A DNA stretch of 64,000 nucleotides from a virus (taxonomy: Duplodnaviria > Heunggongvirae > Uroviricota > Caudoviricetes): positions 104,585 to 168,584 of IMG/VR virus record IMGVR_UViG_3300009500_000011. One strand, given 5' to 3'. The number at the start of each line of letters is the position of its first letter. Positions within the stretch are counted from its first letter, which is position 1. Shown here piece by piece: positions 1 to 64,000 of this stretch. Both the position numbers and the translations under genes were made by a program. The notes beneath the pieces are model-generated. The model was not told the origin of the DNA. It worked only from the letters and a program-made list of their open reading frames with translations, and searched no databases.

Positions 1-10038: not shown

Positions 10039-10110
10039 AATTATACCCTTTATGTATCAATTCTGGTTATATAATAAGAATATGCAATTGATACAAAATG
10101 AGAGTCAAAT

Positions 10111-10644
10111 ATGTTAAGACAATTAGAAGATTTAGATGAATTTTTTAAACTAAAATCTGCCGATGCTGATATTTATGCCGAACATGTTGCTGCCGAACTA
10201 TTTCGGTTTCAAACTGCTGTAAGAGCAGGAATAGAAACTGTTTTAGAAACTGCTAAACCGCACCATAATGGTATGAGTCGGGCTGTTAAAATTTTAGCTT
10301 TATGTTCGAGTATGGAAATTATACAGGCTCTTAGAAGATATTTTGCTAAAAAATCTTCTGAGGAAAGAGATACAAATATCAAAATTTTGATTCGTTCAAT
10401 TTTGGAGAATCATTCTATTGATATTTACTCAAAAATTGATATACTTCAAAATTATATTGGCAATCCAAGATTTGAACAATCTATAGATATTAAACATGAA
10501 ATAATTGATGCTTTATGTATCCTTAAATATCAATTAGATGATATAATTGAAGAAATTAAGCAATTATTGTTTAAATATTACTCAGATAAAGATGTTCGCG
10601 AGATATCTAAAAAAACTGTTGCAAAATTATTTTCATCTGATTAA
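10111..10644 (+). CDS. hypothetical protein
   Basis: Intact ORF; no motif recognised. Confidence 0.45.
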   Translation: MLRQLEDLDEFFKLKSADADIYAEHVAAELFRFQTAVRAGIETVLETAKPHHNGMSRAVKILALCSSMEIIQALRRYFAKKSSEERDTNIKILIRSILENHSIDIYSKIDILQNYIGNPRFEQSIDIKHEIIDALCILKYQLDDIIEEIKQLLFKYYSDKDVREISKKTVAKLFSSD

Positions 10645-10647
10645 ATG

Positions 10648-10676
10648 TTGACAATATTTAACTTTTATGGTATTAT
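10648..10676 (+). promoter_or_regulatory. sigma70-type promoter
   Basis: TTGACA-17 nt-TATTAT upstream of the AdoMetDC gene. Confidence 0.55.
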
Positions 10677-10714
10677 AATAATTTGTTCGTCTTCTTAAAG
10701 GATTTTATGTTAAA

Positions 10715-11146
10715 TTGGAAGCTTTTGGAACTCATGTGATTCTTGAATTATCACAATGCGTAAATATACATTCATTTGATTCTAACGAAACGCTTGAAGT
10801 GATGATGTTGGAATCTGTGCAAAAAGGAAATTTAAGTCCTTTGCTAATAAAGACTCATAAATTTGACCCTCAAGGCATTAGCTCTGTAGCTATTTTGCAA
10901 GAAAGTCATTTAAGTTGTCATTTATTTCCTGAGATAGGATATGCTTCAATGGATGTTTATACCTGTGGAGAACAAAATAGAGTGGGTGCATATCTTGCTG
11001 CATCTAATTTTGCTTTTTGTATAGGTGCAAAAGAAATAACTATTTTAGGCTTAAAAAGAGGTATTCCCTTTACTAAAGGTTATACCTATAGAATAGATAC
11101 AGAATCATATAATTTATTTTATGATGATTTCTTAGGGAAAATATAA
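10715..11146 (+). CDS. S-adenosylmethionine decarboxylase proenzyme (small prokaryotic class)
   Basis: TTG start. GTHVILEL..C, self-cleavage-type ES motif in LQESHLSCHLFPE, and MDVYTCG. These match the AdoMetDC pattern ESH..iHT.PE...a.D.ftCG. Confidence 0.8.
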   Translation: MEAFGTHVILELSQCVNIHSFDSNETLEVMMLESVQKGNLSPLLIKTHKFDPQGISSVAILQESHLSCHLFPEIGYASMDVYTCGEQNRVGAYLAASNFAFCIGAKEITILGLKRGIPFTKGYTYRIDTESYNLFYDDFLGKI

Positions 11147-11659
11147 ATGGATTTTTTAGTTGGCGATATATTAGTTTTAAAACAAGATGCTCTTGACCTT
11201 GAAGATAAAACTGGCAAAACAATTTTATATCCCGCAGGTTCCGAAGCTGAAATTATACAAATAAAAAATGAAAATGAATATCATCTGCAATTTCCAGATG
11301 CCAAAATATGGCCTCATGACTTGGCAACTTTATTGATTTTCTTTAATCGTAAAAAAGATGGTAAAAATGTTTATACTCGCCAGGTTTCAGAGTATGGTAC
11401 GCCACCAAAAGAGCTTGCTTTTTATATACCTAGAGAAGTTGATTGGCGTAAAAACTATAGGTATACTGTCAGAATTGAAGCAGAAGATTGTGGCTTTAAA
11501 AAATTGATTTGTCCTAGTTGTTTCAATGACCTGGGAGAAAATGGCGAACCAGATAATGAAGGTTTGCAAAAATGTCAAAAATGTGGTACAATGGTTCTCC
11601 CGATAGACCCATTAACATTCAAGTATCCACATGATGACGGAAATGAACACACAACTTAA
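11147..11659 (+). CDS. hypothetical protein with C-terminal zinc ribbon
   Basis: CPSC...CQKCG pair of CxxC motifs. Confidence 0.45.
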   Translation: MDFLVGDILVLKQDALDLEDKTGKTILYPAGSEAEIIQIKNENEYHLQFPDAKIWPHDLATLLIFFNRKKDGKNVYTRQVSEYGTPPKELAFYIPREVDWRKNYRYTVRIEAEDCGFKKLICPSCFNDLGENGEPDNEGLQKCQKCGTMVLPIDPLTFKYPHDDGNEHTT

Positions 11660-12935
11660 GAGTAATTCTCAAAAATTCTTAGAAGCAGCAAATTGGGCTC
11701 TTGTAAAAGAACGCTTTGGCGAAGATACAGGAGTTAATATTCGTCGCGCTTCTATAGATAATGTGCAAAATATTACGCTTTTCAATGGTTCAAAAGGTTT
11801 ACTTTTTGATGGATATTCGTTTCCTGAACAAGAACATCTTAAAGGCTTGATTGTTCACGAAGTATTAGGAAGCGCACATTCGGTTATAGCGGCATGTTTT
11901 CCTAAATTCTATAACTATGGCGAACCTGCTGAAAAACAAAAGCATCTTGAATACTTAAATGACGATTCTATGAGTGTGTTATTTGCTAAGAAAGAGGATG
12001 GAGTAAATATTCGTCCTTATTTCAATGCTGCAACAAATAGAGTTGAATTTGCTACGCGCGGAACCTTGCTTGTTGTTTCTGATATTGAAGAAACGTCTAA
12101 TCTTGATTATGGCGCAATGGCTCGTTCAATTGCAGAAGAAAAATATCCAATTCTTTTGGATGAGGAATTTGTAAAGAAATACTCTTGTATTTTTGAAATG
12201 ATTCATCCTGATTCCAAAATTCTTACGGATTATGGACAAAGAAAAGACCTTATTCTTCTGTCAGTATTTGATTTAGAAAATAACTGCTATGAATTTTCGC
12301 GTGAATGGGTAGCATCTTGGGCAAATATAATTGGGTTAAATTATGTTGAATATTGGTTTGACCAATATGCGCCTGTTTCTGAATTTTCTTCTTTAGTTGA
12401 AAAACTACTTAAAAAATGGAACGAAACGGATGTAGAAGGTTCTGTTGTTATATTTGTAAACTCTGAAGCAGAACCTGTATATCGTCTTAAAGTTAAAAAT
12501 GCTTATTATTTACAAATGCTTCGACTTGCAAAATTTTGCACTTTGAAGAATTTAGTCTCAATCATGGAAGAAAATAACTTTTCAAATTGGGAACAACTTC
12601 GTGCATATTTGTACGAAAGCCCTTCAATGAATGAAGAATTAGAAATGGCATATAAGGCTCATTTTGATGTATATGAAAATTGGTTAGCAAATCTTGAAAT
12701 CGAAAAACAAAATGTTTTAAAAGAATATCAAGAATTACCTTCTTTCGAATTACAAAAAGATTTTGCTTTATACATCTTAAAAGATGGCGCTTATCCATAC
12801 AATCCGCTATTCTTTGCTATTCGCAAATGGTTAGCAGAAGCCAAAAATCCTAATTTAGAACAATTCTTTGAAGAAAATGTTAAAGCAACAGTAATGTTGA
12901 AGAAAATCTATCCACTATCGGAAGTAGAGGAATAA
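11631..12935 (+). CDS. ATP-dependent RNA ligase (Rnl1-like)
   Basis: Covalent nucleotidyltransferase motifs: motif I KKEDGVN (T4 Rnl1 has KEDG), FEMIHP, motif IV-like VEGSVVIF, motif V-like RLKVKNAYY. Confidence 0.7.
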   Translation: MMTEMNTQLKSNSQKFLEAANWALVKERFGEDTGVNIRRASIDNVQNITLFNGSKGLLFDGYSFPEQEHLKGLIVHEVLGSAHSVIAACFPKFYNYGEPAEKQKHLEYLNDDSMSVLFAKKEDGVNIRPYFNAATNRVEFATRGTLLVVSDIEETSNLDYGAMARSIAEEKYPILLDEEFVKKYSCIFEMIHPDSKILTDYGQRKDLILLSVFDLENNCYEFSREWVASWANIIGLNYVEYWFDQYAPVSEFSSLVEKLLKKWNETDVEGSVVIFVNSEAEPVYRLKVKNAYYLQMLRLAKFCTLKNLVSIMEENNFSNWEQLRAYLYESPSMNEELEMAYKAHFDVYENWLANLEIEKQNVLKEYQELPSFELQKDFALYILKDGAYPYNPLFFAIRKWLAEAKNPNLEQFFEENVKATVMLKKIYPLSEVEE

Positions 12936-12936
12936 C

Positions 12937-13443
12937 ATGGGTTTATTTGATTATGTAATTTGTGATTATCCTTTACCTGATTCATATAAAGGGAGTATTA
13001 AGTTTACAACTAAAGACTTAAATTCTTTTATGAATACTTTTACTATTACTGAATCAGGTCAACTTTTAGAACACAAATTTCATTTTGAAGAAGTTCCTGA
13101 AGAAGAACGTCCTAAATTTAATACACCCGAATGGAATTCTGATAACGAAACAATTAAAACTTGGACACGCTTAATGGGTTCAAAGATTCAAGTATTTGAT
13201 GGCTTGGAACCCTACCTTTACACAGGTGCTGTTTGTTTTTACGGTTCAAATTTAGATAGTTGTAATTCGGATGGATATTATACTACAGAAAATGATGAAC
13301 CTTATGAATACAAAGAATACATTGCTTTGTTTAAAAATGGTATGTTAATTAACATTATTGAAAATAATGAAAAAGACAATGAATTTTTTACTCCAGAATG
13401 TTTTTTAACACAAAAACAGTATAAAGAAAAATATAATGAATGA
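12937..13443 (+). CDS. hypothetical protein
   Basis: Intact ORF between the RNA ligase and the Thg1-like gene. Confidence 0.45.
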   Translation: MGLFDYVICDYPLPDSYKGSIKFTTKDLNSFMNTFTITESGQLLEHKFHFEEVPEEERPKFNTPEWNSDNETIKTWTRLMGSKIQVFDGLEPYLYTGAVCFYGSNLDSCNSDGYYTTENDEPYEYKEYIALFKNGMLINIIENNEKDNEFFTPECFLTQKQYKEKYNE

Positions 13444-14197
13444 CTCGCTTGGCGACCGAATGAAAACATATTATGAAGATGTGACGCGGCATTACTTGCC
13501 TCGGCGAACTCATACAATTATTCGGTTAGATGGAAAATCTTTTCATACGTATACAAAAAAATTAGCAAGACCATTTGATGCTGGTTTGATTGAAGATATG
13601 CAAAAAACCACAATTCGACTTTGTGAGAATATTCAGGGCGTTGTTCTTGGTTATACGCAATCTGATGAAATATCTCTTGTTTTATGTGATTATAAAGAAA
13701 AAGAAACTGAATCCTTTTTTAAAGGTAATATTCAAAAAATTTGTTCAGTATCTGCAAGTATGGCTACTGCATTCTTCAATGCTTTTAGACAAGCCCGTAA
13801 TTTTGAAGGTGGTCCAGCATTTTTTGATGCTAGAGTATTTACTATTCCAGAAAAGGTAGAAGTTCTTAATTATCTTATTTGGAGACAAAAAGATGCAACA
13901 AGAAATTCTATTCAAATGGCCGCACAATCTGTTTATTCTCATAAAGAACTTAATAAAAAGAAGTGGTCTGATTTAAATGAAATGCTTTTTCAGAAAGGTA
14001 TTAATTTTAATGATTATTCTTCTTCTGAAAAACGTGGTTCTTTAATTGTGAAAGAATATTTTGAAGGGGAAGCCTATGATAAGCGTAAGCAAGAAAATGT
14101 TATAGTTACTCGGTCGCGTTGGATTGTAGAACCTGAAACACCTCTTTTTACTGCTGAAGAAAATAGAGATTTATTTGAAAGGTATTTATATAAATAA
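13436..14197 (+). CDS. tRNA-His guanylyltransferase (Thg1)-like protein, 3'-5' nucleotidyltransferase
   Basis: LGDRMK.YE....., IIRLDGKSFHTYTK, GYTQSDEISLVL. These are the hallmark Thg1/TLP motifs. Confidence 0.85.
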   Translation: MNDSLGDRMKTYYEDVTRHYLPRRTHTIIRLDGKSFHTYTKKLARPFDAGLIEDMQKTTIRLCENIQGVVLGYTQSDEISLVLCDYKEKETESFFKGNIQKICSVSASMATAFFNAFRQARNFEGGPAFFDARVFTIPEKVEVLNYLIWRQKDATRNSIQMAAQSVYSHKELNKKKWSDLNEMLFQKGINFNDYSSSEKRGSLIVKEYFEGEAYDKRKQENVIVTRSRWIVEPETPLFTAEENRDLFERYLYK

Positions 14198-14282
14198 ATT
14201 TAGTTATTTTCTGACTTCTTTTCATGTCGAATCGCGTACTCTATTGACATGAAGAAATTTCTCGGAAATTTTCCCTACAAAA

Positions 14283-14321
14283 AAGCCAACCATTTGTAAT
14301 AATAATGGGTGGCTTTTTGTT
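14283..14321 (+). terminator. intrinsic terminator after the Thg1-like gene
   Basis: AGCCAACCAT...ATGGGTGGCT followed by TTTTT. Confidence 0.6.
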
Positions 14322-14349
14322 TGAAAAACACTATTTATGATGGAGAGCA

Positions 14350-15051
14350 ATGTATATGCCAAAAAAACAATCTTCTCAAACACCTAGAAGAATTCCAACC
14401 ATAAGAACGGTACAATTTGAAGCCCAAACAATAAATCAAGAGAAGTTTGTAAAAAATATAGAAAGAAATGTTGTTTCATTCGGAATAGGTATACCAGGTT
14501 CAGGAAAAACGTATTTAGCATTAGCAACTGCTCTTAAAGCATTAGTTGAACAAAAATGTGAACGAGTTGTAATAACTAGACCAATGGTTGAAGCAGGTCC
14601 TTCTATCGGATTCCAACCTGGAAATGAAGAAGAAAAACTTGGAGTATATTTAAAACATATTTATGATATGATATATAAATTACTACCAAAAGTTTTGGCA
14701 GATGATTTGCTTGATTCAGGAAAAATATCAATTGGTGCTATTACATTTATGAGAGGAATGAATTTTGAAAACTCATATGTAATAATAGATGAAGCCGAAA
14801 ACTTAGACAAAAAATCATTTTATTTGTTATTAACAAGAATTTGTGAAGGGTCTAAAATGATTTTTTGTGGTGATACTGGCCAGGTTGATTTAAAAAATCC
14901 TAGTGAAAGCGGATTAAATGATGCAGTTTTAAAATTTCAAGGTAAAGAAAATTTTAGTGTAACTGAATTTACTATTGAAGATTGTCGCAGAAGTAAAGTT
15001 GTTATGGAAGTTATTAAAGCATATTTCCCTAACTCAACCAAGACAAAGTAA
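14350..15051 (+). CDS. phoH: PhoH-like ATPase
   Basis: Walker A GIPGSGKTYLALA, Walker B IIDEAENL, GDTGQVDL motif. Confidence 0.9.
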   Translation: MYMPKKQSSQTPRRIPTIRTVQFEAQTINQEKFVKNIERNVVSFGIGIPGSGKTYLALATALKALVEQKCERVVITRPMVEAGPSIGFQPGNEEEKLGVYLKHIYDMIYKLLPKVLADDLLDSGKISIGAITFMRGMNFENSYVIIDEAENLDKKSFYLLLTRICEGSKMIFCGDTGQVDLKNPSESGLNDAVLKFQGKENFSVTEFTIEDCRRSKVVMEVIKAYFPNSTKTK

Positions 15052-15102
15052 AACAAATTGCGTACTTAATTATGCAAACTTATTTTATGAGGCTTTTTTA
15101 GT

Positions 15103-16095
15103 ATGTTGTTTTTTGCAAATAAAATTAAAAAAATTGCATCAACCCCTTTATGGGCAAATGTTGTAAATTTAGATGACGGCTCTGGTCCTGTACAAGGGTT
15201 TTGGGTTGATTCAAGTTTGGGTATGCCATTCTTTTTAAGAAAATCCGACCATGTGATTTGGTTGCCTAAAACTTTACGTGGCAAAAAAATTGATTCTTTA
15301 ACACCAGAAGAATTACAAAATGTTCCGAAAGAAGATTCTGGAAAAGTTCATTATAAAAATTGGAAAGCAAATTCAGATAAAAGAAATATTGCCGCAAAAT
15401 TATTTAATGGATATGCTTTTACGGACGCTGGAATTCAATTAGTTCAAGGATTAAAAAAATTAGCAGATAAATATGAATTAGATGATGTTACAAATGTTCG
15501 TCTTGAACGTCGTCTTTCCATCAATCCTGGTCTTTTTGATAGACTTTTACAATGTAATAATCTTCAAGATGTTCAACGTCTTGGGCGTCTTATAGTAAGA
15601 AAATTTGTTTTCATTATTAAAAATATGAGTTTAACTGAACCTAAAATTGCCAAAAGATTAGATGCTGATTTTATGTATCAATACAAAAAAATTGAACCTC
15701 TTTTTGATATTGACCCGCTATCTATAGATGTAGAACTTCCTGAAACATTTGAAGAAAATGAAATTCCAGACCCACGTTTAGACCATGTTAAAGTTTTAAT
15801 GCAAAATTGTGAAGCAGAAATAGAACCAATGATGGATAATGACCTTCAGCTTTCTGCACCTCTCACTTGGCTAAAAGATGCTTCTAAAGTGCTTAAAAAA
15901 GCTCAAGATATTCAATCTGAAAATATAATGGAAGAAGTAAAATTTTATCTTATTTCAATGATTTTTTCTCTTCAAAAATTAGCAAAGGTTGCTCCTGCTG
16001 ACCATCCTCTTGTAGGTAAAGTCGAGCAAATTTTGAATGCTAAAAGTCTAAGTGCCATTTTAATGGCACTTGCAAAGACTGACCCGCAAATGTAA
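15103..16095 (+). CDS. hypothetical protein
   Basis: 330-aa intact ORF; no motif recognised. Confidence 0.45.
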   Translation: MLFFANKIKKIASTPLWANVVNLDDGSGPVQGFWVDSSLGMPFFLRKSDHVIWLPKTLRGKKIDSLTPEELQNVPKEDSGKVHYKNWKANSDKRNIAAKLFNGYAFTDAGIQLVQGLKKLADKYELDDVTNVRLERRLSINPGLFDRLLQCNNLQDVQRLGRLIVRKFVFIIKNMSLTEPKIAKRLDADFMYQYKKIEPLFDIDPLSIDVELPETFEENEIPDPRLDHVKVLMQNCEAEIEPMMDNDLQLSAPLTWLKDASKVLKKAQDIQSENIMEEVKFYLISMIFSLQKLAKVAPADHPLVGKVEQILNAKSLSAILMALAKTDPQM

Positions 16096-16104
16096 TATAG
16101 AGTC

Positions 16105-16287
16105 ATGGAAGAAATAATTCGGGGTCGTTCTAATGAAGTTATTGGACGCCTCATCAAATCAAATGGCGAAACTAGTGTGTACGGTGACCGAGGTCAATAT
16201 CTTGGTTATGCTAACCAAAATGGAACTTTCGATGCTTCTGGGCGTCTTGTAAGCAATTCGGAATCTCCTACCCTACTTCTTCGGTAA
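16105..16287 (+). CDS. hypothetical small protein
   Basis: 60-aa ORF in the tiling. Confidence 0.35.
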   Translation: MEEIIRGRSNEVIGRLIKSNGETSVYGDRGQYLGYANQNGTFDASGRLVSNSESPTLLLR

Positions 16288-16302
16288 TAGTCGATAAAAT
16301 TG

Positions 16303-16331
16303 TTGACAAATCTATTTTAATAGACTATACT
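16303..16331 (+). promoter_or_regulatory. sigma70-type promoter
   Basis: TTGACA-17 nt-TATACT. Confidence 0.6.
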
Positions 16332-16337
16332 TTCAAT

Positions 16338-16467
16338 AGGACCCGTTGTAGGGACACCCGCCTGGGTATGACAGTCACTTGTCGTTTTGCCGGGCTGACC
16401 AAGAAATAGTGAACATTTTGCGGTCGTATTAAATAACCCCAGCGTGACTTATGTTCGCTGGGTTTTT
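16338..16467 (+). ncRNA. candidate ~130-nt sRNA bounded by a consensus promoter and terminator
   Basis: TTGACA-17-TATACT at 16303-16331. No ORF or RBS. Ends in CCCAGCG...CGCTGGG-TTTTT. Identity unknown. Confidence 0.45.
16437..16467 (+). terminator. intrinsic terminator of the candidate sRNA
   Basis: CCCAGCG...CGCTGGG followed by TTTTT. Confidence 0.6.
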
Positions 16468-16509
16468 AATTTGTTGGAAAACACTCTCAAAAATTTTTTT
16501 GAACGAATG

Positions 16510-16538
16510 TTGACAAAACTAAAAAAATGGCATATACT
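16510..16538 (+). promoter_or_regulatory. sigma70-type promoter
   Basis: TTGACA-17 nt-TATACT; fires into the CAT tRNA-like gene and the tRNA array. Confidence 0.6.
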
Positions 16539-16543
16539 ATAAA

Positions 16544-16618
16544 TGCGAGCGGGCGGTTTAGTATCGCGTGAGTCTCATAAGCTCATCAAACTGGCGCAAA
16601 TCCACGGCTACGCAACCA
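16544..16618 (+). tRNA. atypical tRNA-like gene, anticodon CAT, with its own promoter
   Basis: D arm GCGG/TCGC. Anticodon arm TGAGT-CTCATAA-GCTCA. 3' ACCA. However, the acceptor needs a bulged A and the T arm is only TGG-CGCAAAT-CCA. Confidence 0.4.
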
Positions 16619-16652
16619 ATTTTTTAAATATTGAGGGAAGGAGATAATCAAA

Positions 16653-16775
16653 ATGTTGAACATTGCTTGTATTAATGAATGCATCAATTATCAAGGTACG
16701 AACGATAATCAGTTCGATACCCAATTTTTTCCGATTATCTCAGACTTCAATTCCGCAAGGGCTGTACCGGCTTAA
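16653..16775 (+). CDS. candidate 40-aa small protein
   Basis: Not in the ORF track. Strong RBS GGAAGGAGA lies 7 nt upstream of the ATG. A hairpin terminator at 16803-16836 follows. Confidence 0.3.
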   Translation: MLNIACINECINYQGTNDNQFDTQFFPIISDFNSARAVPA

Positions 16776-16802
16776 TAAAACCGAAAAAGCCTAAAAAGAG
16801 TC

Positions 16803-16836
16803 AAGGACTGAGATAGTAAAAATCTCGGTCCTTTTT
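16803..16836 (+). terminator. intrinsic terminator
   Basis: AAGGACTGAGAT...ATCTCGGTCCTT followed by TTT. Confidence 0.6.
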
Positions 16837-16875
16837 GTTTAATAGAACTTTGAAAACTGAATAAGATTTATTTTT

Positions 16876-16950
16876 GGCTCTATAGTGTAGTGGTCTGCAT
16901 AAAAGCTTGTCACGCTTTAGGTCGGGGGTCGGAACCCCGTAGAGTCGCCA
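16876..16950 (+). tRNA. tRNA-Asp(GTC)
   Basis: Acceptor GGCTCTA/TAGAGTC, anticodon loop TTGTCAC. T arm CGGGG-GTCGGAA-CCCCG (non-canonical loop). Encoded CCA. Confidence 0.8.
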
Positions 16951-16951
16951 T

Positions 16952-17027
16952 CCCCTTGTCGCTTAATGGTCTAAAGCAACTTACTGATAATGAGTAGATG
17001 AAAGTTCGATTCTTTCCGAGGGGACCA
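16952..17027 (+). tRNA. tRNA-Ile(GAT)
   Basis: Acceptor CCCCTTG/CGAGGGG, anticodon loop CTGATAA, T arm GAAAG-TTCGATT-CTTTC, CCA. Confidence 0.85.
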
Positions 17028-17049
17028 AAATACATATAATTTGGAATAT

Positions 17050-17126
17050 GGCAACATAGCCAAGGGGATAAAGGCGAAGGTCTGCAAAACCTTCATGCGT
17101 TGGTTCGAATCCAACTGTTGCCTCCA
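17050..17126 (+). tRNA. tRNA-Cys(GCA)
   Basis: Acceptor GGCAACA/TGTTGCC, loop CTGCAAA, T arm GTTGG-TTCGAAT-CCAAC, CCA. Confidence 0.9.
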
Positions 17127-17137
17127 ATTTAATTTAT

Positions 17138-17224
17138 GGAAGTATCGCATAGCGGCGATTGCATCTGACTGTAAATCAGACGCGCGAAAGCGCCTCGGAG
17201 GTTCGAGTCCTTCTACTTCCACCA
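17138..17224 (+). tRNA. tRNA-Tyr(GTA), type II
   Basis: Acceptor GGAAGTA/TACTTCC, loop CTGTAAA. Variable arm GCGC-GAAA-GCGC. T arm GGAGG-TTCGAGT-CCTTC, CCA. Confidence 0.9.
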
Positions 17225-17235
17225 TTTTAATAATA

Positions 17236-17371
17236 TTTTGAGTTGCGCTAGAATAAAGTTACTTCGTCTGTAAAACGAGGAATCCGGGTTCGAGTCCCGG
17301 TCGGAATCTAACGATTTCGGTACTTTAATCGGTAAAATCCTAAACACTTTGTTCGCTACCTTCGCTCAAAA
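17236..17371 (+). ncRNA. Y-RNA-like / YrlA-like element with tRNA-mimic module, embedded in the tRNA array
   Basis: TTTTGAG/CTCAAAA terminal helix. TTGCG...AAAGT pairs with ACTTT-gtt-CGC, followed by TACCTTCG, the same 3' box as element B. TTACTTCGT box. Anticodon-like arm CTTCGT-CTGTAAA-ACGAGG. Perfect T arm CCGGG-TTCGAGT-CCCGG. Confidence 0.55.
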
Positions 17372-17399
17372 TATTTTAAAAACTTGTTGCCCATAGTAT

Positions 17400-17474
17400 G
17401 CCGAACTAGTATAATGGCTATTACATCTGTTTCGTAATCAGAGAATCTCAGTTCAATTCTGGGGTTCGGCCCCA
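17400..17474 (+). tRNA. tRNA-Thr(CGT)
   Basis: Acceptor GCCGAAC/GTTCGGC, loop TTCGTAA with a U-U at the loop-closing pair. T arm CTCAG-TTCAATT-CTGGG, CCA. Confidence 0.7.
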
Positions 17475-17485
17475 AAAAAATTTAT

Positions 17486-17562
17486 TCCTCTATAGCACAA
17501 TTGGTAGTTGCATCTGACTGTTAATCAGAGGGTTCCTGGTTCGACCCCAGGTAGAGGAGCCA
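17486..17562 (+). tRNA. tRNA-Asn(GTT)
   Basis: Acceptor TCCTCTA/TAGAGGA, loop CTGTTAA, T arm CCTGG-TTCGACC-CCAGG, G73, CCA. Confidence 0.9.
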
Positions 17563-17567
17563 ATTAT

Positions 17568-17641
17568 TCCTTCTTCGTTCAATGGTAGGACGTCTGGTTG
17601 TTACCCAGATAATCGCGGTTCAAGTCCGTGAGAAGGAGCCA
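17568..17641 (+). tRNA. tRNA-Asn(GTT), second copy
   Basis: Acceptor TCCTTCT/AGAAGGA, anticodon arm TCTGG-TTGTTAC-CCAGA, T arm CGCGG-TTCAAGT-CCGTG, CCA. Confidence 0.75.
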
Positions 17642-17712
17642 ATTTATTCAGTTCGAAAATTATTATAAATTCAAACTAACTTACATACTATACATTTCAG
17701 AGGTACAAAATA

Positions 17713-25197: not shown

Positions 25198-25274
25198 GGG
25201 ATAGTAGGAGAATTGGCATATCTACCACGTTTAGACCGTGGGTTCTGTGGGTTCAAGTCCCACCTATCCTACCA
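25198..25274 (+). tRNA. type I (5-nt variable loop) tRNA with anticodon TAG
   Basis: Acceptor GGGATAG/CTATCCT, perfect arm CCACG-TTTAGAC-CGTGG, variable GTTCT, T arm GTGGG-TTCAAGT-CCCAC, A73, CCA. Confidence 0.65.
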
Positions 25275-25282
25275 AATATTTA

Positions 25283-25306
25283 AAAGACCTGATATCAGGT
25301 CTTTTA
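25283..25306 (+). terminator. intrinsic terminator after the tRNA pair
   Basis: AAAAGACCTGAT/ATCAGGTCTTTT perfect palindrome. Confidence 0.6.
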
Positions 25307-25329
25307 TCATTCAAAAAGTTTAATTTAAT

Positions 25330-25473
25330 ATGGCAAGAAAAAACATAGATGATATTTATAACGAAAACAATTATGTTCAGAAAAATTATACAGGCAGCGG
25401 TTTTGCCCTTGGTTTAGCCTTGGCGGCGACATGTTTGATAGCGTTGCACCTTCTGGGAGTTAAATTGATTTAA
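25330..25473 (+). CDS. candidate 47-aa membrane-anchored peptide
   Basis: C-terminal hydrophobic stretch GFALGLALAATCLIALHLLGV. Confidence 0.3.
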   Translation: MARKNIDDIYNENNYVQKNYTGSGFALGLALAATCLIALHLLGVKLI

Positions 25474-25587
25474 TATGGTAAGATTAAAATTAAAATGGAA
25501 AATAAAAAAAGATGGATATGGTTTAAAATCATCTTGGAAAAAGAAAAACAAACATAAAAAATCTTTTATTATCTGGAAATAAAAATA

Positions 25588-26253
25588 ATGCCTTTAAAAA
25601 TCGTGTGTATTTCTGATACTCACAATTCATTAAATCAACTTGAACTTAATGGATTAAAAATGCCAGAAGCAGATGTTCTTATACATGCTGGTGATTTAAC
25701 ATTTAAAGGCCAACTTCCAGAAATTTCAAAAGCAAATTATCATTTAGGGAAAATTAAACATAAGTATAAACATGTGGTTTTTGTTCCAGGAAATCATGAT
25801 TTTCTTTTTCAAAAAGATGAAGCAATTGCAAGGGCTGTATTGTCTAATGCAACCGTATTAATTGACCAACCTTTAGAAATTGAAGGTTATAAATTTTACG
25901 GTAGTCCTTGGCAACCCTGGTATCAAGATTGGGCATTTAATTTTAAAAAATATTCAGCAGGAGGAAAAGAACAGTCAATTCGTATTTGGGGAGCTATTCC
26001 TGAAGAGACTGATATTTTAATTACTCATGTCCCGCCATATATGATGATGGATAAAACTGAATATGGTGAAAATATTGGTGATGCTTGGCTTGCTAAACGT
26101 TTGAAAGAACTTCCTAATCTTAAACTTCATGTTTTTGGGCATGTTCATGAAAGATACGGTAAAGTAGAAGCAAAAATTACCTTTGTTAATGCAGCTTCTA
26201 TGAACCGTAGATATAGCATTGTGAATCCACCAATTGTTATAGATTTGCCTTAA
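25588..26253 (+). CDS. metallophosphoesterase (calcineurin-like)
   Basis: Motifs ISDTHN, GDLTFKG, GNHD, GHVHE. Confidence 0.85.
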   Translation: MPLKIVCISDTHNSLNQLELNGLKMPEADVLIHAGDLTFKGQLPEISKANYHLGKIKHKYKHVVFVPGNHDFLFQKDEAIARAVLSNATVLIDQPLEIEGYKFYGSPWQPWYQDWAFNFKKYSAGGKEQSIRIWGAIPEETDILITHVPPYMMMDKTEYGENIGDAWLAKRLKELPNLKLHVFGHVHERYGKVEAKITFVNAASMNRRYSIVNPPIVIDLP

Positions 26254-26262
26254 AATAAGAAT

Positions 26263-26742
26263 ATGGATAACAAAGATTTGGTAGTTCATTGTAAGATAAA
26301 ACCTTACGACGTTTATATTGGGCGAAGCAAAGACCCTAAAAAAGGTAAGTGGGGGAATCCTTATTCTCATGAAGAAGGAACCCTTGCCGAATATAAAGTG
26401 GCAACCCGAGAAGAAGCGGTAGAATGTTTTCGTAAATATTTATTAAAAAATGTCGATTTAATGAAACAAATTTTAACCTTAAAAGGTAAAGTTTTGGGAT
26501 GCTGGTGTAAGCCTAAATCTTGTCATGGAGATATTATTGTAGAATTTATTAATAAAATTGACAATGGTGAATCCTTGTGCGATAATTGTGAAGAGGAAGA
26601 TTGTTATTATTGCAATCTTGGTTGTCCTTGGTGTGGACATGCACACAGTTTAGATGGTTCATGTAAAAATTGTTGGTTAGAAGCATGTCAAATAAATGAT
26701 GAAGAAATGCTTCTAAGAATAAAAGATTTAATACCTAAATAA
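26263..26742 (+). CDS. DUF4326-like protein with C-terminal Cys cluster
   Basis: YIGR....WGNPY...R..A...F..YL......L.GKVLGCWCKPKSCHGD pattern. This is the DUF4326 signature as I recall it. Confidence 0.6.
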   Translation: MDNKDLVVHCKIKPYDVYIGRSKDPKKGKWGNPYSHEEGTLAEYKVATREEAVECFRKYLLKNVDLMKQILTLKGKVLGCWCKPKSCHGDIIVEFINKIDNGESLCDNCEEEDCYYCNLGCPWCGHAHSLDGSCKNCWLEACQINDEEMLLRIKDLIPK

Positions 26743-26746
26743 AATT

Positions 26747-26833
26747 GGCCGAATGGCGGAATTGGTAGACGCGGCAGACTCAAAATCTGTTGTCCGAAAG
26801 GGCGTGTGGGTTCAAGTCCCACTTTGGCCACCA
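26747..26833 (+). tRNA. tRNA-Leu(CAA), type II
   Basis: Acceptor GGCCGAA/TTTGGCC, arm GCAGA-CTCAAAA-TCTGT, variable arm GTCC-GAAA-GGGC, T arm GTGGG-TTCAAGT-CCCAC, A73, CCA. Confidence 0.9.
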
Positions 26834-26862
26834 CAAATTGAATTCTTTAAGAAGAGGAAAAA

Positions 26863-27309
26863 GTGATTAACTTTATTAAAAAGATTTTTAAACTAGGTAG
26901 TACCCAACCGAAGAATATTTCGTCAAATTCAAAACCATCGACAGCGAGTAATTCAATTAATTACAATGTTCATCCCATTGTGATTGAGCGACCTCTTCCG
27001 ACTCCTAAGCCGGTGTATTACGATGATACATCTTCGCAATTAACGAATATGTTGTTAATGGAAGAGATTATTGATTCAAGTTATCAACCTACCACAACGG
27101 TAATTGTAGAACCACCAGCACCTGTTGATAATTACAATAACTATTCGGCACCAGAACCTTCGCCGTCTTCGTCGCCAAGTCCATCATATGATAGCGGTTC
27201 ATCATATTCAGATAGTAGTTATTCGTCGTCTTCTTCATGGTCTTCTTCGTCATATGATAGCGGTAGTAGTAGTTCGTCTTCATCATATGATAGTGGTGGT
27301 GGTTGGTAA
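26863..27309 (+). CDS. Ser/Pro-rich low-complexity protein with SYDSG repeats
   Basis: GTG start. The C-terminal third is about 60 percent Ser, with three SYDSG units. Confidence 0.4.
   Translation: MINFIKKIFKLGSTQPKNISSNSKPSTASNSINYNVHPIVIERPLPTPKPVYYDDTSSQLTNMLLMEEIIDSSYQPTTTVIVEPPAPVDNYNNYSAPEPSPSSSPSPSYDSGSSYSDSSYSSSSSWSSSSYDSGSSSSSSSYDSGGGW
27184..27297 (+). repeat. three copies of a 15-nt unit TCATATGATAG(C/T)GGT within Ser-rich coding sequence
   Basis: Copies at 27184-98, 27250-64 and 27283-97. Each encodes SYDSG. Confidence 0.7.
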
Positions 27310-27320
27310 ATAATAATAAA

Positions 27321-27403
27321 GGGCAAGTGGTGGAACTGGTATACACGTATGTCTAAGAAGCATATGCGAAAGCATGTGGGTTCGAGTCCCACCTTGCCCA
27401 CCA
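27321..27403 (+). tRNA. tRNA-Leu(AAG), type II, A34
   Basis: Acceptor GGGCAAG/CTTGCCC, arm TATGT-CTAAGAA-GCATA, variable arm TGC-GAAA-GCA, T arm GTGGG-TTCGAGT-CCCAC, A73, CCA. Confidence 0.75.
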
Positions 27404-27428
27404 TAATTTAAGGGAATATAAATCTTTG

Positions 27429-27881
27429 ATGTTAGATGATTTAATTACGCCACTTAATTCTTTTCAAGAATTAAAAAATATTCTTGAAGAAAATCCTAGA
27501 CTACATTATAGCAAAGGTTATGCAGGTAATATTTCTACGATACCTGGTCCTGTAATTCTTTATCCAATTATTGGTGTGGTTAGAAATAAGGCTAATTGGC
27601 GTTTGATAAATGGCAAAATTTATGGCGGAGAAATTTTAATAAAAGTTTTTGCAGAAGTCGATTATACAACTACTGTTTATCCTTTAGATTATTTACTTGA
27701 TGATTTAAATGAACTTACTCTTGAAGAATTAGCACGACCTATTTTGATTTCTCCATGTAAGAGAAATCAAAATATCGAAGAAGTCACTCTATATGCAGAG
27801 TGTGCAGGAATTTTAACTCGACCAGATGAATTTGATACCAACCTATATTTAGGTTTTGGAAAATTGCCAGAAATCATATAA
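27429..27881 (+). CDS. hypothetical protein
   Basis: Intact ORF in the tiling (ATG one codon after the TTG at 27426). Confidence 0.4.
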   Translation: MLDDLITPLNSFQELKNILEENPRLHYSKGYAGNISTIPGPVILYPIIGVVRNKANWRLINGKIYGGEILIKVFAEVDYTTTVYPLDYLLDDLNELTLEELARPILISPCKRNQNIEEVTLYAECAGILTRPDEFDTNLYLGFGKLPEII

Positions 27882-27889
27882 TGAAATTT

Positions 27890-27979
27890 GGGGATATGGT
27901 GAAATTGGTCAGACACAACAGGCTTAAACCCTGTCGGGCGTTATATCCCATGTCGGTTCGAATCCGACTATCCCTACCA
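27890..27979 (+). tRNA. tRNA-Leu(TAA), type II
   Basis: Acceptor GGGGATA/TATCCCT, arm ACAGG-CTTAAAC-CCTGT, long variable arm, T arm GTCGG-TTCGAAT-CCGAC, A73, CCA. Confidence 0.85.
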
Positions 27980-27987
27980 ATTAAATA

Positions 27988-28155
27988 ATGAAATGCATTG
28001 AAAACACTAAATCCTGTAGTAATATAATTTTTACTTGCAGGATTTGTAATAATAAGAATTGTTTTATTCATTCTAATTTGCTTCATTGGTCAACAATGAA
28101 AGCGATTTGTTTGCATTGTCAAAAGGAAAAGAAGAGTAATGATGCACAATTATAA
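27988..28155 (+). CDS. candidate 55-aa zinc-ribbon protein
   Basis: C..C/CRIC...CLHC motifs; below the ORF-track cutoff. Confidence 0.3.
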   Translation: MKCIENTKSCSNIIFTCRICNNKNCFIHSNLLHWSTMKAICLHCQKEKKSNDAQL

Positions 28156-28615
28156 AGTGTCAGAAAAATATTGGGCGCAATTTGATACTGATGAGAAACT
28201 TATAGAATTTGCGTATAGTCGTCTTTTAAAATATTCTTTAAAAGATTTAAATAAATTAGCGCGCGAATGGTTATCCGAGATTGGTGCCATTGAAGGTAAA
28301 GAATTTTATATAGAATATATTATTGAAAATAATATTGATACTGATGATGTTGAATATCATGAACTAGATACACTTGATAAATGGGATTTAGAAGATTACA
28401 TCGTTTCAGATATGTATTTTTATACACCTTCTGATGTTGTTCTTTGGTTAAAAGATACAAATTATTTTAATCTTGATAAAGAAATTCTTCGTAGTGAACT
28501 TATTGCTTTTGTAGAAAATACTTTTAGCGATTTTGATGATTGGCCAGATGAACAATCTATAATTGAAGTGTTCAAGAACCCTAATCAATTAGAATTTAAT
28601 TTTGATGAAATATAA
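28139..28615 (+). CDS. hypothetical acidic protein
   Basis: Intact ORF in the tiling. Confidence 0.4.
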   Translation: MMHNYKVSEKYWAQFDTDEKLIEFAYSRLLKYSLKDLNKLAREWLSEIGAIEGKEFYIEYIIENNIDTDDVEYHELDTLDKWDLEDYIVSDMYFYTPSDVVLWLKDTNYFNLDKEILRSELIAFVENTFSDFDDWPDEQSIIEVFKNPNQLEFNFDEI

Positions 28616-28862
28616 AACCATAAAATACTTTGATTGTCAAGATATGCCTGAAAAAGTAAAAGAGGCATTTTTTAATACTTTTGAAATTTTTGAAAAATAT
28701 TATCCAAATAATATCATTATTGAATGGTTTGAAGAATATTCAAAAAGTGGATTTAAAAAACAATTTCCAAATAATGCTGATAATTTAAACAAAGTAAATC
28801 TTTGGTTGAAAAAAAATGGAGCATTACCTGGAGAATTAGTATTAATTAAACATTGGTGGTAA
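28602..28862 (+). CDS. hypothetical protein
   Basis: Intact ORF in the tiling. Confidence 0.4.
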   Translation: MMKYKTIKYFDCQDMPEKVKEAFFNTFEIFEKYYPNNIIIEWFEEYSKSGFKKQFPNNADNLNKVNLWLKKNGALPGELVLIKHWW

Positions 28863-28864
28863 AT

Positions 28865-29404
28865 ATGTCTAAAGAAATTTTAACCGTGTATTTAGCCGGT
28901 CGTATAGATGGTATTAGTGCAGATAGAGCAACAAATTGGCGCGATGAAGCATTAAAGTTACTTGCAAAAAATAAATTTGCAGGTCTTTGTCCTATTACTC
29001 ATGGTGTTGATTTAGAACTTAACTCTGGTGTTCCCGCCGATTTGACTAAACCAGAAATACATAATAAAATTTTTGAAATAGATTTAGATTTAATTTTTAG
29101 AAGCGATGCAGTTATTGCAAATATGGAATATATATCGTTTGGAACCGCACAAGAAATATTTTATGCAGATAAAATATTAAATATTCCTGTAATTGCATTT
29201 AATAATAAAAGTTGCACTTCTGCTTTTCTTTATGCAACAACTTACAAAATAGTTGACACATTAGAAGATGCTATTGAAGTGTTAAAAACATTAAATAAAA
29301 AATCAGAAATGTTAACAATTGGTGGTTTAAGAGAAGTTCTTTGGAGTACAAGAGAGACATACGATATTCCTTTAGAAAAACTAAAAAAACGTAATTCTTT
29401 TTAA
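28865..29404 (+). CDS. nucleoside 2-deoxyribosyltransferase-like protein
   Basis: N-terminal VYLAGRIDG....W motif typical of the NDT-like fold. By-eye call. Confidence 0.45.
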   Translation: MSKEILTVYLAGRIDGISADRATNWRDEALKLLAKNKFAGLCPITHGVDLELNSGVPADLTKPEIHNKIFEIDLDLIFRSDAVIANMEYISFGTAQEIFYADKILNIPVIAFNNKSCTSAFLYATTYKIVDTLEDAIEVLKTLNKKSEMLTIGGLREVLWSTRETYDIPLEKLKKRNSF

Positions 29405-29408
29405 AAAT

Positions 29409-29609
29409 ATGGGTTGTTTTGATGACTTTCAAGCATATTATAATGCTATATGTCCTAACTGTGACCCCGATGATATTCATGAAAATTTCGCATCTTTGCA
29501 TCAACGATGTTTTGAATATTACACATCCTTAATAATTATGCGTTTAGATTATGGCCTTCATATGAATATCCTAAATCTTATACTAGGATTAGAAGATTTA
29601 GGATATTAG
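29409..29609 (+). CDS. hypothetical small protein
   Basis: 66-aa ORF. Confidence 0.3.
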   Translation: MGCFDDFQAYYNAICPNCDPDDIHENFASLHQRCFEYYTSLIIMRLDYGLHMNILNLILGLEDLGY

Positions 29610-29622
29610 GAACAATTCTCGT

Positions 29623-29651
29623 TTGACTTTTCTTTCTAAATATGTTATCAT
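29623..29651 (+). promoter_or_regulatory. sigma70-type promoter
   Basis: TTGACT-17 nt-TATCAT upstream of the PPP phosphatase. Confidence 0.5.
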
Positions 29652-29682
29652 ATAAGGGTAATATAAAAAAAGGAAAAGAAAA

Positions 29683-30408
29683 ATGATTAATACATATGTT
29701 GTAGGGGACGTACACGGTTGCTACGATTCTCTAATCGAATTACTAGAATTGGTTAATTTTAATGTTGACCGAGATATGTTAATAAGTGTTGGCGACCTTG
29801 TAGATAAGGGTCCAAAAACCAAGGAAGTTTTAGACTTCTTTATGAAGTATGGTTATCCTGTGGTTAGAGGCAATCATGAAGATAAGATTGCTCGTCTTGC
29901 CAAGGGAAACAAGATTAAGATTAACTCTGAAATTCAAGATACTGTTGAACAACTTGGAGAAGGTTGGCAGGAAACGTATGGCCTATTTCTTCAATCAATG
30001 CCATTATATCTTCCGTTTGAAGATGCTTTGGGTAAGGGATATATTGTCCACGGTGGCGTTGCACCAGACCTTCCTATCGAAAGGCAAAGTTCTAATTTCT
30101 TAATGCGTCTTAGAACGTGGCCTTTTGAAGAATATGTACGTGGGGTAGAGGCAACTCAACCTCCTTGGCAGACTGAATATAGAGGTCACTTAGGAACAAT
30201 ACTTCACGGGCATATTCCAAGTGCAGGCGTAATGTATGCAGGTTCTGAAAAGCATGGAAATCCCAATGTATATTCATTGGATGGTGGATGTGTTTACGGG
30301 AATGACCGTCCTTGGGGCGGTAGTCTTCGGGCTATTAAACTTGATACTAGAGAGATTTTCTCTGTTCCCGGTAATCAAGAACAAACAGAACATTATAACA
30401 GTTTGTGA
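29683..30408 (+). CDS. PPP-family Ser/Thr phosphatase / ApaH-like diadenosine tetraphosphatase
   Basis: GDVHGC, GDLVDKGP, RGNHE motifs (lambda-phosphatase/ApaH family). Confidence 0.85.
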   Translation: MINTYVVGDVHGCYDSLIELLELVNFNVDRDMLISVGDLVDKGPKTKEVLDFFMKYGYPVVRGNHEDKIARLAKGNKIKINSEIQDTVEQLGEGWQETYGLFLQSMPLYLPFEDALGKGYIVHGGVAPDLPIERQSSNFLMRLRTWPFEEYVRGVEATQPPWQTEYRGHLGTILHGHIPSAGVMYAGSEKHGNPNVYSLDGGCVYGNDRPWGGSLRAIKLDTREIFSVPGNQEQTEHYNSL

Positions 30409-30420
30409 AATAATCACAAA

Positions 30421-30462
30421 TTGACAAAACAATAGCCTACATTGTAATATATGTAGGCTATT
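30421..30462 (+). promoter_or_regulatory. promoter overlapped by an 11-12 bp perfect inverted repeat
   Basis: TTGACA-18 nt-TAATAT. Inverted repeat AATAGCCTACAT (30431-42) / ATGTAGGCTATT (30451-62) brackets the -10 and abuts the ATG at 30463. No RBS is visible. Confidence 0.5.
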
Positions 30463-30888
30463 ATGTTTTCTGAAGAACTTGCCACTTTACCTTTTGGTTT
30501 GAAGATGGCTCAAAAAGTATTTCAAAATACTCCTGATAAAAAGAAGCGGGTAACTGCTTGTTTTGTGAAAGGAGGTTTATTTCTTGCTGACACCAATCAA
30601 TTTAAGACCGACCCTACAGGCCATAAATTGAATAGTCGGGGTTGTCGCCTTCATGCTGAAATGAAAGTTCTAAAAAGACTTCGTTTCCAAGAAACAAATG
30701 GTGGCAAGTTGTTTGTTTATAGAGAAGATATGTCCGGTGCAATTAAAAATGCCAGGCCGTGTCGTGCTTGTAGAAAAATGATAGTAGAATGTGGAATTAA
30801 CACAGTTTACTATACAATAGAAGAAGGATACATAAAAGAGAAGATAAACAACTCAGCAGATTATATAGGCTCAGATAATGAATATTGA
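30463..30888 (+). CDS. CDA-fold zinc deaminase (dCMP/cytidine/tRNA-adenosine deaminase-like)
   Basis: HAEM...(about 35 aa)...PCRACRKMI zinc-binding signature. Substrate cannot be told from the sequence alone. Confidence 0.8.
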   Translation: MFSEELATLPFGLKMAQKVFQNTPDKKKRVTACFVKGGLFLADTNQFKTDPTGHKLNSRGCRLHAEMKVLKRLRFQETNGGKLFVYREDMSGAIKNARPCRACRKMIVECGINTVYYTIEEGYIKEKINNSADYIGSDNEY

Positions 30889-31186
30889 TGATAAGTGCGA
30901 AACATGCGATGGTAAAGGTACATGGGAAGTACCCTGGGATGAAGTTGATGATGCAACCAAGGCTATGCTTGGTGGCATTGATGACTTGATAAGTAAATTT
31001 CCTGGTTCTAAATTGGGTCCATTAGTTTATAATTGTCCTGATTGTCAACAAACTGGTTCGCAAGCCGTTCGAGAACAATGGTCAATAAATCGTTTAGACC
31101 CTAAAAAACATGAGTATGTTTTTCAATGTACTGATGGTGACCCTTGTTGGGAATGTAAAGCAGAGAAAAAAGAGCATTTAAAATGA
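30878..31186 (+). CDS. small zinc-binding protein (DnaJ-type CxxCxG-like)
   Basis: CETCDGKG and CPDCQQTG motifs. Confidence 0.4.
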   Translation: MNIDDKCETCDGKGTWEVPWDEVDDATKAMLGGIDDLISKFPGSKLGPLVYNCPDCQQTGSQAVREQWSINRLDPKKHEYVFQCTDGDPCWECKAEKKEHLK

Positions 31187-32001
31187 TTGATTATACAACA
31201 AAACCGGATTTAGGAAAATTATCTGAATCAGAATTTTTTGATTTAGATAATCCGCCTTTTGATATTCAAAAACATTGTTTATATTCAGTCATATCTGGTT
31301 CAAAAGCATATGGATTAGATACGCCTACAAGCGATACTGATATTCGTGGAGTTGTATATTTACCAGAAAGAATGTTGCTTGGTTTAGGTAGATTTGAACA
31401 AATTGAAAATCAAAGCAAAGATATTTGTTATTACAGTCTACAAAAACTTTTTAATTTGGCATTAAAAAATAATGTTCATGCAATGGAAATGCTTTGGATG
31501 CCAAAAAGAACGGTTAACTTTATACATCCTTTATTTGAGCAAGTTCTAGATAATAAAAATTTATTTATGTCTAAACGCATTGCATATACTTGTGGTGGAT
31601 ATGCTTTCCAACAAGTTAAGGTTGCCTTTACAAAGATGAAAAATAAGACTGGTAGAGTTAGTTTATTAGAACAATTTGGCTATGATACTAAATTTATGAG
31701 TCATAGTATTCGTATTTATAGAATGGCCCGTGAAGCATTAGAAACAGGTTTTCTAAATGTCTATCGACCTGATAGAGAGTTTTTACTTGATGTTAAGGTT
31801 GGTAAATATAAACTTGAAGATATTGTTGTTATGGGTAAAAATTCAGAAGGTAAAGATACTTTTGTTGGTGGATTATTAGCAGAAGAATTGCGACTTTTTA
31901 ATGAAGCACTTGCAAAAACAAAATTACCAACCGACCCTCCTTTCCAAAAAATTGAAAATCTTTTAATTAAAGTTCAAAAAGAAGCTTTATCTTTTAATTA
32001 A
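31183..32001 (+). CDS. Pol-beta superfamily nucleotidyltransferase (RlaP/PF10127-like)
   Basis: ISGSKAYGLDTPTSDTDIRGV matches the GS..YG......SD.D..G NTase signature. This family is often annotated as RNA-repair associated. Confidence 0.7.
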   Translation: MIDYTTKPDLGKLSESEFFDLDNPPFDIQKHCLYSVISGSKAYGLDTPTSDTDIRGVVYLPERMLLGLGRFEQIENQSKDICYYSLQKLFNLALKNNVHAMEMLWMPKRTVNFIHPLFEQVLDNKNLFMSKRIAYTCGGYAFQQVKVAFTKMKNKTGRVSLLEQFGYDTKFMSHSIRIYRMAREALETGFLNVYRPDREFLLDVKVGKYKLEDIVVMGKNSEGKDTFVGGLLAEELRLFNEALAKTKLPTDPPFQKIENLLIKVQKEALSFN

Positions 32002-32003
32002 CC

Positions 32004-32321
32004 ATGCCTTTTTCCCGAATAAATAGTATTTCTGATTTAGAATATCTTCCCAAGTTTAATAAAGCAATTCAACAACGATATAATAAGAATGCTGTTGGAA
32101 TTACTATTTATCATTCTTATTCTGATTTGAATAAACTAGAAATAGTTTTTGATTTCAGAATCGTTAAAAGAGAAAATATTAAATTAATAAAAAGATTACC
32201 TTTTTGTATATTGAAGGATAATTGTGCAAAAACAGCCAATTTAGTTTCTTTTGTAGACGAAGCAAGAGAAGAATTAGAACAGAATTTCTTTGAGAAAGCA
32301 CATTTTAGTGTATTTGAGTAA
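32004..32321 (+). CDS. hypothetical protein
   Basis: Intact ORF in the tiling. Confidence 0.4.
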   Translation: MPFSRINSISDLEYLPKFNKAIQQRYNKNAVGITIYHSYSDLNKLEIVFDFRIVKRENIKLIKRLPFCILKDNCAKTANLVSFVDEAREELEQNFFEKAHFSVFE

Positions 32322-32324
32322 TTG

Positions 32325-33611
32325 ATGAGTTTTGATATAACACCAGTAACAACATTTATAAAATCAAATCCTTGGGTAATTGGAGGATTTTCTTTTATCG
32401 CAGGCGGAAGTTTTGTTGCAGCAATAAAAGAAATTCCTATTGCTATTTTTCAAGGTATTCGTCGTCAATGTATTCTTAGTTTAGATATTACTGATGAAAC
32501 AGAATTATATAATATTGTTCTTGAATGGTTAAATGACCATCAATATTCAAAAAAAACAAGACTTGTTACTGCTAATATTGACGACGATGACGACGATGAT
32601 AACAGACCTGGAACAAGTTATTCTTCTAATAAAAAGCAAAATGTTTATAATTTAAAAATGACACCTGCTCCGGGTAATCATTTTATTTGGCATAAACGTA
32701 AATTGATTTGGATGAATAGATATCGTCGTCCCTCTAATGCTGGTAATCACAAAAGTTATGTTCAAGGTTTCGAGATTGTTTGTGTAGGTAGAAATCAGAA
32801 ATTTCTTCGTACTTTTCTTGAAGAAATAATAAAATCTTATGCAGAAAAACATGAAGATAAAATTTCACTTCATGCCAATGTTGATGGAAGTTGGCGTTTG
32901 GTTAAAGAATTACCACAACGTGAACTTTCAAGTGTTATTTTAAAAGAAAATGAAATGGAAAATATTATAAATGATTTAACTGAATTTCAATCTAATGAAG
33001 AATGGTATCATAAATTAGGTATACCCTATCATAGAGGTTATCTTTTATATGGTTTGCCTGGAACAGGAAAATCAAGTTTAATTCAAGTCTTAGCACAAAA
33101 TTTTAAGAAAAATCTGTATGTTATCAATCTATGTGAAAAATATATGAGTGATGCTACATTAACTAATCTTATTTTGAGAATGCCTCATAGTTCTTTTCTA
33201 TTATTAGAAGATATTGATGCTGTTTTTAAATCTAGAGAAGAAATTCAAAATAAAACAGATTATCAAGGTGATGATAGCGAAGTAACCCTTTCTGGTTTGT
33301 TAAATGTATTAGATGGCGTAGTTGCTAAATCTGGTATTATCACATTTATGACAACAAATTATAAAGAAAAATTAGATACAGCATTAATTCGCCCAGGTCG
33401 TATAGACTATGAGTTGGAATTTACTTATGCAGATAAATTTCAGTTTAAAAAAATGTTTGAACGATTTTATCCAAATGCTGGAAAATCAGAAATGACAGAA
33501 CTTTTAAAAATAATTCAAGATAAACAAATGACAATGGCACAAATTCAAATGATTTTCTTAAAGAATAAAGACAATCCAAAAGGCGCAATAAAGGATATTG
33601 CAAAAATATGA
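32325..33611 (+). CDS. BCS1-like AAA+ ATPase with N-terminal TM segment
   Basis: N-terminal hydrophobic helix. GYLLYGLPGTGKSS, LLLEDIDAVF, LSGLLNVLDG, TTNYKEKLDTALIRPGRID. These are the typical BCS1-clade motifs. Confidence 0.85.
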   Translation: MSFDITPVTTFIKSNPWVIGGFSFIAGGSFVAAIKEIPIAIFQGIRRQCILSLDITDETELYNIVLEWLNDHQYSKKTRLVTANIDDDDDDDNRPGTSYSSNKKQNVYNLKMTPAPGNHFIWHKRKLIWMNRYRRPSNAGNHKSYVQGFEIVCVGRNQKFLRTFLEEIIKSYAEKHEDKISLHANVDGSWRLVKELPQRELSSVILKENEMENIINDLTEFQSNEEWYHKLGIPYHRGYLLYGLPGTGKSSLIQVLAQNFKKNLYVINLCEKYMSDATLTNLILRMPHSSFLLLEDIDAVFKSREEIQNKTDYQGDDSEVTLSGLLNVLDGVVAKSGIITFMTTNYKEKLDTALIRPGRIDYELEFTYADKFQFKKMFERFYPNAGKSEMTELLKIIQDKQMTMAQIQMIFLKNKDNPKGAIKDIAKI

Positions 33612-34465
33612 GCAGAATTTATTTTCATTCACTAGATAAAGAATCAGAAGTTTATGGTTCTGAAAGAGCATATATGGGTCATTTGTGTACAGACTTGGCT
33701 TATAGTGTTTCAGACCTTGATTCGTTCTTTTTTGAAAAATCTCCGATGCTTAAAATTTTAGAAGAATCTAATAATCGTAAATACAACAAAGAAGATGCAA
33801 AAATGGCATTTAATCCATTTAATTCAATGTTTTTTAATATTAACTGGAAGGTCAACGATAGAAATGTAAATCCTTTTGCAGTTGTTTTAAATACAGCAAT
33901 GGCTCTTGGCGGTGATGCCATAAAACTATATGCCAGATTACATGGCCAATGCGAGATTCATGCATATGTTGAAGGAGAATACAGAAGTTGGCTTGCTGAT
34001 ATTATTGATAAAGGCGTCGAATCAAAAATTTTGCGTGTTTTTCCTGAAGATGGCGAAAAAGAATATTTACAAAATCAAAAAAGATTTATTGGATGGAATC
34101 AAGTTTCTAAACATTTAAGAGAAAATAATGTTAATCCTGTTGTAACTTCTTATAGTGTTTGTGAATCTTTTCCCAATTATCAATTTACTTTTGATTATCA
34201 AAATTTAAAAGATAAGTTGTCCAAAAAAGAAGATTTATCAAAAGATAATTTTCACAAGAAAATTGAGGATTGGACTGAAAAGAATTATTATTCATGGTCA
34301 ACAGAAATGCAATGGAGAGAGTGTATGCATTATTTGAGAACATGTGACAACGGATTGAGGGAAATTTGTCCTGAAACTTGGGATAATTTTTATTTTGGAC
34401 CACAAAATGATACTGTTTTTTCAATAATAGAAGAAGTGAATACCGCACAAAAGGAATTAATTTAA
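33608..34465 (+). CDS. hypothetical protein
   Basis: 285-aa ORF translationally coupled (ATGA) to the BCS1-like ATPase. Confidence 0.45.
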   Translation: MSRIYFHSLDKESEVYGSERAYMGHLCTDLAYSVSDLDSFFFEKSPMLKILEESNNRKYNKEDAKMAFNPFNSMFFNINWKVNDRNVNPFAVVLNTAMALGGDAIKLYARLHGQCEIHAYVEGEYRSWLADIIDKGVESKILRVFPEDGEKEYLQNQKRFIGWNQVSKHLRENNVNPVVTSYSVCESFPNYQFTFDYQNLKDKLSKKEDLSKDNFHKKIEDWTEKNYYSWSTEMQWRECMHYLRTCDNGLREICPETWDNFYFGPQNDTVFSIIEEVNTAQKELI

Positions 34466-35905
34466 TTGAACAAAATTTACGACCTTATCATTATTGGAAC
34501 TGGCCCAGCAGGTTTTTTCTGTGCAATAGATTTAGTTAGAAAAGGATATACAAATATCCTTATGATTGATAAAGGTTCTCTTCGTACAGGTAAATCAGAC
34601 GAAAATGTGACAGAAGGATGGGCAGGGGCTGGGGCACATTCCGATGGTAAGGTCAATATGACTCATAAAGTCGGAGGAATCTTAGCCGACGTTATTGGGT
34701 TAAAGCGTTTCCATGAGTTATTAGAAAAACAAGACCAAATGTGGCTTGATTTTTCTCCAACAAATGAACAAAAAAAATTACGTCAACAAAAATCTCCTGA
34801 TGCTGATTTAGATGTAAGGTTATTCGTTCCAACTGATGAATCTAAAATTTTAAGAGCTAAAGCCTTAGCAAATCACATGGAACTTGAAACATATCCAATA
34901 AGACATTTGGGCACAGATAATATGTTAGATTCAACTAACAATATGCTCGAATATCTTAAATCTAATGGTGTTGAAGTAGTATTAGAGGCTGAAGTAAAGC
35001 AAATCTGTAAATATAAAAATGAAGAAGAATTTGTAGTAAGAGTTCAAAAAAAAGATAGTTGGTGTGACCCAGAATTTGGAGACTATGAACTTGAACATTA
35101 TGACGGGAAGAATGTTCTTATTGCTACAGGACGCTCTGGGGGGCATTTCTTCCGTGAAACCATGCAATGCTTAGATATTCCTATGTTAAATAATGGCGTT
35201 GATATTGGTGTTCGTGTCGAAGTTCCAAATGAGATTACAGATGGACTCTTAAAAGCCGGTATTTATGAACCTAAAATGCTTTATAGAACACCAACATTTG
35301 ACGATTCCGTTCGCACATTTTGCTGGTGTAATAGTGGATTTGTTGCAATAGAAGAATATCGTGATACCGGAATTAAGACAGTTAATGGTCATTCCTATGC
35401 CGACAAGAAATCTAACAATACAAATTTTGCTTTACTTGTTACAAAAACATTTACTTCGCCATTCGATAACCCACAAGCATATGCAGAATCAGTTTCAAGA
35501 ATGGCCAATCTTTTATCGGGTAATTCTGTTTTAGTTCAAAGATATGGAGATTTTAAAGCAGGTAGACGTACAACAGAAAAAAGATTAAATGAAGGAGCCC
35601 TTGTTCCAACTCTTGATGCAGTACCAGGAGATTTATCTCTTGCTATTCCTTATCGTCAAATGTTGGCAATCGGAGAAATGTTAGAAGCTATGGACAAAGT
35701 TTTACCAGGTATTGCAAGTAAATACACCTTGTTATACGGTATTGAAGCTAAATTCTATAGCAATCGAGTTAATATTGATTCAAATAGTATGACAGAAATT
35801 AAAGGTCTTTATGTTGCTGGAGACGGTTCTGGATGGACAAGAGGGTTAAATCAAGCGGCAATTCAAGGACTTGTTGTTAGTGAAGGAATTTTAAATGCAA
35901 AATAA
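34466..35905 (+). CDS. FAD-dependent oxidoreductase (COG2509-like)
   Basis: TTG start. N-terminal dinucleotide fold YDLIIIGTGPAGFFCA. C-terminal GLYVAGDGSG. Confidence 0.75.
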   Translation: MNKIYDLIIIGTGPAGFFCAIDLVRKGYTNILMIDKGSLRTGKSDENVTEGWAGAGAHSDGKVNMTHKVGGILADVIGLKRFHELLEKQDQMWLDFSPTNEQKKLRQQKSPDADLDVRLFVPTDESKILRAKALANHMELETYPIRHLGTDNMLDSTNNMLEYLKSNGVEVVLEAEVKQICKYKNEEEFVVRVQKKDSWCDPEFGDYELEHYDGKNVLIATGRSGGHFFRETMQCLDIPMLNNGVDIGVRVEVPNEITDGLLKAGIYEPKMLYRTPTFDDSVRTFCWCNSGFVAIEEYRDTGIKTVNGHSYADKKSNNTNFALLVTKTFTSPFDNPQAYAESVSRMANLLSGNSVLVQRYGDFKAGRRTTEKRLNEGALVPTLDAVPGDLSLAIPYRQMLAIGEMLEAMDKVLPGIASKYTLLYGIEAKFYSNRVNIDSNSMTEIKGLYVAGDGSGWTRGLNQAAIQGLVVSEGILNAK

Positions 35906-36149
35906 TAAAACAGATTTATGTTTAAAGGCTTGGTTCTTTGCTTTTAATGTCGGAGATAGAATTTCTTTCACTTATAATAGCGCAGAATGTCAAGGCGAAA
36001 TTATTGAAATTCTCTATCAAACAGAATCAGATAATGAATTTGTAGCAGCCGTTAGCTTCTGTAATGATTGGCCAGCACTTGGTAATAGTACGCAGGTGAC
36101 ACTCACTAACAGTAATAACCTTAAATTACTTTATCCTCAAAATTGGTAA
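35895..36149 (+). CDS. stand-alone copy of the C-terminal domain of the 1111-aa repeat protein
   Basis: RISFTYNSAECQGEIIEI...FCNDWPALG...LKLLYPQNW aligns with RVKFRYNGALCQGKIILR...FCSNWKAIG...LLSINPQNW at the end of 41543..44878. Confidence 0.5.
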   Translation: MQNNKTDLCLKAWFFAFNVGDRISFTYNSAECQGEIIEILYQTESDNEFVAAVSFCNDWPALGNSTQVTLTNSNNLKLLYPQNW

Positions 36150-36233
36150 ATAATTAAACCACTTGAGTATAGTATACTTGTGTGGCCATAACTATTATAT
36201 CATGGCTTAATTTTGAAGGAGTATTTAAATTTT

Positions 36234-36779
36234 ATGTTCGAAAAACTAAAAACTTTTTTAAGCGTTGCCTATGATGTAATTCGCGGACGCGCTTTAGTAG
36301 AAACGCTTCATCCACGTAAACGTAATAAAGTTCGTTTGGAAATTATTCGTGCTGATGGCACAAGAGAATTACTTTCCGCAGGATGCAATAGTCGTGTAAA
36401 TAGCGGAGCAAACTGGCAAGCTTCACTTATGGGAAGTGCCGCAGGTACACCAGCAAATTATATGGCCCTTTCAACGGCAACATTATCTCCTGCTCTTACA
36501 GATACTTCACTTACCGGAGAAATTACTTCAGGTACAAATGCTGGACTTGCAAGAACACAAGCAACATATCAAAACTATACAGCACCAACAACCTTGGGCG
36601 GTCCTGCTTCATATCAATTGCAACATACATTTACTTCTTCAGCAACCGCTACAGTAAATAGTGCTGCTCTTTTTAATGCGTCTTCTTCTGGAACAATGTT
36701 CGTTGAAGCAAACCTTTCCCCCTCTGCCACACTTGCTTCTGGGGACCAGATAGTTTTAACGTGGAGTGTTCAAATTTAA
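36234..36779 (+). CDS. putative virion structural protein
   Basis: Start trimmed to the ATG after RBS GAAGGAG. T/S/A-rich beta-type composition. Lies upstream of the fibre genes. Confidence 0.45.
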   Translation: MFEKLKTFLSVAYDVIRGRALVETLHPRKRNKVRLEIIRADGTRELLSAGCNSRVNSGANWQASLMGSAAGTPANYMALSTATLSPALTDTSLTGEITSGTNAGLARTQATYQNYTAPTTLGGPASYQLQHTFTSSATATVNSAALFNASSSGTMFVEANLSPSATLASGDQIVLTWSVQI

Positions 36780-36844
36780 TAATTAATCAATGTTAGGTAA
36801 TTGTTAAATTTGACTTTCTATATTTTTTGTTATATGATTCTATC

Positions 36845-37306
36845 ATGGAAGATATGAATTTATTCAAAAAATGTGGTCATTGCAAATTAGTTTATCGTAA
36901 AACTTTCTTTTTTAATAATAAAGCAAGATATGATGGATTAAGTAGTCAATGCAAAAAGTGCCATCAAGAAGACACTACCAAACGATATAATTCATTAAAA
37001 CAAAAATGTTTTGAAAAATATGGTGGTAAATGTATAAAATGTGGCGATACTGATAGTCGAGTTCTTCAATTTGACCATATAAATGGTGGTGGTGCAAAAG
37101 AATTAAAAAGTCAAATTTTTGGCGGAACTTATGTACCTTCTACTTACTTTCAAAAAGTTTTAAAAGATACTACAAATAAATTTCAATTATTATGTGTAAG
37201 ATGTAATTGGATAAAGAGACATGAGGAACGTGAGCAGTTTACTCGTCTGAATGAGCAGCCAATTACAGGTGAATTACTTCAAAGGTTTATAGAATATAGG
37301 GGCTAA
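36845..37306 (+). CDS. HNH homing-type endonuclease (paralog 2 of 3)
   Basis: CGHC...CKKCH ribbon, LQFDHINGGG, CVRCNWIKRH. Confidence 0.7.
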   Translation: MEDMNLFKKCGHCKLVYRKTFFFNNKARYDGLSSQCKKCHQEDTTKRYNSLKQKCFEKYGGKCIKCGDTDSRVLQFDHINGGGAKELKSQIFGGTYVPSTYFQKVLKDTTNKFQLLCVRCNWIKRHEEREQFTRLNEQPITGELLQRFIEYRG

Positions 37307-37310
37307 TTAA

Positions 37311-40300
37311 ATGCCAGAAGGCTTTGTTTCAGTCCCAGATAATAGTGATGCAAGTATAACAGTTAAGGTAGTTGATACAAATGAAATAAGCATTATATCA
37401 ACTACCTTAACCACAGCAGTTACAGGTGCAGGTATATTTACCGTAACGCCTGCATCTATTACTGGAATTGGTATCGGAACACCATTAATTGTTGACACTC
37501 TTGTAAGTGGTGTACAAGAATCTGTCAATGTTCTTTCTATTGTTGGTTCAAGTTTTTCTGCAAAATTTGCATATGCTCATGCTTCAGGTGTTCCATTAGT
37601 ATTAAATGTAGAGCGCCAGAATATGAGTATAGCAGACCCAACAACTTATGGCAATATTGCTAAGGTTGCAAGTGGTACTGCATCTATAACTGATATTGGT
37701 TTAACTGTAAGACCTATTCCTACTTCGATTCCTGCTGGGACAAATACCATTGGAAATGTTGCTATAACTAGTCCTAATGGTGCTGCTGCTGGTATATATG
37801 GCCTTGTTAATCCTTATGGTACTACTCGTATTAGTGGAGAGCCAATAGGTTTATTTACTGATACTTTTGATGGTACAACTTTTGATACTGTAAATCGTTG
37901 GAATACGCCTACTGTGGTTAATGGTGGTGCATATTCACAAAATAATGGAGATTTAAGTTTAACAACTGGTCTTACTGCTAATGCTCAATCTATTGTTACA
38001 TCGCAACCAAATTTTGTGCATGTAGGTAGTAGTTTTCTTGAATATACAACAGTTGTTCAATTAGAATCTAGTCCAATAGCTACAGGTTGTCATCGTTATT
38101 GGGGAACAGGAACTTCTCCAACAGTTATTTCTGCGACAAACCCTGTTCAAAATGGATATGGATTTGAAGTAACAACTACAGGAACAATGAATGCAGTTGT
38201 TTATGCATCTGGAACTAAAGTTGGTTCTTATCCATTATCTATTCCAACGGATGGACTTCCACATAGATATGCAATTATTATTCGTTCAGATGTTGTTTTT
38301 TATTATGTAGATAACATCGAAGTTCCAGTTGCCGAATTTATGTTTGTTTTACCATCTGTACAAACTCTACCAATAAGATTTCATATTTTAAATGGAACTT
38401 CTGCTTTAACAAAAGCGCCAATTCTTTATGCTTATGGTGTTGCTATGTCCGATACGGCAGAAAATTCATCTGCTATTTCTGATGGTACTTATCCTTGGCG
38501 TAAGGCTTCTGTTGAAAATATAAATCCTAGTTCATCTGATTATGGGTTAGTAACTAGAAATATTCCCAATAGTACATCTAATCAAGCAATCGTTTCAAAT
38601 GATTTATCTACGACAGGAACTATACAAAATTTAAATGATACTGTTTCTTTAACATTAAATGGTATATCAAGTTGGATTGCTGAATTACAAGGAACTTGGA
38701 CAGGAACAGTACAATTTGAAGCATCAATTGATGGTATTAATTTTGTACCATTACGCGGCAGACAAAGTGGTATGGGTGGAAACACTATACTTTCAACTCA
38801 GGTTACAAGTACAAATGGGTATTGGCGTGGTAATGCTGCTGGGTTTAATATTTTTAGAGTACGTGCAATAACTGCTTTAACTGGTCCTGCAACTATAAAT
38901 ATTAAAGCAAGCATTGGTACAGATGCTGTCTTTTTAGATGCAGGTTTACCTCCAGGAACTGATTATATCGGTCAGGTTGGAGGAACTACCACAACATATC
39001 CTGTTACAGCCGGTGCAGTAATTACAACTACTCCAGGAACTACTGGTGTATCCGTTTATTCAGATACATATGGTAATATGAGAACTATTGTTTCTGATTA
39101 TGTTCAAACAGGAACACTTGTTAATTTAAATGATACTATTGTTGTAAATCAAAATGGTGGTTATACTGCTTGGAATGTATCATTATCTGGAACTTGGACT
39201 GGCGTAGTAACTTTTGAAGGTTCAGTAGATGGTACTAATTGGCAATCTATTACGGGTAGATTAGCCGGTGTAGAAAGTGGTCCTTTATATAATTCAACAG
39301 GTCTTAACGGTGTGTATAGAGGAAATGCTGCTGGTCTTCAATTCAGAGTAAGATTAAGTGCTATAACTAGCGGAAGTGTTACTGTTACAATTCGTTTAGG
39401 TCAAGGACCTTATGGAGTTTTCTTAAATTCTGCATTACCTGTTGGAACTAATAATATCGGTAGTATTTCTACTAGCACATTTCCTTCAACAGGCGTAAAC
39501 AATGCCCCAGGTACAGTTGGACAGACGCTATTATCTGATAGTGACGGTTCATTAAGAATACATGCTGCTGATATTTATTCTTCGGGAACAATTAATACAT
39601 TAGGCGCTACTGTTCAAATACAACCTGTTGGTCATGCTACTGCTTTAATTAATATTCAAGGAAGTTTTGTTGGTACGTTTCAATTTGAAGTTTCATTAGA
39701 TAGTTTAACGTATTATCCTATTGAAGTCAAACAAGTAGGTGTTTCAACAACGACATTATTAACAACCTCTAATGTTGGTGGAATTTTTAGAGGAAATATT
39801 GCCGGGGCTTTATATTTTCGTGTTCGCGCAACAAGTTGGACTTCAGGAAGTGCTACAGTTTATATTAACGGTTCACATGCTACTGCCCCTGTATTTTTAG
39901 ATGCTGGTCTTCCTATAGGTACAAATAACCTTGGAAGCACACAATTAGCGGACGGAACAAATAGTTCTCAATTAGCCAAGGTAACATCTGATGGGGCTCA
40001 ACTTGTTGCTATAGATTCAACAACATCATTGCCTGCTGGAACTAATTCAATTGGAAATGTTACATTAAATAACGACCTTACCTATACTGGAACTATTCTT
40101 GCCGGAACACAATTAAGCCATATTATTATACCTTTAAATGGTGCTAATACTATCGGTGTTAGCTGGACAAATAACAGTACAAATGCTATTTTACAATTTC
40201 AAGCAAGTGTTGATGGAGTAAACTATGTAGGTATTGTTCCTTATGAATCAAGTGTTTTGAATTCTTATGTTTCTACAGTATCGTCAGTATTATTTAACGG

Positions 40301-40886
40301 GCGTGTAAGTGTTGCTGGTTATAGTTACTTTAGAATTAGTAATCAATCCGCAACAGGTAGTGTTGGTTCAAATACAATCAATGTTAATTTTACTGTTAGT
40401 GGTAATTCTTCTATTGTAACTCTTGTAGACCCTATTCCACCTGGTACAAATGCTATCGGTACTGTTGGAGTAACAGCATTGCCATCAATACCTGCTGGTG
40501 GTAATACAATTGGAAATGTAAAATTAGTTGATACTGCTGGAAGCAATCAAGCTTCTGTAAATACAAATGGTTCTCTTTCGGTTTTATCTTACAATGATTC
40601 AACTACGACATATTATTATGCTACCGCAGCTAGTGCAAATGTTCTTGTTAAAAATGGTCCCGGCAGATTAATCTCTGTTACTGTTTTTAGTGCAAGTACA
40701 GGCATTTATGGTATTCTTTTTGATACTAATGGAACTCCAGTAGCAGGAACAACCACTCCATTAGTTGTTATACCTGCTTATGCCCCGGCAGGATATACAG
40801 TTTTTTGTGATATTCCTTTTGCAAATGGTTTGACTATTTTTGGAACCGGCTCAACCGGACCTACATATACTGTAAATTATCGTTAA
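37311..40886 (+). CDS. tail-fibre-like protein with four tandem ~120-aa repeats
   Basis: 1191 aa, G/T/S/N-rich. Recurring LP.GTN.IG linkers and four repeated modules between about nt 38610 and 40460. Confidence 0.7.
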   Translation: MPEGFVSVPDNSDASITVKVVDTNEISIISTTLTTAVTGAGIFTVTPASITGIGIGTPLIVDTLVSGVQESVNVLSIVGSSFSAKFAYAHASGVPLVLNVERQNMSIADPTTYGNIAKVASGTASITDIGLTVRPIPTSIPAGTNTIGNVAITSPNGAAAGIYGLVNPYGTTRISGEPIGLFTDTFDGTTFDTVNRWNTPTVVNGGAYSQNNGDLSLTTGLTANAQSIVTSQPNFVHVGSSFLEYTTVVQLESSPIATGCHRYWGTGTSPTVISATNPVQNGYGFEVTTTGTMNAVVYASGTKVGSYPLSIPTDGLPHRYAIIIRSDVVFYYVDNIEVPVAEFMFVLPSVQTLPIRFHILNGTSALTKAPILYAYGVAMSDTAENSSAISDGTYPWRKASVENINPSSSDYGLVTRNIPNSTSNQAIVSNDLSTTGTIQNLNDTVSLTLNGISSWIAELQGTWTGTVQFEASIDGINFVPLRGRQSGMGGNTILSTQVTSTNGYWRGNAAGFNIFRVRAITALTGPATINIKASIGTDAVFLDAGLPPGTDYIGQVGGTTTTYPVTAGAVITTTPGTTGVSVYSDTYGNMRTIVSDYVQTGTLVNLNDTIVVNQNGGYTAWNVSLSGTWTGVVTFEGSVDGTNWQSITGRLAGVESGPLYNSTGLNGVYRGNAAGLQFRVRLSAITSGSVTVTIRLGQGPYGVFLNSALPVGTNNIGSISTSTFPSTGVNNAPGTVGQTLLSDSDGSLRIHAADIYSSGTINTLGATVQIQPVGHATALINIQGSFVGTFQFEVSLDSLTYYPIEVKQVGVSTTTLLTTSNVGGIFRGNIAGALYFRVRATSWTSGSATVYINGSHATAPVFLDAGLPIGTNNLGSTQLADGTNSSQLAKVTSDGAQLVAIDSTTSLPAGTNSIGNVTLNNDLTYTGTILAGTQLSHIIIPLNGANTIGVSWTNNSTNAILQFQASVDGVNYVGIVPYESSVLNSYVSTVSSVLFNGRVSVAGYSYFRISNQSATGSVGSNTINVNFTVSGNSSIVTLVDPIPPGTNAIGTVGVTALPSIPAGGNTIGNVKLVDTAGSNQASVNTNGSLSVLSYNDSTTTYYYATAASANVLVKNGPGRLISVTVFSASTGIYGILFDTNGTPVAGTTTPLVVIPAYAPAGYTVFCDIPFANGLTIFGTGSTGPTYTVNYR
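38610..40460 (+). repeat. four tandem ~360-490-nt coding repeats in the tail-fibre-like gene
   Basis: Protein modules begin TGT(I/L).NLNDT / SGTINTLGAT / TGTILAGTQ. Each contains W(T/V)G.(V/F).FE.S.DG...(W/F/Y) and RGNAAG...FRVR, and ends LP.GTN.IG. Confidence 0.7.
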
Positions 40887-40892
40887 TAAATT

Positions 40893-41540
40893 ATGCCTGG
40901 TTTACAAACGTTATATCTTACAAACACAGAATCCGTTATAACACCTGTTACTTCAATAAAACAGATGAATTTAGCATATGGTACAGCAAGTGATTCGTCT
41001 ACAAAAGTTGTTAATACAGCAAGTGGAACATATCAATTTATTCCAGCAAATGCTGCTAATGGAACTGCTGCAACTGTAAGCACTTCGCCGACTTCTAAAG
41101 GTTGGATATTTGAAAATACAATACCAGGGAGATATTGGCCTGGAACATGGACAATTCAGGCTTATGTTGCTTGTTCAAATAGTGGAGTTTGGACAGGTGA
41201 AACAGGGAATCTTGAAGCAAAATTTTATATTGTAACTCCAGGAACAACCACCGTTACAGAATATGCTGGTAATGCAAGCGGTACATTTACGTCAACAGCA
41301 CAAAATTTATCAGCAAATAATTTTACATTTTCTTCAAATTTAACTGTTAATCAATTTTTTTACATTTATCCAACTGCTTTATTATATGTAGAGCTTTATT
41401 GGGTTCTTGCCAATAATGCTTTTACTACAACAACTGCTTTATGGTTGGATTCACCAAACACATTTATTAAAACTTCATTTTTTGAAGAATATACAAATTT
41501 CAATTATCAAACTAGAAGAAGAACAGGAATGGGGAATTAA
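40893..41540 (+). CDS. putative virion/fibre-associated protein
   Basis: T/S/N-rich 215-aa ORF between the two giant fibre-like genes. Confidence 0.45.
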   Translation: MPGLQTLYLTNTESVITPVTSIKQMNLAYGTASDSSTKVVNTASGTYQFIPANAANGTAATVSTSPTSKGWIFENTIPGRYWPGTWTIQAYVACSNSGVWTGETGNLEAKFYIVTPGTTTVTEYAGNASGTFTSTAQNLSANNFTFSSNLTVNQFFYIYPTALLYVELYWVLANNAFTTTTALWLDSPNTFIKTSFFEEYTNFNYQTRRRTGMGN

Positions 41541-41542
41541 AA

Positions 41543-44500
41543 ATGTCGCTACTCTTGTTGTATAACCGTAAACTTTTTCAGTCTACATTAACTAATTCTA
41601 ATTTAACTTCTGATTCAAATTCAAGAAAAACTTATTTTTCAAGAACTAATGTAGATTCAAGTTTGTTTTCTGATTCTTCTGCTAGAAGTGCAAATTATAA
41701 TAGAGCATCATCAGATATATTCAACTTATCTGATAGTCTTTTGCGTAATACGTTTTATGCACGTAGTTTTCAAGAAATATATTCTTTTTTCGATTCATTA
41801 AATAGACAAGTTGATAACAGTAGAAGTGAATCAGAAATTTTTAGTACGATTGATATTCAAAATTTATCACGATTTTATAATCGTTCATCCACAGATTCTT
41901 TTAATTTTTCTGATAGTAATTCTCGGTTTTTAGATTTTGCTCGTCTTCAATCTGATGTTTTAATTTTTAATGACTTAATTAATCGTTCCACTAATGTAAA
42001 TCGTTCTATAACCGACCAATCTATAGAGATAGATTCTTTAACAAGACAAATTATTGATAATCGCCAAACTTCGGACGTATTCAATACTATTTTATCTTTT
42101 ACAGAACAGCAGTTTTTATCTAGGTCAACTACCGATGGATTAAGTTCTTTTACAGATTCTTCATCGTATAGTCGAGTTTTGCCACGTTCTGTTATGGATA
42201 CTTTTAGTTTTTCGGATTCAAATTCTATTTCTCAATTACTTCTAAGAACATTTAGTGAAAGTTATTCTTTCAATGATGTTCTTAGTAATTCTGGAACTCA
42301 TATCGCTTTTTTAAGTGATGTATTAACAAATTTTGTAGATTCAATAAGCGCCGAACAGTTTGTTTCAAGAACAATGTCTGATAATCTAACGACATTAGAT
42401 TTAGTAACTTCAGTTAAGACTTTTTATAGATTAAATTCAGATAATACTAACTTTGCAGATGCTATCTCTTCTGCTAATATTTTAAATAGATTTAATATTC
42501 AAAATTTAAATTTTAATGATTCACTTAATAATCAAAATATTTTTAATAGAAATAATAGTGATTTAGTTAATAATTTTAATGATTCCACTTTAATATCTCA
42601 ATTTTTAAATCGAACCTCAAATGAGGTGTTTTCAACATCTGATATTTTATCTTTGGCGCAATTTTTGTCTCGTAATCCAACAGATATTCTTACAACGTTA
42701 GATAATAACGGTAGAAATATCTTTATTTCTAAATCAGTAATTGATTCTATTTTAACTTTCGATAGTCTTCAAAGCACGAAGATTGCTAATTTAAATCTTC
42801 AAGAAACATTTAGCTTTAGTGATGTTCTTTTAAGAAATATTATAGATTTCCGTACAAATTCAGACAGTTTTGCGTTTGTTGATTTTGTCAATAATTATAA
42901 TATATTTACAAAATCAATTGTTGAATCTTTCCAAACAAATGATTTGCTAACAAGGGAGTATATCTCAAATCAAAATCTTCAAGAAAACTTTAATTTTTTA
43001 GATATATTATCTGAAAGTCAATTTTTACAAAGACAATGTTCAGAACAATTTAATTTTATTGATGGTATATTGAGAGAAGTAATCATTAATAGGGCCATGA
43101 ACGAAACTCTATTGGAATCAGATGACATTACTACTGCTTTAGTTTTCTTTAGGAATATAAATGAACAATTCTCTACCGCAGCATCTGTAAGTTATGTACA
43201 TTCATTCGTTAGAAATTTGTTAGAAAATTTTGCAACTTCTAATTCCATTAGCAGGGCTCTTATTTCTCCAAGAAATACTTCTGATTTCTTTAATCAAATT
43301 GTCGATACTTTAAATTCATATAAAATTGCCAATTTTAATCTTGATGAAACTTTTGCATTTAATGATTCTTTATCTCAAATGTCTCTGGTTTTTAGGAATT
43401 TTTCAGATTTATTTAGTTTTTTTGATTTTACAACAAGTAATGCAATAATTCCTAGAAATATTGAAGAATCATATCCTATAAGTGATTCATTGTCCAATAA
43501 CAATTTGTTTTCAAGACTTTTCGAAGAAGAATTTAATTTTACTGATGCTGTTAATATAAGTCAGAGTTTGGCGCGTCAATTCTTAGATAGTTTTATTTTT
43601 TTTGATAATGTTTCAACAAATAGTTCAGGCGGTTTGTTTTTAAGAGTAATATCAGATGTTTTAAATACTAATGATTCTAGTGAAATAAATCAATTTTTAA
43701 ATCGTGAAAATACCGATACATCATTAACTAGTGATTCGCTCCAAAACTCCAATATTTTAAATAGACAATTTCAAGACTTATTAAGTATAGCAGATACCTT
43801 AACTTCTACTAATGAATTTAATAGATTTTTTTCTGATTTGTTGCAAACTAATGATGCTGCAAATTCAAATTACGTTTATAATTCAAATTTATCTGATAAT
43901 TTAAACACAAGTGATTCGCTAAATAGATTTTTTCTAAATATTGCAAACTTAGCAGAAACATTTACAACAACAGATTCCAACTCCAGAGAATCTATTTTGG
44001 CGCGAAGTCTATCTGAAACATTTTCTCTATTGGATTTATTAACTAGAGTTTTATCTAAAGTAAGGTTATTAAACGATAATCTTCCCTTTACTTTTGATTC
44101 ACTTGCAACATATAGTACGTTTTTTAGAGAACTGCAAGAAGAGTATATATCATCCGAAGAATTAATTAACGAATCTATTTATAAAAGGCAACTTGAAAAT
44201 ACATTTACAACTTTGGATGAGTTGATGCGTGTTTTACTTATTGCTAGGGAAGTATTTGAAGTCGGAGAAATATCAGATACTGTTGCAAGTAAAGCAGTTA
44301 TTCTAAGATTTGTAGAAGAATTTTTTGAATTAGTAGATAATATTGCCTTAAATCAAAGAATTAATCGTAGTTCTGAGTATCAAAGTAACTTCTCGGATAT
44401 TCTAAATAGAGAAGTTATATTAGAAAGATTTTTGTCTGATTCAAGTCAATTTTTTGACAATTCTTTACTTCAAAAAGTTGGTGCAAGATTTTTCGTTAAT

Positions 44501-44878
44501 TTATTTGATGAATACTCATTTACTGATGAACTTATTGGGACAAGTTTGTTAGAAAGATTTTCTCAGGACATATTACAAACAGCCGATGAAGTTGCTCGTT
44601 TAGTAAATAATAATAGAAGTGTAGAAGAAATTTTTGAATTCTTAGATATTGCTTCGCGTAAACCAGTATTTAAAATTGGTCAAAGAGTTAAATTCAGATA
44701 TAATGGTGCCTTATGTCAAGGTAAAATTATTTTAAGATATTATGCAACAAATCCTAGTGAAGGCATTAGATATCAAGTTAATGTTGATTTTTGTAGTAAT
44801 TGGAAAGCAATTGGAAAAACAACACGAATTGATGTAGATTTAAATGATTTATTATCAATTAATCCTCAGAATTGGTAA
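41543..44878 (+). CDS. giant tandem-repeat protein (~50 x 20-aa units), putative fibrous virion protein
   Basis: Period-20 repeat R-x2-S-[DE]-x-F-x-F-x-D-S-x8 over about 1000 aa. Unique C-terminal domain ending PQNW. Confidence 0.6.
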   Translation: MSLLLLYNRKLFQSTLTNSNLTSDSNSRKTYFSRTNVDSSLFSDSSARSANYNRASSDIFNLSDSLLRNTFYARSFQEIYSFFDSLNRQVDNSRSESEIFSTIDIQNLSRFYNRSSTDSFNFSDSNSRFLDFARLQSDVLIFNDLINRSTNVNRSITDQSIEIDSLTRQIIDNRQTSDVFNTILSFTEQQFLSRSTTDGLSSFTDSSSYSRVLPRSVMDTFSFSDSNSISQLLLRTFSESYSFNDVLSNSGTHIAFLSDVLTNFVDSISAEQFVSRTMSDNLTTLDLVTSVKTFYRLNSDNTNFADAISSANILNRFNIQNLNFNDSLNNQNIFNRNNSDLVNNFNDSTLISQFLNRTSNEVFSTSDILSLAQFLSRNPTDILTTLDNNGRNIFISKSVIDSILTFDSLQSTKIANLNLQETFSFSDVLLRNIIDFRTNSDSFAFVDFVNNYNIFTKSIVESFQTNDLLTREYISNQNLQENFNFLDILSESQFLQRQCSEQFNFIDGILREVIINRAMNETLLESDDITTALVFFRNINEQFSTAASVSYVHSFVRNLLENFATSNSISRALISPRNTSDFFNQIVDTLNSYKIANFNLDETFAFNDSLSQMSLVFRNFSDLFSFFDFTTSNAIIPRNIEESYPISDSLSNNNLFSRLFEEEFNFTDAVNISQSLARQFLDSFIFFDNVSTNSSGGLFLRVISDVLNTNDSSEINQFLNRENTDTSLTSDSLQNSNILNRQFQDLLSIADTLTSTNEFNRFFSDLLQTNDAANSNYVYNSNLSDNLNTSDSLNRFFLNIANLAETFTTTDSNSRESILARSLSETFSLLDLLTRVLSKVRLLNDNLPFTFDSLATYSTFFRELQEEYISSEELINESIYKRQLENTFTTLDELMRVLLIAREVFEVGEISDTVASKAVILRFVEEFFELVDNIALNQRINRSSEYQSNFSDILNREVILERFLSDSSQFFDNSLLQKVGARFFVNLFDEYSFTDELIGTSLLERFSQDILQTADEVARLVNNNRSVEEIFEFLDIASRKPVFKIGQRVKFRYNGALCQGKIILRYYATNPSEGIRYQVNVDFCSNWKAIGKTTRIDVDLNDLLSINPQNW
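41600..44640 (+). repeat. ~50 tandem 60-nt (20-aa) degenerate coding repeats
   Basis: Consecutive 20-residue units such as RASSDIFNLSDSLLRNTFYA / RSFQEIYSFFDSLNRQVDNS / RSESEIFSTIDIQNLSRFYN / RSSTDSFNFSDSNSRFLDFA. Confidence 0.75.
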
Positions 44879-44904
44879 CTTTACAGTTTCTTTACATAGC
44901 ATTG

Positions 44905-44933
44905 TTGCAAATATTGGTATGCTTGTCTATAAT
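44905..44933 (+). promoter_or_regulatory. sigma70-type promoter for the Y-RNA-like array
   Basis: TTGCAA-17 nt-TATAAT. Confidence 0.55.
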
Positions 44934-45030
44934 CTCTAATAGAGTTGAAGCTGAAGGAAACGAAGCAGGTGGTTTAAATGCCATCGGAAGCAAGTGCAAG
45001 TCTTGCCATCTCTGCCATAAAAAACTAAAT

Positions 45031-45258
45031 AAATTTGAGTTGCGTTAGAGTACGGTTACTTCTTAATTGACATATACCTAATGTCCCACCTCAATAAAGG
45101 AGTAAAATCTTTTATTGGGCTAGTCACCTGAGTCGTGGTGAGACGCATTGTGCAAATGTTAGTGGAGGCTCGTAAAATAAGCCTAGAACTAAAAATTCTT
45201 AGACTTAAGATGTAAAAATCAAAAGTCGGTCCCGTACTTGCCCTCTTCTCTCAAATTT
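45031..45258 (+). ncRNA. Y-RNA-like element A (upstream of Ro60 gene)
   Basis: Terminal helix AAATTTGAG/CTCAAATTT. 5' TTGCG..AGTACGG pairs with 3' CCGTACT. Conserved TTACTTCTT box. Same architecture as elements B, C and the one at 17236. Confidence 0.55.
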
Positions 45259-45275
45259 ATTTTAAAAATTAAAAA

Positions 45276-45346
45276 CTTGGGTTGCGACAGATTACAGATA
45301 CTTCTTATATGGAATAAAAAAGCTGTATTCGCTACCTTCTCCCGAG
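45276..45346 (+). ncRNA. Y-RNA-like element B (minimal hairpin version)
   Basis: CTTGGG/CCCGAG terminal helix. Internal loop tt / TACCTTCT. GCGACAG pairs with CTGT-att-CGC. ATACTTCTT box in the apical region. Confidence 0.55.
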
Positions 45347-45362
45347 TATAAATTTTATAATA

Positions 45363-45456
45363 TTTAAATTGCGTTAATTACAGATACTTCTTGTATATTG
45401 GTTCGAGTCCATTAAGTGTAGTCGGTACACAACTGTAGTTGTTCCATTCGTTTAAA
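45363..45456 (+). ncRNA. Y-RNA-like element C with tRNA-like T arm
   Basis: ATTTAAA/TTTAAAT terminal helix, TTGCG...TTACAG pairing with CTGTAG, ATACTTCTT box, TGG-TTCGAGT-CCA T-arm mimic, GTGTA-gtcgg-TACAC hairpin. Confidence 0.5.
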
Positions 45457-45464
45457 TTTTATTT

Positions 45465-45498
45465 AATCCTTGGGAATATATTTCTCAAGGATTTTTTT
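45465..45498 (+). terminator. intrinsic terminator closing the Y-RNA-like array
   Basis: AATCCTTGGGA...TCTCAAGGATT followed by TTTTT. Confidence 0.6.
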
Positions 45499-45519
45499 GT
45501 TGTCATAAAGGAAAAAAGA

Positions 45520-47205
45520 ATGAAATACAATACTAAAACAGTAAATGCTGGTCCAGGAACAAAAATGATAAATCTTGCAGGCGGAGAAGCTTTTAAAGTT
45601 GATAATCGTACTGCATTATATTTAACTTCTGCAACTTCTTTAGGTGGCGGTCAAGGAAATAAATATTATGTTTCTGCAAATCAAGAATACAAAAATATTC
45701 TTGAACTAATTGAAAAGGTTTCCGCTCAAGACCCAGAATTTATTTTCCAATTGGCTGCATATTGTCGTCAAGATTTATACCTTCGTAGTATTCCAACGGT
45801 ATTATTTATCGAAGGTATTCGTGCAATGCATAAGCAAAAAAAGGCCAATGCACCATATCCAGTAGATGCATCTAAGTATGCAAATGCTATTTTTGGTCGT
45901 GCTGATGAAATTGTTGAAGCAGTTGCATATTGGCTTGGAGTTGAAGGCCATCACAAATTGCCTTCCCCTCTTCGTAAATCTTTGACCATTGCTTTAAATT
46001 CATTTGATGAATACCGCTTGCTTAAATATAATCAAGAAGATAAGCAAGTTACATTTAAAGATATTGTTCGTCTTGTGCATCCAGAACCAAAAACTGATGT
46101 GCAAAGTGCAATTTTCAAATACTTCATCAAGGATGAAATCAGTCCAGAATTAATGCCAAAGGCAACTGCCCGCAAGGCTTTGCTTTCACGTACTCAATTT
46201 GATGAAGAAGCACAACGCTTGATGAGAGATTCATCTGCTACTTGGGAAACTGTAATTGCTAAATTCGGTTCGACTAAAGAAATTTGGGAAGCAGTTATTC
46301 CAAATATGGGATACATGGCTTTATTACGTAATCTTAATAATTTTCTTAAAAAAGAAGTAGATTTAGATTTAGTAATTCCTCGCCTTGTGAATCCGCAAGA
46401 AATTCGTAAAAGCAAGCAATTGCCTTTCCGTTTTTACACAGCAATGAAACAACTTGGTGTAGAAGATAACAATAAGAATTCTACGATGACATATTATGGA
46501 TATTCCGATTCAGTAAAAACAGCATTTGAAAAATGGCGTAATGTAAATTCTAGCGATGGAATTTCTCGTTTACGTAATGCTCTTGGTGTTGCTATGAATA
46601 TTGCAGTAGAAAATGTTCCTCACCTTTCAGGTCGTACCGTTGTTGCGGCAGACCTTTCTGGTTCTATGAGTCAACCTCTTAATAACAAATCAAATGTAAC
46701 TTATCGTGAAATCGCTTGTATTATGGCTGGTATTGCTGGTTCAATAGCACCAGATAATGTAATTTGTGGATTTGGTTGTTCATTTGCTGTTGCTAAAAAA
46801 GGCAAAGATATTCTTGAAACTGCAAATAATATTGATAAATTAAATGTTGGAATGTCAACGGATGCATGGCGTATTCTTGATTACTTGCTTACAAACAAAA
46901 TTTTTGTAGATAGAGTCATGTATTTTACAGATACACAATGTTATAATTCATATGGGGGCGCAAATTTAAACGAACTTTGGAAAAAATACAAAGTTCTTTG
47001 CCAATCAACTGGTAAAAAAGTTCCTGTTCTTTATGAAGTAAATCTTGCAGGTGGTAATACATCTAGTTTTAATTCTGAACAAAGAGTTGCTACCATTGGT
47101 GGATGGTCTGAAAGAATTTTTGATTTAATTACTACTTATGAAACTGACCCTCGTCAAGCAATAAGTAAAATTAAAGAAAAATATTCAGATTTAGTATCTG
47201 TTTAA
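45520..47205 (+). CDS. rsr: Ro60-related protein (TROVE domain + vWA), Rsr-like
   Basis: Start trimmed to MKYNTKT behind AAAGGAAAAAAG. TROVE-like helical repeat region (FIFQLAAYCRQDLYLRSIP). C-terminal MIDAS AADLSGSMS. Confidence 0.85.
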   Translation: MKYNTKTVNAGPGTKMINLAGGEAFKVDNRTALYLTSATSLGGGQGNKYYVSANQEYKNILELIEKVSAQDPEFIFQLAAYCRQDLYLRSIPTVLFIEGIRAMHKQKKANAPYPVDASKYANAIFGRADEIVEAVAYWLGVEGHHKLPSPLRKSLTIALNSFDEYRLLKYNQEDKQVTFKDIVRLVHPEPKTDVQSAIFKYFIKDEISPELMPKATARKALLSRTQFDEEAQRLMRDSSATWETVIAKFGSTKEIWEAVIPNMGYMALLRNLNNFLKKEVDLDLVIPRLVNPQEIRKSKQLPFRFYTAMKQLGVEDNNKNSTMTYYGYSDSVKTAFEKWRNVNSSDGISRLRNALGVAMNIAVENVPHLSGRTVVAADLSGSMSQPLNNKSNVTYREIACIMAGIAGSIAPDNVICGFGCSFAVAKKGKDILETANNIDKLNVGMSTDAWRILDYLLTNKIFVDRVMYFTDTQCYNSYGGANLNELWKKYKVLCQSTGKKVPVLYEVNLAGGNTSSFNSEQRVATIGGWSERIFDLITTYETDPRQAISKIKEKYSDLVSV

Positions 47206-47209
47206 TAAT

Positions 47210-47240
47210 GAAGGGGTAGGGGAAATCTTACCCCTTCGTT
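47210..47240 (+). terminator. hairpin terminator after the Ro60 gene
   Basis: GAAGGGGTA...TACCCCTTC; weak T tract. Confidence 0.5.
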
Positions 47241-47282
47241 ATATAATTAGACTATATAAACTTTAATAAAAGGAATGATTTT

Positions 47283-47858
47283 ATGATTTCTTGTTGCGAT
47301 GAATGTGTAAATTATGTTGAGTGTGATAAATGTGAAGGATGTTATGAGTGTGATTCTTGTATTTGTTCGCAATCAAACTCTGGAGAAGAAGACTTTGTGG
47401 CAGAACTTCCTGATGCACCATTTGAAACTTATTATGCTCAAGATGGTTTAATTTCTTTTGGCGCATATTTAGACATTATCTTAATGTATAAAAAATTATT
47501 TTCACCTAATTTAGAAAATTCATTAAGTGTAAATGAAATGTCTATTAATTCTATGCGTGAATTTATTTGGGAAAAACTAAAAGAGCTTTCAACAGAAAAT
47601 GATGAATTTAAAGAATCTGTCGTAAATACTCAACAAAATGTTGATAAAATGCGATTAGAGTTTGAAGCAAATAAAAATAAAATGCAAAGCTTAGAGCAAG
47701 AAAACGTTAATCTTGGTAAAAATATGATTGACAAAGATGCTGAACTTGAAAGATTAAGACGAGAAATAGATACTTTAAAGAGTGAACTTAGAGTTGCCCG
47801 TGGAGTCAATTATTTTCAATCACATAATATTAAAACGGAAGACATGAAGCATGAATGA
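47283..47858 (+). CDS. Cys-rich N-terminus plus coiled-coil protein
   Basis: CCDEC..YVECDKCEGCYECDSCIC, followed by a long heptad region. Confidence 0.45.
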   Translation: MISCCDECVNYVECDKCEGCYECDSCICSQSNSGEEDFVAELPDAPFETYYAQDGLISFGAYLDIILMYKKLFSPNLENSLSVNEMSINSMREFIWEKLKELSTENDEFKESVVNTQQNVDKMRLEFEANKNKMQSLEQENVNLGKNMIDKDAELERLRREIDTLKSELRVARGVNYFQSHNIKTEDMKHE

Positions 47859-48468
47859 AAATAAAAAATACACAGGCATAATTTTTGTTGGTCCTCTTGG
47901 TTCAGGGAAAGATTTTATTTTATCTCGTATTCGTAAAGCTTTTGATGAAAGTTTGACAGAATATCATGTCTGGAATGTTGGAGATTATTATTATAAGCAT
48001 TTAGGCAAACAAATTAATAAATCCGTTAAATATATTGTTGATAATAAAGCTCGTTTTAGAAGTCAACTGCAAGCAATAGGAACAACTCCATCTATTGTTG
48101 AACAAGGTGTTGCGTATTCACTCGGGAAATATCAAGACCTTAGTGCTTGGGGTGTCTTACCTGTTTTAACAGGTAGATTAAAAAATGAAGTTATTGCTTT
48201 AAAAGAATTAGGTATTGCAGTTATTTTTGTTAAAACTTCTGTTGAAACAAGAGCAAGACGTATATATCAAAGAGACGGAAAATTTCCTTCTGAATCCCAA
48301 TTAAATCATCCAGTAGAACCTAAATTTGAAGATTTTGAAGAATTGGCAGATGCAGTAATCATAAATGAAGATGAATCTGGAGATTTTTATGTAAAATTTA
48401 ATCCCGATGTTAATGCATTAACATATCTTAATAAATCATGTCAAGGCAAACTTATTTTTGACATTTAA
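47851..48468 (+). CDS. P-loop kinase-like protein (dNMP / polynucleotide kinase-like)
   Basis: Walker A VGPLGSGKDFI at the N-terminus. Small kinase-size protein. Confidence 0.55.
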   Translation: MNENKKYTGIIFVGPLGSGKDFILSRIRKAFDESLTEYHVWNVGDYYYKHLGKQINKSVKYIVDNKARFRSQLQAIGTTPSIVEQGVAYSLGKYQDLSAWGVLPVLTGRLKNEVIALKELGIAVIFVKTSVETRARRIYQRDGKFPSESQLNHPVEPKFEDFEELADAVIINEDESGDFYVKFNPDVNALTYLNKSCQGKLIFDI

Positions 48469-48495
48469 TGTGTTTTATGATATAGAGAAATAGTT

Positions 48496-49146
48496 ATGGA
48501 AACTCAAAAAACCTTCTTTACTAGTGATAATCACTTCAATCATGAGAATATAATTAAATTTTGTTTTCGTGGTTATGGTTCTTATGAAGAAAGAAAAAAT
48601 AACCCAGAACTTCATTTCAAATCAATAGGTGAAATGAATGAAATTATGGTTCAACGTTGGAATGAAGTGGTTGGACCAACCGATACTGTATATGTACTCG
48701 GTGATTTTGCTATGGGTGATAAATATAAGTCTGTTGAATATTTTAATAGGCTAAATGGAACAAAACATCTAGTTCTTGGAAATCATGATTGTAGTAACTT
48801 TGTCAAAAAAGAAGTTCACCCTGCAATCCTTGAAATGGGTTTTGCTTCAATTACTGAAGAACTATACGCAAAAATAGATGGTCGAAATGTATGGATGGCT
48901 CACATTCCATATGGTCATAATAATGATAAACGTAACTATCTTCGTGAAAAAGTTAAGCCAGGTTTTTCTCTTAAAAAAGATGTTATTCTAAGTGGCCATG
49001 TACATGATAAATGGATTATAAATAATCATAATTCCATTAATGTGGGAACAGATGTTTGGGATTTTTACCCTCAAACCTTGTCTCAACTTCTGGAAAAAAC
49101 AAAAGACCTTCCTCGTTTTGATTCTTCAATATTTCTTCCTGTTTAA
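48496..49146 (+). CDS. metallophosphoesterase
   Basis: FTSDNHFNH, LGDF, GNHD, GHVHD motifs. Confidence 0.8.
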   Translation: METQKTFFTSDNHFNHENIIKFCFRGYGSYEERKNNPELHFKSIGEMNEIMVQRWNEVVGPTDTVYVLGDFAMGDKYKSVEYFNRLNGTKHLVLGNHDCSNFVKKEVHPAILEMGFASITEELYAKIDGRNVWMAHIPYGHNNDKRNYLREKVKPGFSLKKDVILSGHVHDKWIINNHNSINVGTDVWDFYPQTLSQLLEKTKDLPRFDSSIFLPV

Positions 49147-49147
49147 G

Positions 49148-49402
49148 ATGTGGCGACCTTTTTTCTTTTTTTCAAAGGAACCTATTGCCATTGCTAATGG
49201 TAAATTAGATGTAAACGATTATATTTGTGAAAATATGACTGATTTAAAATATGGATTTCCTACACTTTCAGATTTTAAAATAGGTCGCATGTTAGGCATG
49301 AAATATTGTAATTTATTATGGACGAGTGAAACAAGTTTTACTCCTCTTGTAATTGATTATATTAATATACATAAATTCTTTAATTTTGGTAGTGTTCCAT
49401 GA
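49148..49402 (+). CDS. hypothetical protein
   Basis: ORF 49040..49402 trimmed to the ATG at 49148 to remove overlap with the phosphoesterase. Confidence 0.35.
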   Translation: MWRPFFFFSKEPIAIANGKLDVNDYICENMTDLKYGFPTLSDFKIGRMLGMKYCNLLWTSETSFTPLVIDYINIHKFFNFGSVP

Positions 49403-49680
49403 ATCTCTATTTAGCTATTTATTTAATAATTGGGTTAATATGTGTATTAATTGGTTATTTTTTTGCTGAGTATGGCGAAGGATTGGCGATAACAGCAAAA
49501 GAATTTGAAAATCAATATACAAAATATGAATATGAAAATATAAATGAATTAATCGAATATTTTCACTATCTAAAAAATAGACCATTTTTTTCAAGAGTTT
49601 TTGGAGCATTATTGTTTGTATTTATTTGGCCAATATTCTTTTTATTAGTTATATTTCAATTAATTGCTATGCAAAAATAA
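49399..49680 (+). CDS. membrane protein (two TM helices)
   Basis: Hydrophobic N- and C-terminal segments. Confidence 0.45.
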   Translation: MNLYLAIYLIIGLICVLIGYFFAEYGEGLAITAKEFENQYTKYEYENINELIEYFHYLKNRPFFSRVFGALLFVFIWPIFFLLVIFQLIAMQK

Positions 49681-49723
49681 AAATTGTATATCTTATTAAA
49701 GACTTTAAGTTTTTTTAAGAAAT

Positions 49724-50029
49724 GTGGTGGTTGCTATGGCAAGAGATACAGTTTACATCACAATTGATATACAATTAGATTCATATGAAATAGCAAACCT
49801 ACTTTTGGCTTTAGACTATGTTCCAAAAACTGGCGAATGGTATGATAAAATTGTAAATAAAATAGCAGATGCTATGGCTCTAAAAGGTGTGAAAATAGAA
49901 GAATTTTATTATAAGCCTAATTCAGGTTTAAATTTAAAATCTGTTCATAGACACCTCGAACTTATGGAACACAAAGAAAAATATCCACATTTAAAAACAA
50001 AAAAAGTTGACAAAACTACTGAAAAGTGA
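49724..50029 (+). CDS. hypothetical protein
   Basis: Intact ORF, GTG start or ATG at 49736. Contains the promoter for tRNA-His in its 3' end. Confidence 0.4.
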   Translation: MVVAMARDTVYITIDIQLDSYEIANLLLALDYVPKTGEWYDKIVNKIADAMALKGVKIEEFYYKPNSGLNLKSVHRHLELMEHKEKYPHLKTKKVDKTTEK

Positions 50030-50035
50030 TAAAAT
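50007..50035 (+). promoter_or_regulatory. sigma70-type promoter for tRNA-His
   Basis: TTGACA-17 nt-TAAAAT, 12 nt upstream of G-1. Confidence 0.55.
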
Positions 50036-50046
50036 GTAAGAATCTT

Positions 50047-50124
50047 GGTGTTTGTAGTGTAGTGGTTTTAGCACGTTAGCCTGTGAAGCTGAAAGGGCCG
50101 TTTCGAATACGGTCAAACACCCCA
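50047..50124 (+). tRNA. tRNA-His(GTG) with genome-encoded G-1
   Basis: G-1 followed by acceptor GTGTTTG/CAAACAC with C73 opposite G-1. Arm TTAGC-CTGTGAA-GCTGA. T arm GCCGT-TTCGAAT-ACGGT, CCA. Promoter at 50007-50035. Confidence 0.85.
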
Positions 50125-50155
50125 ATTAAATCTTTCTTGAAGAAGAGAAAAATAA

Positions 50156-50284
50156 ATGCACATTATAAAAACTTACTCACCTTATCATGTTGCTTGTACA
50201 TGTAATCATCCTAAATATAAACATATTGAAGGAGCAAAATGTGTAAAAGCAGAATGTAATTGTGAGTCATTTAACCGTAAGTAA
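50156..50284 (+). CDS. candidate 42-aa Cys/His-rich peptide
   Basis: Lies between tRNA-His and tRNA-Gly; C.C..H...H...C...C.C pattern. Confidence 0.25.
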   Translation: MHIIKTYSPYHVACTCNHPKYKHIEGAKCVKAECNCESFNRK

Positions 50285-50291
50285 AATTTTT

Positions 50292-50369
50292 GCGAGTATG
50301 GTGTTTAACGGTTCAGCATGGGTGCCTTCCAAGCATTTGGTGCCGGTTCAAATCCGGCTACTCGCTCCA
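50292..50369 (+). tRNA. tRNA-Gly(TCC)
   Basis: Acceptor GCGAGTA/TACTCGC, arm GGTGC-CTTCCAA-GCATT, T arm GCCGG-TTCAAAT-CCGGC, CCA. Confidence 0.85.
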
Positions 50370-50387
50370 ATTATTTAAGGAATTATA

Positions 50388-50858
50388 GTGGCAAAACATA
50401 GATTAAGTTTTTTTCAACGTTTATCTGGTTTAACAACTGAACTTGATGGATATAAACTTGATGACAATGCCTACTTTATTTATAGTTATCGACCTCATAA
50501 ATTAAATGACGTTTATAGATATGAAATCACATTAGCCCAGGGCAAAATTGTTCAAATATCTACATTTGATTTTGATGATGACTTTCATCCTTACACTATT
50601 AAAACTGAAAAAATTTATCACCATATTCTGGATATTTTCAGAACAAGACAAAAAGTTACACCACTAGTTGATATTGATAGAAACATTGGTGTTAACCGAA
50701 ATAATATTTTTGTTAGTTATGATGCTGCACTTGAAAAATATGAAAAAATTGTTACTGAAACATTTTACTTTTTTAAAGATATGGAAGCAGCATCTTCATT
50801 TAAGAACCAAGCAGACGAATTGAATGCTCATCATGAATATCTTTTGAAGTTTTTGTAA
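50388..50858 (+). CDS. hypothetical protein
   Basis: GTG start. The 3' end overlaps the convergent minus-strand ORF by 59 nt. Confidence 0.4.
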   Translation: MAKHRLSFFQRLSGLTTELDGYKLDDNAYFIYSYRPHKLNDVYRYEITLAQGKIVQISTFDFDDDFHPYTIKTEKIYHHILDIFRTRQKVTPLVDIDRNIGVNRNNIFVSYDAALEKYEKIVTETFYFFKDMEAASSFKNQADELNAHHEYLLKFL

Positions 50859-51162
50859 GAGTTGTTTGCATAAAATCAAGACAATCTTTACACATTAAAA
50901 TTAATTTTGGATTTTGAAAATTTTCTTCATCAATAATTTCAACAAAATTATTTTTTTCTGTCTTGCAAAGCAAACATAAATGTGGTATTCCATCATTAAC
51001 TGCCAAAAAATATAAAGAATTGGAAAATTTTTCAACAATAATAAATGGCCTCATTTGATGAACAATTTCTCCAATATTTAAAAGATATTTTTCCATTAAA
51101 TCGAATTCTTCATCGGTACTAAACCCAGCAGATGTTCCATCGGGCTTGAATTTGAATAGCAT
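50800..51162 (-). CDS. hypothetical protein (reverse strand)
   Basis: 120-aa minus-strand ORF with CLLC...CKDC motifs. No competing + strand ORF across most of its length. Confidence 0.45.
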   Translation of the reverse strand: MLFKFKPDGTSAGFSTDEEFDLMEKYLLNIGEIVHQMRPFIIVEKFSNSLYFLAVNDGIPHLCLLCKTEKNNFVEIIDEENFQNPKLILMCKDCLDFMQTTLTKTSKDIHDEHSIRLLGS

Positions 51163-51186
51163 ATATTGTATAATCTCCTTATATAT

Positions 51187-51263
51187 GGCCGTATACCAGC
51201 CTAATTTCCTAAATTAGTAACTGTAGATGGACAAGGTAGGTTCGAATCCTATTGCGGCCTCCA
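51187..51263 (+). tRNA. atypical tRNA-like gene, CCT anticodon-like loop, no canonical D arm
   Basis: Acceptor GGCCGTA/TGCGGCC and T arm GTAGG-TTCGAAT-CCTAT, then T73 and CCA, are good. The only anticodon-type hairpin, CTAAT-TTCCTAA-ATTAG, starts 5 nt after position 9 and leaves an 18-nt 3' spacer. Confidence 0.45.
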
Positions 51264-51286
51264 TATAATTATAAGAAGATAATAAT

Positions 51287-51637
51287 ATGCTTGAAGATTT
51301 TAGTATTCGTGTATATCCAAATCAAAGCCTTACTCATGAAGAAGTGGTATTTTTTCTAAAAAATCGAATATTATGTTCTGATAGGATAACAAAAAAATTT
51401 ATTGCTTTAAAGAAAAAAACTATTCTAAATGGACTTTTTAGAAATTGTATAACTAGAGGTTCAAAGTGGAAACAAGCTTTTCAAACTAAAGAAGAAGCTA
51501 ATACTTTTGTTGAAAAACGATTTGGTAAAGATAAAGCATATAGTTATAAATGTGAACTTCATGGTTATCACATATCTTGCATAGATGAAAGTACGTATCG
51601 AAGAGGATATTTGAAAAGAGAAGAAGAGACGAGATAA
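51287..51637 (+). CDS. hypothetical protein, paralog of 62970..63194
   Basis: Shared motif W/K-x-F-Q-T-x3-A-x2-[FW]-x2-K-x-F...Y.C..HG[YW]H. Confidence 0.4.
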   Translation: MLEDFSIRVYPNQSLTHEEVVFFLKNRILCSDRITKKFIALKKKTILNGLFRNCITRGSKWKQAFQTKEEANTFVEKRFGKDKAYSYKCELHGYHISCIDESTYRRGYLKREEETR

Positions 51638-51670
51638 ATTTATTGGACCTTTCTCAAAGGAAATAATAAA

Positions 51671-52426
51671 ATGCGCGCTCTTGGTTTAAAATCTTTAGTA
51701 GACCCACGTAGGGACCAATATCCAAAATTAATTTTAAAAGATGGTCCAATTCCTTCAAAAGTTGAATATGCTCCTTTATATCCTCCGGTTGATGACCAAG
51801 GAAATTTTGGTACATGTGTTGCATTTGGAACCGGCAAAGTCTTTGAATACTTTTATAATAAGCAGAACAACAAACAACTTTTAATTTCAAAACGTGCCCT
51901 TTTTTCAGAAATTAAACAAAATTTTTACCCTCATGATACTCAAGATGATGGTGCCCAAGTTTCTGATGGATTACAAATATTATCTTTAAATTACATCTTA
52001 GAATCTGATTTTCCTTATGAACCGGCTGGAGATTTTAGTCAGTTTTTACATGGGGTTCCAGCAAATCTTGAAAAAACAGATTTTAAAATAAAACATTTTG
52101 TATCGGTAAATCCCGTCATTGATGATATGAAAAATGCATTATTTCATCAAGGCCCTTTAGCTATCGGAACATCCTTTGCAAACGAATGGATGGAGATTGG
52201 TAGTGATGGTCGTTTACCTGGTTCTAATCTTACATCTGCTGGTGGACATTGCATGTCTATTACCGGATATGATGATGACTTTGTAAATCTAGATGGTTCA
52301 AAAGGTGCTTTCCATTATATTAACAATTGGTCAACTGCTTGGGGCCAAGAAGGATATGCTTGGTTGCCATATAACGTTGATACAGACTTTTTTCCAACCG
52401 ACCTTTTTACAGTTCAAGTTCAATAA
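51671..52426 (+). CDS. papain-like cysteine peptidase (C1 family)
   Basis: QGNFGTCVAFG (Gln/Cys), GGHCMSITGYDD (His), NNWSTAWGQEGYAW (Asn/Trp). Complete catalytic signature. Confidence 0.85.
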   Translation: MRALGLKSLVDPRRDQYPKLILKDGPIPSKVEYAPLYPPVDDQGNFGTCVAFGTGKVFEYFYNKQNNKQLLISKRALFSEIKQNFYPHDTQDDGAQVSDGLQILSLNYILESDFPYEPAGDFSQFLHGVPANLEKTDFKIKHFVSVNPVIDDMKNALFHQGPLAIGTSFANEWMEIGSDGRLPGSNLTSAGGHCMSITGYDDDFVNLDGSKGAFHYINNWSTAWGQEGYAWLPYNVDTDFFPTDLFTVQVQ

Positions 52427-52437
52427 TAATCAAACTG

Positions 52438-52466
52438 TTGACAAAACAGAGGAAATTGATTATACT
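52438..52466 (+). promoter_or_regulatory. sigma70-type promoter for the tmRNA transcript
   Basis: TTGACA-17 nt-TATACT. Confidence 0.6.
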
Positions 52467-52471
52467 ATAGA

Positions 52472-52602
52472 TATGGTCGTAAGAGACTAGTCGCGGTCTG
52501 AAAAAAAGCCGCCTTGCGTTGACCCTCTTATCACGCCCGTAAACTCGGGACTTAGTAAGTCCTTCCAGAACAAGTCTAATAAACACTCTGGAAGGCAAAC
52601 TT
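52472..52602 (+). ncRNA. structured 5' leader or co-transcribed RNA upstream of the tmRNA
   Basis: Lies between the predicted TSS and the tmRNA 5' end. 9-bp hairpin CCTTCCAGA/TCTGGAAGG and hairpin GGACTT/AAGTCC. Confidence 0.35.
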
Positions 52603-53054
52603 GGGATATAGCAGTTTTGACTGGAAAACCAAGGGCTATAAGACAAGCAGTAGAGCATTAGGCTACTATAAAAAATGCAAACAAACAATCGCAGACTTTT
52701 CTGTAACTGGGTTCAACGACTTCATCGCTCGCGAAGCGGTCGCTGCCTAAAACCTCTCTAGGCTCGTAGAGTAATACGGGCTAAGGGAAACATAGTTTCC
52801 CTACCTTATCCGTGGGGCCACACGGAAGGTTCGATTCACGTTTCAGAGGTTACTACTCTGTAGCACCATAAACGAGAATATTACCCTTATGAATAAGGGC
52901 GACCGGAGGGCTAGGTCGTAAATGGCGCTCATTGTAGGCTGAAATTTCCTACAAAACCAAGTCCTGGTTGAGGGAATAAATATCAGGAAGCTTGTATAAT
53001 CAAATAGTTCGAAGATTCTAGGACTCGGGGGGCGGCTCCCCGAATATTCCACCA
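52603..53054 (+). ncRNA. ssrA: tmRNA (SsrA) candidate, one-piece
   Basis: 5' GGGATAT pairs with 3' ATATTCC-ACCA and gives G3-U70. H-type pseudoknot AGTAG-a-GCATT-agg-CTACT-ataaaa-AATGC at 52649-52678. Then a 12-nt A-rich spacer ending ATC and resume codon GCA at 52691. The tag frame reads ADFSVTGFNDFIAREAVAA, with stop TAA at 52748-52750 in hairpin GCCTA/TAGGC. GGAC precedes the T stem TCGGG/CCCGA. Own promoter and terminator. Confidence 0.75.
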
Positions 53055-53063
53055 AATAATAAT

Positions 53064-53095
53064 AAACCTTCAATGTAAAAGTTGAAGGTTTATTT
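53064..53095 (+). terminator. intrinsic terminator after the tmRNA
   Basis: AAACCTTCAA...TTGAAGGTTT followed by ATTT. Confidence 0.6.
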
Positions 53096-53096
53096 A

Positions 53097-53125
53097 TTGA
53101 CATTCTTAGGTAATTCTGATATAAT
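53097..53125 (+). promoter_or_regulatory. sigma70-type promoter
   Basis: TTGACA-17 nt-TATAAT (full consensus). Confidence 0.65.
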
Positions 53126-53131
53126 ATTGAT

Positions 53132-53335
53132 ATGTACCCAATGAATATTCAAGTAATTTATAAAGATATTCCTGGTTTTAAAGGAATGGGTCGCGTTGTC
53201 GGTGTTGCATCTTATGCTTTTCCTGGAATGGGCTGCATGTATATTGTTGAAGACTTAGATGGTAATATTCCGACCAAAGAATATCCTTATAAAACTTTTA
53301 TTGTTCAAGAATCTTTATTACATTTTTGTACTTAA
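53132..53335 (+). CDS. hypothetical protein
   Basis: ORF behind the consensus promoter at 53097-53125. Confidence 0.4.
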   Translation: MYPMNIQVIYKDIPGFKGMGRVVGVASYAFPGMGCMYIVEDLDGNIPTKEYPYKTFIVQESLLHFCT

Positions 53336-53340
53336 TAAAA

Positions 53341-53538
53341 ATGACAGTTAAAGAATTAATTTTGGGATTATCTAAATTTGACGAAAATTTTACTATTGTT
53401 ACCAGGACTGGAAAATATTATTTAGCAGATAAAGTAACAACCGTTGAAGATGGATGGTTTGATGAAGAAAATATGATTTTTTATATTGAATCTTCATTTA
53501 AAGACATAAATATTAAAAACGCTGTATTAATAGAGTGA
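53341..53538 (+). CDS. hypothetical protein
   Basis: ORF 53326..53538 trimmed to ATG (MTVKEL). Confidence 0.4.
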   Translation: MTVKELILGLSKFDENFTIVTRTGKYYLADKVTTVEDGWFDEENMIFYIESSFKDINIKNAVLIE

Positions 53539-53624
53539 TGGGTGAATTGGTCAAACCACCTTCCTGCTAAGAAGGCGCGACCCCTCAAAAGGTCTTCCGG
53601 GTTCGAGTCCCGGTCACTCTGCCA
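53532..53624 (+). tRNA. tRNA-Ser(GCT), type II
   Basis: Acceptor AGAGTGA/TCACTCT, arm CCTTC-CTGCTAA-GAAGG, long variable arm GACC...GGTC, T arm CCGGG-TTCGAGT-CCCGG, G73, CCA. Confidence 0.85.
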
Positions 53625-53646
53625 ATTTAAATCTAAGAAAATTATA

Positions 53647-53868
53647 ATGCGAAATATAAATGATTCTGTTGCAATTATAGCTTATTCTCAAGATGATTAT
53701 ATTATTGTTACATCTGGAAGAATAGTAGGTATAAAAATCCATGTTACTAAACCTGATTTATATAATGTTCTTAGTATAGATGGCAACATTTATAGTGTAT
53801 CAGATGATAAAATTTTTGATTCTTTTGAATCTGCTTTAGAAATAGCCAAATCAAAACCAAATTTATAA
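53647..53868 (+). CDS. hypothetical protein
   Basis: ORF 53542..53868 trimmed; its first 35 codons are the tRNA-Ser gene. Confidence 0.4.
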   Translation: MRNINDSVAIIAYSQDDYIIVTSGRIVGIKIHVTKPDLYNVLSIDGNIYSVSDDKIFDSFESALEIAKSKPNL

Positions 53869-54287
53869 TGTCTTATAAATTATTAAAAATTATACCTGGG
53901 GCTTCAAAAGGCATAAAATTATTTAGAACAAGTAAATTTAATCGTGATGGTATGCCTAAAATAAAGCCCAAATCTAGCAAATATAGGTCTTCTATGTTTG
54001 CTTCTTATTTTATAGAACATACCCGTTGTGCTTTTAAAGGTCATGTTCCTAAACCTTCGGGTCGCAAAAATCATTTGCCAACATGTAAATATTGTTATCA
54101 TATTTTGCCTGAATATGGATACGGTTATGGATGGACAAAAGAATTAGAAATTTCTATATATGGTGAAAAGGATTGTCGTCGGTATTGTGAGAATTGCACA
54201 TCAGGTTATTATTTAAAGCCAGATTCGATTAAATGTAATAACTATTTTTGCGGTAAAGAAAGAAAATATATTATTAATCATGCATAA
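53868..54287 (+). CDS. hypothetical Cys-rich basic protein
   Basis: Intact ORF in the tiling. Confidence 0.4.
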   Translation: MSYKLLKIIPGASKGIKLFRTSKFNRDGMPKIKPKSSKYRSSMFASYFIEHTRCAFKGHVPKPSGRKNHLPTCKYCYHILPEYGYGYGWTKELEISIYGEKDCRRYCENCTSGYYLKPDSIKCNNYFCGKERKYIINHA

Positions 54288-54567
54288 ATATGCTGTTTTC
54301 CATCAAAATTATAATGAAAAATATGATAAACGTTTGATTGCAGTAGTTGAAATTGCAGAAGGTGTTAATCCTCATGCTGCTCATATGTATGGGCAATCAT
54401 TTTTAAATGACCCTGAGCATTATTATACCATTGTCGAAAGATATGAAGAACCAAAGGTTGTATTGATAACAGAAAAAGTTCTTCAAGCAAGATTGTCTAT
54501 AATAGAAAAGCAACGTGAAATTGCTGAAAGACAAAAAGAAATTAATAAGTTATTAAAGGTTGGATAA
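54280..54567 (+). CDS. hypothetical protein
   Basis: Intact ORF in the tiling. Confidence 0.4.
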   Translation: MHKYAVFHQNYNEKYDKRLIAVVEIAEGVNPHAAHMYGQSFLNDPEHYYTIVERYEEPKVVLITEKVLQARLSIIEKQREIAERQKEINKLLKVG

Positions 54568-54881
54568 TGAAACCAGCAAATAAACCATGTTCAAAAGAGT
54601 ATTGTTTTAAAGAGGCAAAAGAATTTGAAGATGCTTTAATTGAAGATGGCATGGTTGTCACACGAACAAAACCTAAACTTTTTAAGTGTGGCAAATGTGG
54701 TATTCTTGTTTGTGCCTACCATTCGACGGCATTAGTTATGTTTAGGGATGAACATGGAAATCGAAAACAAATTGCGTATAAACCAGCAATTTGTCGTCGT
54801 TGTTCTTGGTTAGAAGATAATGCTGGTTTACATGGTAGACCCGCAGGTTGGATTGCAACGAGAGTCCCTATTCCTTGGTAA
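54567..54881 (+). CDS. hypothetical Cys-rich protein
   Basis: CGKCG...CRRC motifs. Confidence 0.4.
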   Translation: MKPANKPCSKEYCFKEAKEFEDALIEDGMVVTRTKPKLFKCGKCGILVCAYHSTALVMFRDEHGNRKQIAYKPAICRRCSWLEDNAGLHGRPAGWIATRVPIPW

Positions 54882-54924
54882 TAATCAAAATAATAATTGA
54901 CAACACTAGAAAAGAAAGTAAGAT

Positions 54925-55179
54925 ATGAACATGGATACTAAATCACAGAATTCGGAAGAAACAAAAATTGTAGGTCGTACTGCTTTAGTTACTGGCAAAA
55001 TTGGCCCAGACACACTTGGTCAAGTTACTGTTGCTATACGTGAAGGCACAGATACATATTCTGCGCGTTCGGCTCATCCTGACGAAGTAATATCTGTTGG
55101 TTCTGAAGTTGTAATTTCAAAGTTTTTTCCTCCACGGACTGTTTTAGTTTCAAAAACTACTACTTCTACGAAAGAATAA
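54925..55179 (+). CDS. NfeD-like OB-fold protein
   Basis: G.TALVTG.I....G.V.V......Y.A.S......G..V.I pattern of the NfeD C-terminal domain. Sits immediately upstream of an SPFH gene, as in bacterial nfeD-floT operons. Confidence 0.5.
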   Translation: MNMDTKSQNSEETKIVGRTALVTGKIGPDTLGQVTVAIREGTDTYSARSAHPDEVISVGSEVVISKFFPPRTVLVSKTTTSTKE

Positions 55180-55185
55180 TAAATC

Positions 55186-56619
55186 TTGACTAGTTTACTT
55201 ATGACATATGGAATTCCGGTAGGTATCGGATTATTAGCATTATTTTTCATCGTTGGACTTCTTCGTTCAATGTATAAAGTCGCAGAACCGAATGAAGCTT
55301 TAATTATTTCAGGTTTTGGGGCAGGCAAAAAAGGTTCTGACTTAGATTTCAAATCAGTTGCTGGCGGTGGCACATTTGTAATTCCTGGCCTTCAAATTGT
55401 GCGTAAACTTTCTTTAGAAGCCCGTACTGCTAAATTGGTTACAAGTTGTGTTTCTAAGCAGGGTATTGGTGTATCTATTGAAGGTGTTTGTATGTACAAA
55501 ATTGGTGATAGCGCACAATCTATTGCCAACGCTGCACGACGTTTTCTAGGTCAACCAGATGACTTAATTGATAGCAATATTCAAACAGTTCTTGACGGTC
55601 ATCTTCGTTCAATTATCAGTAATTTAACGATTGAAGAAATTCTTCAAAATCGTGAAAAACTTACTGGTGAGACAAGAAGTGCTGCTGATGATGAACTTGC
55701 ACAGATGGGTCTAGTTATTAACTCGCTTCAAATCATTAGTATCAAAGATTCTAGTAATTATGTTGCAAGCATGGCTGCTCCTCATGTTGCAGAAGTTCAA
55801 AAGAATGCTCGTATTGCACAGGCTGCTGCTGAACAAGCAGCAACAATTGCTGAACAAGAGGCTGCTGCTCAAAAGGCCGCTGCTACTAGAGATTCAGAAG
55901 TCAAACAGGCTGCATATTTAGCAGAGATTGAATCTGCGAAAGCAACAGCAGCACAACAAGGCCCTCTAGCGGCTGCTAAAGCGCAACAAGCCGTTATGGT
56001 TGAACAAACTAAAATGACGGAACTTGAAGCTAATCGTAAAGAACAAGAACTTCAAGTTAGTGTTCGTCGTCCTGCTGATGCAGAAGCCTATGCTGTTACA
56101 GTTAAGGCAAATGCTCAAAAGGTTGCTACGATTGCTGCTGCTGAAGCAAATGCACAACAAACTAAACTTGAAGCTGAATCTCGCGCTGCCGCAGCTAGGG
56201 TTCTTGGTGAAGGTGAAGCAGAGGCTACAAAGGCCCGTGGTGCTGGTGAAGCTGCTGCTATTGAAGCCAAAGGTCTTGCTGAAGGTAAAGCAATTCAAGC
56301 GCGTGTACTTGCCGAAGCCGAAGGTATTGCCGCTAGTGGTAAAGCATTCGCTGAAAATAAAGAATCTGTTATTCAAAAGATTCTTGCAGAACATATGCCT
56401 GAAATTGTTAAAGAAGCTGCACAACCATTTGCTGCAATTAAAAACTTCATGGTTCTTGATGGTGCCCAAGGTGTAAATCGTACACTTACCGGAATCATCG
56501 GTGTGGGTGCAACCTTGCTTCCACAAATCATGCAGACTTTTAAAGATGGTGCAGAGGTTGTTAAGAATCAAGTATCACTCACGAATTCTGGAACAGACTC
56601 TGAAAAACCCAAGAAGTAA
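55186..56619 (+). CDS. flotillin-like SPFH (band 7) protein
   Basis: N-terminal TM helix, YKVAEPNEALIISG start of the SPFH domain, long Ala/Glu/Gln-rich flotillin coiled coil. TTG start (alternative ATG at 55201). Confidence 0.85.
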   Translation: MTSLLMTYGIPVGIGLLALFFIVGLLRSMYKVAEPNEALIISGFGAGKKGSDLDFKSVAGGGTFVIPGLQIVRKLSLEARTAKLVTSCVSKQGIGVSIEGVCMYKIGDSAQSIANAARRFLGQPDDLIDSNIQTVLDGHLRSIISNLTIEEILQNREKLTGETRSAADDELAQMGLVINSLQIISIKDSSNYVASMAAPHVAEVQKNARIAQAAAEQAATIAEQEAAAQKAAATRDSEVKQAAYLAEIESAKATAAQQGPLAAAKAQQAVMVEQTKMTELEANRKEQELQVSVRRPADAEAYAVTVKANAQKVATIAAAEANAQQTKLEAESRAAAARVLGEGEAEATKARGAGEAAAIEAKGLAEGKAIQARVLAEAEGIAASGKAFAENKESVIQKILAEHMPEIVKEAAQPFAAIKNFMVLDGAQGVNRTLTGIIGVGATLLPQIMQTFKDGAEVVKNQVSLTNSGTDSEKPKK

Positions 56620-56690
56620 GTAATTTACTACAATCACATAGCAGGTAGATTAATCTCTACCTGCTATGTTTATTTAAAAGGTTCATATAT

Positions 56691-56993
56691 ATGTTAAGCG
56701 AAGAATTTAAAGAAAAAAGATTTAAAGAAAACACATCATTAGATAAAGACCGCATTCTATATTCAGGTGCTTTATATGATGATGTTAGAGCGGCAATATA
56801 TGCTGTAGTTCGTCAATGGCGCGCTTCACATAATAATTTTGGTAAAAATTCTACAATGAAACATGTAGATGAAATTATGACTATGCCTGAAGTAATTCGA
56901 TTATATGACCCATTTTATACAACAAAAAGTTGGTTTAATTATACAGGTTGCACCTGTCGCGGTGATTGCTGCGAAAATCATGAAGAGGAATAA
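56691..56993 (+). CDS. hypothetical protein
   Basis: Intact ORF in the tiling. Confidence 0.4.
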   Translation: MLSEEFKEKRFKENTSLDKDRILYSGALYDDVRAAIYAVVRQWRASHNNFGKNSTMKHVDEIMTMPEVIRLYDPFYTTKSWFNYTGCTCRGDCCENHEEE

Positions 56994-57000
56994 TAAAAAA

Positions 57001-57228
57001 ATGCCGTTTTACAAATTTCGTTGCTCAAATTTTGAATGTAGTTATAACCAAAAAGATTTAAAACCATTAGTATTTGAATTAAATATGTCAATGACAAATT
57101 ATTCTCAATTATCTAAAGATAGTATCACCGGGAATCCAATGGTAAAATGTCCAGAATGTTCTTATGATGCTATTAGAGTATTTGAAGCCCCAGCAGTTCA
57201 TACAGAAACGGGAGTTAAATCAAGATAA
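57001..57228 (+). CDS. FmdB-family zinc-ribbon protein
   Basis: Trimmed to MPFYKFRC..FEC...CPEC, the canonical FmdB N-terminus (MP.YEYRC..C). Confidence 0.55.
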   Translation: MPFYKFRCSNFECSYNQKDLKPLVFELNMSMTNYSQLSKDSITGNPMVKCPECSYDAIRVFEAPAVHTETGVKSR

Positions 57229-57443
57229 TGAATCAAAAAGTTTACCAACCTAGAAAAGAAGATAGAAGAAAATCTTCAAGACGCGAAGCTGATGATAAAG
57301 TTATGGTAACCTTTGAACTTGATAGAGAAGTTTATTTCGAAGTTTTAAAAATTTGTATTGAGACAAAACAAACCTTTGAAGAATTTGTTGTCAAAGCGGT
57401 AAAAGAACAATTAGAAAGAATTAAAAATTCGGATGTTGGGTAG
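57228..57443 (+). CDS. possible ribbon-helix-helix (CopG-like) protein
   Basis: Basic N-terminus, then beta-strand VMVTFELD and two short helices. By-eye call only. Confidence 0.35.
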   Translation: MNQKVYQPRKEDRRKSSRREADDKVMVTFELDREVYFEVLKICIETKQTFEEFVVKAVKEQLERIKNSDVG

Positions 57444-57681
57444 ACAACAATCTTTGTACAATTCTTGTAAAATTAATTTTAATACTTTAAAACAAAATGT
57501 TAAAATTTTGTTGGGTGATAATAAAAAAGTTTTAGATGCCTTACAAGTTGTTGAATTAGAACTAATTAAAGTCAATCCTTATTGTAAAATAACTTCAATT
57601 AAAAATGTTACAGAAGAAGAAAACAATTCTCCTGTTCTAGAAAAAGAGAATACTACTGATGAAAGCAAAACAAGCAATTAA
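57433..57681 (+). CDS. hypothetical protein
   Basis: Intact ORF overlapping both neighbours by a few codons. Confidence 0.35.
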   Translation: MLGRQQSLYNSCKINFNTLKQNVKILLGDNKKVLDALQVVELELIKVNPYCKITSIKNVTEEENNSPVLEKENTTDESKTSN

Positions 57682-57853
57682 AATGCTAAAAAACATAGGA
57701 TTTGATATAGAGCGTATGGGAAAAGGTGACCATATATTATTGCGGAGTCCTGATAATAAAAGAATTGTTCTGCAAAATGGTGCATTAGAATTATCTCCAG
57801 GTTTGACAGGTAAAGTTAGAAGTCTTTTGCAAAAAGGTAAGTTAAATGAGTGA
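57659..57853 (+). CDS. HicA-like mRNA interferase toxin
   Basis: 64 aa. K..IK.L...GF.....GKGDH......D......L.....L..G pattern of the YcfA/HicA family. Confidence 0.55.
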   Translation: MKAKQAIKMLKNIGFDIERMGKGDHILLRSPDNKRIVLQNGALELSPGLTGKVRSLLQKGKLNE

Positions 57854-58106
57854 CCATTATACTTATTCCTATGATTCTCCTCCTTTTTGTTATAAATGTA
57901 AAACATTACATAATAATAATCTAATTTGTGATGTTCTTAAAGAAGAATATCTTAAAAAAAGTTTAGAACCCGAAAGATTTATAAAAGTCCACGAAGAAAA
58001 ACGCTGGATTGATTCGACTAATTTCCGAATAATAGAATATTTCAATCTTTTGCCTAAAAAAATTTATGGAAATTGGGCTAAACCAATATTGTTGACAAAA
58101 CAATAA
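57846..58106 (+). CDS. hypothetical protein
   Basis: ATGAGTGA overlap with the HicA-like gene. Contains the promoter for tRNA-Val in its 3' end. Confidence 0.4.
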   Translation: MSDHYTYSYDSPPFCYKCKTLHNNNLICDVLKEEYLKKSLEPERFIKVHEEKRWIDSTNFRIIEYFNLLPKKIYGNWAKPILLTKQ

Positions 58107-58120
58107 AATTGTGCTATTAT
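58092..58120 (+). promoter_or_regulatory. sigma70-type promoter for tRNA-Val(TAC)
   Basis: TTGACA-17 nt-TATTAT, 10 nt upstream of the tRNA 5' end. Confidence 0.6.
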
Positions 58121-58130
58121 AAAAGTATAT

Positions 58131-58213
58131 CGGCGGGTTCCCGTAGCGGCGAACGGTCTGCTTTTACATGGCAGCATACCACATCGTGGGTTCGAGTCCC
58201 ACCCTGCCGACCA
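58131..58213 (+). tRNA. tRNA-Val(TAC) with 11-nt variable loop
   Basis: Acceptor CGGCGGG/CCTGCCG, arm CTGCT-TTTACAT-GGCAG, variable CATACCACATC, T arm GTGGG-TTCGAGT-CCCAC, CCA. Promoter at 58092-58120. Confidence 0.7.
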
Positions 58214-58230
58214 CTTTAGCAGAGAAACAA

Positions 58231-58560
58231 ATGGCAAAAGTAACAAAAAAATTAGAGCATTGCCCTGATTGTTATGTTAAGATAAATGAACGCCATCATA
58301 AAGGCTGTGACATTGAAAGATGTACGGTTTGTGGCGGTCAAAGACTTGTTTGCGGTTGTAAAGGTCATAAGCCTTGGAGTGCTGTTTGGACCGGATTTTG
58401 GCCCGGTGTAATTGAATGTCAAGTTTTAGGATGGTATTCAAAATTTATTCCGAATTATGGTTGGCGTCAAACTACCCAAGATGACCCAGATGGAATGGAA
58501 GATTTAAACCGATGGGTTATCTATAACATGGAAGTTCATCAGTTGACAAATCTTTCCTAA
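58231..58560 (+). CDS. hypothetical Cys/His-rich protein
   Basis: ORF 58168..58560 trimmed to ATG (MAKVTKK); the first 21 codons are tRNA-Val. CPDC...CTVCGG...CGC. Confidence 0.4.
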   Translation: MAKVTKKLEHCPDCYVKINERHHKGCDIERCTVCGGQRLVCGCKGHKPWSAVWTGFWPGVIECQVLGWYSKFIPNYGWRQTTQDDPDGMEDLNRWVIYNMEVHQLTNLS

Positions 58561-58571
58561 TTTAGTATCAT
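58543..58571 (+). promoter_or_regulatory. sigma70-type promoter for the leader plus tRNA-Arg
   Basis: TTGACA-17 nt-TATCAT. Confidence 0.55.
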
Positions 58572-58577
58572 ATAATT

Positions 58578-58680
58578 GTAAGCACCAAGCGGGTAAGAGA
58601 ATGAATGTAAGAAGTTCTCTCTTCGTAGTGCAATTCCGTGGTTCTTGTCGTCTTAAACCGAACGGCGCTTTTTCGGTTAA
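58578..58680 (+). ncRNA. structured leader RNA upstream of tRNA-Arg(ACG)
   Basis: Lies after promoter 58543-58571. Hairpins AAGAGAA/TTCTCTT, GCAC/GTGC and AACCGAA/TTCGGTT. No ORF. Confidence 0.35.
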
Positions 58681-58685
58681 AATAT

Positions 58686-58776
58686 CTCGGTGTGGTGTAA
58701 CTGGATAGCACAAAACGCTACGAACGTTTAGGGAGCCGCAAGGCCATTGGGGGTTCGAATCCCTCCATCGAGGCCA
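58686..58776 (+). tRNA. tRNA-Arg(ACG) on a type II (long variable arm) scaffold
   Basis: Acceptor CTCGGTG/CATCGAG, perfect arm AAACG-CTACGAA-CGTTT, 19-nt variable region with GCC-GCAA-GGC hairpin, T arm GGGGG-TTCGAAT-CCCTC, CCA. 91 nt. Confidence 0.65.
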
Positions 58777-59009
58777 ATTAAAAAATTCCTTCTAGTAAAG
58801 AAGGGTAAGAGCATGAGTTAGGCGGGTAAACTGTACTATGCCAGGCCAAGGTAGTGGCAGCACAAATCTACTGTAGAGCAAGAGTCGAACAGTTTACATA
58901 AGAACACCTAGCAAACTGGGAGAGTTGAGGCCCAGGGATGCCGCCGAACATTCACTCTGTACAATTCGGCATTCAAAATTTCAAACTGCAAATTGAGTGC
59001 AGTATTTAA
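58777..59009 (+). ncRNA. structured non-coding region downstream of tRNA-Arg(ACG)
   Basis: Nested long-range pairings GGCGG/CCGCC and GTAAACTGT/ACAGTTTAC. Hairpins GCCGAA/TTCGGC and CTGCA/TGCAG. Shares a GGGTAAGAG box with the upstream leader. No ORF. Confidence 0.35.
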
Positions 59010-59294
59010 TTGAAACATTATAGATATCAAAGTCAAGAAGATGGTTACTGTCTTTCAAAAGAAGAATGGTGCTATCTTTGGTCATTAGAAGATGATTATT
59101 TAGGTCCAAATTGGACTCATGAAGATAGTTGGGAAGTTTATTTTGATGAAAGGTTGAATAACAAAAGCTTTATATCTATTGAAGATGAACAACATTCATG
59201 CAATAGATATAAAGGACAAACAATTCAACAAATAGAAGAAGAAATGATTCACTACTTTGAAAAAATTGAAGGAATGAAAAAAATTTCAAAGTAA
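59010..59294 (+). CDS. hypothetical protein
   Basis: TTG start; intact ORF. Confidence 0.4.
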   Translation: MKHYRYQSQEDGYCLSKEEWCYLWSLEDDYLGPNWTHEDSWEVYFDERLNNKSFISIEDEQHSCNRYKGQTIQQIEEEMIHYFEKIEGMKKISK

Positions 59295-59383
59295 GACTTG
59301 TCTTTTCCACAACAATGATATATAATGCTACAAGTGTGGATTTTCCACATAATTTGATTAAAGAAGAAAGGAACTTATCGAAA

Positions 59384-59467
59384 ATGCAAACTGCTAATAA
59401 CGTTGCAATGGCCCCGGTTGTTGTCGTTCCCGCACCTCAAGGTGTGTTAGTTAGTTATGCCCGATAA
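59384..59467 (+). CDS. candidate 27-aa micro-ORF
   Basis: Promoter-like TTGTCT-17-TATAAT at 59298-59326, RBS AAGAAAGGA. Peptide MQTANNVAMAPVVVVPAPQGVLVSYAR. Strong terminator at 59497-59525. Confidence 0.25.
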   Translation: MQTANNVAMAPVVVVPAPQGVLVSYAR

Positions 59468-59496
59468 GTAACCTTAAGGTCTAAAAAAGAATTTAG

Positions 59497-59525
59497 AACC
59501 CCTGGTGAAAACCGGGGGTTTTTTG
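59497..59525 (+). terminator. intrinsic terminator
   Basis: AACCCCTGG-tgaaaa-CCGGGGGTT followed by TTTT. Confidence 0.65.
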
Positions 59526-59626
59526 TATAATCGGGGGTAGGCAAGCGGTGAGCCATCTGGCCTGGACTCATTGTTATTAATCCAAATCAATTGAGTATTT
59601 CTCCTTTAGAAGGAGATTATTCAAAA

Positions 59627-60082
59627 ATGAAAACTTGTTTAAACTGCAAACAAATTAAAGACGAATCTTTATTTAGATGGAAAAATAAATCCAAGGGTTG
59701 GAAAAAAGCTAATTGTATAGAATGTGATAAAGTCTACGATAGAAAATATCATCAAAATCGACCATTAGAAAAGAAAAAAAATAAATTAATTTTAAGTAAA
59801 AAAAGAATAGACGATATAACAGAAAAAATTTGTTTACTTTTATTAAATAAAAAATGTATTGATTGTGGTCAATCTGATATTAGAGCTTTAGATTTTGACC
59901 ATCAAGAAAATAAAACTAATAATATTGGTAATCTTACTAGTATTAAATGGAGTTGGGAAAGAGTTCAAGAAGAAATCGAAAAATGTGTAGTTAGATGTGC
60001 TAATTGTCATAGAATTAAAACTCATAAAGAGAGAAAAACACGAAAATATTTATTTGGTTTAAAATATAATCTCTGGGAGTAA
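59627..60082 (+). CDS. HNH homing-type endonuclease (paralog 3 of 3)
   Basis: Trimmed to the ATG after RBS AAGGAGA. CLNC...CIEC ribbon, LDFDHQEN, CANCHRIKTH. The last 10 nt overlap tRNA-Pro. Confidence 0.7.
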   Translation: MKTCLNCKQIKDESLFRWKNKSKGWKKANCIECDKVYDRKYHQNRPLEKKKNKLILSKKRIDDITEKICLLLLNKKCIDCGQSDIRALDFDHQENKTNNIGNLTSIKWSWERVQEEIEKCVVRCANCHRIKTHKERKTRKYLFGLKYNLWE

Positions 60083-60147
60083 CTCAAAAGTAGAGTGCTA
60101 TGTTTGGAACATAGAAGTTGGGATGGCAGAATTCCCCTCTCAGACCA
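60073..60147 (+). tRNA. tRNA-Pro(TGG)
   Basis: C1-G72 acceptor CTGGGAG/CTCTCAG, D arm ACTC/GAGT, arm CTATG-TTTGGAA-CATAG, A73, CCA. T arm GGGAT-GGCAGAA-TTCCC (non-canonical). The 5' end overlaps the HNH stop codon. Confidence 0.65.
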
Positions 60148-60167
60148 ATCTTTTAGAAAGAAGAGAC

Positions 60168-60515
60168 ATGGGACTGTTTAGAAAAATATCTACGGCCACT
60201 TTACCATCAAATAACGCTGTAATGAAAAGTTATTTGGTAGATACAAAAAATCCAAATCCCTATAAGTATAAAATTTTAAAAACAGAACAATTAGGTGAAT
60301 ATTTGATTGTCAAAATTAATTATCCTAATTGTGAAAATTACGAAGGAAATAAAATTTTAGTTTATAAAAATACTACAATAGATAAATTAGTATCAGGAAA
60401 ATATATAGACCCGCATTTTTTTGATAATAAAATTTACAATTCTCCAATTGCTAGATTTCGACCAACCAAAGAAGGTTGGAATATGGCAATTAATTTTGTA
60501 AAAGGTTTAAAATAA
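60168..60515 (+). CDS. hypothetical protein
   Basis: ORF 60123..60515 trimmed to MGLFRK because its first 25 nt (60123-60147) overlap tRNA-Pro; the first Met after the tRNA was chosen. Confidence 0.4.
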   Translation: MGLFRKISTATLPSNNAVMKSYLVDTKNPNPYKYKILKTEQLGEYLIVKINYPNCENYEGNKILVYKNTTIDKLVSGKYIDPHFFDNKIYNSPIARFRPTKEGWNMAINFVKGLK

Positions 60516-60519
60516 ATAT

Positions 60520-60593
60520 AGCGGAGTGGTGAAATGGTATCATGCGTGGTTTGGGACCATGTGGCGAGGGTTCGATTCCCTCCTCTGCTACCA
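60520..60593 (+). tRNA. tRNA-Pro(TGG), second copy
   Basis: Acceptor AGCGGAG/CTCTGCT, arm CGTGG-TTTGGGA-CCATG (G37), T arm GAGGG-TTCGATT-CCCTC, CCA. Confidence 0.8.
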
Positions 60594-60597
60594 ATTT

Positions 60598-60672
60598 CCC
60601 CGGTTAGTTCAGCGGGAGAACGCCACATTGACATTGTGGAGGTGGTAGGTTCGACACCTACACCGGGGACCA
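60598..60672 (+). tRNA. tRNA-Val(GAC)
   Basis: Acceptor CCCCGGT/ACCGGGG, arm CCACA-TTGACAT-TGTGG, T arm GTAGG-TTCGACA-CCTAC, CCA. Confidence 0.85.
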
Positions 60673-60792
60673 ACAAACTTAAAGAAGTTGCGCTCAATCC
60701 GACGCTACAAGGTCGCTCCTTGTATCTTGTATAGAGAATATCGGAGTGCGAGACGTTTTCGGTTCACTACGAGTAAGAAGGGAACCGTTTAA

Positions 60793-60867
60793 GGGGAACT
60801 AGTGCTAATGGTAACACGACTCGCTTGCACCGAGTAATTCAGAGTTCGATTCTCTGGTTCTCCACCA
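60793..60867 (+). tRNA. tRNA-Ala(TGC)
   Basis: Acceptor GGGGAAC/GTTCTCC with G3-U70. Arm ACTCG-CTTGCAC-CGAGT, T arm CAGAG-TTCGATT-CTCTG, A73, CCA. Confidence 0.9.
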
Positions 60868-60891
60868 AATTTATTCAAGGTAAATAGTAGT

Positions 60892-61110
60892 ATGTCATTT
60901 AGAAAATTTGTATTTGAAAGAAGTGAAGATGTAAGCGGAGTATCAGGAATCGGTATTGTTGCTGAAGGCGTAGAATTTTCAAATGGTAAAACAGTAATTG
61001 CTTGGTGCGTTCCTGGAAAACCAAATTCAGCAGTTATATACGATAATATACACGAAGCAATAGAAGTACATGGTCACGAAGGCCGAACAGTAATAAAATG
61101 GATAGATTAA
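60892..61110 (+). CDS. hypothetical protein
   Basis: Intact ORF after tRNA-Ala. Confidence 0.4.
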   Translation: MSFRKFVFERSEDVSGVSGIGIVAEGVEFSNGKTVIAWCVPGKPNSAVIYDNIHEAIEVHGHEGRTVIKWID

Positions 61111-61111
61111 G

Positions 61112-61513
61112 ATGGATGAATTTGAAGAAATTATTGATGTTTTAGTCCGAAAAATTGAACTATCTGATGATAGATATGTTTTGGTTATAAATGGTAAATA
61201 TCAATTAGTAGTTGATGCAGATTGTTGCTCTGAAACATGGATTGAACATATTATTGGTGTAAAACAATTATTAGGTTCAAAAATAAGAAGTGTAAAAAGA
61301 TTAGAATTTCCATCTGAATATATTGAATGCTTGACGAAAGCAGAACCATCTGCCGACTATACACAATATTATGGATTAGCTATAACTTCTAGAAATGGGC
61401 AAATGATTATTGATTTTCGTAATCGGAGCAATGGTTATTATGGTGGAAGTATTCAGTTGCTTATTAGCGAAAAAATTCCTTCAAATTTAAGATTGATAAC
61501 CGAGGATGAATAA
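61112..61513 (+). CDS. hypothetical protein
   Basis: Intact ORF in the tiling. Confidence 0.4.
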   Translation: MDEFEEIIDVLVRKIELSDDRYVLVINGKYQLVVDADCCSETWIEHIIGVKQLLGSKIRSVKRLEFPSEYIECLTKAEPSADYTQYYGLAITSRNGQMIIDFRNRSNGYYGGSIQLLISEKIPSNLRLITEDE

Positions 61514-61515
61514 TA

Positions 61516-61716
61516 ATGTTCTGCGGTAAAAAACCAACTCAAGATGAAATAATGAAAATCAAAGAGTTTGCTGCTTTCTTAAGAAATATAAATTCTATCG
61601 AAAAAGATGAGAACTTGACAAAAGAAGAAAAAAAAGATAAACTAAACGAAATTATAGCGCAAGCAAATAATAAAATACAAAAAGAATGGGAAAATGGCAG
61701 AAAAAAACGACGATAA
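61516..61716 (+). CDS. hypothetical lysine-rich protein
   Basis: Intact ORF in the tiling. Confidence 0.4.
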   Translation: MFCGKKPTQDEIMKIKEFAAFLRNINSIEKDENLTKEEKKDKLNEIIAQANNKIQKEWENGRKKRR

Positions 61717-61924
61717 GTTTGAACTAAAAGGTTTTGTACTTAAATCACATCCCGGAGCAACTTTTTCAGTTCGATTAGAAGGAATAGAAAAAGATGTTCT
61801 TTGTCATCTTTCTGGGAAAATGCGAATGAATAATATTCGTGTTCTAGAAGGTGATACTGTGGATGTTGAAATGGATGTATATGATTTATCTAGGGGTAAA
61901 ATCATATTTAGGTATAAGAAATAG
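61694..61924 (+). CDS. infA: translation initiation factor IF-1 homologue
   Basis: 76 aa, colinear with bacterial IF-1: G.V........F.V.LE.......H.SGKMR.N.IR.L.GD.V.VE...YDLS.G.I.FR. Confidence 0.9.
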   Translation: MAEKNDDKFELKGFVLKSHPGATFSVRLEGIEKDVLCHLSGKMRMNNIRVLEGDTVDVEMDVYDLSRGKIIFRYKK

Positions 61925-62089
61925 ATGGTCGATAGACTATTACATTTTCTTCAAAATAAATATGTTCCCGCACTATGGGCAGTTTTATTAACAGTATGGT
62001 TAATTGGTGCTATAATTGATACAACTCCCAAAGTATATAATGTAATAAATTTAATAAATAAACAAATAAAGGTCAATCATCATGTTTGA
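61925..62089 (+). CDS. candidate 54-aa membrane peptide
   Basis: TM-like ALWAVLLTVWLIGAII. ATGTTTGA overlap with the next gene. Confidence 0.3.
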   Translation: MVDRLLHFLQNKYVPALWAVLLTVWLIGAIIDTTPKVYNVINLINKQIKVNHHV

Positions 62090-62360
62090 AATTGAATTTG
62101 TTGGTGGATATCATGATGGAAGAATTGAAAAGGTTGCTAAAACAAATCCTACAAAAACATTAACAATTAGCCAAAAAATGTCTACGAATGATTTAACTGG
62201 AGAAATTAAATCTCTTGTAAGCAGCTACAAATTAGATAGGAAAACTGAAGGTGTAAATGGTTTTCCACGCATTATTTATATAATTGATGCAGAAATTATA
62301 GAAACATCATTGATGCAAGATTTAATTAAAAATACAAGACACCTTCCAGAAGGATTATAA
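62082..62360 (+). CDS. hypothetical protein
   Basis: Intact ORF in the tiling. Confidence 0.4.
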   Translation: MFEIEFVGGYHDGRIEKVAKTNPTKTLTISQKMSTNDLTGEIKSLVSSYKLDRKTEGVNGFPRIIYIIDAEIIETSLMQDLIKNTRHLPEGL

Positions 62361-62361
62361 A

Positions 62362-62562
62362 ATGGCAGAAAAAGTTCAAAGTGATTCAACTATGTTTTTT
62401 AATTCGCGAGAAGATTCTGAAAAATTAATTAAAGAAGTTAAACATATTTCGACTACTAAGGTTCAAATTCCATTGCATGATGAATTACAAAAATTGATAT
62501 CCCATTCTGTTGGGATACCTCCTGAAGTAATGAATATTGACAAAACTAAAGAAAAAGAGTAG
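62362..62562 (+). CDS. hypothetical protein
   Basis: Intact ORF in the tiling. Confidence 0.4.
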   Translation: MAEKVQSDSTMFFNSREDSEKLIKEVKHISTTKVQIPLHDELQKLISHSVGIPPEVMNIDKTKEKE

Positions 62563-62577
62563 TATATAAATAAATAT

Positions 62578-62652
62578 GGGGTTATCATATAGTGGCTATT
62601 ATGACGGTTTTGCAAATCGTTCACCTCAGTTCGACTCTGAGTAGCTCCACCA
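62578..62652 (+). tRNA. tRNA-Ala(TGC), second copy
   Basis: Acceptor GGGGTTA/TAGCTCC with G3-U70. Arm ACGGT-TTTGCAA-ATCGT, T arm CTCAG-TTCGACT-CTGAG, A73, CCA. Confidence 0.85.
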
Positions 62653-62662
62653 AACAAAAATT

Positions 62663-62863
62663 ATGGAACATAATGATATAGACCAAAAAACAGTTCATGC
62701 TCTTGTATATAAATTTGCAAATGATTTAAATGCATTATTTGGCTGTGAAACAACTTTTAAAATTTCTAAAATGCCCCATGCAAAATATGGAATGGCTATG
62801 GAAATAAAGGTTCATCCACATTATCCAGTTAATGAAATAAACATTGATTTAACAATAAATTAA
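62663..62863 (+). CDS. hypothetical protein
   Basis: Intact ORF between two tRNAs. Confidence 0.4.
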   Translation: MEHNDIDQKTVHALVYKFANDLNALFGCETTFKISKMPHAKYGMAMEIKVHPHYPVNEINIDLTIN

Positions 62864-62868
62864 AATAT

Positions 62869-62944
62869 GGCTCTATCGTATAGCGGTTTATTATAGGGGT
62901 TTCATAAGCCTTTGACGAAAGTTCGACTCTTTCTAGAGCCTCCA
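62869..62944 (+). tRNA. tRNA with CAT anticodon (Met or Ile2)
   Basis: Acceptor GGCTCTA/TAGAGCC, arm GGGGT-TTCATAA-GCCTT (G-U rich), T arm GAAAG-TTCGACT-CTTTC, CCA. Confidence 0.75.
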
Positions 62945-62969
62945 AAATTCTTACTTTTAAGGAAATCCT

Positions 62970-63194
62970 GTGCAAGTAAACAAGAACGGTATTCCCATTG
63001 CCGGTTTTCGGGTTAAAAATATACCTGCTAGTTGCAGGAATAAAAGCCGTCAAACTGGCATGAAGAAAAGTTTTCAAACTCAAGCCAGCGCACAAAAATG
63101 GCTTGATAAAAAATTTCATGTAGATTTTATAGGAATGGAGCCTTATCCTTGTAGCATACATGGTTGGCATGTAGGCCATTCTATACGTAATTGA
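62970..63194 (+). CDS. hypothetical protein, paralog of 51287..51637
   Basis: GTG start. KKSFQTQASAQKWLDKKF...YPCSIHGWH motif is shared with 51287..51637. Preferred over the antisense 199-aa ORF. Confidence 0.4.
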   Translation: MQVNKNGIPIAGFRVKNIPASCRNKSRQTGMKKSFQTQASAQKWLDKKFHVDFIGMEPYPCSIHGWHVGHSIRN

Positions 63195-63225
63195 TTTTTC
63201 TTGTGCATTCTGGTACAATTTGTGT

Positions 63226-63738
63226 ATGAAAATTACTGATAAATACGTTTTGTTTTTTGGGCCAGAAGATTGTCCTTCCCAATGGTATCCTGTAAAGTTC
63301 AAAACTAGATTATTCGATTTTGAAAATTTAGAATTTAATTGTAGTGAACAATTCATGATGGCTGCAAAAGCATTATTCTTTGATGACAAAGAATCATTTG
63401 TTAAAATCATGAATACGTCTAGCCCCAATCAACAAAAATCTTTAGGTCGAAATGTTCAAGGTTTTGATAAAGATAAATGGAATGCTGTTTGCCGACCTTT
63501 AGTGACAGTTGGCAATATGGCTAAATTTACTCAAAATGATGATTTAAAGCAGTTTATGTTAGACAATGAGGGGAAAATTTTTGTTGAGGCTTCTCCTTAT
63601 GACGATATTTGGGGTGTTAAACTTGGGGCCAACGACCCTAGAATTTTAGACCCTTCTAAATGGAGAGGGACTAATTGGCTTGGAGAAATTTTGACTAGAA
63701 TTAATATTATAATTTGCAAAAAGGAGAAGTCAAAATGA
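63226..63738 (+). CDS. NADAR (YbiA-like) domain protein
   Basis: SEQFMMAAKA, SP...K.LGR, W......V...N.AKF.QN..L...L......VEASP.D.IWG, G.N.LGE.L motifs of the YbiA/NADAR family. Confidence 0.8.
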   Translation: MKITDKYVLFFGPEDCPSQWYPVKFKTRLFDFENLEFNCSEQFMMAAKALFFDDKESFVKIMNTSSPNQQKSLGRNVQGFDKDKWNAVCRPLVTVGNMAKFTQNDDLKQFMLDNEGKIFVEASPYDDIWGVKLGANDPRILDPSKWRGTNWLGEILTRINIIICKKEKSK

Positions 63739-64000
63739 GTATTTGGGAACCTTTCACGGAAAGAGCTAGACGTTCAATTGTTTTAGCCCAAGAAGAATCT
63801 CAACGTCTTGGTAGGGATTATATTGGAACCGAACATATTTTGCTTGGTATAATTTCTGAAAATGCATCTTTTGCAGCAGAAACATTAATCAATGAAGGTT
63901 TAAATCTTCAATCTGTGAGAGGAGAAGTTGAAGCAATTGTAGGTAGAGGTCAAAGAGCAAACAACAATGAAATGGTGTTTACTCCTCGTTCTAAAAAAGT
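63735..64000 (+). CDS. ClpC/ClpB-type chaperone, N-terminal Clp_N domain (partial, runs off the window)
   Basis: ATGA overlap with the NADAR gene. FTERARRSIVLAQEESQRLGRDYIGTEHILLGII...VRGEVEAIVGRGQ...FTPRSKK is colinear with the ClpC N-terminus. Not in the ORF track because it is open-ended. Confidence 0.85.
   Translation, partial: MSIWEPFTERARRSIVLAQEESQRLGRDYIGTEHILLGIISENASFAAETLINEGLNLQSVRGEVEAIVGRGQRANNNEMVFTPRSKK

Follow-up and report, generated by a model that had tools for sequence, protein, structure and literature searches.

A candidate ribosome-mediated transcription attenuator ahead of a phage tRNA array

T-box riboswitches regulate aminoacyl-tRNA synthetase genes and amino-acid genes through direct binding of uncharged tRNA. 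The erm, cat and ARE-ABCF leaders are uORF-stalling attenuators that sense the drug-bound ribosome by way of a nascent-peptide motif. Phage T4 makes species 1 and 2 (rnaC and rnaD), small stable RNAs that come from its tRNA region. How the expression of phage tRNA arrays is controlled is, to our knowledge, largely unknown. The arrays themselves are now regarded as tools with which phages outlast the loss of host tRNAs and tRNA-cleaving defences (PMC10264068, PMC11464382, PMC11555353). The leader-peptide attenuators of amino-acid biosynthesis operons include trpL, hisL, pheL, thrL, leuL and ilvL (PMC1183508, PMC3082878); for the uORF-stalling attenuators of resistance genes, see also PMC6851288 and PMC5418344.

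The locus described here lies in a 64-kb stretch of phage DNA, which we call the window. It has the parts of a leader-peptide attenuator: an ORF with its own ribosome-binding site, a terminator placed before tRNA genes, and an antiterminator that overlaps the ORF and is mutually exclusive with the terminator. In the literature we searched there was no precedent for an attenuator that controls a tRNA array. On sequence analysis, we think it probable that the leader transcribed from promoter P2 is a ribosome-mediated transcription attenuator that gates the phage's tRNA array. Its features are these.

16510 to 16538, + strand: promoter P2, TTGACA-17 nt-TATACT, an 11/12 match, for the leader transcript.
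16544 to 16618, + strand: tRNA-like relic, an nhmmer match to the tRNA-Met(CAT) of lineage L011, at the 5' end of the P2 transcript.
16634 to 16645, + strand: Shine-Dalgarno (SD) GAGGGAAGGAGA, the strongest among 55 ORFs and kept in 7/7 lineages; region 1 of the proposed attenuator.
16653 to 16778, + strand: leader ORF of 40 codons plus TAA TAA, open in seven lineages; codons 2 to ~24 are the proposed sensor.
16695 to 16721, + strand: hairpin H1, ORF codons 15-23, 100% paired in seven lineages; a candidate pause or synchronising hairpin.
16737 to 16747, + strand: AT segment ATCTCAGACTT, codons 29-32, region 2, able to pair with the SD or the terminator 5' arm.
16803 to 16843, + strand: intrinsic terminator, with 5' arm 16803-16814 (region 3), 3' arm 16822-16833 (region 4) and T tract 16834-16843.
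16848 to 16863, + strand: conserved box CTTTGAAAACTGAATA, 11-12 nt before tRNA-Asp; a candidate processing signal or non-sigma-70 promoter.
16876 to 20026, + strand: first tRNA cluster, from tRNA calls; the proposed regulated genes.

The comparison draws on seven related uncultured-phage lineages, all that were recovered. Every one of them has the same order of elements: TTGACA-17 promoter, very strong SD, ORF of 36-43 codons, terminator, box and, leading the tRNAs, tRNA-Asp. The order persists even though identity in the 330-aa protein at its flank is no more than 40-50%. The spacing is kept as well: 27-30 codons precede the AT segment, which ends 25 nt before the stop codon in five of the seven, and the terminator begins 22-36 nt beyond the stop. 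RNA ligase and Thg1-like repair genes lie a short way upstream. No further copies of the attenuator occur in the 64-kb window. Neither the DNA nor the 330-aa protein had a match among GenBank phages; a 16-mer scan of IMG/VR for relatives gave chance matches only, a pattern scan of JGI metagenomes nothing beyond the already known L011 contig, and a search of GTDB genomes no match. Remoter homologues of the 330-aa protein come from short contigs that end before the module.

An earlier note, made from the letters of the window, had taken the region for a control region preceding the tRNA array, and a leader and terminator conserved before tRNA-Asp fit this view, although the note did not recognise a leader-ORF attenuator as the likely mechanism. 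It had also picked out the 40-codon ORF as having the best SD and a terminator of its own, again correctly. Where we part company is over its division of the region into three independent units. Covariation ties the ORF to the terminator, and in all the relatives the pair directly precedes the first tRNA. The micro-ORF does not stand alone; the two form one covarying bistable element, and in the window/L002 lineage the tRNA-like element lies within its leader.

The terminator, a 12-bp stem followed by a T tract, was the top match of the terminator scan. Across the lineages it is 96% paired, with double changes at seven pairs, and a U tract follows it in all of them. H1 has compensatory changes at three pairs, one of them bought at the cost of an F to L substitution. 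In these data, which are seven metagenome-contig sequences from about five independent clades, H1 and the terminator jointly are 97.9% paired with double changes at 10 pairs; none of 500 shuffles matched this, and slid controls came to 29-49%.

The antiterminator, in which the AT segment pairs with the terminator 5' arm, is 85% paired, against 17-47% for slid partners. Compensatory changes fall at pairs 123/204, 124/203, 128/199 and 133/194, and the covariation score was reached by 0 of 500 shuffles. Changes at positions 124, 203 and 218 are concerted, as are those at 128, 199 and 222. The homologous AT segment is the best binding window for the terminator 5' arm in seven of seven lineages, and when the RNA is folded without the SD, up to that arm, the minimum free energy structure (MFE) is the antiterminator in all seven. 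The two are comparable in stability, the dG of the antiterminator domain being -20 to -34 kcal/mol and that of the terminator -17 to -25 kcal/mol. Folded at full length with the SD, the leaders have as their MFE the SD paired with the AT segment, plus the terminator (7/7), and RNAalifold independently recovers H1, the terminator and the SD:AT pairing. That last helix (1:2) is 94% paired and present in every full-length MFE, with one double change only and a score reached by 15 of 500 shuffles; it could be a by-product of the resemblance of region 3 to an SD.

The lineages, then, have a conserved architecture, covarying helices, mutually exclusive folds and a weakly constrained peptide in common. 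From this arrangement we infer that the switch depends on translation, which way it regulates and what it senses. P2 would give rise to a leader transcript whose 5' end, in this lineage, is the decayed tRNA-Met(CAT) relic, and the SD, codons 29-32 of the ORF, the terminator 5' arm and its 3' arm would act as regions 1 to 4. In untranslated RNA, 1:2 and 3:4 would form and transcription would terminate. A ribosome that travels unimpeded to the stop codon would cover or open region 2 and the stop-codon domain, leaving 3:4 to form and transcription to stop at ~16835-16843. Were ribosomes to load but the leading one to be slowed in codons 2 to ~24, region 1 would be occupied and region 2 free; free region 2 would pair with region 3 as the antiterminator, allowing read-through into tRNA-Asp and the tRNAs that follow. 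H1 may pause the polymerase and so keep it in step with the ribosome. The signal would be the speed of decoding on the leader, most likely set by how well the cell is supplied with usable tRNAs for the codons that the array decodes, in which case tRNA output would adjust itself.

The first tRNA cluster begins with tRNA-Asp, 43 nt past the terminator stem, and comprises Asp, Ile, Cys, Tyr, a Tyr-like call, Thr(CGT), two Asn, Glu, Gln(CTG), two Gln(TTG), Phe, an odd tRNA and Gly(GCC). Of the 24 ORF codons from 3 to 26, this cluster reads 22 in the window phage, against a background of 43% (binomial 7e-7, for boundaries picked post hoc and a match noticed after looking). These codons use all 11 tRNA species of the cluster, and 0 of 12,921 gene windows equalled the 22/24 match. 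Over the whole ORF of the window phage, the match has p = 7e-4 (binomial) or 4e-3 (empirical). The match is not significant in L005, L009 and L011 (p = 0.15-0.48), where the contigs end within the array.

A possible reading of this, which we put forward tentatively, is that tRNA supply is metered by the leader ORF, whose first ~25 codons may sample the codons of the phage's own tRNAs; scarcity would slow ribosomes on the leader, let the antiterminator form and so turn the array on. Scarcity of host tRNAs could stem from host shut-off or from cleavage by anticodon-nuclease defences. If true, the meter would be the first known attenuator of tRNA genes and a demand-driven counter-defence circuit.

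The ORF itself invites another reading. It runs from 16653 to 16775 through its first stop, its stops read TAATAA, and its SD sequence GGAAGGAGA occurs once in the window, with the strongest anti-SD pairing among the 55 ORFs tested. In the seven lineages it stays open at 36-43 codons, starts with ATG and has indels in multiples of three. The conservation of ORF, SD and terminator, together with a C-terminal NSARAxPA common to the closer lineages, is what one would see if the micro-ORF encoded a functional small protein followed by an ordinary terminator, the array being transcribed independently, for example by a phage-specific or modified polymerase from a promoter in the box. We regard this as unlikely. 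Variability at the three codon positions outside the helices is 0.44, 0.36 and 0.45, with no three-base periodicity, and the invariant residues T16, N17, D22 and S30 all fall inside RNA helices, whereas the C-terminus varies in L005, L009 and L011. The peptide has no match in Pfam or PHROG, and a profile search of 5.8 billion proteins returned only three homologues, gene-called at the same loci. As far as the alignment can tell, it is weakly constrained outside the RNA helices. A small protein would also leave unexplained why codons 29-32 covary with the terminator 5' arm and why compensation in H1 costs an amino acid.

Two special fates for the peptide were considered and set aside. ARAxPA, which we take to resemble the SecM and RAPP motifs, suggested an arrest peptide, a reading rejected on its absence from L005, L009 and L011. 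The tag-like end of the ORF and the TAATAA suggested a tmRNA. There is no tRNA-like domain to go with them, no T arm or CCA lies downstream of the micro-ORF, the ORF has an SD and an ATG, and neither ARAGORN in tmRNA mode nor the Rfam tmRNA models found one.

The box bears on the second half of the small-protein reading. Its 14-nt core, TTGAAAACTGAATA, is identical in six of the seven lineages, L009 differing inside the core, and the two bases before it vary. Such conservation at a fixed distance from tRNA-Asp would suit a promoter that makes the tRNAs independent of read-through, and many other tRNAs of this phage have promoters of their own, in promoter-plus-tRNA cassettes elsewhere in the window. 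However, the box has one copy in the window and does not recur as a general promoter in its 64 kb. As a repeated phage promoter it was rejected, being single at each locus except L009, which has a second copy before tRNA-Tyr. On the + strand from P2 to 17227 there is no sigma-70-like site (at least 9/12 matches), and none lies from the terminator through the opening five tRNA calls (Asp, Ile, Cys, Tyr and the 67-nt Tyr-like call). The window has 13 sites with at least 11/12 matches, of which 12 are on the + strand; under a first-order Markov model the two strands together would have 5.3 +/- 1.9, and from this excess we conclude that the TTGACA-17 promoter class is real in this phage.

A leader that chooses between terminator and antiterminator could also do so with no ribosome, its fold selected by a ligand, a protein or a bound tRNA and the ORF being incidental or there to tune the fold. 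Bistability together with a conserved hairpin such as H1 is also typical of riboswitch expression platforms, and genes for enzymes that act on tRNA lie close by (Rnl1 and a Thg1-like protein; a distant relative encodes a CCA-adding enzyme). We judge a ribosome-independent switch decidedly improbable. It would have no need of the conserved start, strong SD, in-threes indels and stop-to-helix spacing; no conserved internal loop or bulge suggests a pocket for a ligand or a tRNA end; and a search of 16100-17000 against Rfam gave no match for the T-box or another such family at E <= 10.

Upstream of the attenuator leader lie two more features.

16303 to 16331, + strand: promoter P1, TTGACA-17 nt-TATACT, an 11/12 match, driving unit 1.
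16338 to 16470, + strand: unit 1, a ~130-nt structured RNA with an intrinsic terminator, characterised by its fold z, G+C content and distribution among lineages.

The earlier note had reported two promoters of identical consensus, and P1 and P2 are both there; the -35 of the P1 counterpart in L002 is TTGAAA. It was right, too, about an ORF-less unit between promoter and terminator. There is no credible ORF within 16338-16470, and the unit closes with a G+C-rich stem of 7 bp (16437-16444 with 16456-16462) and a T5 run (T tract 16463-16467), a terminator that a simple scan overlooks because its loop is 11 nt. Unit 1 is predicted to form four hairpins (fold z = -3.2 in the window, -5.6 in L002), and its G+C is 45-50% against ~30% around it. 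It is present only in the window, L001, L002 and L003, its place in other relatives being taken by a gene of 319-373 aa. Between the window and L002 it is 96.3% identical, and the third codon positions of the neighbouring gene are 87.6% identical. The Rfam check that the note had proposed found no family (Rfam 15; best MicC, 18.5 bits against a threshold of 90, E = 1). Unit 1 is probably a small RNA gene or a cis-leader, distinct from the attenuator and peculiar to this lineage. The idea that it regulates the downstream module by antisense pairing was dropped, its best duplex being no better than those of shuffles, and tblastn came back empty for the idea that it or the tRNA-like element is a remnant of the relatives' 319-373-aa gene.

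What the note had said of the tRNA-like element (a CAT anticodon, good D and anticodon arms, a bulged acceptor and a 3-bp T stem) is borne out. It has CAT at 16576-16578 in an anticodon loop CUCAUAA, a D stem of 4 bp, an anticodon stem of 5 bp, a T stem of 3 bp, a mismatch or bulge in the acceptor stem, and a 3' ACCA. The suggestion of a defective or specialised initiator or Ile2-type tRNA fares badly. With a D loop of TTTAGTA and a T loop of CGCAAAT, 16544-16618 has no G18-G19, no T54-Psi55 and no 5-bp T stem, and hence no conserved elbow. ARAGORN makes no call even at relaxed thresholds (-ps80). The covariance-model check gave the fold no support, the Rfam tRNA model RF00005 (threshold 29 bits) finding nothing at E <= 10 in either 96 or 901 nt. 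The fold energy is ordinary (z = -0.55). What the element does match is the tRNA-Met(CAT) of L011 (nhmmer, E = 3.7e-6), with which it shares an identical anticodon arm and the ending CGCAACCA. To judge by that homology, it is a decayed relative of the genuine tRNA-Met(CAT) of other lineages. It occurs in the leader only in the window/L002 lineage and is absent from the leader in five of the seven lineages. Since no terminator separates it from the micro-ORF, both belong to the same transcript, the element forming its 5' leader. It may keep a residual role, for instance as a 5' stabiliser, processing site or decoy, because its anticodon arm has stayed the same as in the functional tRNA of a distant relative. 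Annotating 16544-16618 as a tRNA, or as a 'tRNA-like CAT gene', should be avoided.

That the region is three autonomous units, a trans-acting sRNA, a promoter-driven special tRNA of the initiator or Ile2 type (CAT) and an independent micro-gene, is highly improbable: unit 1 does fold well between its own promoter and terminator, P2 does fire at the tRNA-like 5' end as in the promoter-plus-tRNA cassettes, and the anticodon arm and 3' ACCA are intact, but the tRNA-like element is elbowless, mismatched in its acceptor and negative in ARAGORN and Rfam, sits in the micro-ORF transcript and is missing from most relatives' leaders, and the complementarity of unit 1 to the downstream module is not above chance.

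The accessory elements have parallels of their own. Unit 1 can be likened, by description only, to T4 species 1 and 2: it is structured, ORF-less, ~130 nt long and adjoins a phage tRNA cluster. Unlike them, it has its own promoter and terminator and is restricted to one lineage. The tRNA-like element resembles tRNA pseudogenes and relics in its homology to a true tRNA-Met(CAT) and in the anticodon arm and ACCA end it has kept, but it differs in lying in the 5' UTR of a regulatory leader, right at the promoter.

For the attenuator itself, the T-box is a functional analogy, a terminator/antiterminator choice made in a leader that reports tRNA status; here, though, there is no specifier loop or T-box bulge, and there is an ORF with an SD. 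The likeness to the erm, cat and ARE-ABCF leaders is that slowing of a ribosome on a short ORF would refold the RNA and turn on what lies downstream. They differ in that no conserved arrest motif is found across our lineages (RAxPA is confined to the closer ones) and in that the output would be tRNA. With the trpL/hisL-type attenuators the element shares an SD-driven short ORF followed by an intrinsic terminator, a region 2 in or next to the ORF and a weakly constrained peptide, and it would also share a choice between 1:2/3:4 and 2:3 pairings and a fold decided by the position of the ribosome. It differs in that region 1 would be the SD and not a coding segment, and in that the ORF contains a further conserved hairpin, H1. 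Nor is any one regulatory codon repeated in a run; the window phage has mixed codons matching ~11 downstream tRNA species. The element is compact (~200 nt) and lends itself to direct tests by reporter constructs and by treatments that deplete tRNA. A switch that reads translation, if this is one, would let the phage gauge decoding capacity and tune its own tRNA output. Where trpL and its kin control biosynthetic enzymes, the genes controlled here would be phage tRNAs, and classical leader-peptide attenuation would extend to a new class of regulated genes.

We think it somewhat probable that a conserved leader-ORF transcription attenuator gates the tRNA array of this phage, with the relic of a tRNA-Met and an orphan unit resembling an sRNA ahead of it. 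An earlier note had described three units here from sequence alone; every feature it listed is present, and its interpretation is only partly supported. The elements are these:

16303-16331, promoter P1
16338-16470, unit 1, the RNA behind P1
16510-16538, promoter P2
16544-16618, tRNA-like element with a CAT anticodon
16653-16778 (+), leader ORF of 40 codons plus TAATAA
16695-16721, helix H1, codons 15-23 of the leader ORF
16737-16747, AT segment, codons 29-32 (ATCTCAGACTT)
16803-16843, terminator
16848-16863, conserved box (core TTGAAAACTGAATA), 11-12 nt 5' of tRNA-Asp
16876-20026, tRNA cluster directly downstream

The window comes from an uncultured large phage of low G+C (about 32%), and its 32 tRNA calls all lie on the + strand. 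No GenBank phage matches it at the DNA level, and for the gene adjoining our region neither IMG/VR nor GTDB genomes contain a relative. On the 5' side lie an Rnl1-type RNA ligase, a Thg1-like tRNA 5'-end enzyme, PhoH, a 330-aa protein and a 60-aa ORF. With the 330-aa protein as a handle we fetched related contigs out of public assemblies. L001 represents the same phage as the window, with which L002 and L003 share 96% protein-level identity, and L004, L136, L005-L008, L009/L010 and L011/L012 are 40-50% identical. The ligase, Thg1-like enzyme and PhoH form an RNA/tRNA repair cluster 5' of the array (11631-15051), which in relatives (L002, L004, L005, L009, L011 and L138 were compared) also includes Ku and, in the case of L138, a CCA-adding enzyme. 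The PhoH of L002 is 584 aa long, and a faint Hint-domain match (PF05203, Hom_end_hint) suggests an intein.

The module keeps one order in all seven lineages: promoter, SD, ORF, hairpin with U tract, box and tRNA-Asp, which opens the tRNA array in every case. There is one copy per phage. The promoter, 43-119 nt upstream, combines a perfect TTGACA with a -10 hexamer across a spacer of 17 nt; the SD reads GAGG(G/A)AAGGAG(A/G); the ORF begins with ATG and runs for 36-43 codons, the hairpin and U tract coming next. Geometry is nearly fixed, with 27-30 codons ahead of the AT segment, 25 nt from its end to the stop (five lineages of seven) and 22-36 nt from stop to terminator. The tandem stop TAATAA (16773-16778) belongs to the window phage only. 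Within the window the SD, GGAAGGAGA, occurs once, and none of the 55 ORFs tested has a stronger one; the terminator ranks best in an 18-kb scan. The earlier note had rated this SD the best in the window and had listed the terminator. The core of the box is identical in six of the seven lineages, a conservation exceeding the terminator's. For tRNA precursors the box could serve as a processing signal or as a promoter of a non-sigma-70 type. L009 has a second copy (9885-9898), 8 nt 5' of tRNA-Tyr. Directly 5' of the leader ORF in L136 is a 115-aa protein (2197-2544) that faintly matches Sigma70_r4/HTH. Its coding sequence contains the promoter, TTGACA-17-CATAAT, and the protein may act as the module's dedicated regulator.

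Start codon, SD and frame are retained among lineages differing at about 40% of positions, and ORF indels come in multiples of three, which argues that the leader ORF is translated. Its peptide appears weakly constrained and probably matters little. Variation outside the helices is about the same at all three codon positions (0.44, 0.36, 0.45), and the invariant residues T16, N17, D22 and S30 all fall within H1 or the AT segment. Pfam and PHROG hold no family for the peptide, and its profile, searched against 5.8 billion proteins, found only three gene-called copies from these same loci. Between window and L002, P2 and the SD-containing leader are 100% identical and the terminator 97.4%; the fastest-evolving segments are the ORF (87.8%) and the stop-to-terminator spacer (70%). 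Conserved translation signals around a weakly constrained peptide are, as far as sequence can tell, what one expects of a leader ORF that serves regulation.

We analyzed structure on the seven-lineage alignment A1, with 500 shuffles and slid partners as controls. H1 is paired in 100% of cells, with double changes at three pairs, and its G-C to C-G change in L009 and L011 costs an F to L substitution. Pairing in the terminator reaches 96%, and seven of its pairs carry double changes. No shuffle (0/500) reached the joint values for H1 and terminator, and slid controls were 29-49% paired. The AT segment is complementary to the terminator's 5' arm, and this antiterminator is 85% paired against 17-47% for slid partners, with double changes at four positions. 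At positions 124/203/218 and 128/199/222 the AT segment, 5' arm and 3' arm change together, the signature of two mutually exclusive helices on one shared strand. In 7/7 lineages the best partner for the 5' arm, among all ORF and spacer windows, is the homologous ORF segment. The antiterminator domain (-20 to -34 kcal/mol) equals or surpasses the terminator (-17 to -25), and RNA folded from the ATG to the end of the 5' arm always has the antiterminator as its MFE. Unguided, RNAalifold recovered H1 and the terminator and also proposed pairing of the AT segment with the SD. Folds including the SD contain this pairing in all seven lineages once the AT segment is present, and the full-length MFE is SD:AT plus terminator in every one; covariation for SD:AT is thin, with one double change and a score reached by 15/500 shuffles.

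From this anatomy we infer an attenuator in which the SD is region 1, the AT segment region 2, and the 5' and 3' arms of the terminator regions 3 and 4. With no ribosomes, 1:2 and 3:4 would form and transcription would terminate. A ribosome at the stop, which is 25 nt beyond region 2 and within the antiterminator domain, would cover region 2 or hold it apart, so that 3:4 forms and termination again follows. When ribosomes load on the strong SD and the leader ribosome is slowed in codons 2 to about 24, region 1 would be occupied and region 2 free, 2:3 would form, and polymerase would read through into tRNA-Asp, Ile, Cys, Tyr and beyond. Because no sigma-70-like site occurs from the terminator to 17227, read-through should be needed for the first five tRNA calls at the least (a 67-nt Tyr-like call and four clear tRNAs), unless the box is an unrecognized promoter.

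What slows the ribosome? In codons 3-26 of the window phage's leader, boundaries set after the pattern had been noticed post hoc, 22 of 24 codons are decoded by the cluster directly downstream (Asp, Ile, Cys, Tyr, Thr-CGT, Asn, Glu, Gln-CTG, Gln-TTG, Phe, Gly-GCC). The phage-gene background is 43% (binomial 7e-7), and none of 12,921 24-codon gene windows reaches this match. All 11 species are used, as in only 0.28% of windows. For the whole ORF, p = 7e-4 (binomial) or 4e-3 (empirical). The enriched stretch stops where a stalled ribosome would start covering region 2. Since the pattern is post hoc and enrichment is not significant in L005, L009 and L011, where contig ends truncate the arrays, we take the supported signal to be decoding speed on the leader and treat a tRNA-specific meter as a refinement. 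That the leader meters the very tRNAs it controls is attractive but unproven.

The tRNA-like element sits between promoter and SD in the window/L002 lineage only; in the remaining five the leaders are short and contain no tRNA. Its anticodon loop (CUCAUAA) and stem are intact, a D stem is present and the 3' end is CGCA-ACCA. Several things that a working tRNA requires are missing: there is no GG in the D loop, TTTAGTA, T54-Psi55 is gone from the T loop, CGCAAAT, the T stem is 3 bp long and the acceptor stem is mismatched or bulged. The earlier note had seen the D and anticodon arms, the bulged acceptor and the short T stem correctly; by the tRNA-finder and covariance-model test it proposed, the element is not a functional tRNA, because ARAGORN makes no call, even at relaxed thresholds, and the Rfam tRNA model finds no match at E <= 10, even over just 96 nt. 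Fold energy is ordinary (z = -0.55). The element matches a genuine tRNA-Met(CAT) in L011 (nhmmer, E = 3.7e-6), with an identical anticodon arm. It clearly descends from a tRNA, and we read it as a decayed relic, now the 5' end of the leader transcript.

P1 and P2 are both TTGACA-17-TATACT, as had been noted, each with 11/12 consensus matches. Near-consensus sites are commoner than expected in the window (13 versus 5.3 +/- 1.9), 12 of the 13 on the coding strand. Elsewhere, near-consensus sigma-70 promoters run straight into single His, Val and Ala tRNAs (50007-50048, 58092-58131, 62537-62578). P2 and the relic share this geometry, so the relic may have come in as a promoter-plus-tRNA cassette.

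Unit 1 bears out the description of an ORF-less transcript with a terminator: it has no credible ORF and ends in a G+C-rich stem and T5, missed by a simple scan solely because the loop is 11 nt. It is a G+C island (45-50%) that folds better than shuffles (z = -3.2 in the window, -5.6 in L002). Unit 1 is confined to the window and L001-L003; its position in other relatives holds a homologous 319-373-aa gene, of which the window has no trace, or in L136 the 115-aa HTH gene. Window/L002 identity is 96.3%, compared with 87.6% when third codon positions are taken from the neighboring 330-aa gene, and the few differences lie in loops and terminator; the 60-aa gene shows similar conservation, which makes the evidence of constraint weak. 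The Rfam scan that had been proposed matched no family, and no homologue turned up in IMG/VR or GTDB. Complementarity to the downstream module is no better than chance. Plausibly unit 1 is a small RNA of its own kind, an orphan, or else a cis-leader that lies upstream and feeds into P2.

The arrays have their own oddities. The 67-nt 'tRNA-Tyr' called by ARAGORN (17242-17308, anticodon at position 29) goes unreported by the Rfam tRNA model, and its conservation in L002 is 98.5%; this may be a tRNA-like gene, truncated or armless, that adjoins the normal tRNA-Tyr. A tRNA at 18948-19021 has an 8-nt anticodon loop (ARAGORN anticodon 'atcg', Rfam 35.2 bits), is kept in the sister phage (L002 9896-9969) and could be four-base-decoding or otherwise unusual. 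An IS605-type TnpB (OrfB_IS605, Cas12f1-like_TNB) is inserted within the sister's array (L002 8342-9556), and HNH endonuclease genes are scattered through arrays, for example at 17713-18174.

The module is no T-box, tmRNA or other Rfam family; Rfam gave no match. Full-text searches pairing attenuation and leader peptides with phage tRNAs turned up no such element, though coverage was incomplete and this is absence of evidence only. Phage tRNAs have been cast as countermeasures to tRNA-targeting defence systems (PMC10264068, PMC11464382, PMC11555353), which gives demand-driven control a rationale. Trp-type attenuators follow a logic of 1:2/3:4 versus 2:3 (PMC1183508); the module's four regions reproduce it, and structurally the module would qualify as a ribosome-mediated attenuator. 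Unlike known examples, it is without a run of one regulatory codon, its region 1 is the SD, and its targets are phage tRNA genes.

What the first reader, a model, noticed from the sequence alone, without database searches (positions are those of the whole stretch)
17236..17371. Fourth Y-RNA-like / tRNA-mimic element hidden inside the tRNA array, 28 kb from the Ro60 gene
A 136-nt element sits between tRNA-Tyr and tRNA-Thr. It is not a cloverleaf tRNA.
- It shares the family signature seen next to the Ro60 gene. The terminal helix is TTTTGAG/CTCAAAA. TTGCG is followed by AAAGT, which pairs with ACTTT-gtt-CGC. The 3' box is TACCTTCG and the loop box is TTACTTCGT.
- Its interior contains an anticodon-like arm (CTTCGT-CTGTAAA-ACGAGG) and a perfect T arm (CCGGG-TTCGAGT-CCCGG).
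This is the YrlA-type layout of a Ro-binding stem plus a tRNA mimic. It would be co-transcribed and processed with genuine tRNAs.
Basis: seen in the sequence. Interest (0 to 1): 0.65.

Follow-up and report, generated by a model that had tools for sequence, protein, structure and literature searches.

The report
Phage Y-RNA-like tRNA mimic in tRNA array
A 136-base gene sitting among a phage's tRNA genes is not a tRNA. It is a structured RNA of the kind that partners the Ro60 protein, a stalk carrying a tRNA-shaped head, and it has moved 28 kb away from the Ro60 gene that its relatives sit next to.

Summary
The family signature TTGCG-N8-20-TACTTCKT occurs exactly four times in the window against 0.04 expected: here and three times just upstream of the TROVE/Ro60 gene.

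An 8-bp closed acceptor-like hairpin and a D arm follow the T arm. The head is therefore a complete tRNA body with a stalk inserted at the D/anticodon hinge.

Eight related uncultivated phage lineages carry 2-7 family members directly upstream of Ro60. In two of them (L009, L031) the orthologue of this element is the last RNA before Ro60. In the four orthologues 96.8% of cells are paired and 18 of 39 pairs show compensatory changes. Across 27 family members the figure is 33 of 39.

ARAGORN calls a 67-nt "tRNA-Tyr" inside the element. That cloverleaf scores below Rfam's tRNA threshold, is worth -9 against -30 kcal/mol, and is not called in the orthologues.

The family resembles YrlA: relatives reach 26-37 bits and this element 15.5, against a threshold of 69. 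It fails Rfam's cut-off and lacks the GNCGAA motif.

Verdict: a real ncRNA gene and a new variant of the known phage and bacterial Y-RNA kind. Ro60 binding and processing are inferred, not shown.

The parts
17236..17242 (+). H1 5' strand (TTTTGAG) of the 7-bp terminal helix
   Evidence: It pairs with 17365-17371. Across 27 family members 7 of 7 pairs show compensatory changes and 97% of cells are paired.
17243..17250 (+). 5' box TTGCGCTA, the 5' side of the internal loop between H1 and H2. TTGC is kept in all 27 aligned members; the L031 orthologue has TTCC.
   Evidence: TTGC is in all 27 members aligned. L031, which was not in that alignment, has TTCC.
17251..17259 (+). H2 5' strand (GAATAAAGT) of a 9-bp helix
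   Evidence: It pairs with 17346-17354 (MFE fold). 5 of 9 pairs are compensatory among the four orthologues and 9 of 9 across the family. In Rfam alignments of relatives, H2 aligns to the outer helix of the YrlA model.
17260..17283 (+). TA, then the anticodon-like (V) hairpin CTTCGT-CTGTAAA-ACGAGG, then the 3-nt linker AAT. The family box TACTTC forms the 5' strand of the hairpin.
   Evidence: The stem is invariant in all four orthologues while other helices vary. The loop is CUGUAAA here, which is identical to the neighbouring tRNA-Tyr anticodon loop. It is CUGUUAA in L031 and CUGAUAAA in L009. Rfam's tRNA model aligns this hairpin as an anticodon arm with a 4-nt variable loop.
17284..17300 (+). 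T arm CCGGG-TTCGAGT-CCCGG
   Evidence: Pairs 49-65 and 51-63 co-vary in orthologues and family, with 97.6% of cells paired.
17301..17320 (+). Closed acceptor-like (AS) hairpin TCGGAATC-TAAC-GATTTCGG: 7 bp plus an N73:N-1 pair. There is no CCA; positions 74-76 read UAA.
   Evidence: It matches the AS hairpin of the Rfam YrlA model. 6 of 8 pairs are compensatory among orthologues and 8 of 8 across the family. Five relatives encode N73-CCA at this position.
17321..17338 (+). U8-A9-like TA, then D arm CTTT-AATCGGTA-AAAT with A14, A15, G18 G19 and A21 equivalents
   Evidence: It aligns to the D arm of the Rfam YrlA model. The 24-nt stretch GTACTTTAATCGGTAAAATCCTAA is identical in L009. L031 has GTAT/ATAC, which restores pair 10-25.
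17339..17345 (+). Linker CCTAAAC, the A-rich tract just 5' of the H2 3' strand
   Evidence: An A-rich tract occupies this position in all family members and in the Rfam YrlA consensus.
17346..17354 (+). H2 3' strand ACTTTGTTC
17355..17364 (+). 3' box GCTACCTTCG, the pyrimidine-rich 3' side of the internal loop
   Evidence: CGCTACCTTC is identical in copy B at 45330. A CTTCT, CTCCT or CTACT box occupies this position in nearly all family members.
17365..17371 (+). H1 3' strand CTCAAAA
17138..17224 (+). Flanking tRNA-Tyr(GTA) with encoded CCA. An 11-nt spacer separates it from the element.
   Evidence: Rfam tRNA 56.1 bits.
17400..17474 (+). Flanking tRNA-Thr(CGT), 28 nt downstream of the element
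   Evidence: 53.2 bits.
45033..45256 (+). Family copy A: a long insert and no clear tRNA-like head
   Evidence: Model R1 scores 27.3 bits, E 2e-5.
45275..45347 (+). Family copy B: stalk only, 73 nt
   Evidence: R1 37.5 bits. R2 78 bits.
45362..45457 (+). Family copy C: stalk plus T arm plus D arm, with no acceptor hairpin
   Evidence: R1 34.1 bits. GGTTCGAGTCC at 45400.
45517..47205 (+). Ro60/TROVE protein gene, the presumed protein partner
   Evidence: Pfam TROVE 4e-32 plus vWA_Ro60. Best PDB match is Thermus phage phiLo Ro60 (9KOP), 8e-34. A terminator hairpin at 45465-45493 separates the gene from the RNA array.

Best explanation
17236-17371 is a gene for a ~136-nt non-coding RNA of a phage-specific Y-RNA-like family related to YrlA.

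It folds into a stalk and a head. The stalk is a 7-bp terminal helix, a conserved asymmetric internal loop (UUGCGCUA / GCUACCUUCG) and a 9-bp helix. The head is a five-way junction that reproduces a whole tRNA body:
- an anticodon-like hairpin
- a short variable linker
- a T arm
- an acceptor stem closed by a tetraloop
- U8-A9
- a D arm

In effect the head is a tRNA whose acceptor end is closed. It is opened at the D/anticodon hinge, where the stalk is inserted.

Proposed working, with the status of each step:
1. It is transcribed as part of the polycistronic tRNA precursor. (Inferred.)
2. It is freed by the same RNase P and 3'-end cuts that release tRNA-Tyr and tRNA-Thr, then trimmed back to the terminal helix. 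(Inferred.)
3. The stalk binds the phage Ro60 ring. (Inferred from genomic association.)
4. The tRNA-shaped head recruits a tRNA-recognising partner, so the RNA tethers or gates Ro60. In this RNA-repair-rich phage the likely context is surveillance, repair or decay of damaged tRNA-like substrates during infection. (Inferred from the YrlA, Yrn1 and phiLo precedents.)

What is shown here, by computation only: the family exists, the fold is supported, the family is linked to Ro60 loci, and this copy has been relocated.
For: Family signature: 4 occurrences against 0.04 expected.

Fold: the MFE contains H1, H2, the V hairpin, the T arm and the AS hairpin. The Y-like structure evaluates at -30.3 kcal/mol (-32.3 without the D arm) and the MFE is -36.1 kcal/mol.

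Orthologues:
- L019/L020 carry the element at the same place in the tRNA array.
- L009 9731-9868 and L031 1594-1730 carry it immediately upstream of Ro60.

Covariation:
- Four orthologues: 96.8% of cells paired, 18 of 39 pairs changed on both sides, score 0.632 against 0.244 in shuffles and <=0.125 when partners are slid.
- 27 family members: 91.9% paired against 64% in shuffles, 33 of 39 pairs compensatory.
- RNAalifold on 11 stalk-only members, an alignment not fitted to any model: 11 of 13 pairs compensatory.

Association with Ro60: in 232 kb searched, all 27 hits at E < 1e-3 lie within about 1.3 kb upstream of a Ro60 gene on its strand, except this copy and its L019 twin. L028 and L031 add more.

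Independent model: a stalk model built without any orthologue of this element recovers the L009 and L031 orthologues over their full span (48.4 and 40.1 bits).

Resemblance to YrlA: T arm, AS hairpin and D arm align to model positions 30-81. Relatives score 26-37 bits, E down to 4e-5, some over the full model length.

Sequence features read directly: U8-A9, A14, G18 G19, an A15:U48 pair, G53-C61 and a UUCGAGU T loop.

Context: Rnl1-type ligase, Thg1-like protein, PhoH, RlaP, phosphoesterases and a 3'-5' exoribonuclease.

Precedents:
- YrlA is a tRNA mimic bound by Rsr (PMC4201824; bioRxiv 10.1101/312249).
- Phage phiLo Ro60 binds phage-encoded Y-like RNAs and host PNPase (PMC12135203).
Against: - No experiment shows that the RNA exists, what its ends are, or that it binds Ro60.
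- The element fails Rfam's YrlA threshold: 15.5 against 69 bits. No family member reaches it.
- The GNCGAAN0-1G motif that marks YrlA's Ro-binding strand is absent. UACUUC stands in its place.
- The copy is 28 kb from Ro60, outside the 4-kb neighbourhood in which nearly all best matches lay in Chen 2014.
- The stalk-only model R2 aligns the window copy only partly (18.3 bits, E 0.06).
- Orthologues represent three independent lineages only. The CM-based alignments lean towards the modelled structure.
- ARAGORN calls an overlapping tRNA-Tyr.
Confidence: 0.8

Rival explanations
1. It is a degenerate or unusual tRNA-Tyr gene or pseudogene. ARAGORN's 67-nt call at 17242-17308 is correct and the flanks are spacer.
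For: - ARAGORN calls tRNA-Tyr(GTA) here and in L019/L020.
- The Rfam tRNA model gives 24.8 bits, local E 0.0055.
- The hairpin loop CUGUAAA is identical to that of the adjacent tRNA-Tyr.
- The T arm is perfect.
- The position is inside a tRNA array, directly after tRNA-Tyr.
Against: - The score is below Rfam's gathering score of 29.
- The acceptor stem has 2 mismatches in 7, the D arm has a 3-nt loop, and there is no CCA, although the phage tRNAs read here (Asp, Ile, Tyr, Thr) encode CCA.
- The cloverleaf is worth -9.0 kcal/mol against -30.3 for the Y-like fold.
- Its 5' acceptor strand is the family box GTTGCG, which is also present in copies with no tRNA part.
- The 63 nt outside the call are conserved and co-vary.
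- In L009 the loop has 8 nt and in L031 it reads GUU.
- ARAGORN calls no tRNA in either orthologue or in any other family member.
Confidence: 0.04
2. The RNA family is real, but Ro60 is a neighbour and not the partner. The RNAs act on their own as tRNA-shaped decoys, processing scaffolds, or regulators of the phage RNA-repair or tRNA machinery. This copy simply sits with its functional peers, the tRNAs.
For: - The YrlA Ro-binding motif is absent.
- The arrays form their own promoter-to-terminator units separate from Ro60.
- This copy functions, if at all, 28 kb from Ro60.
- Five of 14 tRNA-like relatives encode N73-CCA in register (P about 1e-6), which points to tRNA-type end processing and not to a closed Y RNA.
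- The RNA-repair genes lie next to the tRNA array.
Against: - Every lineage of this Ro60 clade with upstream sequence available carries the family directly upstream of Ro60 on the same strand.
- No member was found elsewhere in 232 kb except this copy and its L019 twin.
- The same adjacency logic identified Y RNAs that were later shown to bind Rsr (PMC4201824).
- Phage phiLo Ro60 binds RNAs encoded upstream of its own gene (PMC12135203).
Confidence: 0.1
3. It is a transposed, decaying copy: a Y-RNA pseudogene with no present function, carried along in the tRNA array.
For: - The location is lineage-specific. Syntenic tRNA arrays in L021-L024 lack it.
- It has no CCA, unlike its L009 orthologue.
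- Only close relatives (L019/L020, 97% identical) share the position, so constraint at this site is barely testable.
Against: - All six helices are intact.
- The window's Ro60 locus has no other copy of this full-tRNA type, so this is the only one in the window.
- Of the 4 substitutions relative to L019, the 2 in stems preserve pairing (G-C to G.U and U.G to C-G) and the other 2 fall in a loop and a linker.
- The V arm and D arm are identical to L009 although the Ro60 proteins have diverged to 59% identity.
Confidence: 0.06

Closest known systems
YrlA (Rfam RF02553): bacterial and mycobacteriophage Y-RNA-like tRNA mimics (Chen et al. 2014, PMC4201824; Wang et al. 2018, bioRxiv 10.1101/312249)
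   Same: - Modular: a stem joined to a tRNA-like domain ordered T arm, closed acceptor hairpin, UA, D arm.
- Conserved elbow nucleotides.
- An A-rich tract before the 3' strand of the stem.
- Family members are encoded just upstream of Ro60 on its strand.
- Several paralogues per locus, some lacking parts of the tRNA domain, as YrlB does.
   Different: - It fails the Rfam threshold (15.5 bits here, at most 37 in relatives, against 69).
- No GNCGAAN0-1G motif; UACUUC stands there instead.
- An extra outer helix H1 with its own conserved loop boxes (UUGCNNUA / GCNNCCUUCU).
- A separate anticodon-like hairpin, so the stalk leaves from the D/anticodon hinge and does not replace the anticodon stem.
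- This copy is 28 kb from Ro60, inside a tRNA array.
- Arrays reach 7 copies.
Deinococcus radiodurans Yrn1 (Y RNA of the Rsr-PNPase RYPER complex)
   Same: A Ro60-bound stem plus a tRNA-like part that includes a potential anticodon arm (PMC4201824). It is the functional model of a tether or gate.
   Different: In Yrn1 the T and D elements have a different order and orientation, the loop has 6 nt, and the stem has a metazoan-like Ro-binding helix. No sequence relationship was found here.
Thermus phage phiLo Yrl1/Yrl2 with phiLo Ro60 (PMC12135203)
   Same: Phage-encoded Y-like RNAs upstream of a phage Ro60. phiLo Ro60 is the best solved-structure match of the window's Ro60 (8e-34). Ro60, RNA and host PNPase were shown to form a complex.
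   Different: The phiLo RNAs were identified by a CGAA bulge motif, and no tRNA-like head is described for them. The two Ro60 proteins are only 26% identical.
Circularly permuted tRNA genes (Cyanidioschyzon merolae; Soma et al. 2007, as cited in bioRxiv 10.1101/312249) and the dimeric-tRNA origin model for YrlA (Sim & Wolin 2018, same source)
   Same: The order is anticodon arm, T arm, acceptor 3' strand, (CCA), spacer, acceptor 5' strand, D arm. That is the order obtained by reading across the junction of two tandem copies of one tRNA. Relatives even keep N73-CCA in register.
   Different: There is no evidence of circularisation or splicing, and the stalk carries family-specific boxes that are not a splice motif. 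The window copy has UAA where CCA would be.

Membership tests
YrlA (Rfam RF02553) | Score at or above the curated gathering threshold (69 bits) | tested here: not met
   15.5 bits, E 1.8, model positions 30-81 only. There is no YrlA hit at gathering in the window or in 7 related loci. Relatives reach 26.5-36.7 bits.
YrlA (Rfam RF02553) | GNCGAAN0-1G motif on the 5' strand of the Ro60-binding stem (Chen 2014) | tested here: not met
   In cmscan alignments of relatives the motif position is occupied by (A/U)UACUUC. No CGAA occurs in the 5' stalk of the element.
YrlA (Rfam RF02553) | tRNA-like domain in the order T arm, closed acceptor-like stem-loop, UA, D arm | tested here: met
   17284-17338 aligns to YrlA model positions 30-81. 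The helices co-vary.
YrlA (Rfam RF02553) | Conserved tertiary-contact nucleotides: T-loop UUCRA, D-loop GG, a pyrimidine at the last variable-loop position pairing with position 15 | tested here: met
   Read from the sequence: UUCGAGU, AAUCGGUA, and A15 with U48 (AAU linker) in the window, L009 and L031.
YrlA (Rfam RF02553) | Encoded within about 4 kb of Ro60 on the same strand | tested here: not met
   The strand is the same but the distance is 28.1 kb. The feature is met by paralogues A-C and by the orthologues in L009 and L031.
YrlA (Rfam RF02553) | Bound by Ro60/Rsr; modified by TruB and DusA | not testable with these tools
   This needs immunoprecipitation or EMSA, and modification mapping.
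Canonical tRNA (Rfam RF00005) | Score at or above the gathering threshold (29 bits) | tested here: not met
   24.8 bits for 17242-17308. It is absent from the gathering-level scan.
Canonical tRNA (Rfam RF00005) | A 7-bp acceptor stem formed by the 5' and 3' ends, a normal D arm, and a stable cloverleaf | tested here: not met
   5 of 7 acceptor pairs, a D loop of 3 nt, and a cloverleaf at -9.0 against -30.3 kcal/mol for the alternative. The orthologues are not called by ARAGORN.
Canonical tRNA (Rfam RF00005) | Called by a tRNA gene finder | tested here: inconclusive
   ARAGORN calls tRNA-Tyr(GTA) at 17242-17308 in the window and in L019/L020 but in no other lineage. tRNAscan-SE was not available.
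Circularly permuted tRNA gene | The 3' half lies upstream of the 5' half, with the acceptor strands joined by a short linker | tested here: met
   The order is V/anticodon arm, T arm, acceptor 3' strand, 4-nt loop, acceptor 5' strand, D arm.
Circularly permuted tRNA gene | Processed through a circular intermediate into a functional, CCA-ended, chargeable tRNA | not testable with these tools
   No CCA is encoded here, although 5 of 14 relatives encode it. The anticodon-like loop differs among orthologues (GUA; GUU; 8 nt), which argues against a fixed decoding role.

The most novel reading that the evidence does not exclude
This type of the family would be a complete, permuted tRNA derived from a tandem tRNA dimer and grafted onto a Ro60-binding stalk.

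Its anticodon-like loop imitates GUN-anticodon tRNAs: CUGUAAA (Tyr) here and CUGUUAA (Asn) in L031. Its acceptor loop is opened in some lineages by RNase P and 3' trimming to expose an encoded CCA.

The phage would use it as bait. Either it intercepts host anticodon nucleases or tRNA-modifying enzymes that recognise UGU-type anticodon loops, or it delivers cleaved tRNAs to the Ro60-exonuclease or ligase repair machinery.

Its placement in the tRNA operon would then ensure expression in step with the tRNAs it protects.
Probability: 0.12. Interest if true: 0.85.

Novelty: new variant of a known kind. Interest (0 to 1): 0.55.

Why it matters
Y RNAs are the obligate partners of Ro60. What their tRNA-like domains bind, and where they came from, are open questions.

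This phage clade offers a natural series on one conserved stalk:
- no head
- T plus D arms only
- a full tRNA body with an anticodon-like arm
- versions with an encoded CCA

The full-body members have the gene order expected from the proposed origin of YrlA in tandem tRNA transcripts. That makes the idea, and the search for the head's binding partner, more tractable.

Two practical points follow. Y-RNA genes can lie far from Ro60, inside tRNA arrays, so adjacency-based searches miss them. And tRNA finders may label them as tRNAs, as ARAGORN does here with "tRNA-Tyr".

The family also adds a Ro60 RNP to the RNA-repair toolkit of large tRNA-rich phages.

Tried and rejected
- IMG/VR scan with TTGCG..TACTTC..CGCTACCTTC: 6 loci, all chance matches with no helices and no tRNAs.
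- IMG/VR scan with the 18-nt D-arm string: 3 chance matches inside coding regions.
- JGI metagenome scan with a pattern specific to this element's type: 0 hits.
- Ro60 protein against IMG/VR: a single-protein query found nothing. A profile query found one 194-kb contig of the L025 lineage.
- Ro60 profile against GTDB genomes: none. Against JGI metagenomes: only two contigs already known.
- Anchor protein 15103-16095 against IMG/VR: none.
- blastn of the element against 50,697 annotated phages: no match. The window itself matches only a tRNA-Asn of S-CAM3.
- The stalk-only model R2 recovered the L009 and L031 orthologues in full but aligned the window copy only over its first 72 nt (18.3 bits).
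- MAFFT alone misaligned the heads of distant members, so CM-based alignments were used, with the caveat that they lean towards the model.
- Promoter-like hits inside the element (TTAATA-16-TAGAAT) and over the start of tRNA-Thr were judged spurious, since TAGAAT is part of the conserved 5' box region.
- I considered a recent origin from the adjacent tRNA-Tyr. The anticodon and T loops are identical, but the stems and the D arm differ, and the orthologues sit at Ro60. I rejected it as a recent event.
- A paper search to document RNase Z's preference for U74 in CCA-less precursors did not yield a citable passage. That idea rests on memory only.
Full report
**1. The observation**

The sequence at 17236-17371 reads exactly as described: TTTTGAG-TTGCGCTA-GAATAAAGT-TA-CTTCGT-CTGTAAA-ACGAGG-AAT-CCGGG-TTCGAGT-CCCGG-TCGGAATC-TAAC-GATTTCGG-TA-CTTT-AATCGGTA-AAAT-CCTAAAC-ACTTTGTTC-GCTACCTTCG-CTCAAAA.

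It lies on the + strand between tRNA-Tyr(GTA) at 17138-17224 and tRNA-Thr(CGT) at 17400-17474. These belong to a window that holds 32 ARAGORN tRNA calls.

A TROVE/Ro60 ORF lies at 45439-47205 (Pfam TROVE 4e-32 plus vWA_Ro60). Its probable start is the ATG at 45517, 28.1 kb downstream.

The combined signature TTGCG-N8-20-TACTTCKT occurs four times in the window, all on the + strand: 17243, 45040, 45282 and 45369. The expectation is 0.04, and no shuffle out of 100 reaches four. The claim of a fourth copy is correct and is not chance.

**2.

After the T arm comes an 8-bp hairpin, TCGGAATC/GATTTCGG, closed by TAAC. It is followed by TA and a D-arm-like hairpin, CTTT-AATCGGTA-AAAT.

Rfam's YrlA model aligns this stretch (17283-17338) to its T arm, acceptor-like stem-loop and D arm, model positions 30-81. 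The score is only 15.5 bits, E 1.8.

The AAAGT/ACTTT helix is really 9 bp long: GAATAAAGT/ACTTTGTTC. The minimum-free-energy fold (-36.1 kcal/mol, z = -2.2) contains the terminal helix, this 9-bp helix, the anticodon-like hairpin, the T arm and the acceptor-like hairpin.

The tRNA tertiary-contact positions are in place: U8-A9, A14, G18 G19, A21, an A15:U48 pair, G53-C61 and the UUCGAGU loop.

The head is therefore a whole tRNA body. Its acceptor end is closed by a loop, and the stalk enters and leaves at the hinge between the D stem and the anticodon-like stem.

**3. The family and its link to Ro60**

The window's Ro60 has a clade of relatives at 49-94% identity in public assemblies. Everything else is at most 37% identical. 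No cultured phage exceeds 30%.

I fetched contigs for these lineages. Every contig that includes sequence upstream of Ro60 carries 2-7 family members there. They are on the Ro60 strand and usually sit between a promoter-like site and a terminator hairpin that precedes Ro60.

Members share these features:
- a 7-bp terminal helix
- a 5' box (G)TTGCNNAG
- a second helix
- the box (A/T)TACTTC
- an A-rich tract
- a pyrimidine-rich 3' box (..CTTCT, ..CTCCT or ..CTACT)

Their inserts vary:
- nothing (66-75 nt)
- T arm plus D arm
- T arm, acceptor hairpin and D arm
- long unrelated inserts

In the window, the array at 45033-45457 follows a promoter-like site (44905-44933) and a tRNA-like leader (44941-45017). 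It ends at a terminator (45465-45493).

**4. Orthologues of this copy**

L019 and L020 have flanking proteins 96% identical to the window's. They keep the element between tRNA-Tyr and tRNA-Thr with four substitutions:
- two in stems, both preserving pairing (G-C to G.U and U.G to C-G)
- one in the acceptor loop
- one in a linker

L009 (Ro60 59% identical) and L031 (51%) carry clear orthologues. There they are the last RNA before the terminator and Ro60: L009 9731-9868 and L031 1594-1730.

Syntenic tRNA arrays in more distant relatives (L021-L024) contain no family member. The Ro60-adjacent position is therefore probably ancestral. The tRNA-array position is a relocation specific to the window's lineage.

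**5. Covariation**

On the four orthologues, 96.8% of cells pair. 18 of 39 pairs change on both sides. The covariation score is 0.632, against 0.244 +/- 0.048 in column shuffles (0 of 500 reach it) and at most 0.125 when partners are slid by 1-3 columns.

The acceptor-like hairpin is almost completely rewritten between lineages while all 8 pairs stay paired. H1 and H2 each have 5 compensatory pairs. The D stem gains a G-C at pair 10-25 in L031.

The anticodon-like stem never varies, so covariation says nothing about it. Its sequence and the 24-nt D-arm stretch are identical between the window and L009. That argues for sequence-specific recognition.

A covariance model from three orthologues retrieves 27 family members at E < 1e-3 from 180 kb. 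On that alignment 91.9% of cells pair (64% in shuffles) and 33 of 39 pairs are compensatory. This alignment is fitted to the model, which inflates pairing somewhat.

RNAalifold on a plain MAFFT alignment of 11 stalk-only members gives 11 of 13 pairs with compensatory changes. A stalk model built without any orthologue of this element recovers the L009 and L031 orthologues in full.

**6. Is it just a tRNA?**

The call is weak for these reasons:
- Rfam's tRNA model gives 24.8 bits, below the gathering score of 29. It shows two acceptor mismatches and a 3-nt D loop.
- The cloverleaf evaluates at -9.0 kcal/mol, against -30.3 for the Y-like fold.
- Its 5' acceptor strand is the family box GTTGCG, which is also found in members with no tRNA part.
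- There is no CCA, although the phage tRNAs read here encode it.
- The loop reads GUA in the window, GUU in L031, and has 8 nt in L009.
- ARAGORN calls no tRNA in any other family member.

Real tRNAs match the family model only weakly. They score at most 17.8 bits over the anticodon-arm plus T-arm segment, or as tRNA dimers. Chen et al. 2014 warned about the dimer artefact.

**7. Relation to YrlA**

What it works like: YrlA. It has a stalk plus a tRNA mimic in the order T arm, acceptor hairpin, D arm, and it is encoded with Ro60 (PMC4201824; bioRxiv 10.1101/312249).

Family relatives give sub-threshold but non-random YrlA scores in a 12-kb search: 36.7, 30.7, 29.4 and 26.5 bits, E from 4e-5 to 0.04. 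In these alignments the family's H2 falls on the model's outer helix and the A-rich tract on the model's aaAaAc.

Membership is not met on three counts:
- No member reaches 69 bits.
- The GNCGAAN0-1G motif is replaced by UACUUC.
- This copy violates the 4-kb adjacency.

There are also additions: an outer helix with its own loop boxes, and a separate anticodon-like hairpin. I therefore file it as a new variant of the Y-RNA kind and not as a YrlA member.

**8. A feature of the wider family**

In 5 of 14 members that have an 8-nt acceptor 3' strand, the loop begins with CCA. This gives acceptor (7 bp), N73 and CCA in exact tRNA register (binomial P about 1e-6). The window copy has C73-UAA and L019 has C73-UAG.

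The order anticodon arm, T arm, acceptor 3' strand, CCA, short spacer, acceptor 5' strand, UA, D arm is what the junction of two tandem copies of one tRNA looks like. This fits the dimeric-tRNA origin proposed for YrlA (cited in bioRxiv 10.1101/312249).

[quoted passage not shown] Whether the window RNA is opened in this way is unknown.

**9. Mechanism (inferred)**

The element starts 11 nt after the CCA of tRNA-Tyr and ends 28 nt before tRNA-Thr. No terminator and no credible promoter lies between. It is most simply read as part of the tRNA precursor, released by the cuts that mature its neighbours.

At Ro60 loci the arrays are separate transcription units, so moving one member into another highly expressed ncRNA operon should cost nothing.

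Surrounding genes are rich in RNA repair and turnover functions:
- Rnl1-type ligase (11631-12935)
- Thg1-like protein (13436-14197)
- PhoH
- RlaP
- three metallophosphoesterases
- an Rv2179c-like 3'-5' exoribonuclease

Relatives carry RtcB and RNA ligase near Ro60.

By analogy with Rsr-Yrn1-PNPase and with phiLo Ro60-Yrl-PNPase (PMC12135203), the RNA probably tethers or gates the phage Ro60. Its tRNA-shaped head would recruit a tRNA-recognising factor. None of this is shown here.

**10. Novelty and limits**

Phage Y-like RNAs next to Ro60 are known: 22 phages in Chen 2014, and phiLo in 2025. I found no paper describing a Y-like RNA inside a phage tRNA array, this box architecture, or CCA-bearing versions. 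The library searched is incomplete.

The evidence is entirely computational. It rests on three independent lineages for this type of element, and hosts are unknown. Apart from one 194-kb IMG/VR contig of the L025 lineage and two JGI metagenome contigs, one cut off just upstream of Ro60 and one within it, the clade was not found in IMG/VR, GTDB genomes or JGI metagenome contigs.

Noticed in passing
window 44941-45017 (+): A tRNA-like element (Rfam tRNA 32 bits, above threshold, but not called by ARAGORN). It lies directly after a promoter-like site and directly before Y-like copy A. Its 'anticodon' loop has 8 nt (9 nt in L007) and it encodes G-CCA. It could be a processing handle for the Y-RNA array or an odd decoder.
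   Followed up: partly
window 51187-51263 (+): A D-armless tRNA-like gene with a good acceptor stem and T arm, a long variable arm, the loop UUCCUAA and an encoded CCA. It has its own promoter-like TTGAAT-17-TATAAT. Rfam tRNA scores 27.9 bits, just under threshold, and ARAGORN misses it.
   Followed up: partly
window 18948-19021 (+); L019 14896-14969: ARAGORN reports a tRNA of unknown identity with a four-base anticodon (atcg). Rfam tRNA scores 35.2 bits. It is conserved in the 96%-identical relative.
   Followed up: no
L012 16009-16083; L013 6685-6761 and 6763-6837: Related phages carry tRNAs with a CUA anticodon (amber-suppressor type, labelled 'Pyl' by ARAGORN), two in tandem in L013. This is a possible sign of stop-codon reassignment in part of this clade.
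   Followed up: no
L009 9798-9817; L025 5775-5797; L012 4025-4044 and 4196-4217; L013 915-934: Five of 14 tRNA-like family members encode N73-CCA in exact tRNA register inside the acceptor-like loop (P about 1e-6). Most CCA-less members have U at position 74. This suggests two processing classes, as seen for tRNA genes.
   Followed up: partly
window 11631-16095, 24447-32001: A dense RNA-repair and RNA-turnover gene set flanks the tRNA arrays: Rnl1-type ligase, Thg1-like 3'-5' polymerase, PhoH, Rv2179c-like exoribonuclease, two metallophosphoesterases and RlaP.
   Followed up: partly
L019 8195-9949 and 13342-14556; L007 10868-12001: Compared with the window, the close relative has a PhoH gene of 584 aa with a faint Hom_end_hint hit (233 aa in the window), which may be an intein. 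It also has IS605-type OrfB/TnpB genes inserted near the tRNA array and downstream of Ro60.
   Followed up: no
L013 490-1500; L011 5714-6693: Arrays of 6-7 tandem Y-like RNA genes lie upstream of a single Ro60 gene. That is far more paralogues per locus than described for bacterial rsr loci.
   Followed up: partly
window 17355-17364, 45331-45340; L009 9716-area and 9851-9861: The family's 3' box (ACCUUCU, CCUCCUUCU) resembles the anti-Shine-Dalgarno core of 16S rRNA. The box UACUUC also occurs in the 3' acceptor strand of the neighbouring tRNA-Tyr. Both are unexplained and may be coincidence.
   Followed up: no
window 51671-52426; L007, L009, L010, L012, L026: A papain-family (Peptidase_C1) gene and a metallophosphoesterase gene recur a few kb downstream of Ro60 in most lineages of this clade. 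This suggests a conserved module.
   Followed up: no

Follow-up and report, generated by a model that had tools for sequence, protein, structure and literature searches.

A phage tRNA-Leu(AAG) and a divergent relative of dCMP deaminases: probably a coincidental pairing

Leucine tRNAs with an AAG anticodon are established in the Lactobacillales, where the host's own TadA converts A34 to inosine (PMC13249217, PMC11472039). The streptococcal enzyme edits tRNA-Leu(AAG) both in vivo and in vitro (PMC13249217), and the widened substrate consensus of S. pyogenes TadA is the anticodon loop YUAMGRA; E. coli TadA did not edit the streptococcal tRNA-Leu(AAG) in vitro, and positions 35 and 37 set that tRNA apart from tRNA-Arg(ACG) (PMC11472039). 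Use of CUC is raised in the bacterial families that have tRNA-Leu(IAG) (PMC13249217). An unmodified A34 reads mainly U-ending codons, and reads them well: an AAG anticodon placed in an Arg2-type loop acquired about 15% I34 through E. coli TadA in vivo, and the mostly unmodified anticodon preferred CUU over CUC in E. coli, 76:24 (PMC11066159). A bacterial tRNA-Asp(AUC), from Streptomyces, works with 97% of its A34 unmodified (PMC9262613). A preliminary description of the phage DNA analyzed here had started from the premises that bacteria restrict A34 to tRNA-Arg(ACG), which the tRNA-Leu(AAG) of the Lactobacillales renders outdated, and that an unmodified A34 decodes poorly, which is overstated given how well such tRNAs read U-ending codons.

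The whole stretch of DNA analyzed, 64 kb in length and hereafter called the window, belongs to a large AT-rich phage genome of about 275 kb with a tRNA island. The preliminary description had drawn attention to a tRNA-Leu with A34 in this island and to a zinc deaminase, encoded elsewhere in the window, as its possible partner. The tRNA genes that matter here are as follows.

25198..25274, plus strand: tRNA-Leu(UAG), the other reader of the CUN box in the window (ARAGORN; Rfam)
26747..26833, plus strand: tRNA-Leu(CAA) (ARAGORN; Rfam)
27321..27403, plus strand: tRNA-Leu(AAG), class II, with encoded CCA (ARAGORN; Rfam; identical in the relative L001)
27890..27979, plus strand: tRNA-Leu(UAA) (ARAGORN; Rfam)
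58686..58776, plus strand: tRNA-Arg(ACG), the canonical type of TadA substrate, with loop CUACGAA (ARAGORN; Rfam, 49.4 bits)

The tRNA-Leu(AAG) gene is real. It scores 56.7 bits against the Rfam model RF00005 (E 1.4e-9; gathering score 29) and forms a canonical cloverleaf with a 7-bp acceptor stem (GGGCAAG/CTTGCCC), discriminator A73 followed by the encoded CCA, and an extra arm, TGC-GAAA-GCA, that is rather short for a class II tRNA. A long variable arm and A73 are identity elements for LeuRS, known from E. coli tRNA-Leu, and both are present. The 7-nt anticodon loop, C32 U33 A34 A35 G36 A37 A38, occupies 27353..27359, with A34 at position 27355. The tRNA is identical at 83 of 83 positions in L001 (6854..6936), a related 275-kb contig whose proteins are 88-95% identical to those of the window and in which the upstream flank differs. 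ARAGORN, the Rfam score and this identity all uphold the A34-containing tRNA-Leu that had been described, and ARAGORN likewise found the tRNA-Arg(ACG) reported to reside with it. Position 35 is the sole difference between the Leu loop, CUAAGAA, and the loop of the TadA substrate tRNA-Arg, CUACGAA. A37 might be read as deliberate mimicry of tRNA-Arg in the Leu(AAG) loop, an idea that we rejected because viral Leu(UAG) and Leu(CAG) tRNAs often have A37 as well.

Thirty-two tRNAs are spread over the window from 16.9 to 62.9 kb, and the only clear A34 tRNAs among them are Leu(AAG) and Arg(ACG); none of the 32 is a tRNA-Leu(GAG). As far as these 32 tRNAs show, the window resembles the Lactobacillales (Streptococcus, Lactobacillaceae and Oenococcus oeni) in having Leu(AAG) instead of Leu(GAG), alongside Leu(UAG) and Arg(ACG). 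It also resembles them in having A34 encoded by the gene of a class II Leu tRNA, in being AT-rich (32.6% G+C) and in using UUA as its top Leu codon. Its Leu(AAG) loop also matches the YUAMGRA consensus exactly. Unlike the Lactobacillales tRNAs, this Leu(AAG) is phage-borne and not cellular, and its host, judging from Shine-Dalgarno use, is probably not a Firmicute; its position 37 is A, whereas streptococcal Leu(AAG) differs from tRNA-Arg(ACG) at position 37 as well as at position 35.

The evidence on the host comes from several sources. A Shine-Dalgarno core was present in 30% (4-mer) and 10% (5-mer) of window ORFs, and the same scoring gave 76% and 62% for an Enterococcus phage and 19% and 5% for a Bacteroides crAss-like phage, which suggests a host outside the Firmicutes. 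The closest phage ribonucleotide reductases come from Bacteroides phages. A DNA search with the 26.5-31.5 kb region against 50,697 phage records matched only an 80-nt tRNA stretch of XacN1, and a 1191-aa protein had no match among phages, so no cultured relative indicates the host. Given a probably non-Firmicute host and the failure of E. coli TadA to edit streptococcal Leu(AAG), the host TadA would be expected to be strict.

Codon usage in 76 ORFs of the window is dominated, within the CUN box, by the codon that an unmodified AAG anticodon would read by Watson-Crick pairing. The counts are CTT 385, CTC 17, CTA 79 and CTG 14, such that CUU accounts for 78% of the box and 27% of all Leu codons. 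CTC, at 4.2% of CUY, is the most depleted NNC codon of the 16 boxes (the others range from 9 to 21%), and CGC, which is read by I34 in the Arg box, stands at 18%. Thus, unlike the families with I34, in which CUC is raised, this phage nearly avoids CUC. We considered this depletion as a sign of an unmodified A34 and retained it as weak support, since AT-rich controls are likewise depleted, and the difference in CTC depletion between Leu(AAG) loci and control AT-rich viral contigs was not significant (p = 0.19). The situation is similar to that of the Streptomyces tRNA-Asp(AUC) and the engineered E. coli A34 tRNAs, in that an extra A34 tRNA could pair by Watson-Crick rather than G:U rules with an abundant U-ending codon. 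Those tRNAs were sequenced as RNA, whereas the one described here is known from its gene, is phage-borne and belongs to a four-codon box.

A pattern scan of IMG/VR, among the 120 matches listed, turned up at least 30 further tRNA-Leu(AAG) genes of viruses, which represent 27 distinct sequences. Most of the listed genes belong to tRNA clusters in AT-rich DNA, G+C falls short of 42% at 24 of the 30 loci (the contigs range from 24 to 58%), and Leu(GAG) accompanies Leu(AAG) at just one of the 30. Other codon boxes at the listed Leu(AAG)-positive loci use G34, and A34 is otherwise found in Arg(ACG) and in one Val(AAC); the use of G34 in the other boxes fits a Leu(AAG) that is tolerated via some deaminase. 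That A34 is specific to Leu and Arg in phages is true within Leu(AAG)-positive loci and allows no firm conclusion overall; A34 tRNAs for Thr, Val, Cys, Phe, Ala and Ser, picked up as by-catch in two scans, were about as rare as the Leu(AAG) genes picked up in that way. Among cultured phages, the tRNA-Leu genes most similar to that of the window have UAG, CAA or CAG anticodons and none has AAG, and a megablast search with 22 concatenated viral Leu(AAG) genes returned no match in deposited phages. Hence tRNA-Leu(AAG), thought to be nearly confined to the Lactobacillales with their widened TadA and I34, recurs in many AT-rich, tRNA-rich viral contigs, and the window represents a case in a phage with a probably non-Firmicute host. 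These data raise the question of whether phage A34 tRNAs are unmodified Watson-Crick readers of U-ending codons or users of a side activity of host TadA.

The second element of the proposed pairing, the deaminase, lies in a string of genes downstream of tRNA-Leu(UAA).

28853..29404, plus strand: nucleoside 2-deoxyribosyltransferase-like gene, of nucleotide-metabolism type, 1 kb upstream of the deaminase gene
29683..30408, plus strand: calcineurin-like metallophosphoesterase, upstream neighbor in the deaminase gene string
30463..30888, plus strand: zinc deaminase, 141 aa, with HAE at 30652..30660 (residues 64-66) and PCRAC at 30757..30771 (residues 99-103)
30878..31186, plus strand: 102-aa ORF with CxxCxGxG-type zinc-finger motifs, overlapping the deaminase stop codon by 11 nt
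31183..32001, plus strand: RlaP-family nucleotidyltransferase (Pfam 'RNA repair pathway DNA polymerase beta family')

A motif scan and Pfam (PF00383, 31.2 bits against a cut-off of 25) confirmed that 30463..30888 encodes an HAE...PCxxC zinc deaminase. It is the only one: no other [HC][AV]E...[PS]CxxC match occurs in the six frames of the window, and no member of the adenosine-deaminase family was found there. The HAE/PCxxC zinc and proton-shuttle site is common to the whole superfamily and is not diagnostic of TadA or of dCMP deaminase. A word-indexed search with the single protein recovered only a 90% relative, so the family, which consists of phage proteins of 115-145 aa, was collected by exhaustive homologue search; IMG/VR locus searches with the window deaminase, P0008 and P0003 singly gave no match. 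When a profile of 52 members was compared with the PDB, the top four matches were all dCMP deaminases (S-TIM5, 1e-14; S. mutans, 2.8e-14; T4, 6.3e-13; human DCTD, 3.6e-11), the best TadA followed at 4.5e-6, about 8 orders of magnitude weaker, and CDA chains matched with E 0.017 or weaker. PHROGs assigned the 141-aa protein to dCMP deaminase families, no TadA model was matched in an NCBIfam search, and there was a weak partial match to an anti-phage dCTP deaminase model. The top PDB match of the predicted structure in Foldseek was the S-TIM5 dCMP deaminase, 4P9E. Profile, PHROGs and Foldseek thus agree with the reservation, already voiced in the preliminary description, that the protein could be dCMP-deaminase-like.

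The family aligns from end to end with canonical mini dCMP deaminases. At 141 aa, the protein is similar in size to phage dCMP deaminases of 140-150 aa, and like the S-TIM5 enzyme (PDB 4P9C/4P9E) it has HAE and PCxxC, a subsequent helix and strand of the form CxK.I...GI..VYY, and a C-terminal strand with E-K-V/I. Past PCxxC, its helix (CRKMIVECGINTVYY) fits the dCMP-deaminase pattern of the S-TIM5 and S. mutans proteins (CSKMIAQAGVKKVYY, CTKALLQAGVKKITY); the TadA pattern at this helix differs. Unlike the S-TIM5 enzyme, however, the window family lacks GYNG and the 12-residue segment of helix 4, and carries an added insertion of about 10 residues (YRE..G...AR), with an invariant Arg, before PCxxC. 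In dCMP deaminases, helix 4 lies between strands 4 and 5 and touches the neighboring protomer of the hexamer; in this family a 12-column alignment gap, relative to canonical members, takes its place. The motif G(Y/W)N(A/G), which marks the allosteric site of dCMP deaminases (PMC12088426), is missing from the 141-aa protein, which has D-T-N-Q at that site. Its closest relatives have xxN, without the aromatic residue and without the final G/A, whereas the canonical small dCMP deaminases in the alignment have GYNG; the contigs that carry the closest relatives, P0002 and P0005, measure just 0.5-1.6 kb. Of the suggestion that this might be an ordinary dCMP deaminase, then, the clustering with dCMP deaminases stands, but the allosteric-site motif is not conserved.

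In the predicted structure, strand 114-119 runs straight into strand 122-127 to form a beta4-beta5 hairpin (pLDDT 92-95 over residues 101-130), followed by a short helix, 131-136, where confidence drops. Strands 4 and 5 form a hairpin in this way in CDA and blasticidin-S deaminases, which are the best overall fold matches of the model, and TM-scores with S-TIM5 and similar dCMP deaminases are just 0.52-0.57. Typical motifs of the CDA family are CAE and PCGxCRQ. The 141-aa protein has HAE and PCRACRK and does not show a sequence relationship with CDA. Most members of the family stop right after strand 5, TadA chains run about 60 residues past the family's aligned end, and the long C-terminal helix of TadA, described as essential for binding the anticodon stem-loop (PMC8216470), is absent from the model and from the family alignments. 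Judged by alignment and model, the 141-aa protein looks like a diverged branch of the small dCMP deaminases of phages, a previously undescribed one in which the motif and helix 4 are gone and allosteric control is predicted to be lost. Neither this offshoot nor the phage Leu(AAG) is a major surprise.

Because tRNAs are spread over 16.9-62.9 kb, any gene in that range lies within a few kb of one, and the closeness of the deaminase gene to tRNA-Leu(AAG) carries no weight; the tRNA closest to it is in fact Leu(UAA), not Leu(AAG). The adjacent 102-aa ORF is frameshifted in L001, and a conserved metallophosphoesterase-deaminase pair was considered and rejected, since the tblastn matches to the phosphoesterase were confined to the close relative (L001/L002), with none beside the homologues at the other loci fetched. 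The large subunit of a ribonucleotide reductase is encoded in the window, 26 kb from the deaminase, and a thymidylate synthase was not found within the 64 kb. Other members of the family occur in replication and nucleotide modules of small phages that have no or few tRNAs: at one locus (L010) the gene runs into the beginning of a gene for ribonucleotide reductase, with primase, DnaB and PolA upstream, and at another (L007) it lies between PolB and an IMPDH-like gene, with a dUTPase nearby. Co-occurrence with A34 tRNAs is not seen. XacN1 has a homologue and no A34 tRNA among its 28 tRNAs (PMC5852040), five further homologue-bearing loci (L004-L007 and L010) have no A34 tRNA, and NootNoot has a homologue together with Leu(GAG), its sole A34 tRNA being Arg(ACG). 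Conversely, 283 kb of sequence flanking the 30 viral Leu(AAG) genes among the matches listed yielded no family member. A homologue does lie in, or at the edge of, a tRNA/RNA-repair island in three distant phage groups (that of the window, the XacN1-like phages and the Streptomyces NootNoot-like phages), which leaves room for an RNA-related role. On the genome map of T4, the true dCMP deaminase gene, cd, adjoins pseT and is near rnlA; if this holds, a position near RNA-repair genes need not mean an RNA substrate.

The explanation that we favor, with somewhat better than even confidence, is that Leu(AAG) works without a phage tRNA deaminase and that the 141-aa protein is a separate nucleotide enzyme. 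The tRNA would be a functional phage tRNA that stands in for tRNA-Leu(GAG) and decodes CUU, its A34 either left mostly unmodified, to pair with CUU by Watson-Crick rules, or turned in part into inosine by host TadA. The deaminase would be unconnected with the tRNA, a bystander in the early/accessory region that both occupy, acting most likely on a cytosine nucleotide (of dCMP or dCTP type) toward dUMP/dTTP for an AT-rich genome that encodes a ribonucleotide reductase of its own as well, and the pairing with the tRNA is probably coincidental. The loss of the allosteric motif and helix 4 counts against this explanation, as it means that the protein is not a standard dCMP deaminase. So do the failure to find a thymidylate synthase in the 64 kb, the island location of homologues in three phage groups, the G34 of other codon boxes at the listed Leu(AAG)-positive loci, the CTC depletion of AT-rich control contigs and the expected strictness of the host TadA. 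A host TadA of widened specificity (UAMG), as in Streptococcus and Oenococcus, could instead do the editing completely and leave the phage deaminase irrelevant, and this we consider unlikely but a serious contender. The exact fit of CUAAGAA to the S. pyogenes consensus, the proven editing of tRNA-Leu(AAG) by streptococcal TadA (PMC13249217), the Lactobacillales either/or pattern of AAG without GAG among the tRNAs of the window, the restriction of A34 at Leu(AAG)-positive viral loci, among the matches listed, to Arg(ACG) and one Val(AAC) besides, and a compatible G+C content of 32.6% all favor it. Weighing against it are Shine-Dalgarno use far from that of the Enterococcus phage and nearer the crAss-like values, ribonucleotide reductases closest to those of Bacteroides phages, the lack of anything similar among the 50,697 deposited phage records, the low CUC share (4.2% against 18% for CGC) when tRNA-Leu(IAG) families show raised CUC, and the range of 24-58% G+C among the listed viral Leu(AAG) contigs, which are unlikely all to belong to Lactobacillales phages.

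If the 141-aa protein were itself a tRNA adenosine deaminase that converts A34 to inosine in Leu(AAG), and perhaps in Arg(ACG), it would constitute a non-TadA route to I34 and make the phage independent of host TadA specificity for an anticodon that host TadA cannot service. This partnership, proposed in the preliminary description as a deaminase of widened tRNA specificity, finds little in its favor: TadA similarity falls 8 orders of magnitude below that to dCMP deaminases, the helix after PCxxC is of dCMP-deaminase pattern, the C-terminal helix that TadA needs (PMC8216470) is missing, XacN1 has a homologue without any A34 tRNA, other homologues have few tRNAs or none around them and adjoin genes for ribonucleotide reductase, DNA polymerase or dUTPase, and none lies in the 283 kb flanking the 30 other viral Leu(AAG) genes among the matches listed. 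The family thus differs from TadA/ADAT2 both in structure and in its company, and we regard a tRNA substrate of this kind as very improbable. Somewhat less improbable, though still doubtful, is that the deaminase acts on another target (for example by C-to-U editing of tRNA or mRNA, by deaminating a modified nucleotide for DNA modification, or by interfering with nucleotide-based defenses of the host) and that tRNA-Leu(AAG) is independent of it. The recurrent location within tRNA/RNA-repair islands in three phage groups distant from one another, the weak and partial resemblance to the anti-phage dCTP deaminase model and the combination of a CDA/blasticidin-S-like hairpin, a new loop with an invariant Arg and loss of the allosteric motif, which suggests a changed substrate or regulation, speak for such a target; yet no particular alternative substrate is indicated, the small-phage contexts are replication and nucleotide modules, and, by sequence, every one of the closest relatives of solved structure is a dCMP deaminase. 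Finally, the tRNA-Leu(AAG) could be a decaying or non-functional copy, derived for instance from a GAG or UAG tRNA by point mutation, for which one base change at position 34 would suffice and of which the odd tRNAs elsewhere in the island might be taken as a sign. A perfect cloverleaf with a high Rfam score, 83/83 identity in a relative with 88-95% identical proteins and a diverged flank, the existence of at least 27 distinct viral tRNA-Leu(AAG) sequences that usually replace GAG, and the match to the dominant CUU codon make decay barely credible.

Other tRNAs of the window have unusual dimensions. The tRNA-Arg(ACG) measures 91 nt and its extra arm is long, tRNA-Leu(UAG) is just 77 nt, with a short variable region, and one tRNA of the island has an 8-nt loop.

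The preliminary description had placed a tRNA-Leu with A34 and an HAE/PCxxC deaminase in the same window, and we confirmed both. ARAGORN called the following A34 tRNA genes:

27321..27403, + strand: tRNA-Leu(aag) (also Rfam tRNA model, 56.7 bits, E 1.4e-9)
58686..58776, + strand: tRNA-Arg(acg)

Leu(AAG) forms a regular cloverleaf: the acceptor stem has 7 bp, the discriminator is A73, CCA is encoded, and the extra arm is of class II but short. Its 7-nt anticodon loop, C-U-A-A-G-A-A, has A34 at 27355. We found no close relative among deposited phages; a related metagenomic contig of 274,834 bp (L001) has the gene order of the window, a 90% identical deaminase and the same four Leu tRNAs, with Leu(AAG) identical at 83 of 83 positions and a diverged upstream flank. 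The deaminase (141 aa, ORF 30463..30888, HAE + PCRAC) is the only ORF in the window, in all six frames, that contains this motif pair. A 102-aa ORF (30878-31186) that overlaps its stop by 11 nt contains CxxCxGxG and further Cys-pair motifs of zinc-finger type, and its L001 counterpart is split by a frameshift.

As a single query, the deaminase matched only the generic PF00383 in Pfam, PHROG dCMP deaminase families and, weakly, the dCMP deaminase of cyanophage S-TIM5. An exhaustive search returned 848 relatives at E ≤ 0.001, mostly of 75-155 aa among the matches listed, that share the motifs N..KTHP, HAE, YVYRE..G...ARPCxxC and GIK.I.YTT..G...E. When a profile of 52 members was run against solved structures, the first four matches were dCMP deaminases (E 1e-14 to 3.6e-11), followed, five orders of magnitude weaker, by a "nucleoside deaminase" and TadA from A. 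aeolicus (4.5e-6); TadA from E. coli scored 7.6e-4. Foldseek with the confident AlphaFold model (pLDDT 86) ranked the S-TIM5 enzyme at the top and blasticidin-S deaminases next, with no bacterial TadA among the best 50 matches.

The deaminase aligns end to end with canonical 140-150-aa phage dCMP deaminases, with three differences: it has D-T-N-Q where they have GYNG, an added loop of ~10 residues with an invariant Arg ahead of PCxxC, and no 12-residue helix-4 segment. G(Y/W)N(A/G) is the signature of the dCTP/dTTP allosteric site, and contact with the neighbouring protomer is made through helix 4 (PMC12088426); because both are lost, the sequence and model indicate a derived, presumably non-allosteric offshoot of these small enzymes. 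The suggestion that the protein could equally be an ordinary dCMP deaminase thus holds for its closest relatives but not for the word "ordinary". In the predicted model, strand 4 (114-119) runs straight into strand 5 (122-127); helix 4 is absent, as is the long C-terminal helix of TadA, which has been described as essential to anticodon-loop binding (PMC8216470).

The sequence covered, 64 kb out of about 275 kb with a G+C content of 32.6%, contains 32 tRNA genes by ARAGORN, which spread from 16.9 to 62.9 kb and all share the + strand, together with these ORFs:

11631-12935: T4 Rnl1-type RNA ligase
13436-14197: Thg1-like protein (3'-5' polymerase)
14350-15051: PhoH
31183-32001: RlaP nucleotidyltransferase
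elsewhere in the window: primase, ribonucleotide reductase large subunit, two AAA ATPases, Rv2179c-like exoribonuclease, several metallophosphoesterases, TROVE/Ro60 protein, Band7/flotillin protein

The region is a tRNA/RNA-repair island typical of large phages (reviewed in PMC7824862). Its RNA-repair or tRNA-care genes (RNA ligase, Thg1-like, PhoH, exoribonuclease, RlaP, TROVE/Ro60 and Band7/flotillin) surround the tRNA array at 11631-16095, 24447-24935, 31183-32001, 45439-47205 and 55186-56619. The tRNA island of Streptomyces phage NootNoot has a largely similar gene set (Ro, Band7, RNA ligase, polynucleotide kinase, nucleotidyltransferase, metallophosphoesterase, tmRNA and a small deaminase), and XacN1 has Band 7, tmRNA and the deaminase. 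Because tRNAs occur every 1-2 kb and the one nearest to the deaminase is Leu(UAA), the proximity of Leu(AAG) and the deaminase means little.

Members of the deaminase family also occur in other settings:

L010, 47-kb contig: overlaps a ribonucleotide reductase gene at its start, with primase, DnaB and PolA upstream; no tRNA
L007: between PolB and an IMPDH-like gene, dUTPase nearby; one tRNA-Asn only
L008: near SbcCD
L004-L006: loci without tRNA

In XacN1, RAS14 and Xoo-sp13, homologues lie within the tRNA island; in NootNoot the homologue is at the island edge. None of the 28 tRNAs per XacN1 terminal repeat has A34 (PMC5852040). In the parts of the RAS14 and Xoo-sp13 islands that we examined, neither Leu(AAG) nor Arg(ACG) is present, although Xoo-sp13 has one odd "Tyr(ata)" call of 96 nt. 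NootNoot has Leu(GAG), with Arg(ACG) as its sole A34 tRNA. In T4, the true dCMP deaminase gene cd presumably adjoins pseT, near rnlA; if this placement is right, a tRNA/RNA-repair neighbourhood is no evidence for an RNA substrate.

A34 had been described as normally confined to tRNA-Arg(ACG) and as decoding poorly when unmodified, and published precedents contradict the first statement and weaken the second. Bacterial tRNA-Leu(AAG) is nearly restricted to Bacilli (several Lactobacillales families), and in Lactobacillales it replaces Leu(GAG), with I34 made by the host TadA (PMC13249217). Leu(AAG) is edited by S. pyogenes TadA but not by E. coli TadA, and the phage loop, CUAAGAA, which departs from the Arg loop at a single position, 35, matches the wider streptococcal consensus, YUAMGRA versus YUACGAA (PMC11472039). 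An orthogonal tRNA with AAG in an Arg2-type loop carried about 15% I34 in E. coli in vivo and read CUU versus CUC at 76:24, and A37G abolished its editing (PMC11066159); position 34 is A in 97% of a natural Streptomyces tRNA-Asp(AUC), which is functional (PMC9262613). A34 outside Arg is therefore not without precedent and not necessarily a decoding handicap. Among 76 ORFs (simple longest-ORF calls, also used for the Shine-Dalgarno counts), Leu codons were TTA 738, CTT 385, TTG 197, CTA 79, CTC 17 and CTG 14. Among the C-ending codons of all 16 boxes, CTC shows the strongest depletion (4.2% of CTY versus 9-21% elsewhere; CGC, 18%), which fits a tRNA that reads CUU and not CUC; CTC is under-used in AT-rich viral contigs generally, and Leu(AAG) loci did not differ significantly from controls.

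The most economical reading is that Leu(AAG) would be a functional stand-in for Leu(GAG), tuned to CUU, with A34 mostly unmodified or edited in part by the host TadA. On this reading the deaminase, derived from dCMP deaminases, would act at the nucleotide level and would lie in the same early/accessory region by chance. The preliminary proposal that a phage deaminase with widened tRNA specificity converts A34 of Leu(AAG) to I34 survives at low probability for two reasons: the allosteric hallmarks typical of dCMP deaminases are gone from the family, and its members keep turning up in tRNA islands. A pattern scan of IMG/VR (120 loci listed) yielded at least 30 true viral tRNA-Leu(AAG) genes, with at least 27 distinct sequences among the matches listed. 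Around these, the family HMM detected no member in 283 kb; given the short flanks and the small sample, this means no neighbourhood linkage rather than absence from whole genomes. Other codon boxes in the Leu(AAG)-positive loci listed use G34, which hints that something, possibly deamination, is special at the AAG anticodon, with by-catch A34 counts too small to settle this.

Shine-Dalgarno cores precede 30% (4-mer) or 10% (5-mer) of window ORFs, versus 76%/62% in an Enterococcus phage, 19%/5% in a Bacteroides crAss-like phage and 40%/13% in XacN1, each a single benchmark, and the closest phage ribonucleotide reductases are those of Bacteroides phages (28-29% identity). These signals suggest that the host is probably not in Lactobacillales and hint that it is Bacteroidota-like or otherwise low in SD use.

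Several tRNAs of the window are unusual. Long extra arms occur in normally class-I tRNAs, namely Arg(ACG) (91 nt, 58686-58776), Lys(CTT) (85 nt, 25104-25188), Thr(TGT) (83 nt, 23092-23174) and Val(TAC) (83 nt, 58131-58213), and likewise in XacN1 (Lys 89, Thr 91, Cys 89, Asn 89 nt); Thr(TGT) is 76 nt in L001, so the arm differs among close relatives. tRNA-Leu(UAG) (25198-25274) measures just 77 nt with CCA, and its variable region is short; this is atypical for Leu, and the amino-acid identity of the tRNA is uncertain. A tRNA-like gene at 18948-19021, with an 8-nt anticodon loop (TTATCGCG; ARAGORN "atcg", Asp or Arg) and the island's minimum Rfam score (35.2 bits), may be a degenerate tRNA, one of frameshift type or a further A34 candidate (ATC). 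In the viral tRNA clusters scanned, other A34 tRNAs among the matches listed (roughly 1,500 tRNAs) were Thr(AGT) twice and Val(AAC), Cys(ACA), Phe(AAA), Ala(AGC) and Ser(AGA) once each.

Spacers between tRNAs are variable: in the window, the ORF directly upstream of Leu(AAG) (26863-27309) ends in a Ser/Gly/Tyr/Asp-rich repeat, and near the corresponding position L001 has an HNH endonuclease gene that runs the other way (6058-6609). An FAD-dependent protein has 479 aa in the window (34466-35905) versus 831 aa with a LAGLIDADG match in L001 (13979-16474), a size difference that points to an intein or a homing-endonuclease insertion in one phage or the other. The Leu(AAG) anticodon arms of a 37-kb (L082) and a 322-kb (L085) contig are nearly identical to that of the window, and these contigs may be distant relatives.

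Follow-up and report, generated by a model that had tools for sequence, protein, structure and literature searches.

What might a virus build from a protein of 1111 residues made almost throughout of one degenerate 20-residue unit? Such a protein is encoded in the window, by which we mean the whole 64,000-nucleotide stretch of viral DNA analyzed here. An earlier, sequence-only reading had placed its gene at 41543..44878, described a near-continuous period-20 array of about 50 copies, and taken the product for a putative fiber component. The coordinates and length are exact, the array is as described, and a putative fiber component is what we also consider the protein to be.

The repeat array

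The gene and its parts are as follows.

41543..44878, + strand: putative rope gene, an open reading frame of 1111 aa with an ATG start
41543..41593, + strand: N-terminal leader of the putative rope protein, residues 1-17; unit detection begins at residue 18
41594..44659, + strand: ~51 palindromic 20-residue units, residues 18-1039, a putative rope threading Gp80-like beads
44660..44878, + strand: C-terminal SH3/Tudor-like domain, residues 1040-1111, with the stop codon; putative anchoring or docking end

Periodicity was evidenced by an identity autocorrelation of 0.217 at lag 20, compared with 0.085 +/- 0.008 in 2000 shuffles (z = 16), and the signal is echoed at lags 40 and 60. An iterated unit hidden Markov model (HMM) detected 47 units over residues 18 to 1039. 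The spacing is 20 residues in 36 of the 46 intervals, with the rest at 21 (four), 23 (two), 40 (three), and 41 (one); these spacings, added to the detected units, give an array of ~51. The unit consensus, R1(81%)-x-h3-S4-[DE]5(91%)-x-[FL]7-x-[FT]9-x-D11(83%)-x-h13-x-R15(40%)-x-x-h18-h19-x, agrees with the motif proposed earlier, R-x2-S-[DE]-x-F-x-F-x-D-S-x8. Units are only ~20 to 30% identical to one another, yet they keep their register and five conserved positions.

Two properties of the unit bear on what it might do. Its conserved charged and hydrophobic positions are all odd-numbered, which gives a strand-like alternation, and it is a sequence palindrome with mirror centers at unit positions 8 and 18. 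The protein as a whole is rich in a few residues (S 15%, N 12%, L 11%, and F 10%), and the usual turn formers are scarce (Gly 1.3%, Pro 0.8%). Neither a signal peptide nor a transmembrane (TM) segment is predicted.

The repeat gene is real and under purifying selection, as judged from two genomes: the orthologue, on a related contig of 275 kb (L004), shares 98% identity, without indels and with a dN/dS of ~0.25. Structure prediction with AF2 was run on 14 units, using a shallow alignment of only seven rows of pseudo-homologues (in-register segments), and returned a pLDDT of 46 and a pTM of 0.17. The model displayed a generic helix; it was discarded and kept out of the fold search.

A family without a name that reaches archaeal cell surfaces

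The repeats of the window protein match no model in Pfam-A, PHROGs, or NCBIfam, and the A3 repeat profile matches no PDB sequence, which bears out the earlier statement that they belong to no assignable known family. Nor did any of 10 other family members have a Pfam family covering its repeats. The A3 repeat profile finds 4,220 related cluster representatives (clusters at 50% identity), and the unit is conserved across loci whose GC content spans 36 to 66%. No match was found among deposited phages by DNA or tblastn search, or when IMG/VR was scanned with the window protein and the archaeal member P0013.

Each of four members (P0001, P0002, P0012, and P0013) carries a signal peptide and a C-terminal TM anchor, and all four lie in a non-viral archaeal context. 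In these archaeal members, the array is placed, stalk-like, between the membrane anchor and globular domains. By sequence comparison, then, the window protein belongs to a large unnamed family that extends to archaeal cell surfaces. Most family members carry N-terminal domains of 200 to 900 aa; the window protein has no globular N-terminal domain.

The gene cluster and its setting

The neighboring features are these.

35895..36149, + strand: stand-alone paralogue of the putative rope protein's C-terminal domain, 84 aa; putative docking partner or adaptor
36213..36779, + strand: Gp80-like protein, putative bead subunit; 188 aa from a TTG, or 181 aa from the ATG at 36234
36827..37306, + strand: HNH endonuclease gene inserted in the cluster (phrog_2255, E 2.8e-19)
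37311..40886, + strand: 1191-aa protein, family unassigned; 90% identical to a 1256-aa orthologue on L004
40893..41540, + strand: 215-aa protein, putative distal or N-terminal partner of the rope, with homology to P0094
45465..45493, + strand: terminator-like hairpin closing the cluster (12-bp stem, then a T-run)

The 215-aa protein aligns to residues 3 to 188 of P0094 (phmmer E 3e-14), in which the homologous region and the repeats form one polypeptide. Two nucleotides separate the stop codon of the 215-aa frame from the ATG of the repeat gene (TAA-AA-ATG). A programmed frameshift joining the two frames was considered and rejected for want of a slippery site at this junction, as was the idea that the 215-aa frame encodes a second Gp80-like protein, to which it has no similarity; the P0094 N-terminal domain was matched instead. 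Neither the 215-aa partner gene nor the Gp80-like gene had featured in the sequence-only reading.

The 1191-aa protein may be a further fiber or receptor-binding component. It matches nothing in Pfam or PHROGs and has no similarity to repeat-family members, and a counterpart of the N-terminal domains of P0001 and P0002 was ruled out on the same ground. The HNH endonuclease gene is probably a mobile element and not part of the fiber. The whole cluster is flanked by an oxidoreductase gene and a Ro60 gene, amid replication, nucleotide, and tRNA genes; the 64-kb window contains no capsid or tail gene, and an Rfam search found no Y RNA beside Ro60.

The Gp80-like gene

The product of 36213..36779 scores 26.9 bits against Pfam PF23140 (Gp80, podophage GP4 fiber I), borderline to the cut-off of 27. 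A profile of eight Gp80-like proteins matches chain a of PDB 8JOU, the gp80 of GP4 (E 1.8e-9), a structure in which the matched gp80 makes up 10 chains. The L004 gene call for this protein starts at the ATG corresponding to 36234. Moreover, the window's Gp80-like protein is homologous to the product of the gene that precedes archaeal P0002 (E 1e-12).

The two genes are conserved as neighbors: in seven to eight of nine independent lineages (window/L004, L001, L003, L010, L011, L029, and L031, with a weak match in L013), a few kilobases at most separate the repeat gene from a Gp80-like gene, L030 being too short to judge. The L031 module lies ~2 kb from a major capsid gene. No Gp80-like gene was found with the weaker IMG/VR family members L022 and L025 to L028. 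Homologues of gp80 occur in just 199 of 50,697 deposited phage records, and no natural fusion of a Gp80-like domain to the repeats was found among the 158 proteins examined.

Period-20 genes beside gp80 homologues in known phages

Seven known phages were examined, and in six of them the gp80 homologue directly adjoins a gene with clean 20-residue units: GP4 gp79 (z 5.8), BcepMigl gp28, PBC5 orf12, Gardann gp24, Athena gp34, and PVJ1_58. Of 20 tested frames that do not adjoin a gp80 homologue, none has such units, compared with six of 14 adjacent ones (Fisher p ~0.002, by hand calculation). GP4 gp79 (325 aa) has a half-period of 10 within its ~11 units of 20 residues, and both gp79 and gp80 carry a virion-associated annotation. 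The mycobacteriophage counterparts sit in tail-gene blocks. Gardann gp24 and Athena gp34 are labeled "minor tail proteins," and no period-20 neighbor is annotated as a rope. We infer that gp79 is the published rope protein of GP4.

These proteins share a period and a gene neighborhood with the window protein and not a sequence. The window repeat family has no similarity to GP4 gp79 (hhalign probability 0.1%), the family HMMs match neither gp79 nor the other known period-20 proteins, and gp79 itself has no PDB sequence match. The units of Athena gp34 are palindromic too (z 6.7). Palindromy in gp79 was also considered, and a class-based mirror test was not significant.

The C-terminal domain and its free paralogue

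The sequence-only reading had noted that the C-terminal domain recurs as an independent 84-aa gene at 35895..36149 and had suggested a shared module. Both points are upheld. The 84-aa frame aligns to residues ~1042 to 1111 of the large protein (38% identity, E 8e-17), with a PQNW terminus common to the two, and the pairing of domain and free paralogue is repeated on an unrelated contig, L010. Homologous C termini occur in P0005 (E 8e-12), P0042, and P0085.

The 72-aa domain and its paralogue are both modeled as SH3/Tudor-like barrels with a five-stranded small-barrel topology. A search of the domain against a viral fold library returned generic small barrels only. An Ig-like collar domain of the GP4 or Bas63 type was ruled out by the predicted fold. 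In the chain, the domain occupies the place that the TM anchor holds in the archaeal members.

A proposed rope-and-bead fiber

We propose that the 1111-aa protein is probably the central rope of a beads-on-a-string phage fiber, onto which Gp80-like beads are threaded. We assign it this role because of the Gp80-like linkage, the period-20 neighbors in known phages, and the fusion seen in P0094, which serves as a Rosetta stone for the 215-aa protein. The reading also agrees with the published architecture of GP4 and Bas63, with the capsid gene near the L031 module and the virion-associated annotation of gp79 and gp80, with strand-like, palindromic units that AF2 does not fold by themselves, and with the purifying selection on the gene. 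The repeat anatomy, the homologies, the conserved linkage, and the period-20 neighbors are observed, whereas the threading, its stoichiometry, the anchoring role of the C-terminal domain, and presence in the virion are inferred.

The beads would be dimers of the Gp80-like protein from 36213..36779. Each 20-residue unit would form an extended strand, its D-x-F-x-F-x-D core flanked by Arg, passing through a groove in the bead subunit and completing its incomplete beta-sandwich. If each unit is such a bead-completing strand, the ~51 of them would serve as template for a long bead chain, with fiber length fixed by the number of repeats. The palindromic unit would suit binding across the two-fold axis of a bead homodimer, with one unit per monomer or per dimer. 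On its own, the array would be an extended rope that gains structure only once it is threaded through Gp80-type beads. The C-terminal domain, in the same position as the membrane anchor of the archaeal relatives, would be the anchoring end, and the free 84-aa paralogue is probably what it docks with or next to; the 215-aa upstream protein would supply the N-terminal (distal) module, here a separate polypeptide. Such a fiber would be expected in the virion.

Several points stand against the rope reading: the lack of repeat similarity to gp79 and the mycobacteriophage period-20 proteins, the SH3-like fold of the C-terminal domain, and a bead gene separated from the rope gene by 4.8 kb and three genes. 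The position of the cluster among replication and tRNA genes, in a window free of capsid and tail genes, and the members without a Gp80-like gene (L022 and L025 to L028) also belong here, and the AF2 failure, coming from seven rows of pseudo-homologues, is weak evidence.

Comparison with known fibers

The closest comparison is Fiber-1 of the Ralstonia podophage GP4 (PDB 8JOU; Zheng et al., J Mol Biol 2023, as cited in PMC12609058), which is reported to have five gp80 dimers on a separate rope protein. Whisker or gp80 dimers encircle a rope in extended form "like beads on a string," and it supplies what their incomplete sandwiches lack (PMC12609058). The window shares with GP4 a homologous bead protein (profile E 1.8e-9), a rope (putative in the window) that is a separate polypeptide, a period-20 protein (gp79 in GP4), and a small adaptor-sized gene in the cluster. 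The two differ in the number of units (~11 in gp79, ~51 here) and in motif (G-x-G-x-I-x-L-x-G-x-G in gp79, R-x2-S-D-x-F-x-F-x-D here). Moreover, the GP4 rope is reported to dock on an Ig-like collar, whereas the window's C-terminal domain is modeled as SH3/Tudor-like.

The collar-whisker of the Escherichia myophage Bas63 (PDB 9MT4) has whisker dimers threaded end to end on a rope (PMC12609058). Like the putative rope protein of the window, its polypeptide has the rope segment first and a small globular docking domain behind it. However, the Bas63 rope is an N-terminal extension of ~50 residues or fewer that holds two dimers, whereas the window's would run for ~1,020 residues, and the Bas63 docking domain is Ig-like in a 12-mer collar, whereas that of the window has a free paralogue. 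The Bas63 whisker resembles gp80 at the fold level only. Neither an Ig-like collar nor fiber-tail adaptor attachment was found in the window protein.

Gardann gp24, Athena gp34, PVJ1_58, PBC5 orf12, and BcepMigl gp28 adjoin a gp80 homologue and have 5 to 13 clean 20-residue units, but their repeats are unrelated by HMM and far fewer. In Gardann gp24, as in most family members, the repeats come after an N-terminal globular domain.

A looser analogy comes from chaperone-usher pili, which assemble by donor-strand complementation, each subunit donating one strand to its neighbor. There too, an extended strand completes another subunit's incomplete beta-sandwich to make a fiber, but here one long polypeptide would donate ~51 strands serially, and there is no homology. 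Finally, the neck fiber of the Anabaena myophage A-1(L), gp82-gp81-gp80, is a bead chain of ~100 nm encoded apart from the other structural genes, as in the window; unlike the fiber proposed here, it has no rope, its trimeric beads being linked head to tail through hairpins of their own (PMC10966104). The gp80 of A-1(L) is unrelated to that of GP4, and the shared name is coincidental.

Alternative explanations

The array might instead be a self-sufficient fiber shaft, its units stacking as a beta-solenoid or as an intertwined (e.g., trimeric) beta-structure without beads. Strict periodicity over 1,000 residues and the alternation of hydrophobic and polar residues would fit such a shaft, as would the stalk-like archaeal arrays, and the AF2 failure is compatible with it because obligate oligomeric fibers are poorly predicted as monomers. 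We nevertheless think it unlikely: AF2 gave no confident fold for the 14 units, Gly and Pro are very low, the strand-like alternation spans the whole unit with no obvious turn, and the repeats have no PDB or family match. It would also leave the Gp80-like linkage and the unrelated period-20 neighbors in six phages unexplained. The self-folding solenoid or beta-helix of the sequence-only reading, which is this same idea, draws no support from that prediction, limited as it is by a shallow alignment, or from the composition, and the gene context and the comparison with GP4 and Bas63 point to an extended rope in its place.

A rope-and-bead assembly might also be real but stand outside the virion, displayed on the infected cell or serving another structure, as in the archaeal relatives with their signal peptides and TM anchors (P0001, P0002, P0012, and P0013). 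The oxidoreductase and Ro60 flanks, the replication, nucleotide, and tRNA surroundings, and a window free of capsid and tail genes would suit this. The window protein itself, however, lacks a signal peptide and a TM segment; GP4 gp79 and gp80 are annotated as virion associated, tail-gene blocks hold the mycobacteriophage counterparts, and a capsid gene neighbors the L031 module. Large phages, moreover, often scatter their structural genes, A-1(L) being an example (PMC10966104), and overall we hold a non-virion role to be quite unlikely. Least probable, and in our judgment very improbable, is a disordered, low-complexity Ser/Asn/Asp-rich spacer whose period reflects recent tandem duplication and has no structural role. 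The biased composition and the failure of AF2 to find a fold are what such a spacer would lead one to expect, but recent duplication at the DNA level is excluded by units that are ~20 to 30% identical and still in register at five conserved positions, by conservation across 4,220 cluster representatives and locus GC contents of 36 to 66%, and by a dN/dS of 0.25 with no indels between two genomes.

What a rope-and-bead family would mean

To our knowledge, only two cryo-EM structures show rope-and-bead fibers, that of GP4 (2023) and that of Bas63 (2025), and such fibers have been regarded as oddities. If our reading is true, this architecture is widespread (the repeat family has 4,220 representatives after clustering at 50% identity) and reaches archaeal cell surfaces, while ropes of unrelated sequence but the same period would also be found in mycobacteriophages and in Burkholderia, Sinorhizobium, and Psychrobacillus phages. 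Its signature would be 20-residue units encoded beside a PF23140 gene, which could be used to re-annotate many "minor tail" or hypothetical proteins and to predict fiber length from repeat number.

More tentatively, we raise the possibility, which we would not yet call likely, that the palindromic unit is a general, hitherto unrecognized molecular ruler. One polypeptide would act as template for a set number of gp80-type homodimers, each unit taking one, to give fibers of programmable length, a device used by thousands of phage proteins and shared with the membrane-anchored fibers of archaea. Many of its users would then be among the proteins now labeled "minor tail protein" or "hypothetical," archaea would have co-opted or originated the module for cell-surface fibers with secreted beads, and the 51-unit protein would build one of the longest such fibers. 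The shared module could also hint at an archaeal host for the 275-kb virus lineage.

Repeat array and gene cluster

The repeat protein is encoded in a cluster with the following elements, in order:

35895..36149 (+), 84-aa paralogue of the C-terminal domain (CTD) of the repeat protein
36213..36779, Gp80-like protein (putative bead subunit)
36827..37306, HNH endonuclease, between the Gp80-like and 1191-aa genes
37311..40886, 1191-aa protein
40893..41540, 215-aa protein
41543..44878 (+), repeat protein, 1111 aa
45465..45493, strong terminator-like hairpin, last element, 3' of the repeat gene

The sequence-only reading described the 1111-aa product as an array of about 50 copies of a 20-residue repeat that it could assign to no known family, and both points hold. 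Residues spaced 20 apart match at a rate of 0.217, compared with 0.085 ± 0.008 in 2000 shuffles (z = 16), and the autocorrelation echoes at lags 40 and 60. An iterated unit HMM mapped 47 units over residues 18-1039, with a spacing of exactly 20 residues in 36 of 46 cases; the remaining spacings are 21 or 23 residues or are double, the latter because the HMM missed a degenerate unit, and counting such units brings the total to ~51. The protein has no match in Pfam, PHROGs, NCBIfam, PDB sequences, or deposited phages. Its gene is genuine and evolves under purifying selection: a related contig of 274,834 bp (L004) contains the same cluster, with a repeat protein of equal length, 98% identity, zero indels, and a dN/dS of ~0.25.

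In the aligned units, the consensus comprises R1 (81%), a hydrophobic residue at 3, Ser4, D/E5 (91%), F/L7 (85% hydrophobic), F/T9, D11 (83%), a hydrophobic residue at 13, R15 (40%), and hydrophobic residues at 18-19. The conserved charged and hydrophobic positions are all odd (1, 3, 5, 7, 9, 11, 13, 15), a sequence pattern as in an extended strand. Moreover, the unit is a sequence palindrome about position 8, pairing R1/R15, h3/h13 (h, hydrophobic), D/E5/D11, and F7/F9; mirror scores for HMM-aligned units are 0.44 (centre 8) and 0.42 (centre 18), versus 0.16-0.31 elsewhere, and this symmetry accounts for the secondary maxima of the autocorrelation (lags 6, 10, and 14). Other members of the family are more strongly mirror-symmetric (P0129, z 16; P0001, z 12.7; P0002, z 8.5; P0005, z 7.5). 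Outside the family, Athena gp34 shows the symmetry (z 6.7), Gardann gp24 does so weakly (z 3.1), and GP4 gp79 gives no significant score in the same test. Such a palindromic strand would be suited to span the two-fold axis of a homodimeric bead.

Terminal domain and partner proteins

The CTD was also said to recur as a stand-alone gene, which comparison bears out: the last ~70 residues of the repeat protein and the 84-aa product share 38% identity (E 8e-17) and a terminal PQNW. Homologues of this domain form the C-terminus of P0005 (E 8e-12) and a 97-aa ORF directly downstream of it (E 1e-13) on contig L010, so an unrelated phage likewise pairs a repeat protein ending in a CTD with a free CTD paralogue. 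The CTDs of P0042 and P0085 are divergent. Other genes of L010, a forest-soil phage contig, specify the anti-CBASS proteins Acb5 and Acb2/Tad1-hairpin as well as a Cpn10 co-chaperonin (12328..12851 and 15942..16190).

The 215-aa ORF ends 2 nt upstream of the repeat-protein ATG, and its product has a homologue in residues 3-188 of P0094 (E 3e-14), where this domain precedes a LamG-like region and the repeats in one fused polypeptide. This Rosetta-stone fusion links the two genes of the window. The 1191-aa protein is Thr/Ser/Gly-rich and has no match in Pfam, PHROGs, or among repeat-family members; its L004 orthologue is 1256 aa long (90% identity, 65-aa length difference), and its internal look-alike segments ("W.G.V.FE.S.DG") are not significant by self-BLASTP. 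The HNH gene suggests a mobile-element insertion into the fibre cluster.

Linkage to Gp80-like genes

The Gp80-like protein of the window scores 26.9 bits (cut-off 27) against PF23140, named in Pfam "podophage GP4 fiber I protein gp80." A profile built from eight such Gp80-like sequences matches PDB 8JOU chain a (E 1.8e-9), a 140-aa chain present in ten copies and identified as GP4 gp80 by tblastn. An HMM scan over all fetched loci placed Gp80-like genes beside repeat genes as listed below.

Gp80-like genes at repeat-protein loci
Window and L004: yes, near repeat gene
L001 (archaeal MAG): yes, adjoining
L003: yes, adjoining
L010 (P0005): two copies, adjoining
L011 (P0105): three copies within 8 kb
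L029 (P0085): yes, adjoining
L031 (P0094): two ORFs away; major capsid gene ~2 kb downstream
L023 and L024 (IMG/VR): yes, adjoining
L013 (P0129): weak match only
L030 (P0042): contig too short for a call
L022, L025-L028 (weaker, shorter IMG/VR family members): not found

Of 50,697 deposited phage records, 199 contain a gp80 homologue. In GP4 itself, the gene directly downstream of gp80 encodes gp79 (325 aa, annotated as virion-associated), whose strongest autocorrelation lags are 20 (z = 5.8), 10, and 40, and whose ~11 units follow the pattern G-x-G-x-[IL]-x-[LM]-x-G-x-G. Clean in-register 20-residue units were found in the gp80-adjacent gene of five of six further phages fetched; they are absent beside the gp80 homologue of Pseudomonas phage Rollin.

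Period-20 proteins beside gp80 homologues
BcepMigl gp28: ~7 units
Sinorhizobium PBC5 orf12: ~5 units
Mycobacterium phage Gardann gp24 (L018 5340..7625): 13 units; annotated "minor tail protein"
Mycobacterium phage Athena gp34 (L019 3739..4941): ~9 units; annotated "minor tail protein"
Psychrobacillus PVJ1_58 (L020 5369..6394): ~5 units; annotated "putative portal protein," probably a mis-annotation

A lag-20 or lag-40 signal (z >= 3) was present in 6 of 14 gp80-adjacent ORFs versus 0 of 20 non-adjacent ORFs tested (Fisher p ~0.002, calculated by hand). The window-family HMMs detected none of the known-phage proteins, and hhalign of the family against gp79/gp28 gave a probability of 0.1%. By these comparisons, period alone is conserved across lineages and the repeat sequences are unrelated, as expected if bead dimensions set the period. 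A new general rule emerges, in which gp80 homologues from a diverse set of known phages adjoin period-20 proteins labelled "minor tail protein," "hypothetical," or, wrongly, "portal."

Repeat family and archaeal relatives

A word-indexed search identified two distant relatives, P0001 and P0002, whose unit is the same (consensus RSASDSFSFSDSLSR plus five more residues). In-register segments of 14 units gave a profile (A3) for an exhaustive HMM search, which retrieved 4,220 cluster representatives at E <= 1e-3; of these, 1,891 reach E <= 1e-10 and 306 reach E <= 1e-30. Genuine 20-residue units were confirmed by inspecting 26 sequences and by an HMM survey of 158 proteins. Sampled members are all metagenomic and unnamed or "hypothetical protein," and in a Pfam scan of 10 members the repeats were covered by no family. 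Members usually begin with 200-900 aa of globular sequence, continue with the repeats, and end in a short C-terminal module or transmembrane (TM) anchor; the window protein is atypical in having no N-terminal globular part and the top unit count among members surveyed.

P0002 lies on a 207,796-bp contig labelled "MAG: uncultured archaeon isolate MFD09222.bin.1.112," surrounded by housekeeping genes for pyruvate kinase, CO dehydrogenase, and the urocanase pathway. The P0001 locus is syntenic with it, and given this synteny and the housekeeping flanks the locus is not a prophage. Both proteins (loci L001 9142..13987 and L003 2457..8091) have a signal peptide, globular domains, and 17-24 units, followed by a Ser/Thr linker, a C-terminal TM anchor, and a basic tail. 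The gene directly before each encodes a protein of 215-239 aa that carries a hydrophobic segment at its N-terminus and is homologous to the window Gp80-like protein (E 1e-12 for L001).

Proposed rope-and-bead model

A cryo-EM study of Bas63 describes dimeric whisker proteins, structurally homologous to GP4 Fiber-1, whose beta-sandwich is incomplete; the rope, an N-terminal extension of the Ig-like collar protein, carries two dimers (PMC12609058). According to the same study, the GP4 rope is a separate, larger protein with five dimers, interlocked with the Ig-like collar (PMC12609058). Within the searchable literature, rope-type fibres are described only in this study, and no paper citing PF23140 was found.

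We consider it fairly likely that the repeat protein is the rope of such a fibre. As a giant, virion-located rope, it would thread through Gp80-like dimers that assemble on its units by strand complementation, and repeat number would set fibre length. The SH3-like CTD, probably acting together with the free 84-aa paralogue, would be the anchoring end, given that archaeal members carry their TM anchor there and that Bas63 has the order rope, then collar domain; the 215-aa protein, and perhaps also the 1191-aa protein, would form the distal end. Analogy suggests two stoichiometries: one unit per gp80 monomer, from ten GP4 gp80 chains versus ~11 units in gp79, the putative GP4 rope, or one unit per bead dimer, from the palindromic unit and the Bas63 rope length, which is below ~50 residues for four monomers because Cys52 is already in the globular collar domain. 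An extended strand rises ~3.3 Å per residue. The 1,020-residue array thus has a length ceiling of ~340 nm from strand geometry, the real length depending on bead pitch.

A self-folding solenoid or beta-helical fibre, as originally proposed, or an intertwined oligomeric shaft is possible, but it leaves the Gp80 linkage unexplained and offers no account of a period shared by unrelated sequences. Structure prediction gave the array alone no fold (pLDDT 46), which fits the rope proposal but is weak evidence. A non-virion role is also possible, and both the genomic setting of the cluster and the archaeal relatives point that way. That the array is a disordered low-complexity spacer is unlikely, considering repeats conserved across thousands of proteins and purifying selection on the gene.

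Because GP4 and Bas63 already exemplify the fibre type, the rope-and-bead system proposed for the window is not categorically new. The order of rope then docking domain is as in Bas63, whereas the CTD is SH3-like rather than Ig-like as in the Bas63 and GP4 collars; gp79 shares period 20 with the window repeats but has ~11 rather than ~51 units of unrelated sequence. What is new is a very large, sequence-distinct, unannotated rope family, with a palindromic unit, a 51-unit extreme, a terminal SH3-like domain accompanied by a co-inherited free paralogue, a split N-terminal module, and archaeal membrane-anchored versions.

Genome setting

The window has ~32% GC, with nearly all genes on the same strand, and looks like part of a large phage genome. 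No capsid or tail genes lie within its 64 kb. It encodes a primase, RNR, RNA ligase, CCA-type nucleotidyltransferase, dNMP kinase, two BCS1-like ATPases, one Ro60/TROVE protein, and tRNA genes in 16876..28000 and 50048..62944 (32 by ARAGORN, 29 above the Rfam tRNA threshold). One ARAGORN tRNA (18948..19021), with a four-base anticodon (atcg), scores weakly in Rfam (35 bits). The Ro60/TROVE plus vWA protein is listed as a TTG-start ORF (45439..47205) that contains the terminator-like hairpin, so its true start is probably a downstream ATG ("MKYNTKT..."); Rfam found no Y-RNA family across the whole window. The BCS1-like AAA ATPases (4283..5812 and 32322..33611) are a paralogous pair (phrog_3757/7485). 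Finally, the FAD-dependent oxidoreductase at 34466..35905 has 479 aa, compared with 831 aa including a LAGLIDADG (intein-like) insertion in four close relatives (L004 7516..10011 and L005-L007), and the window genome thus carries the insert-free allele.
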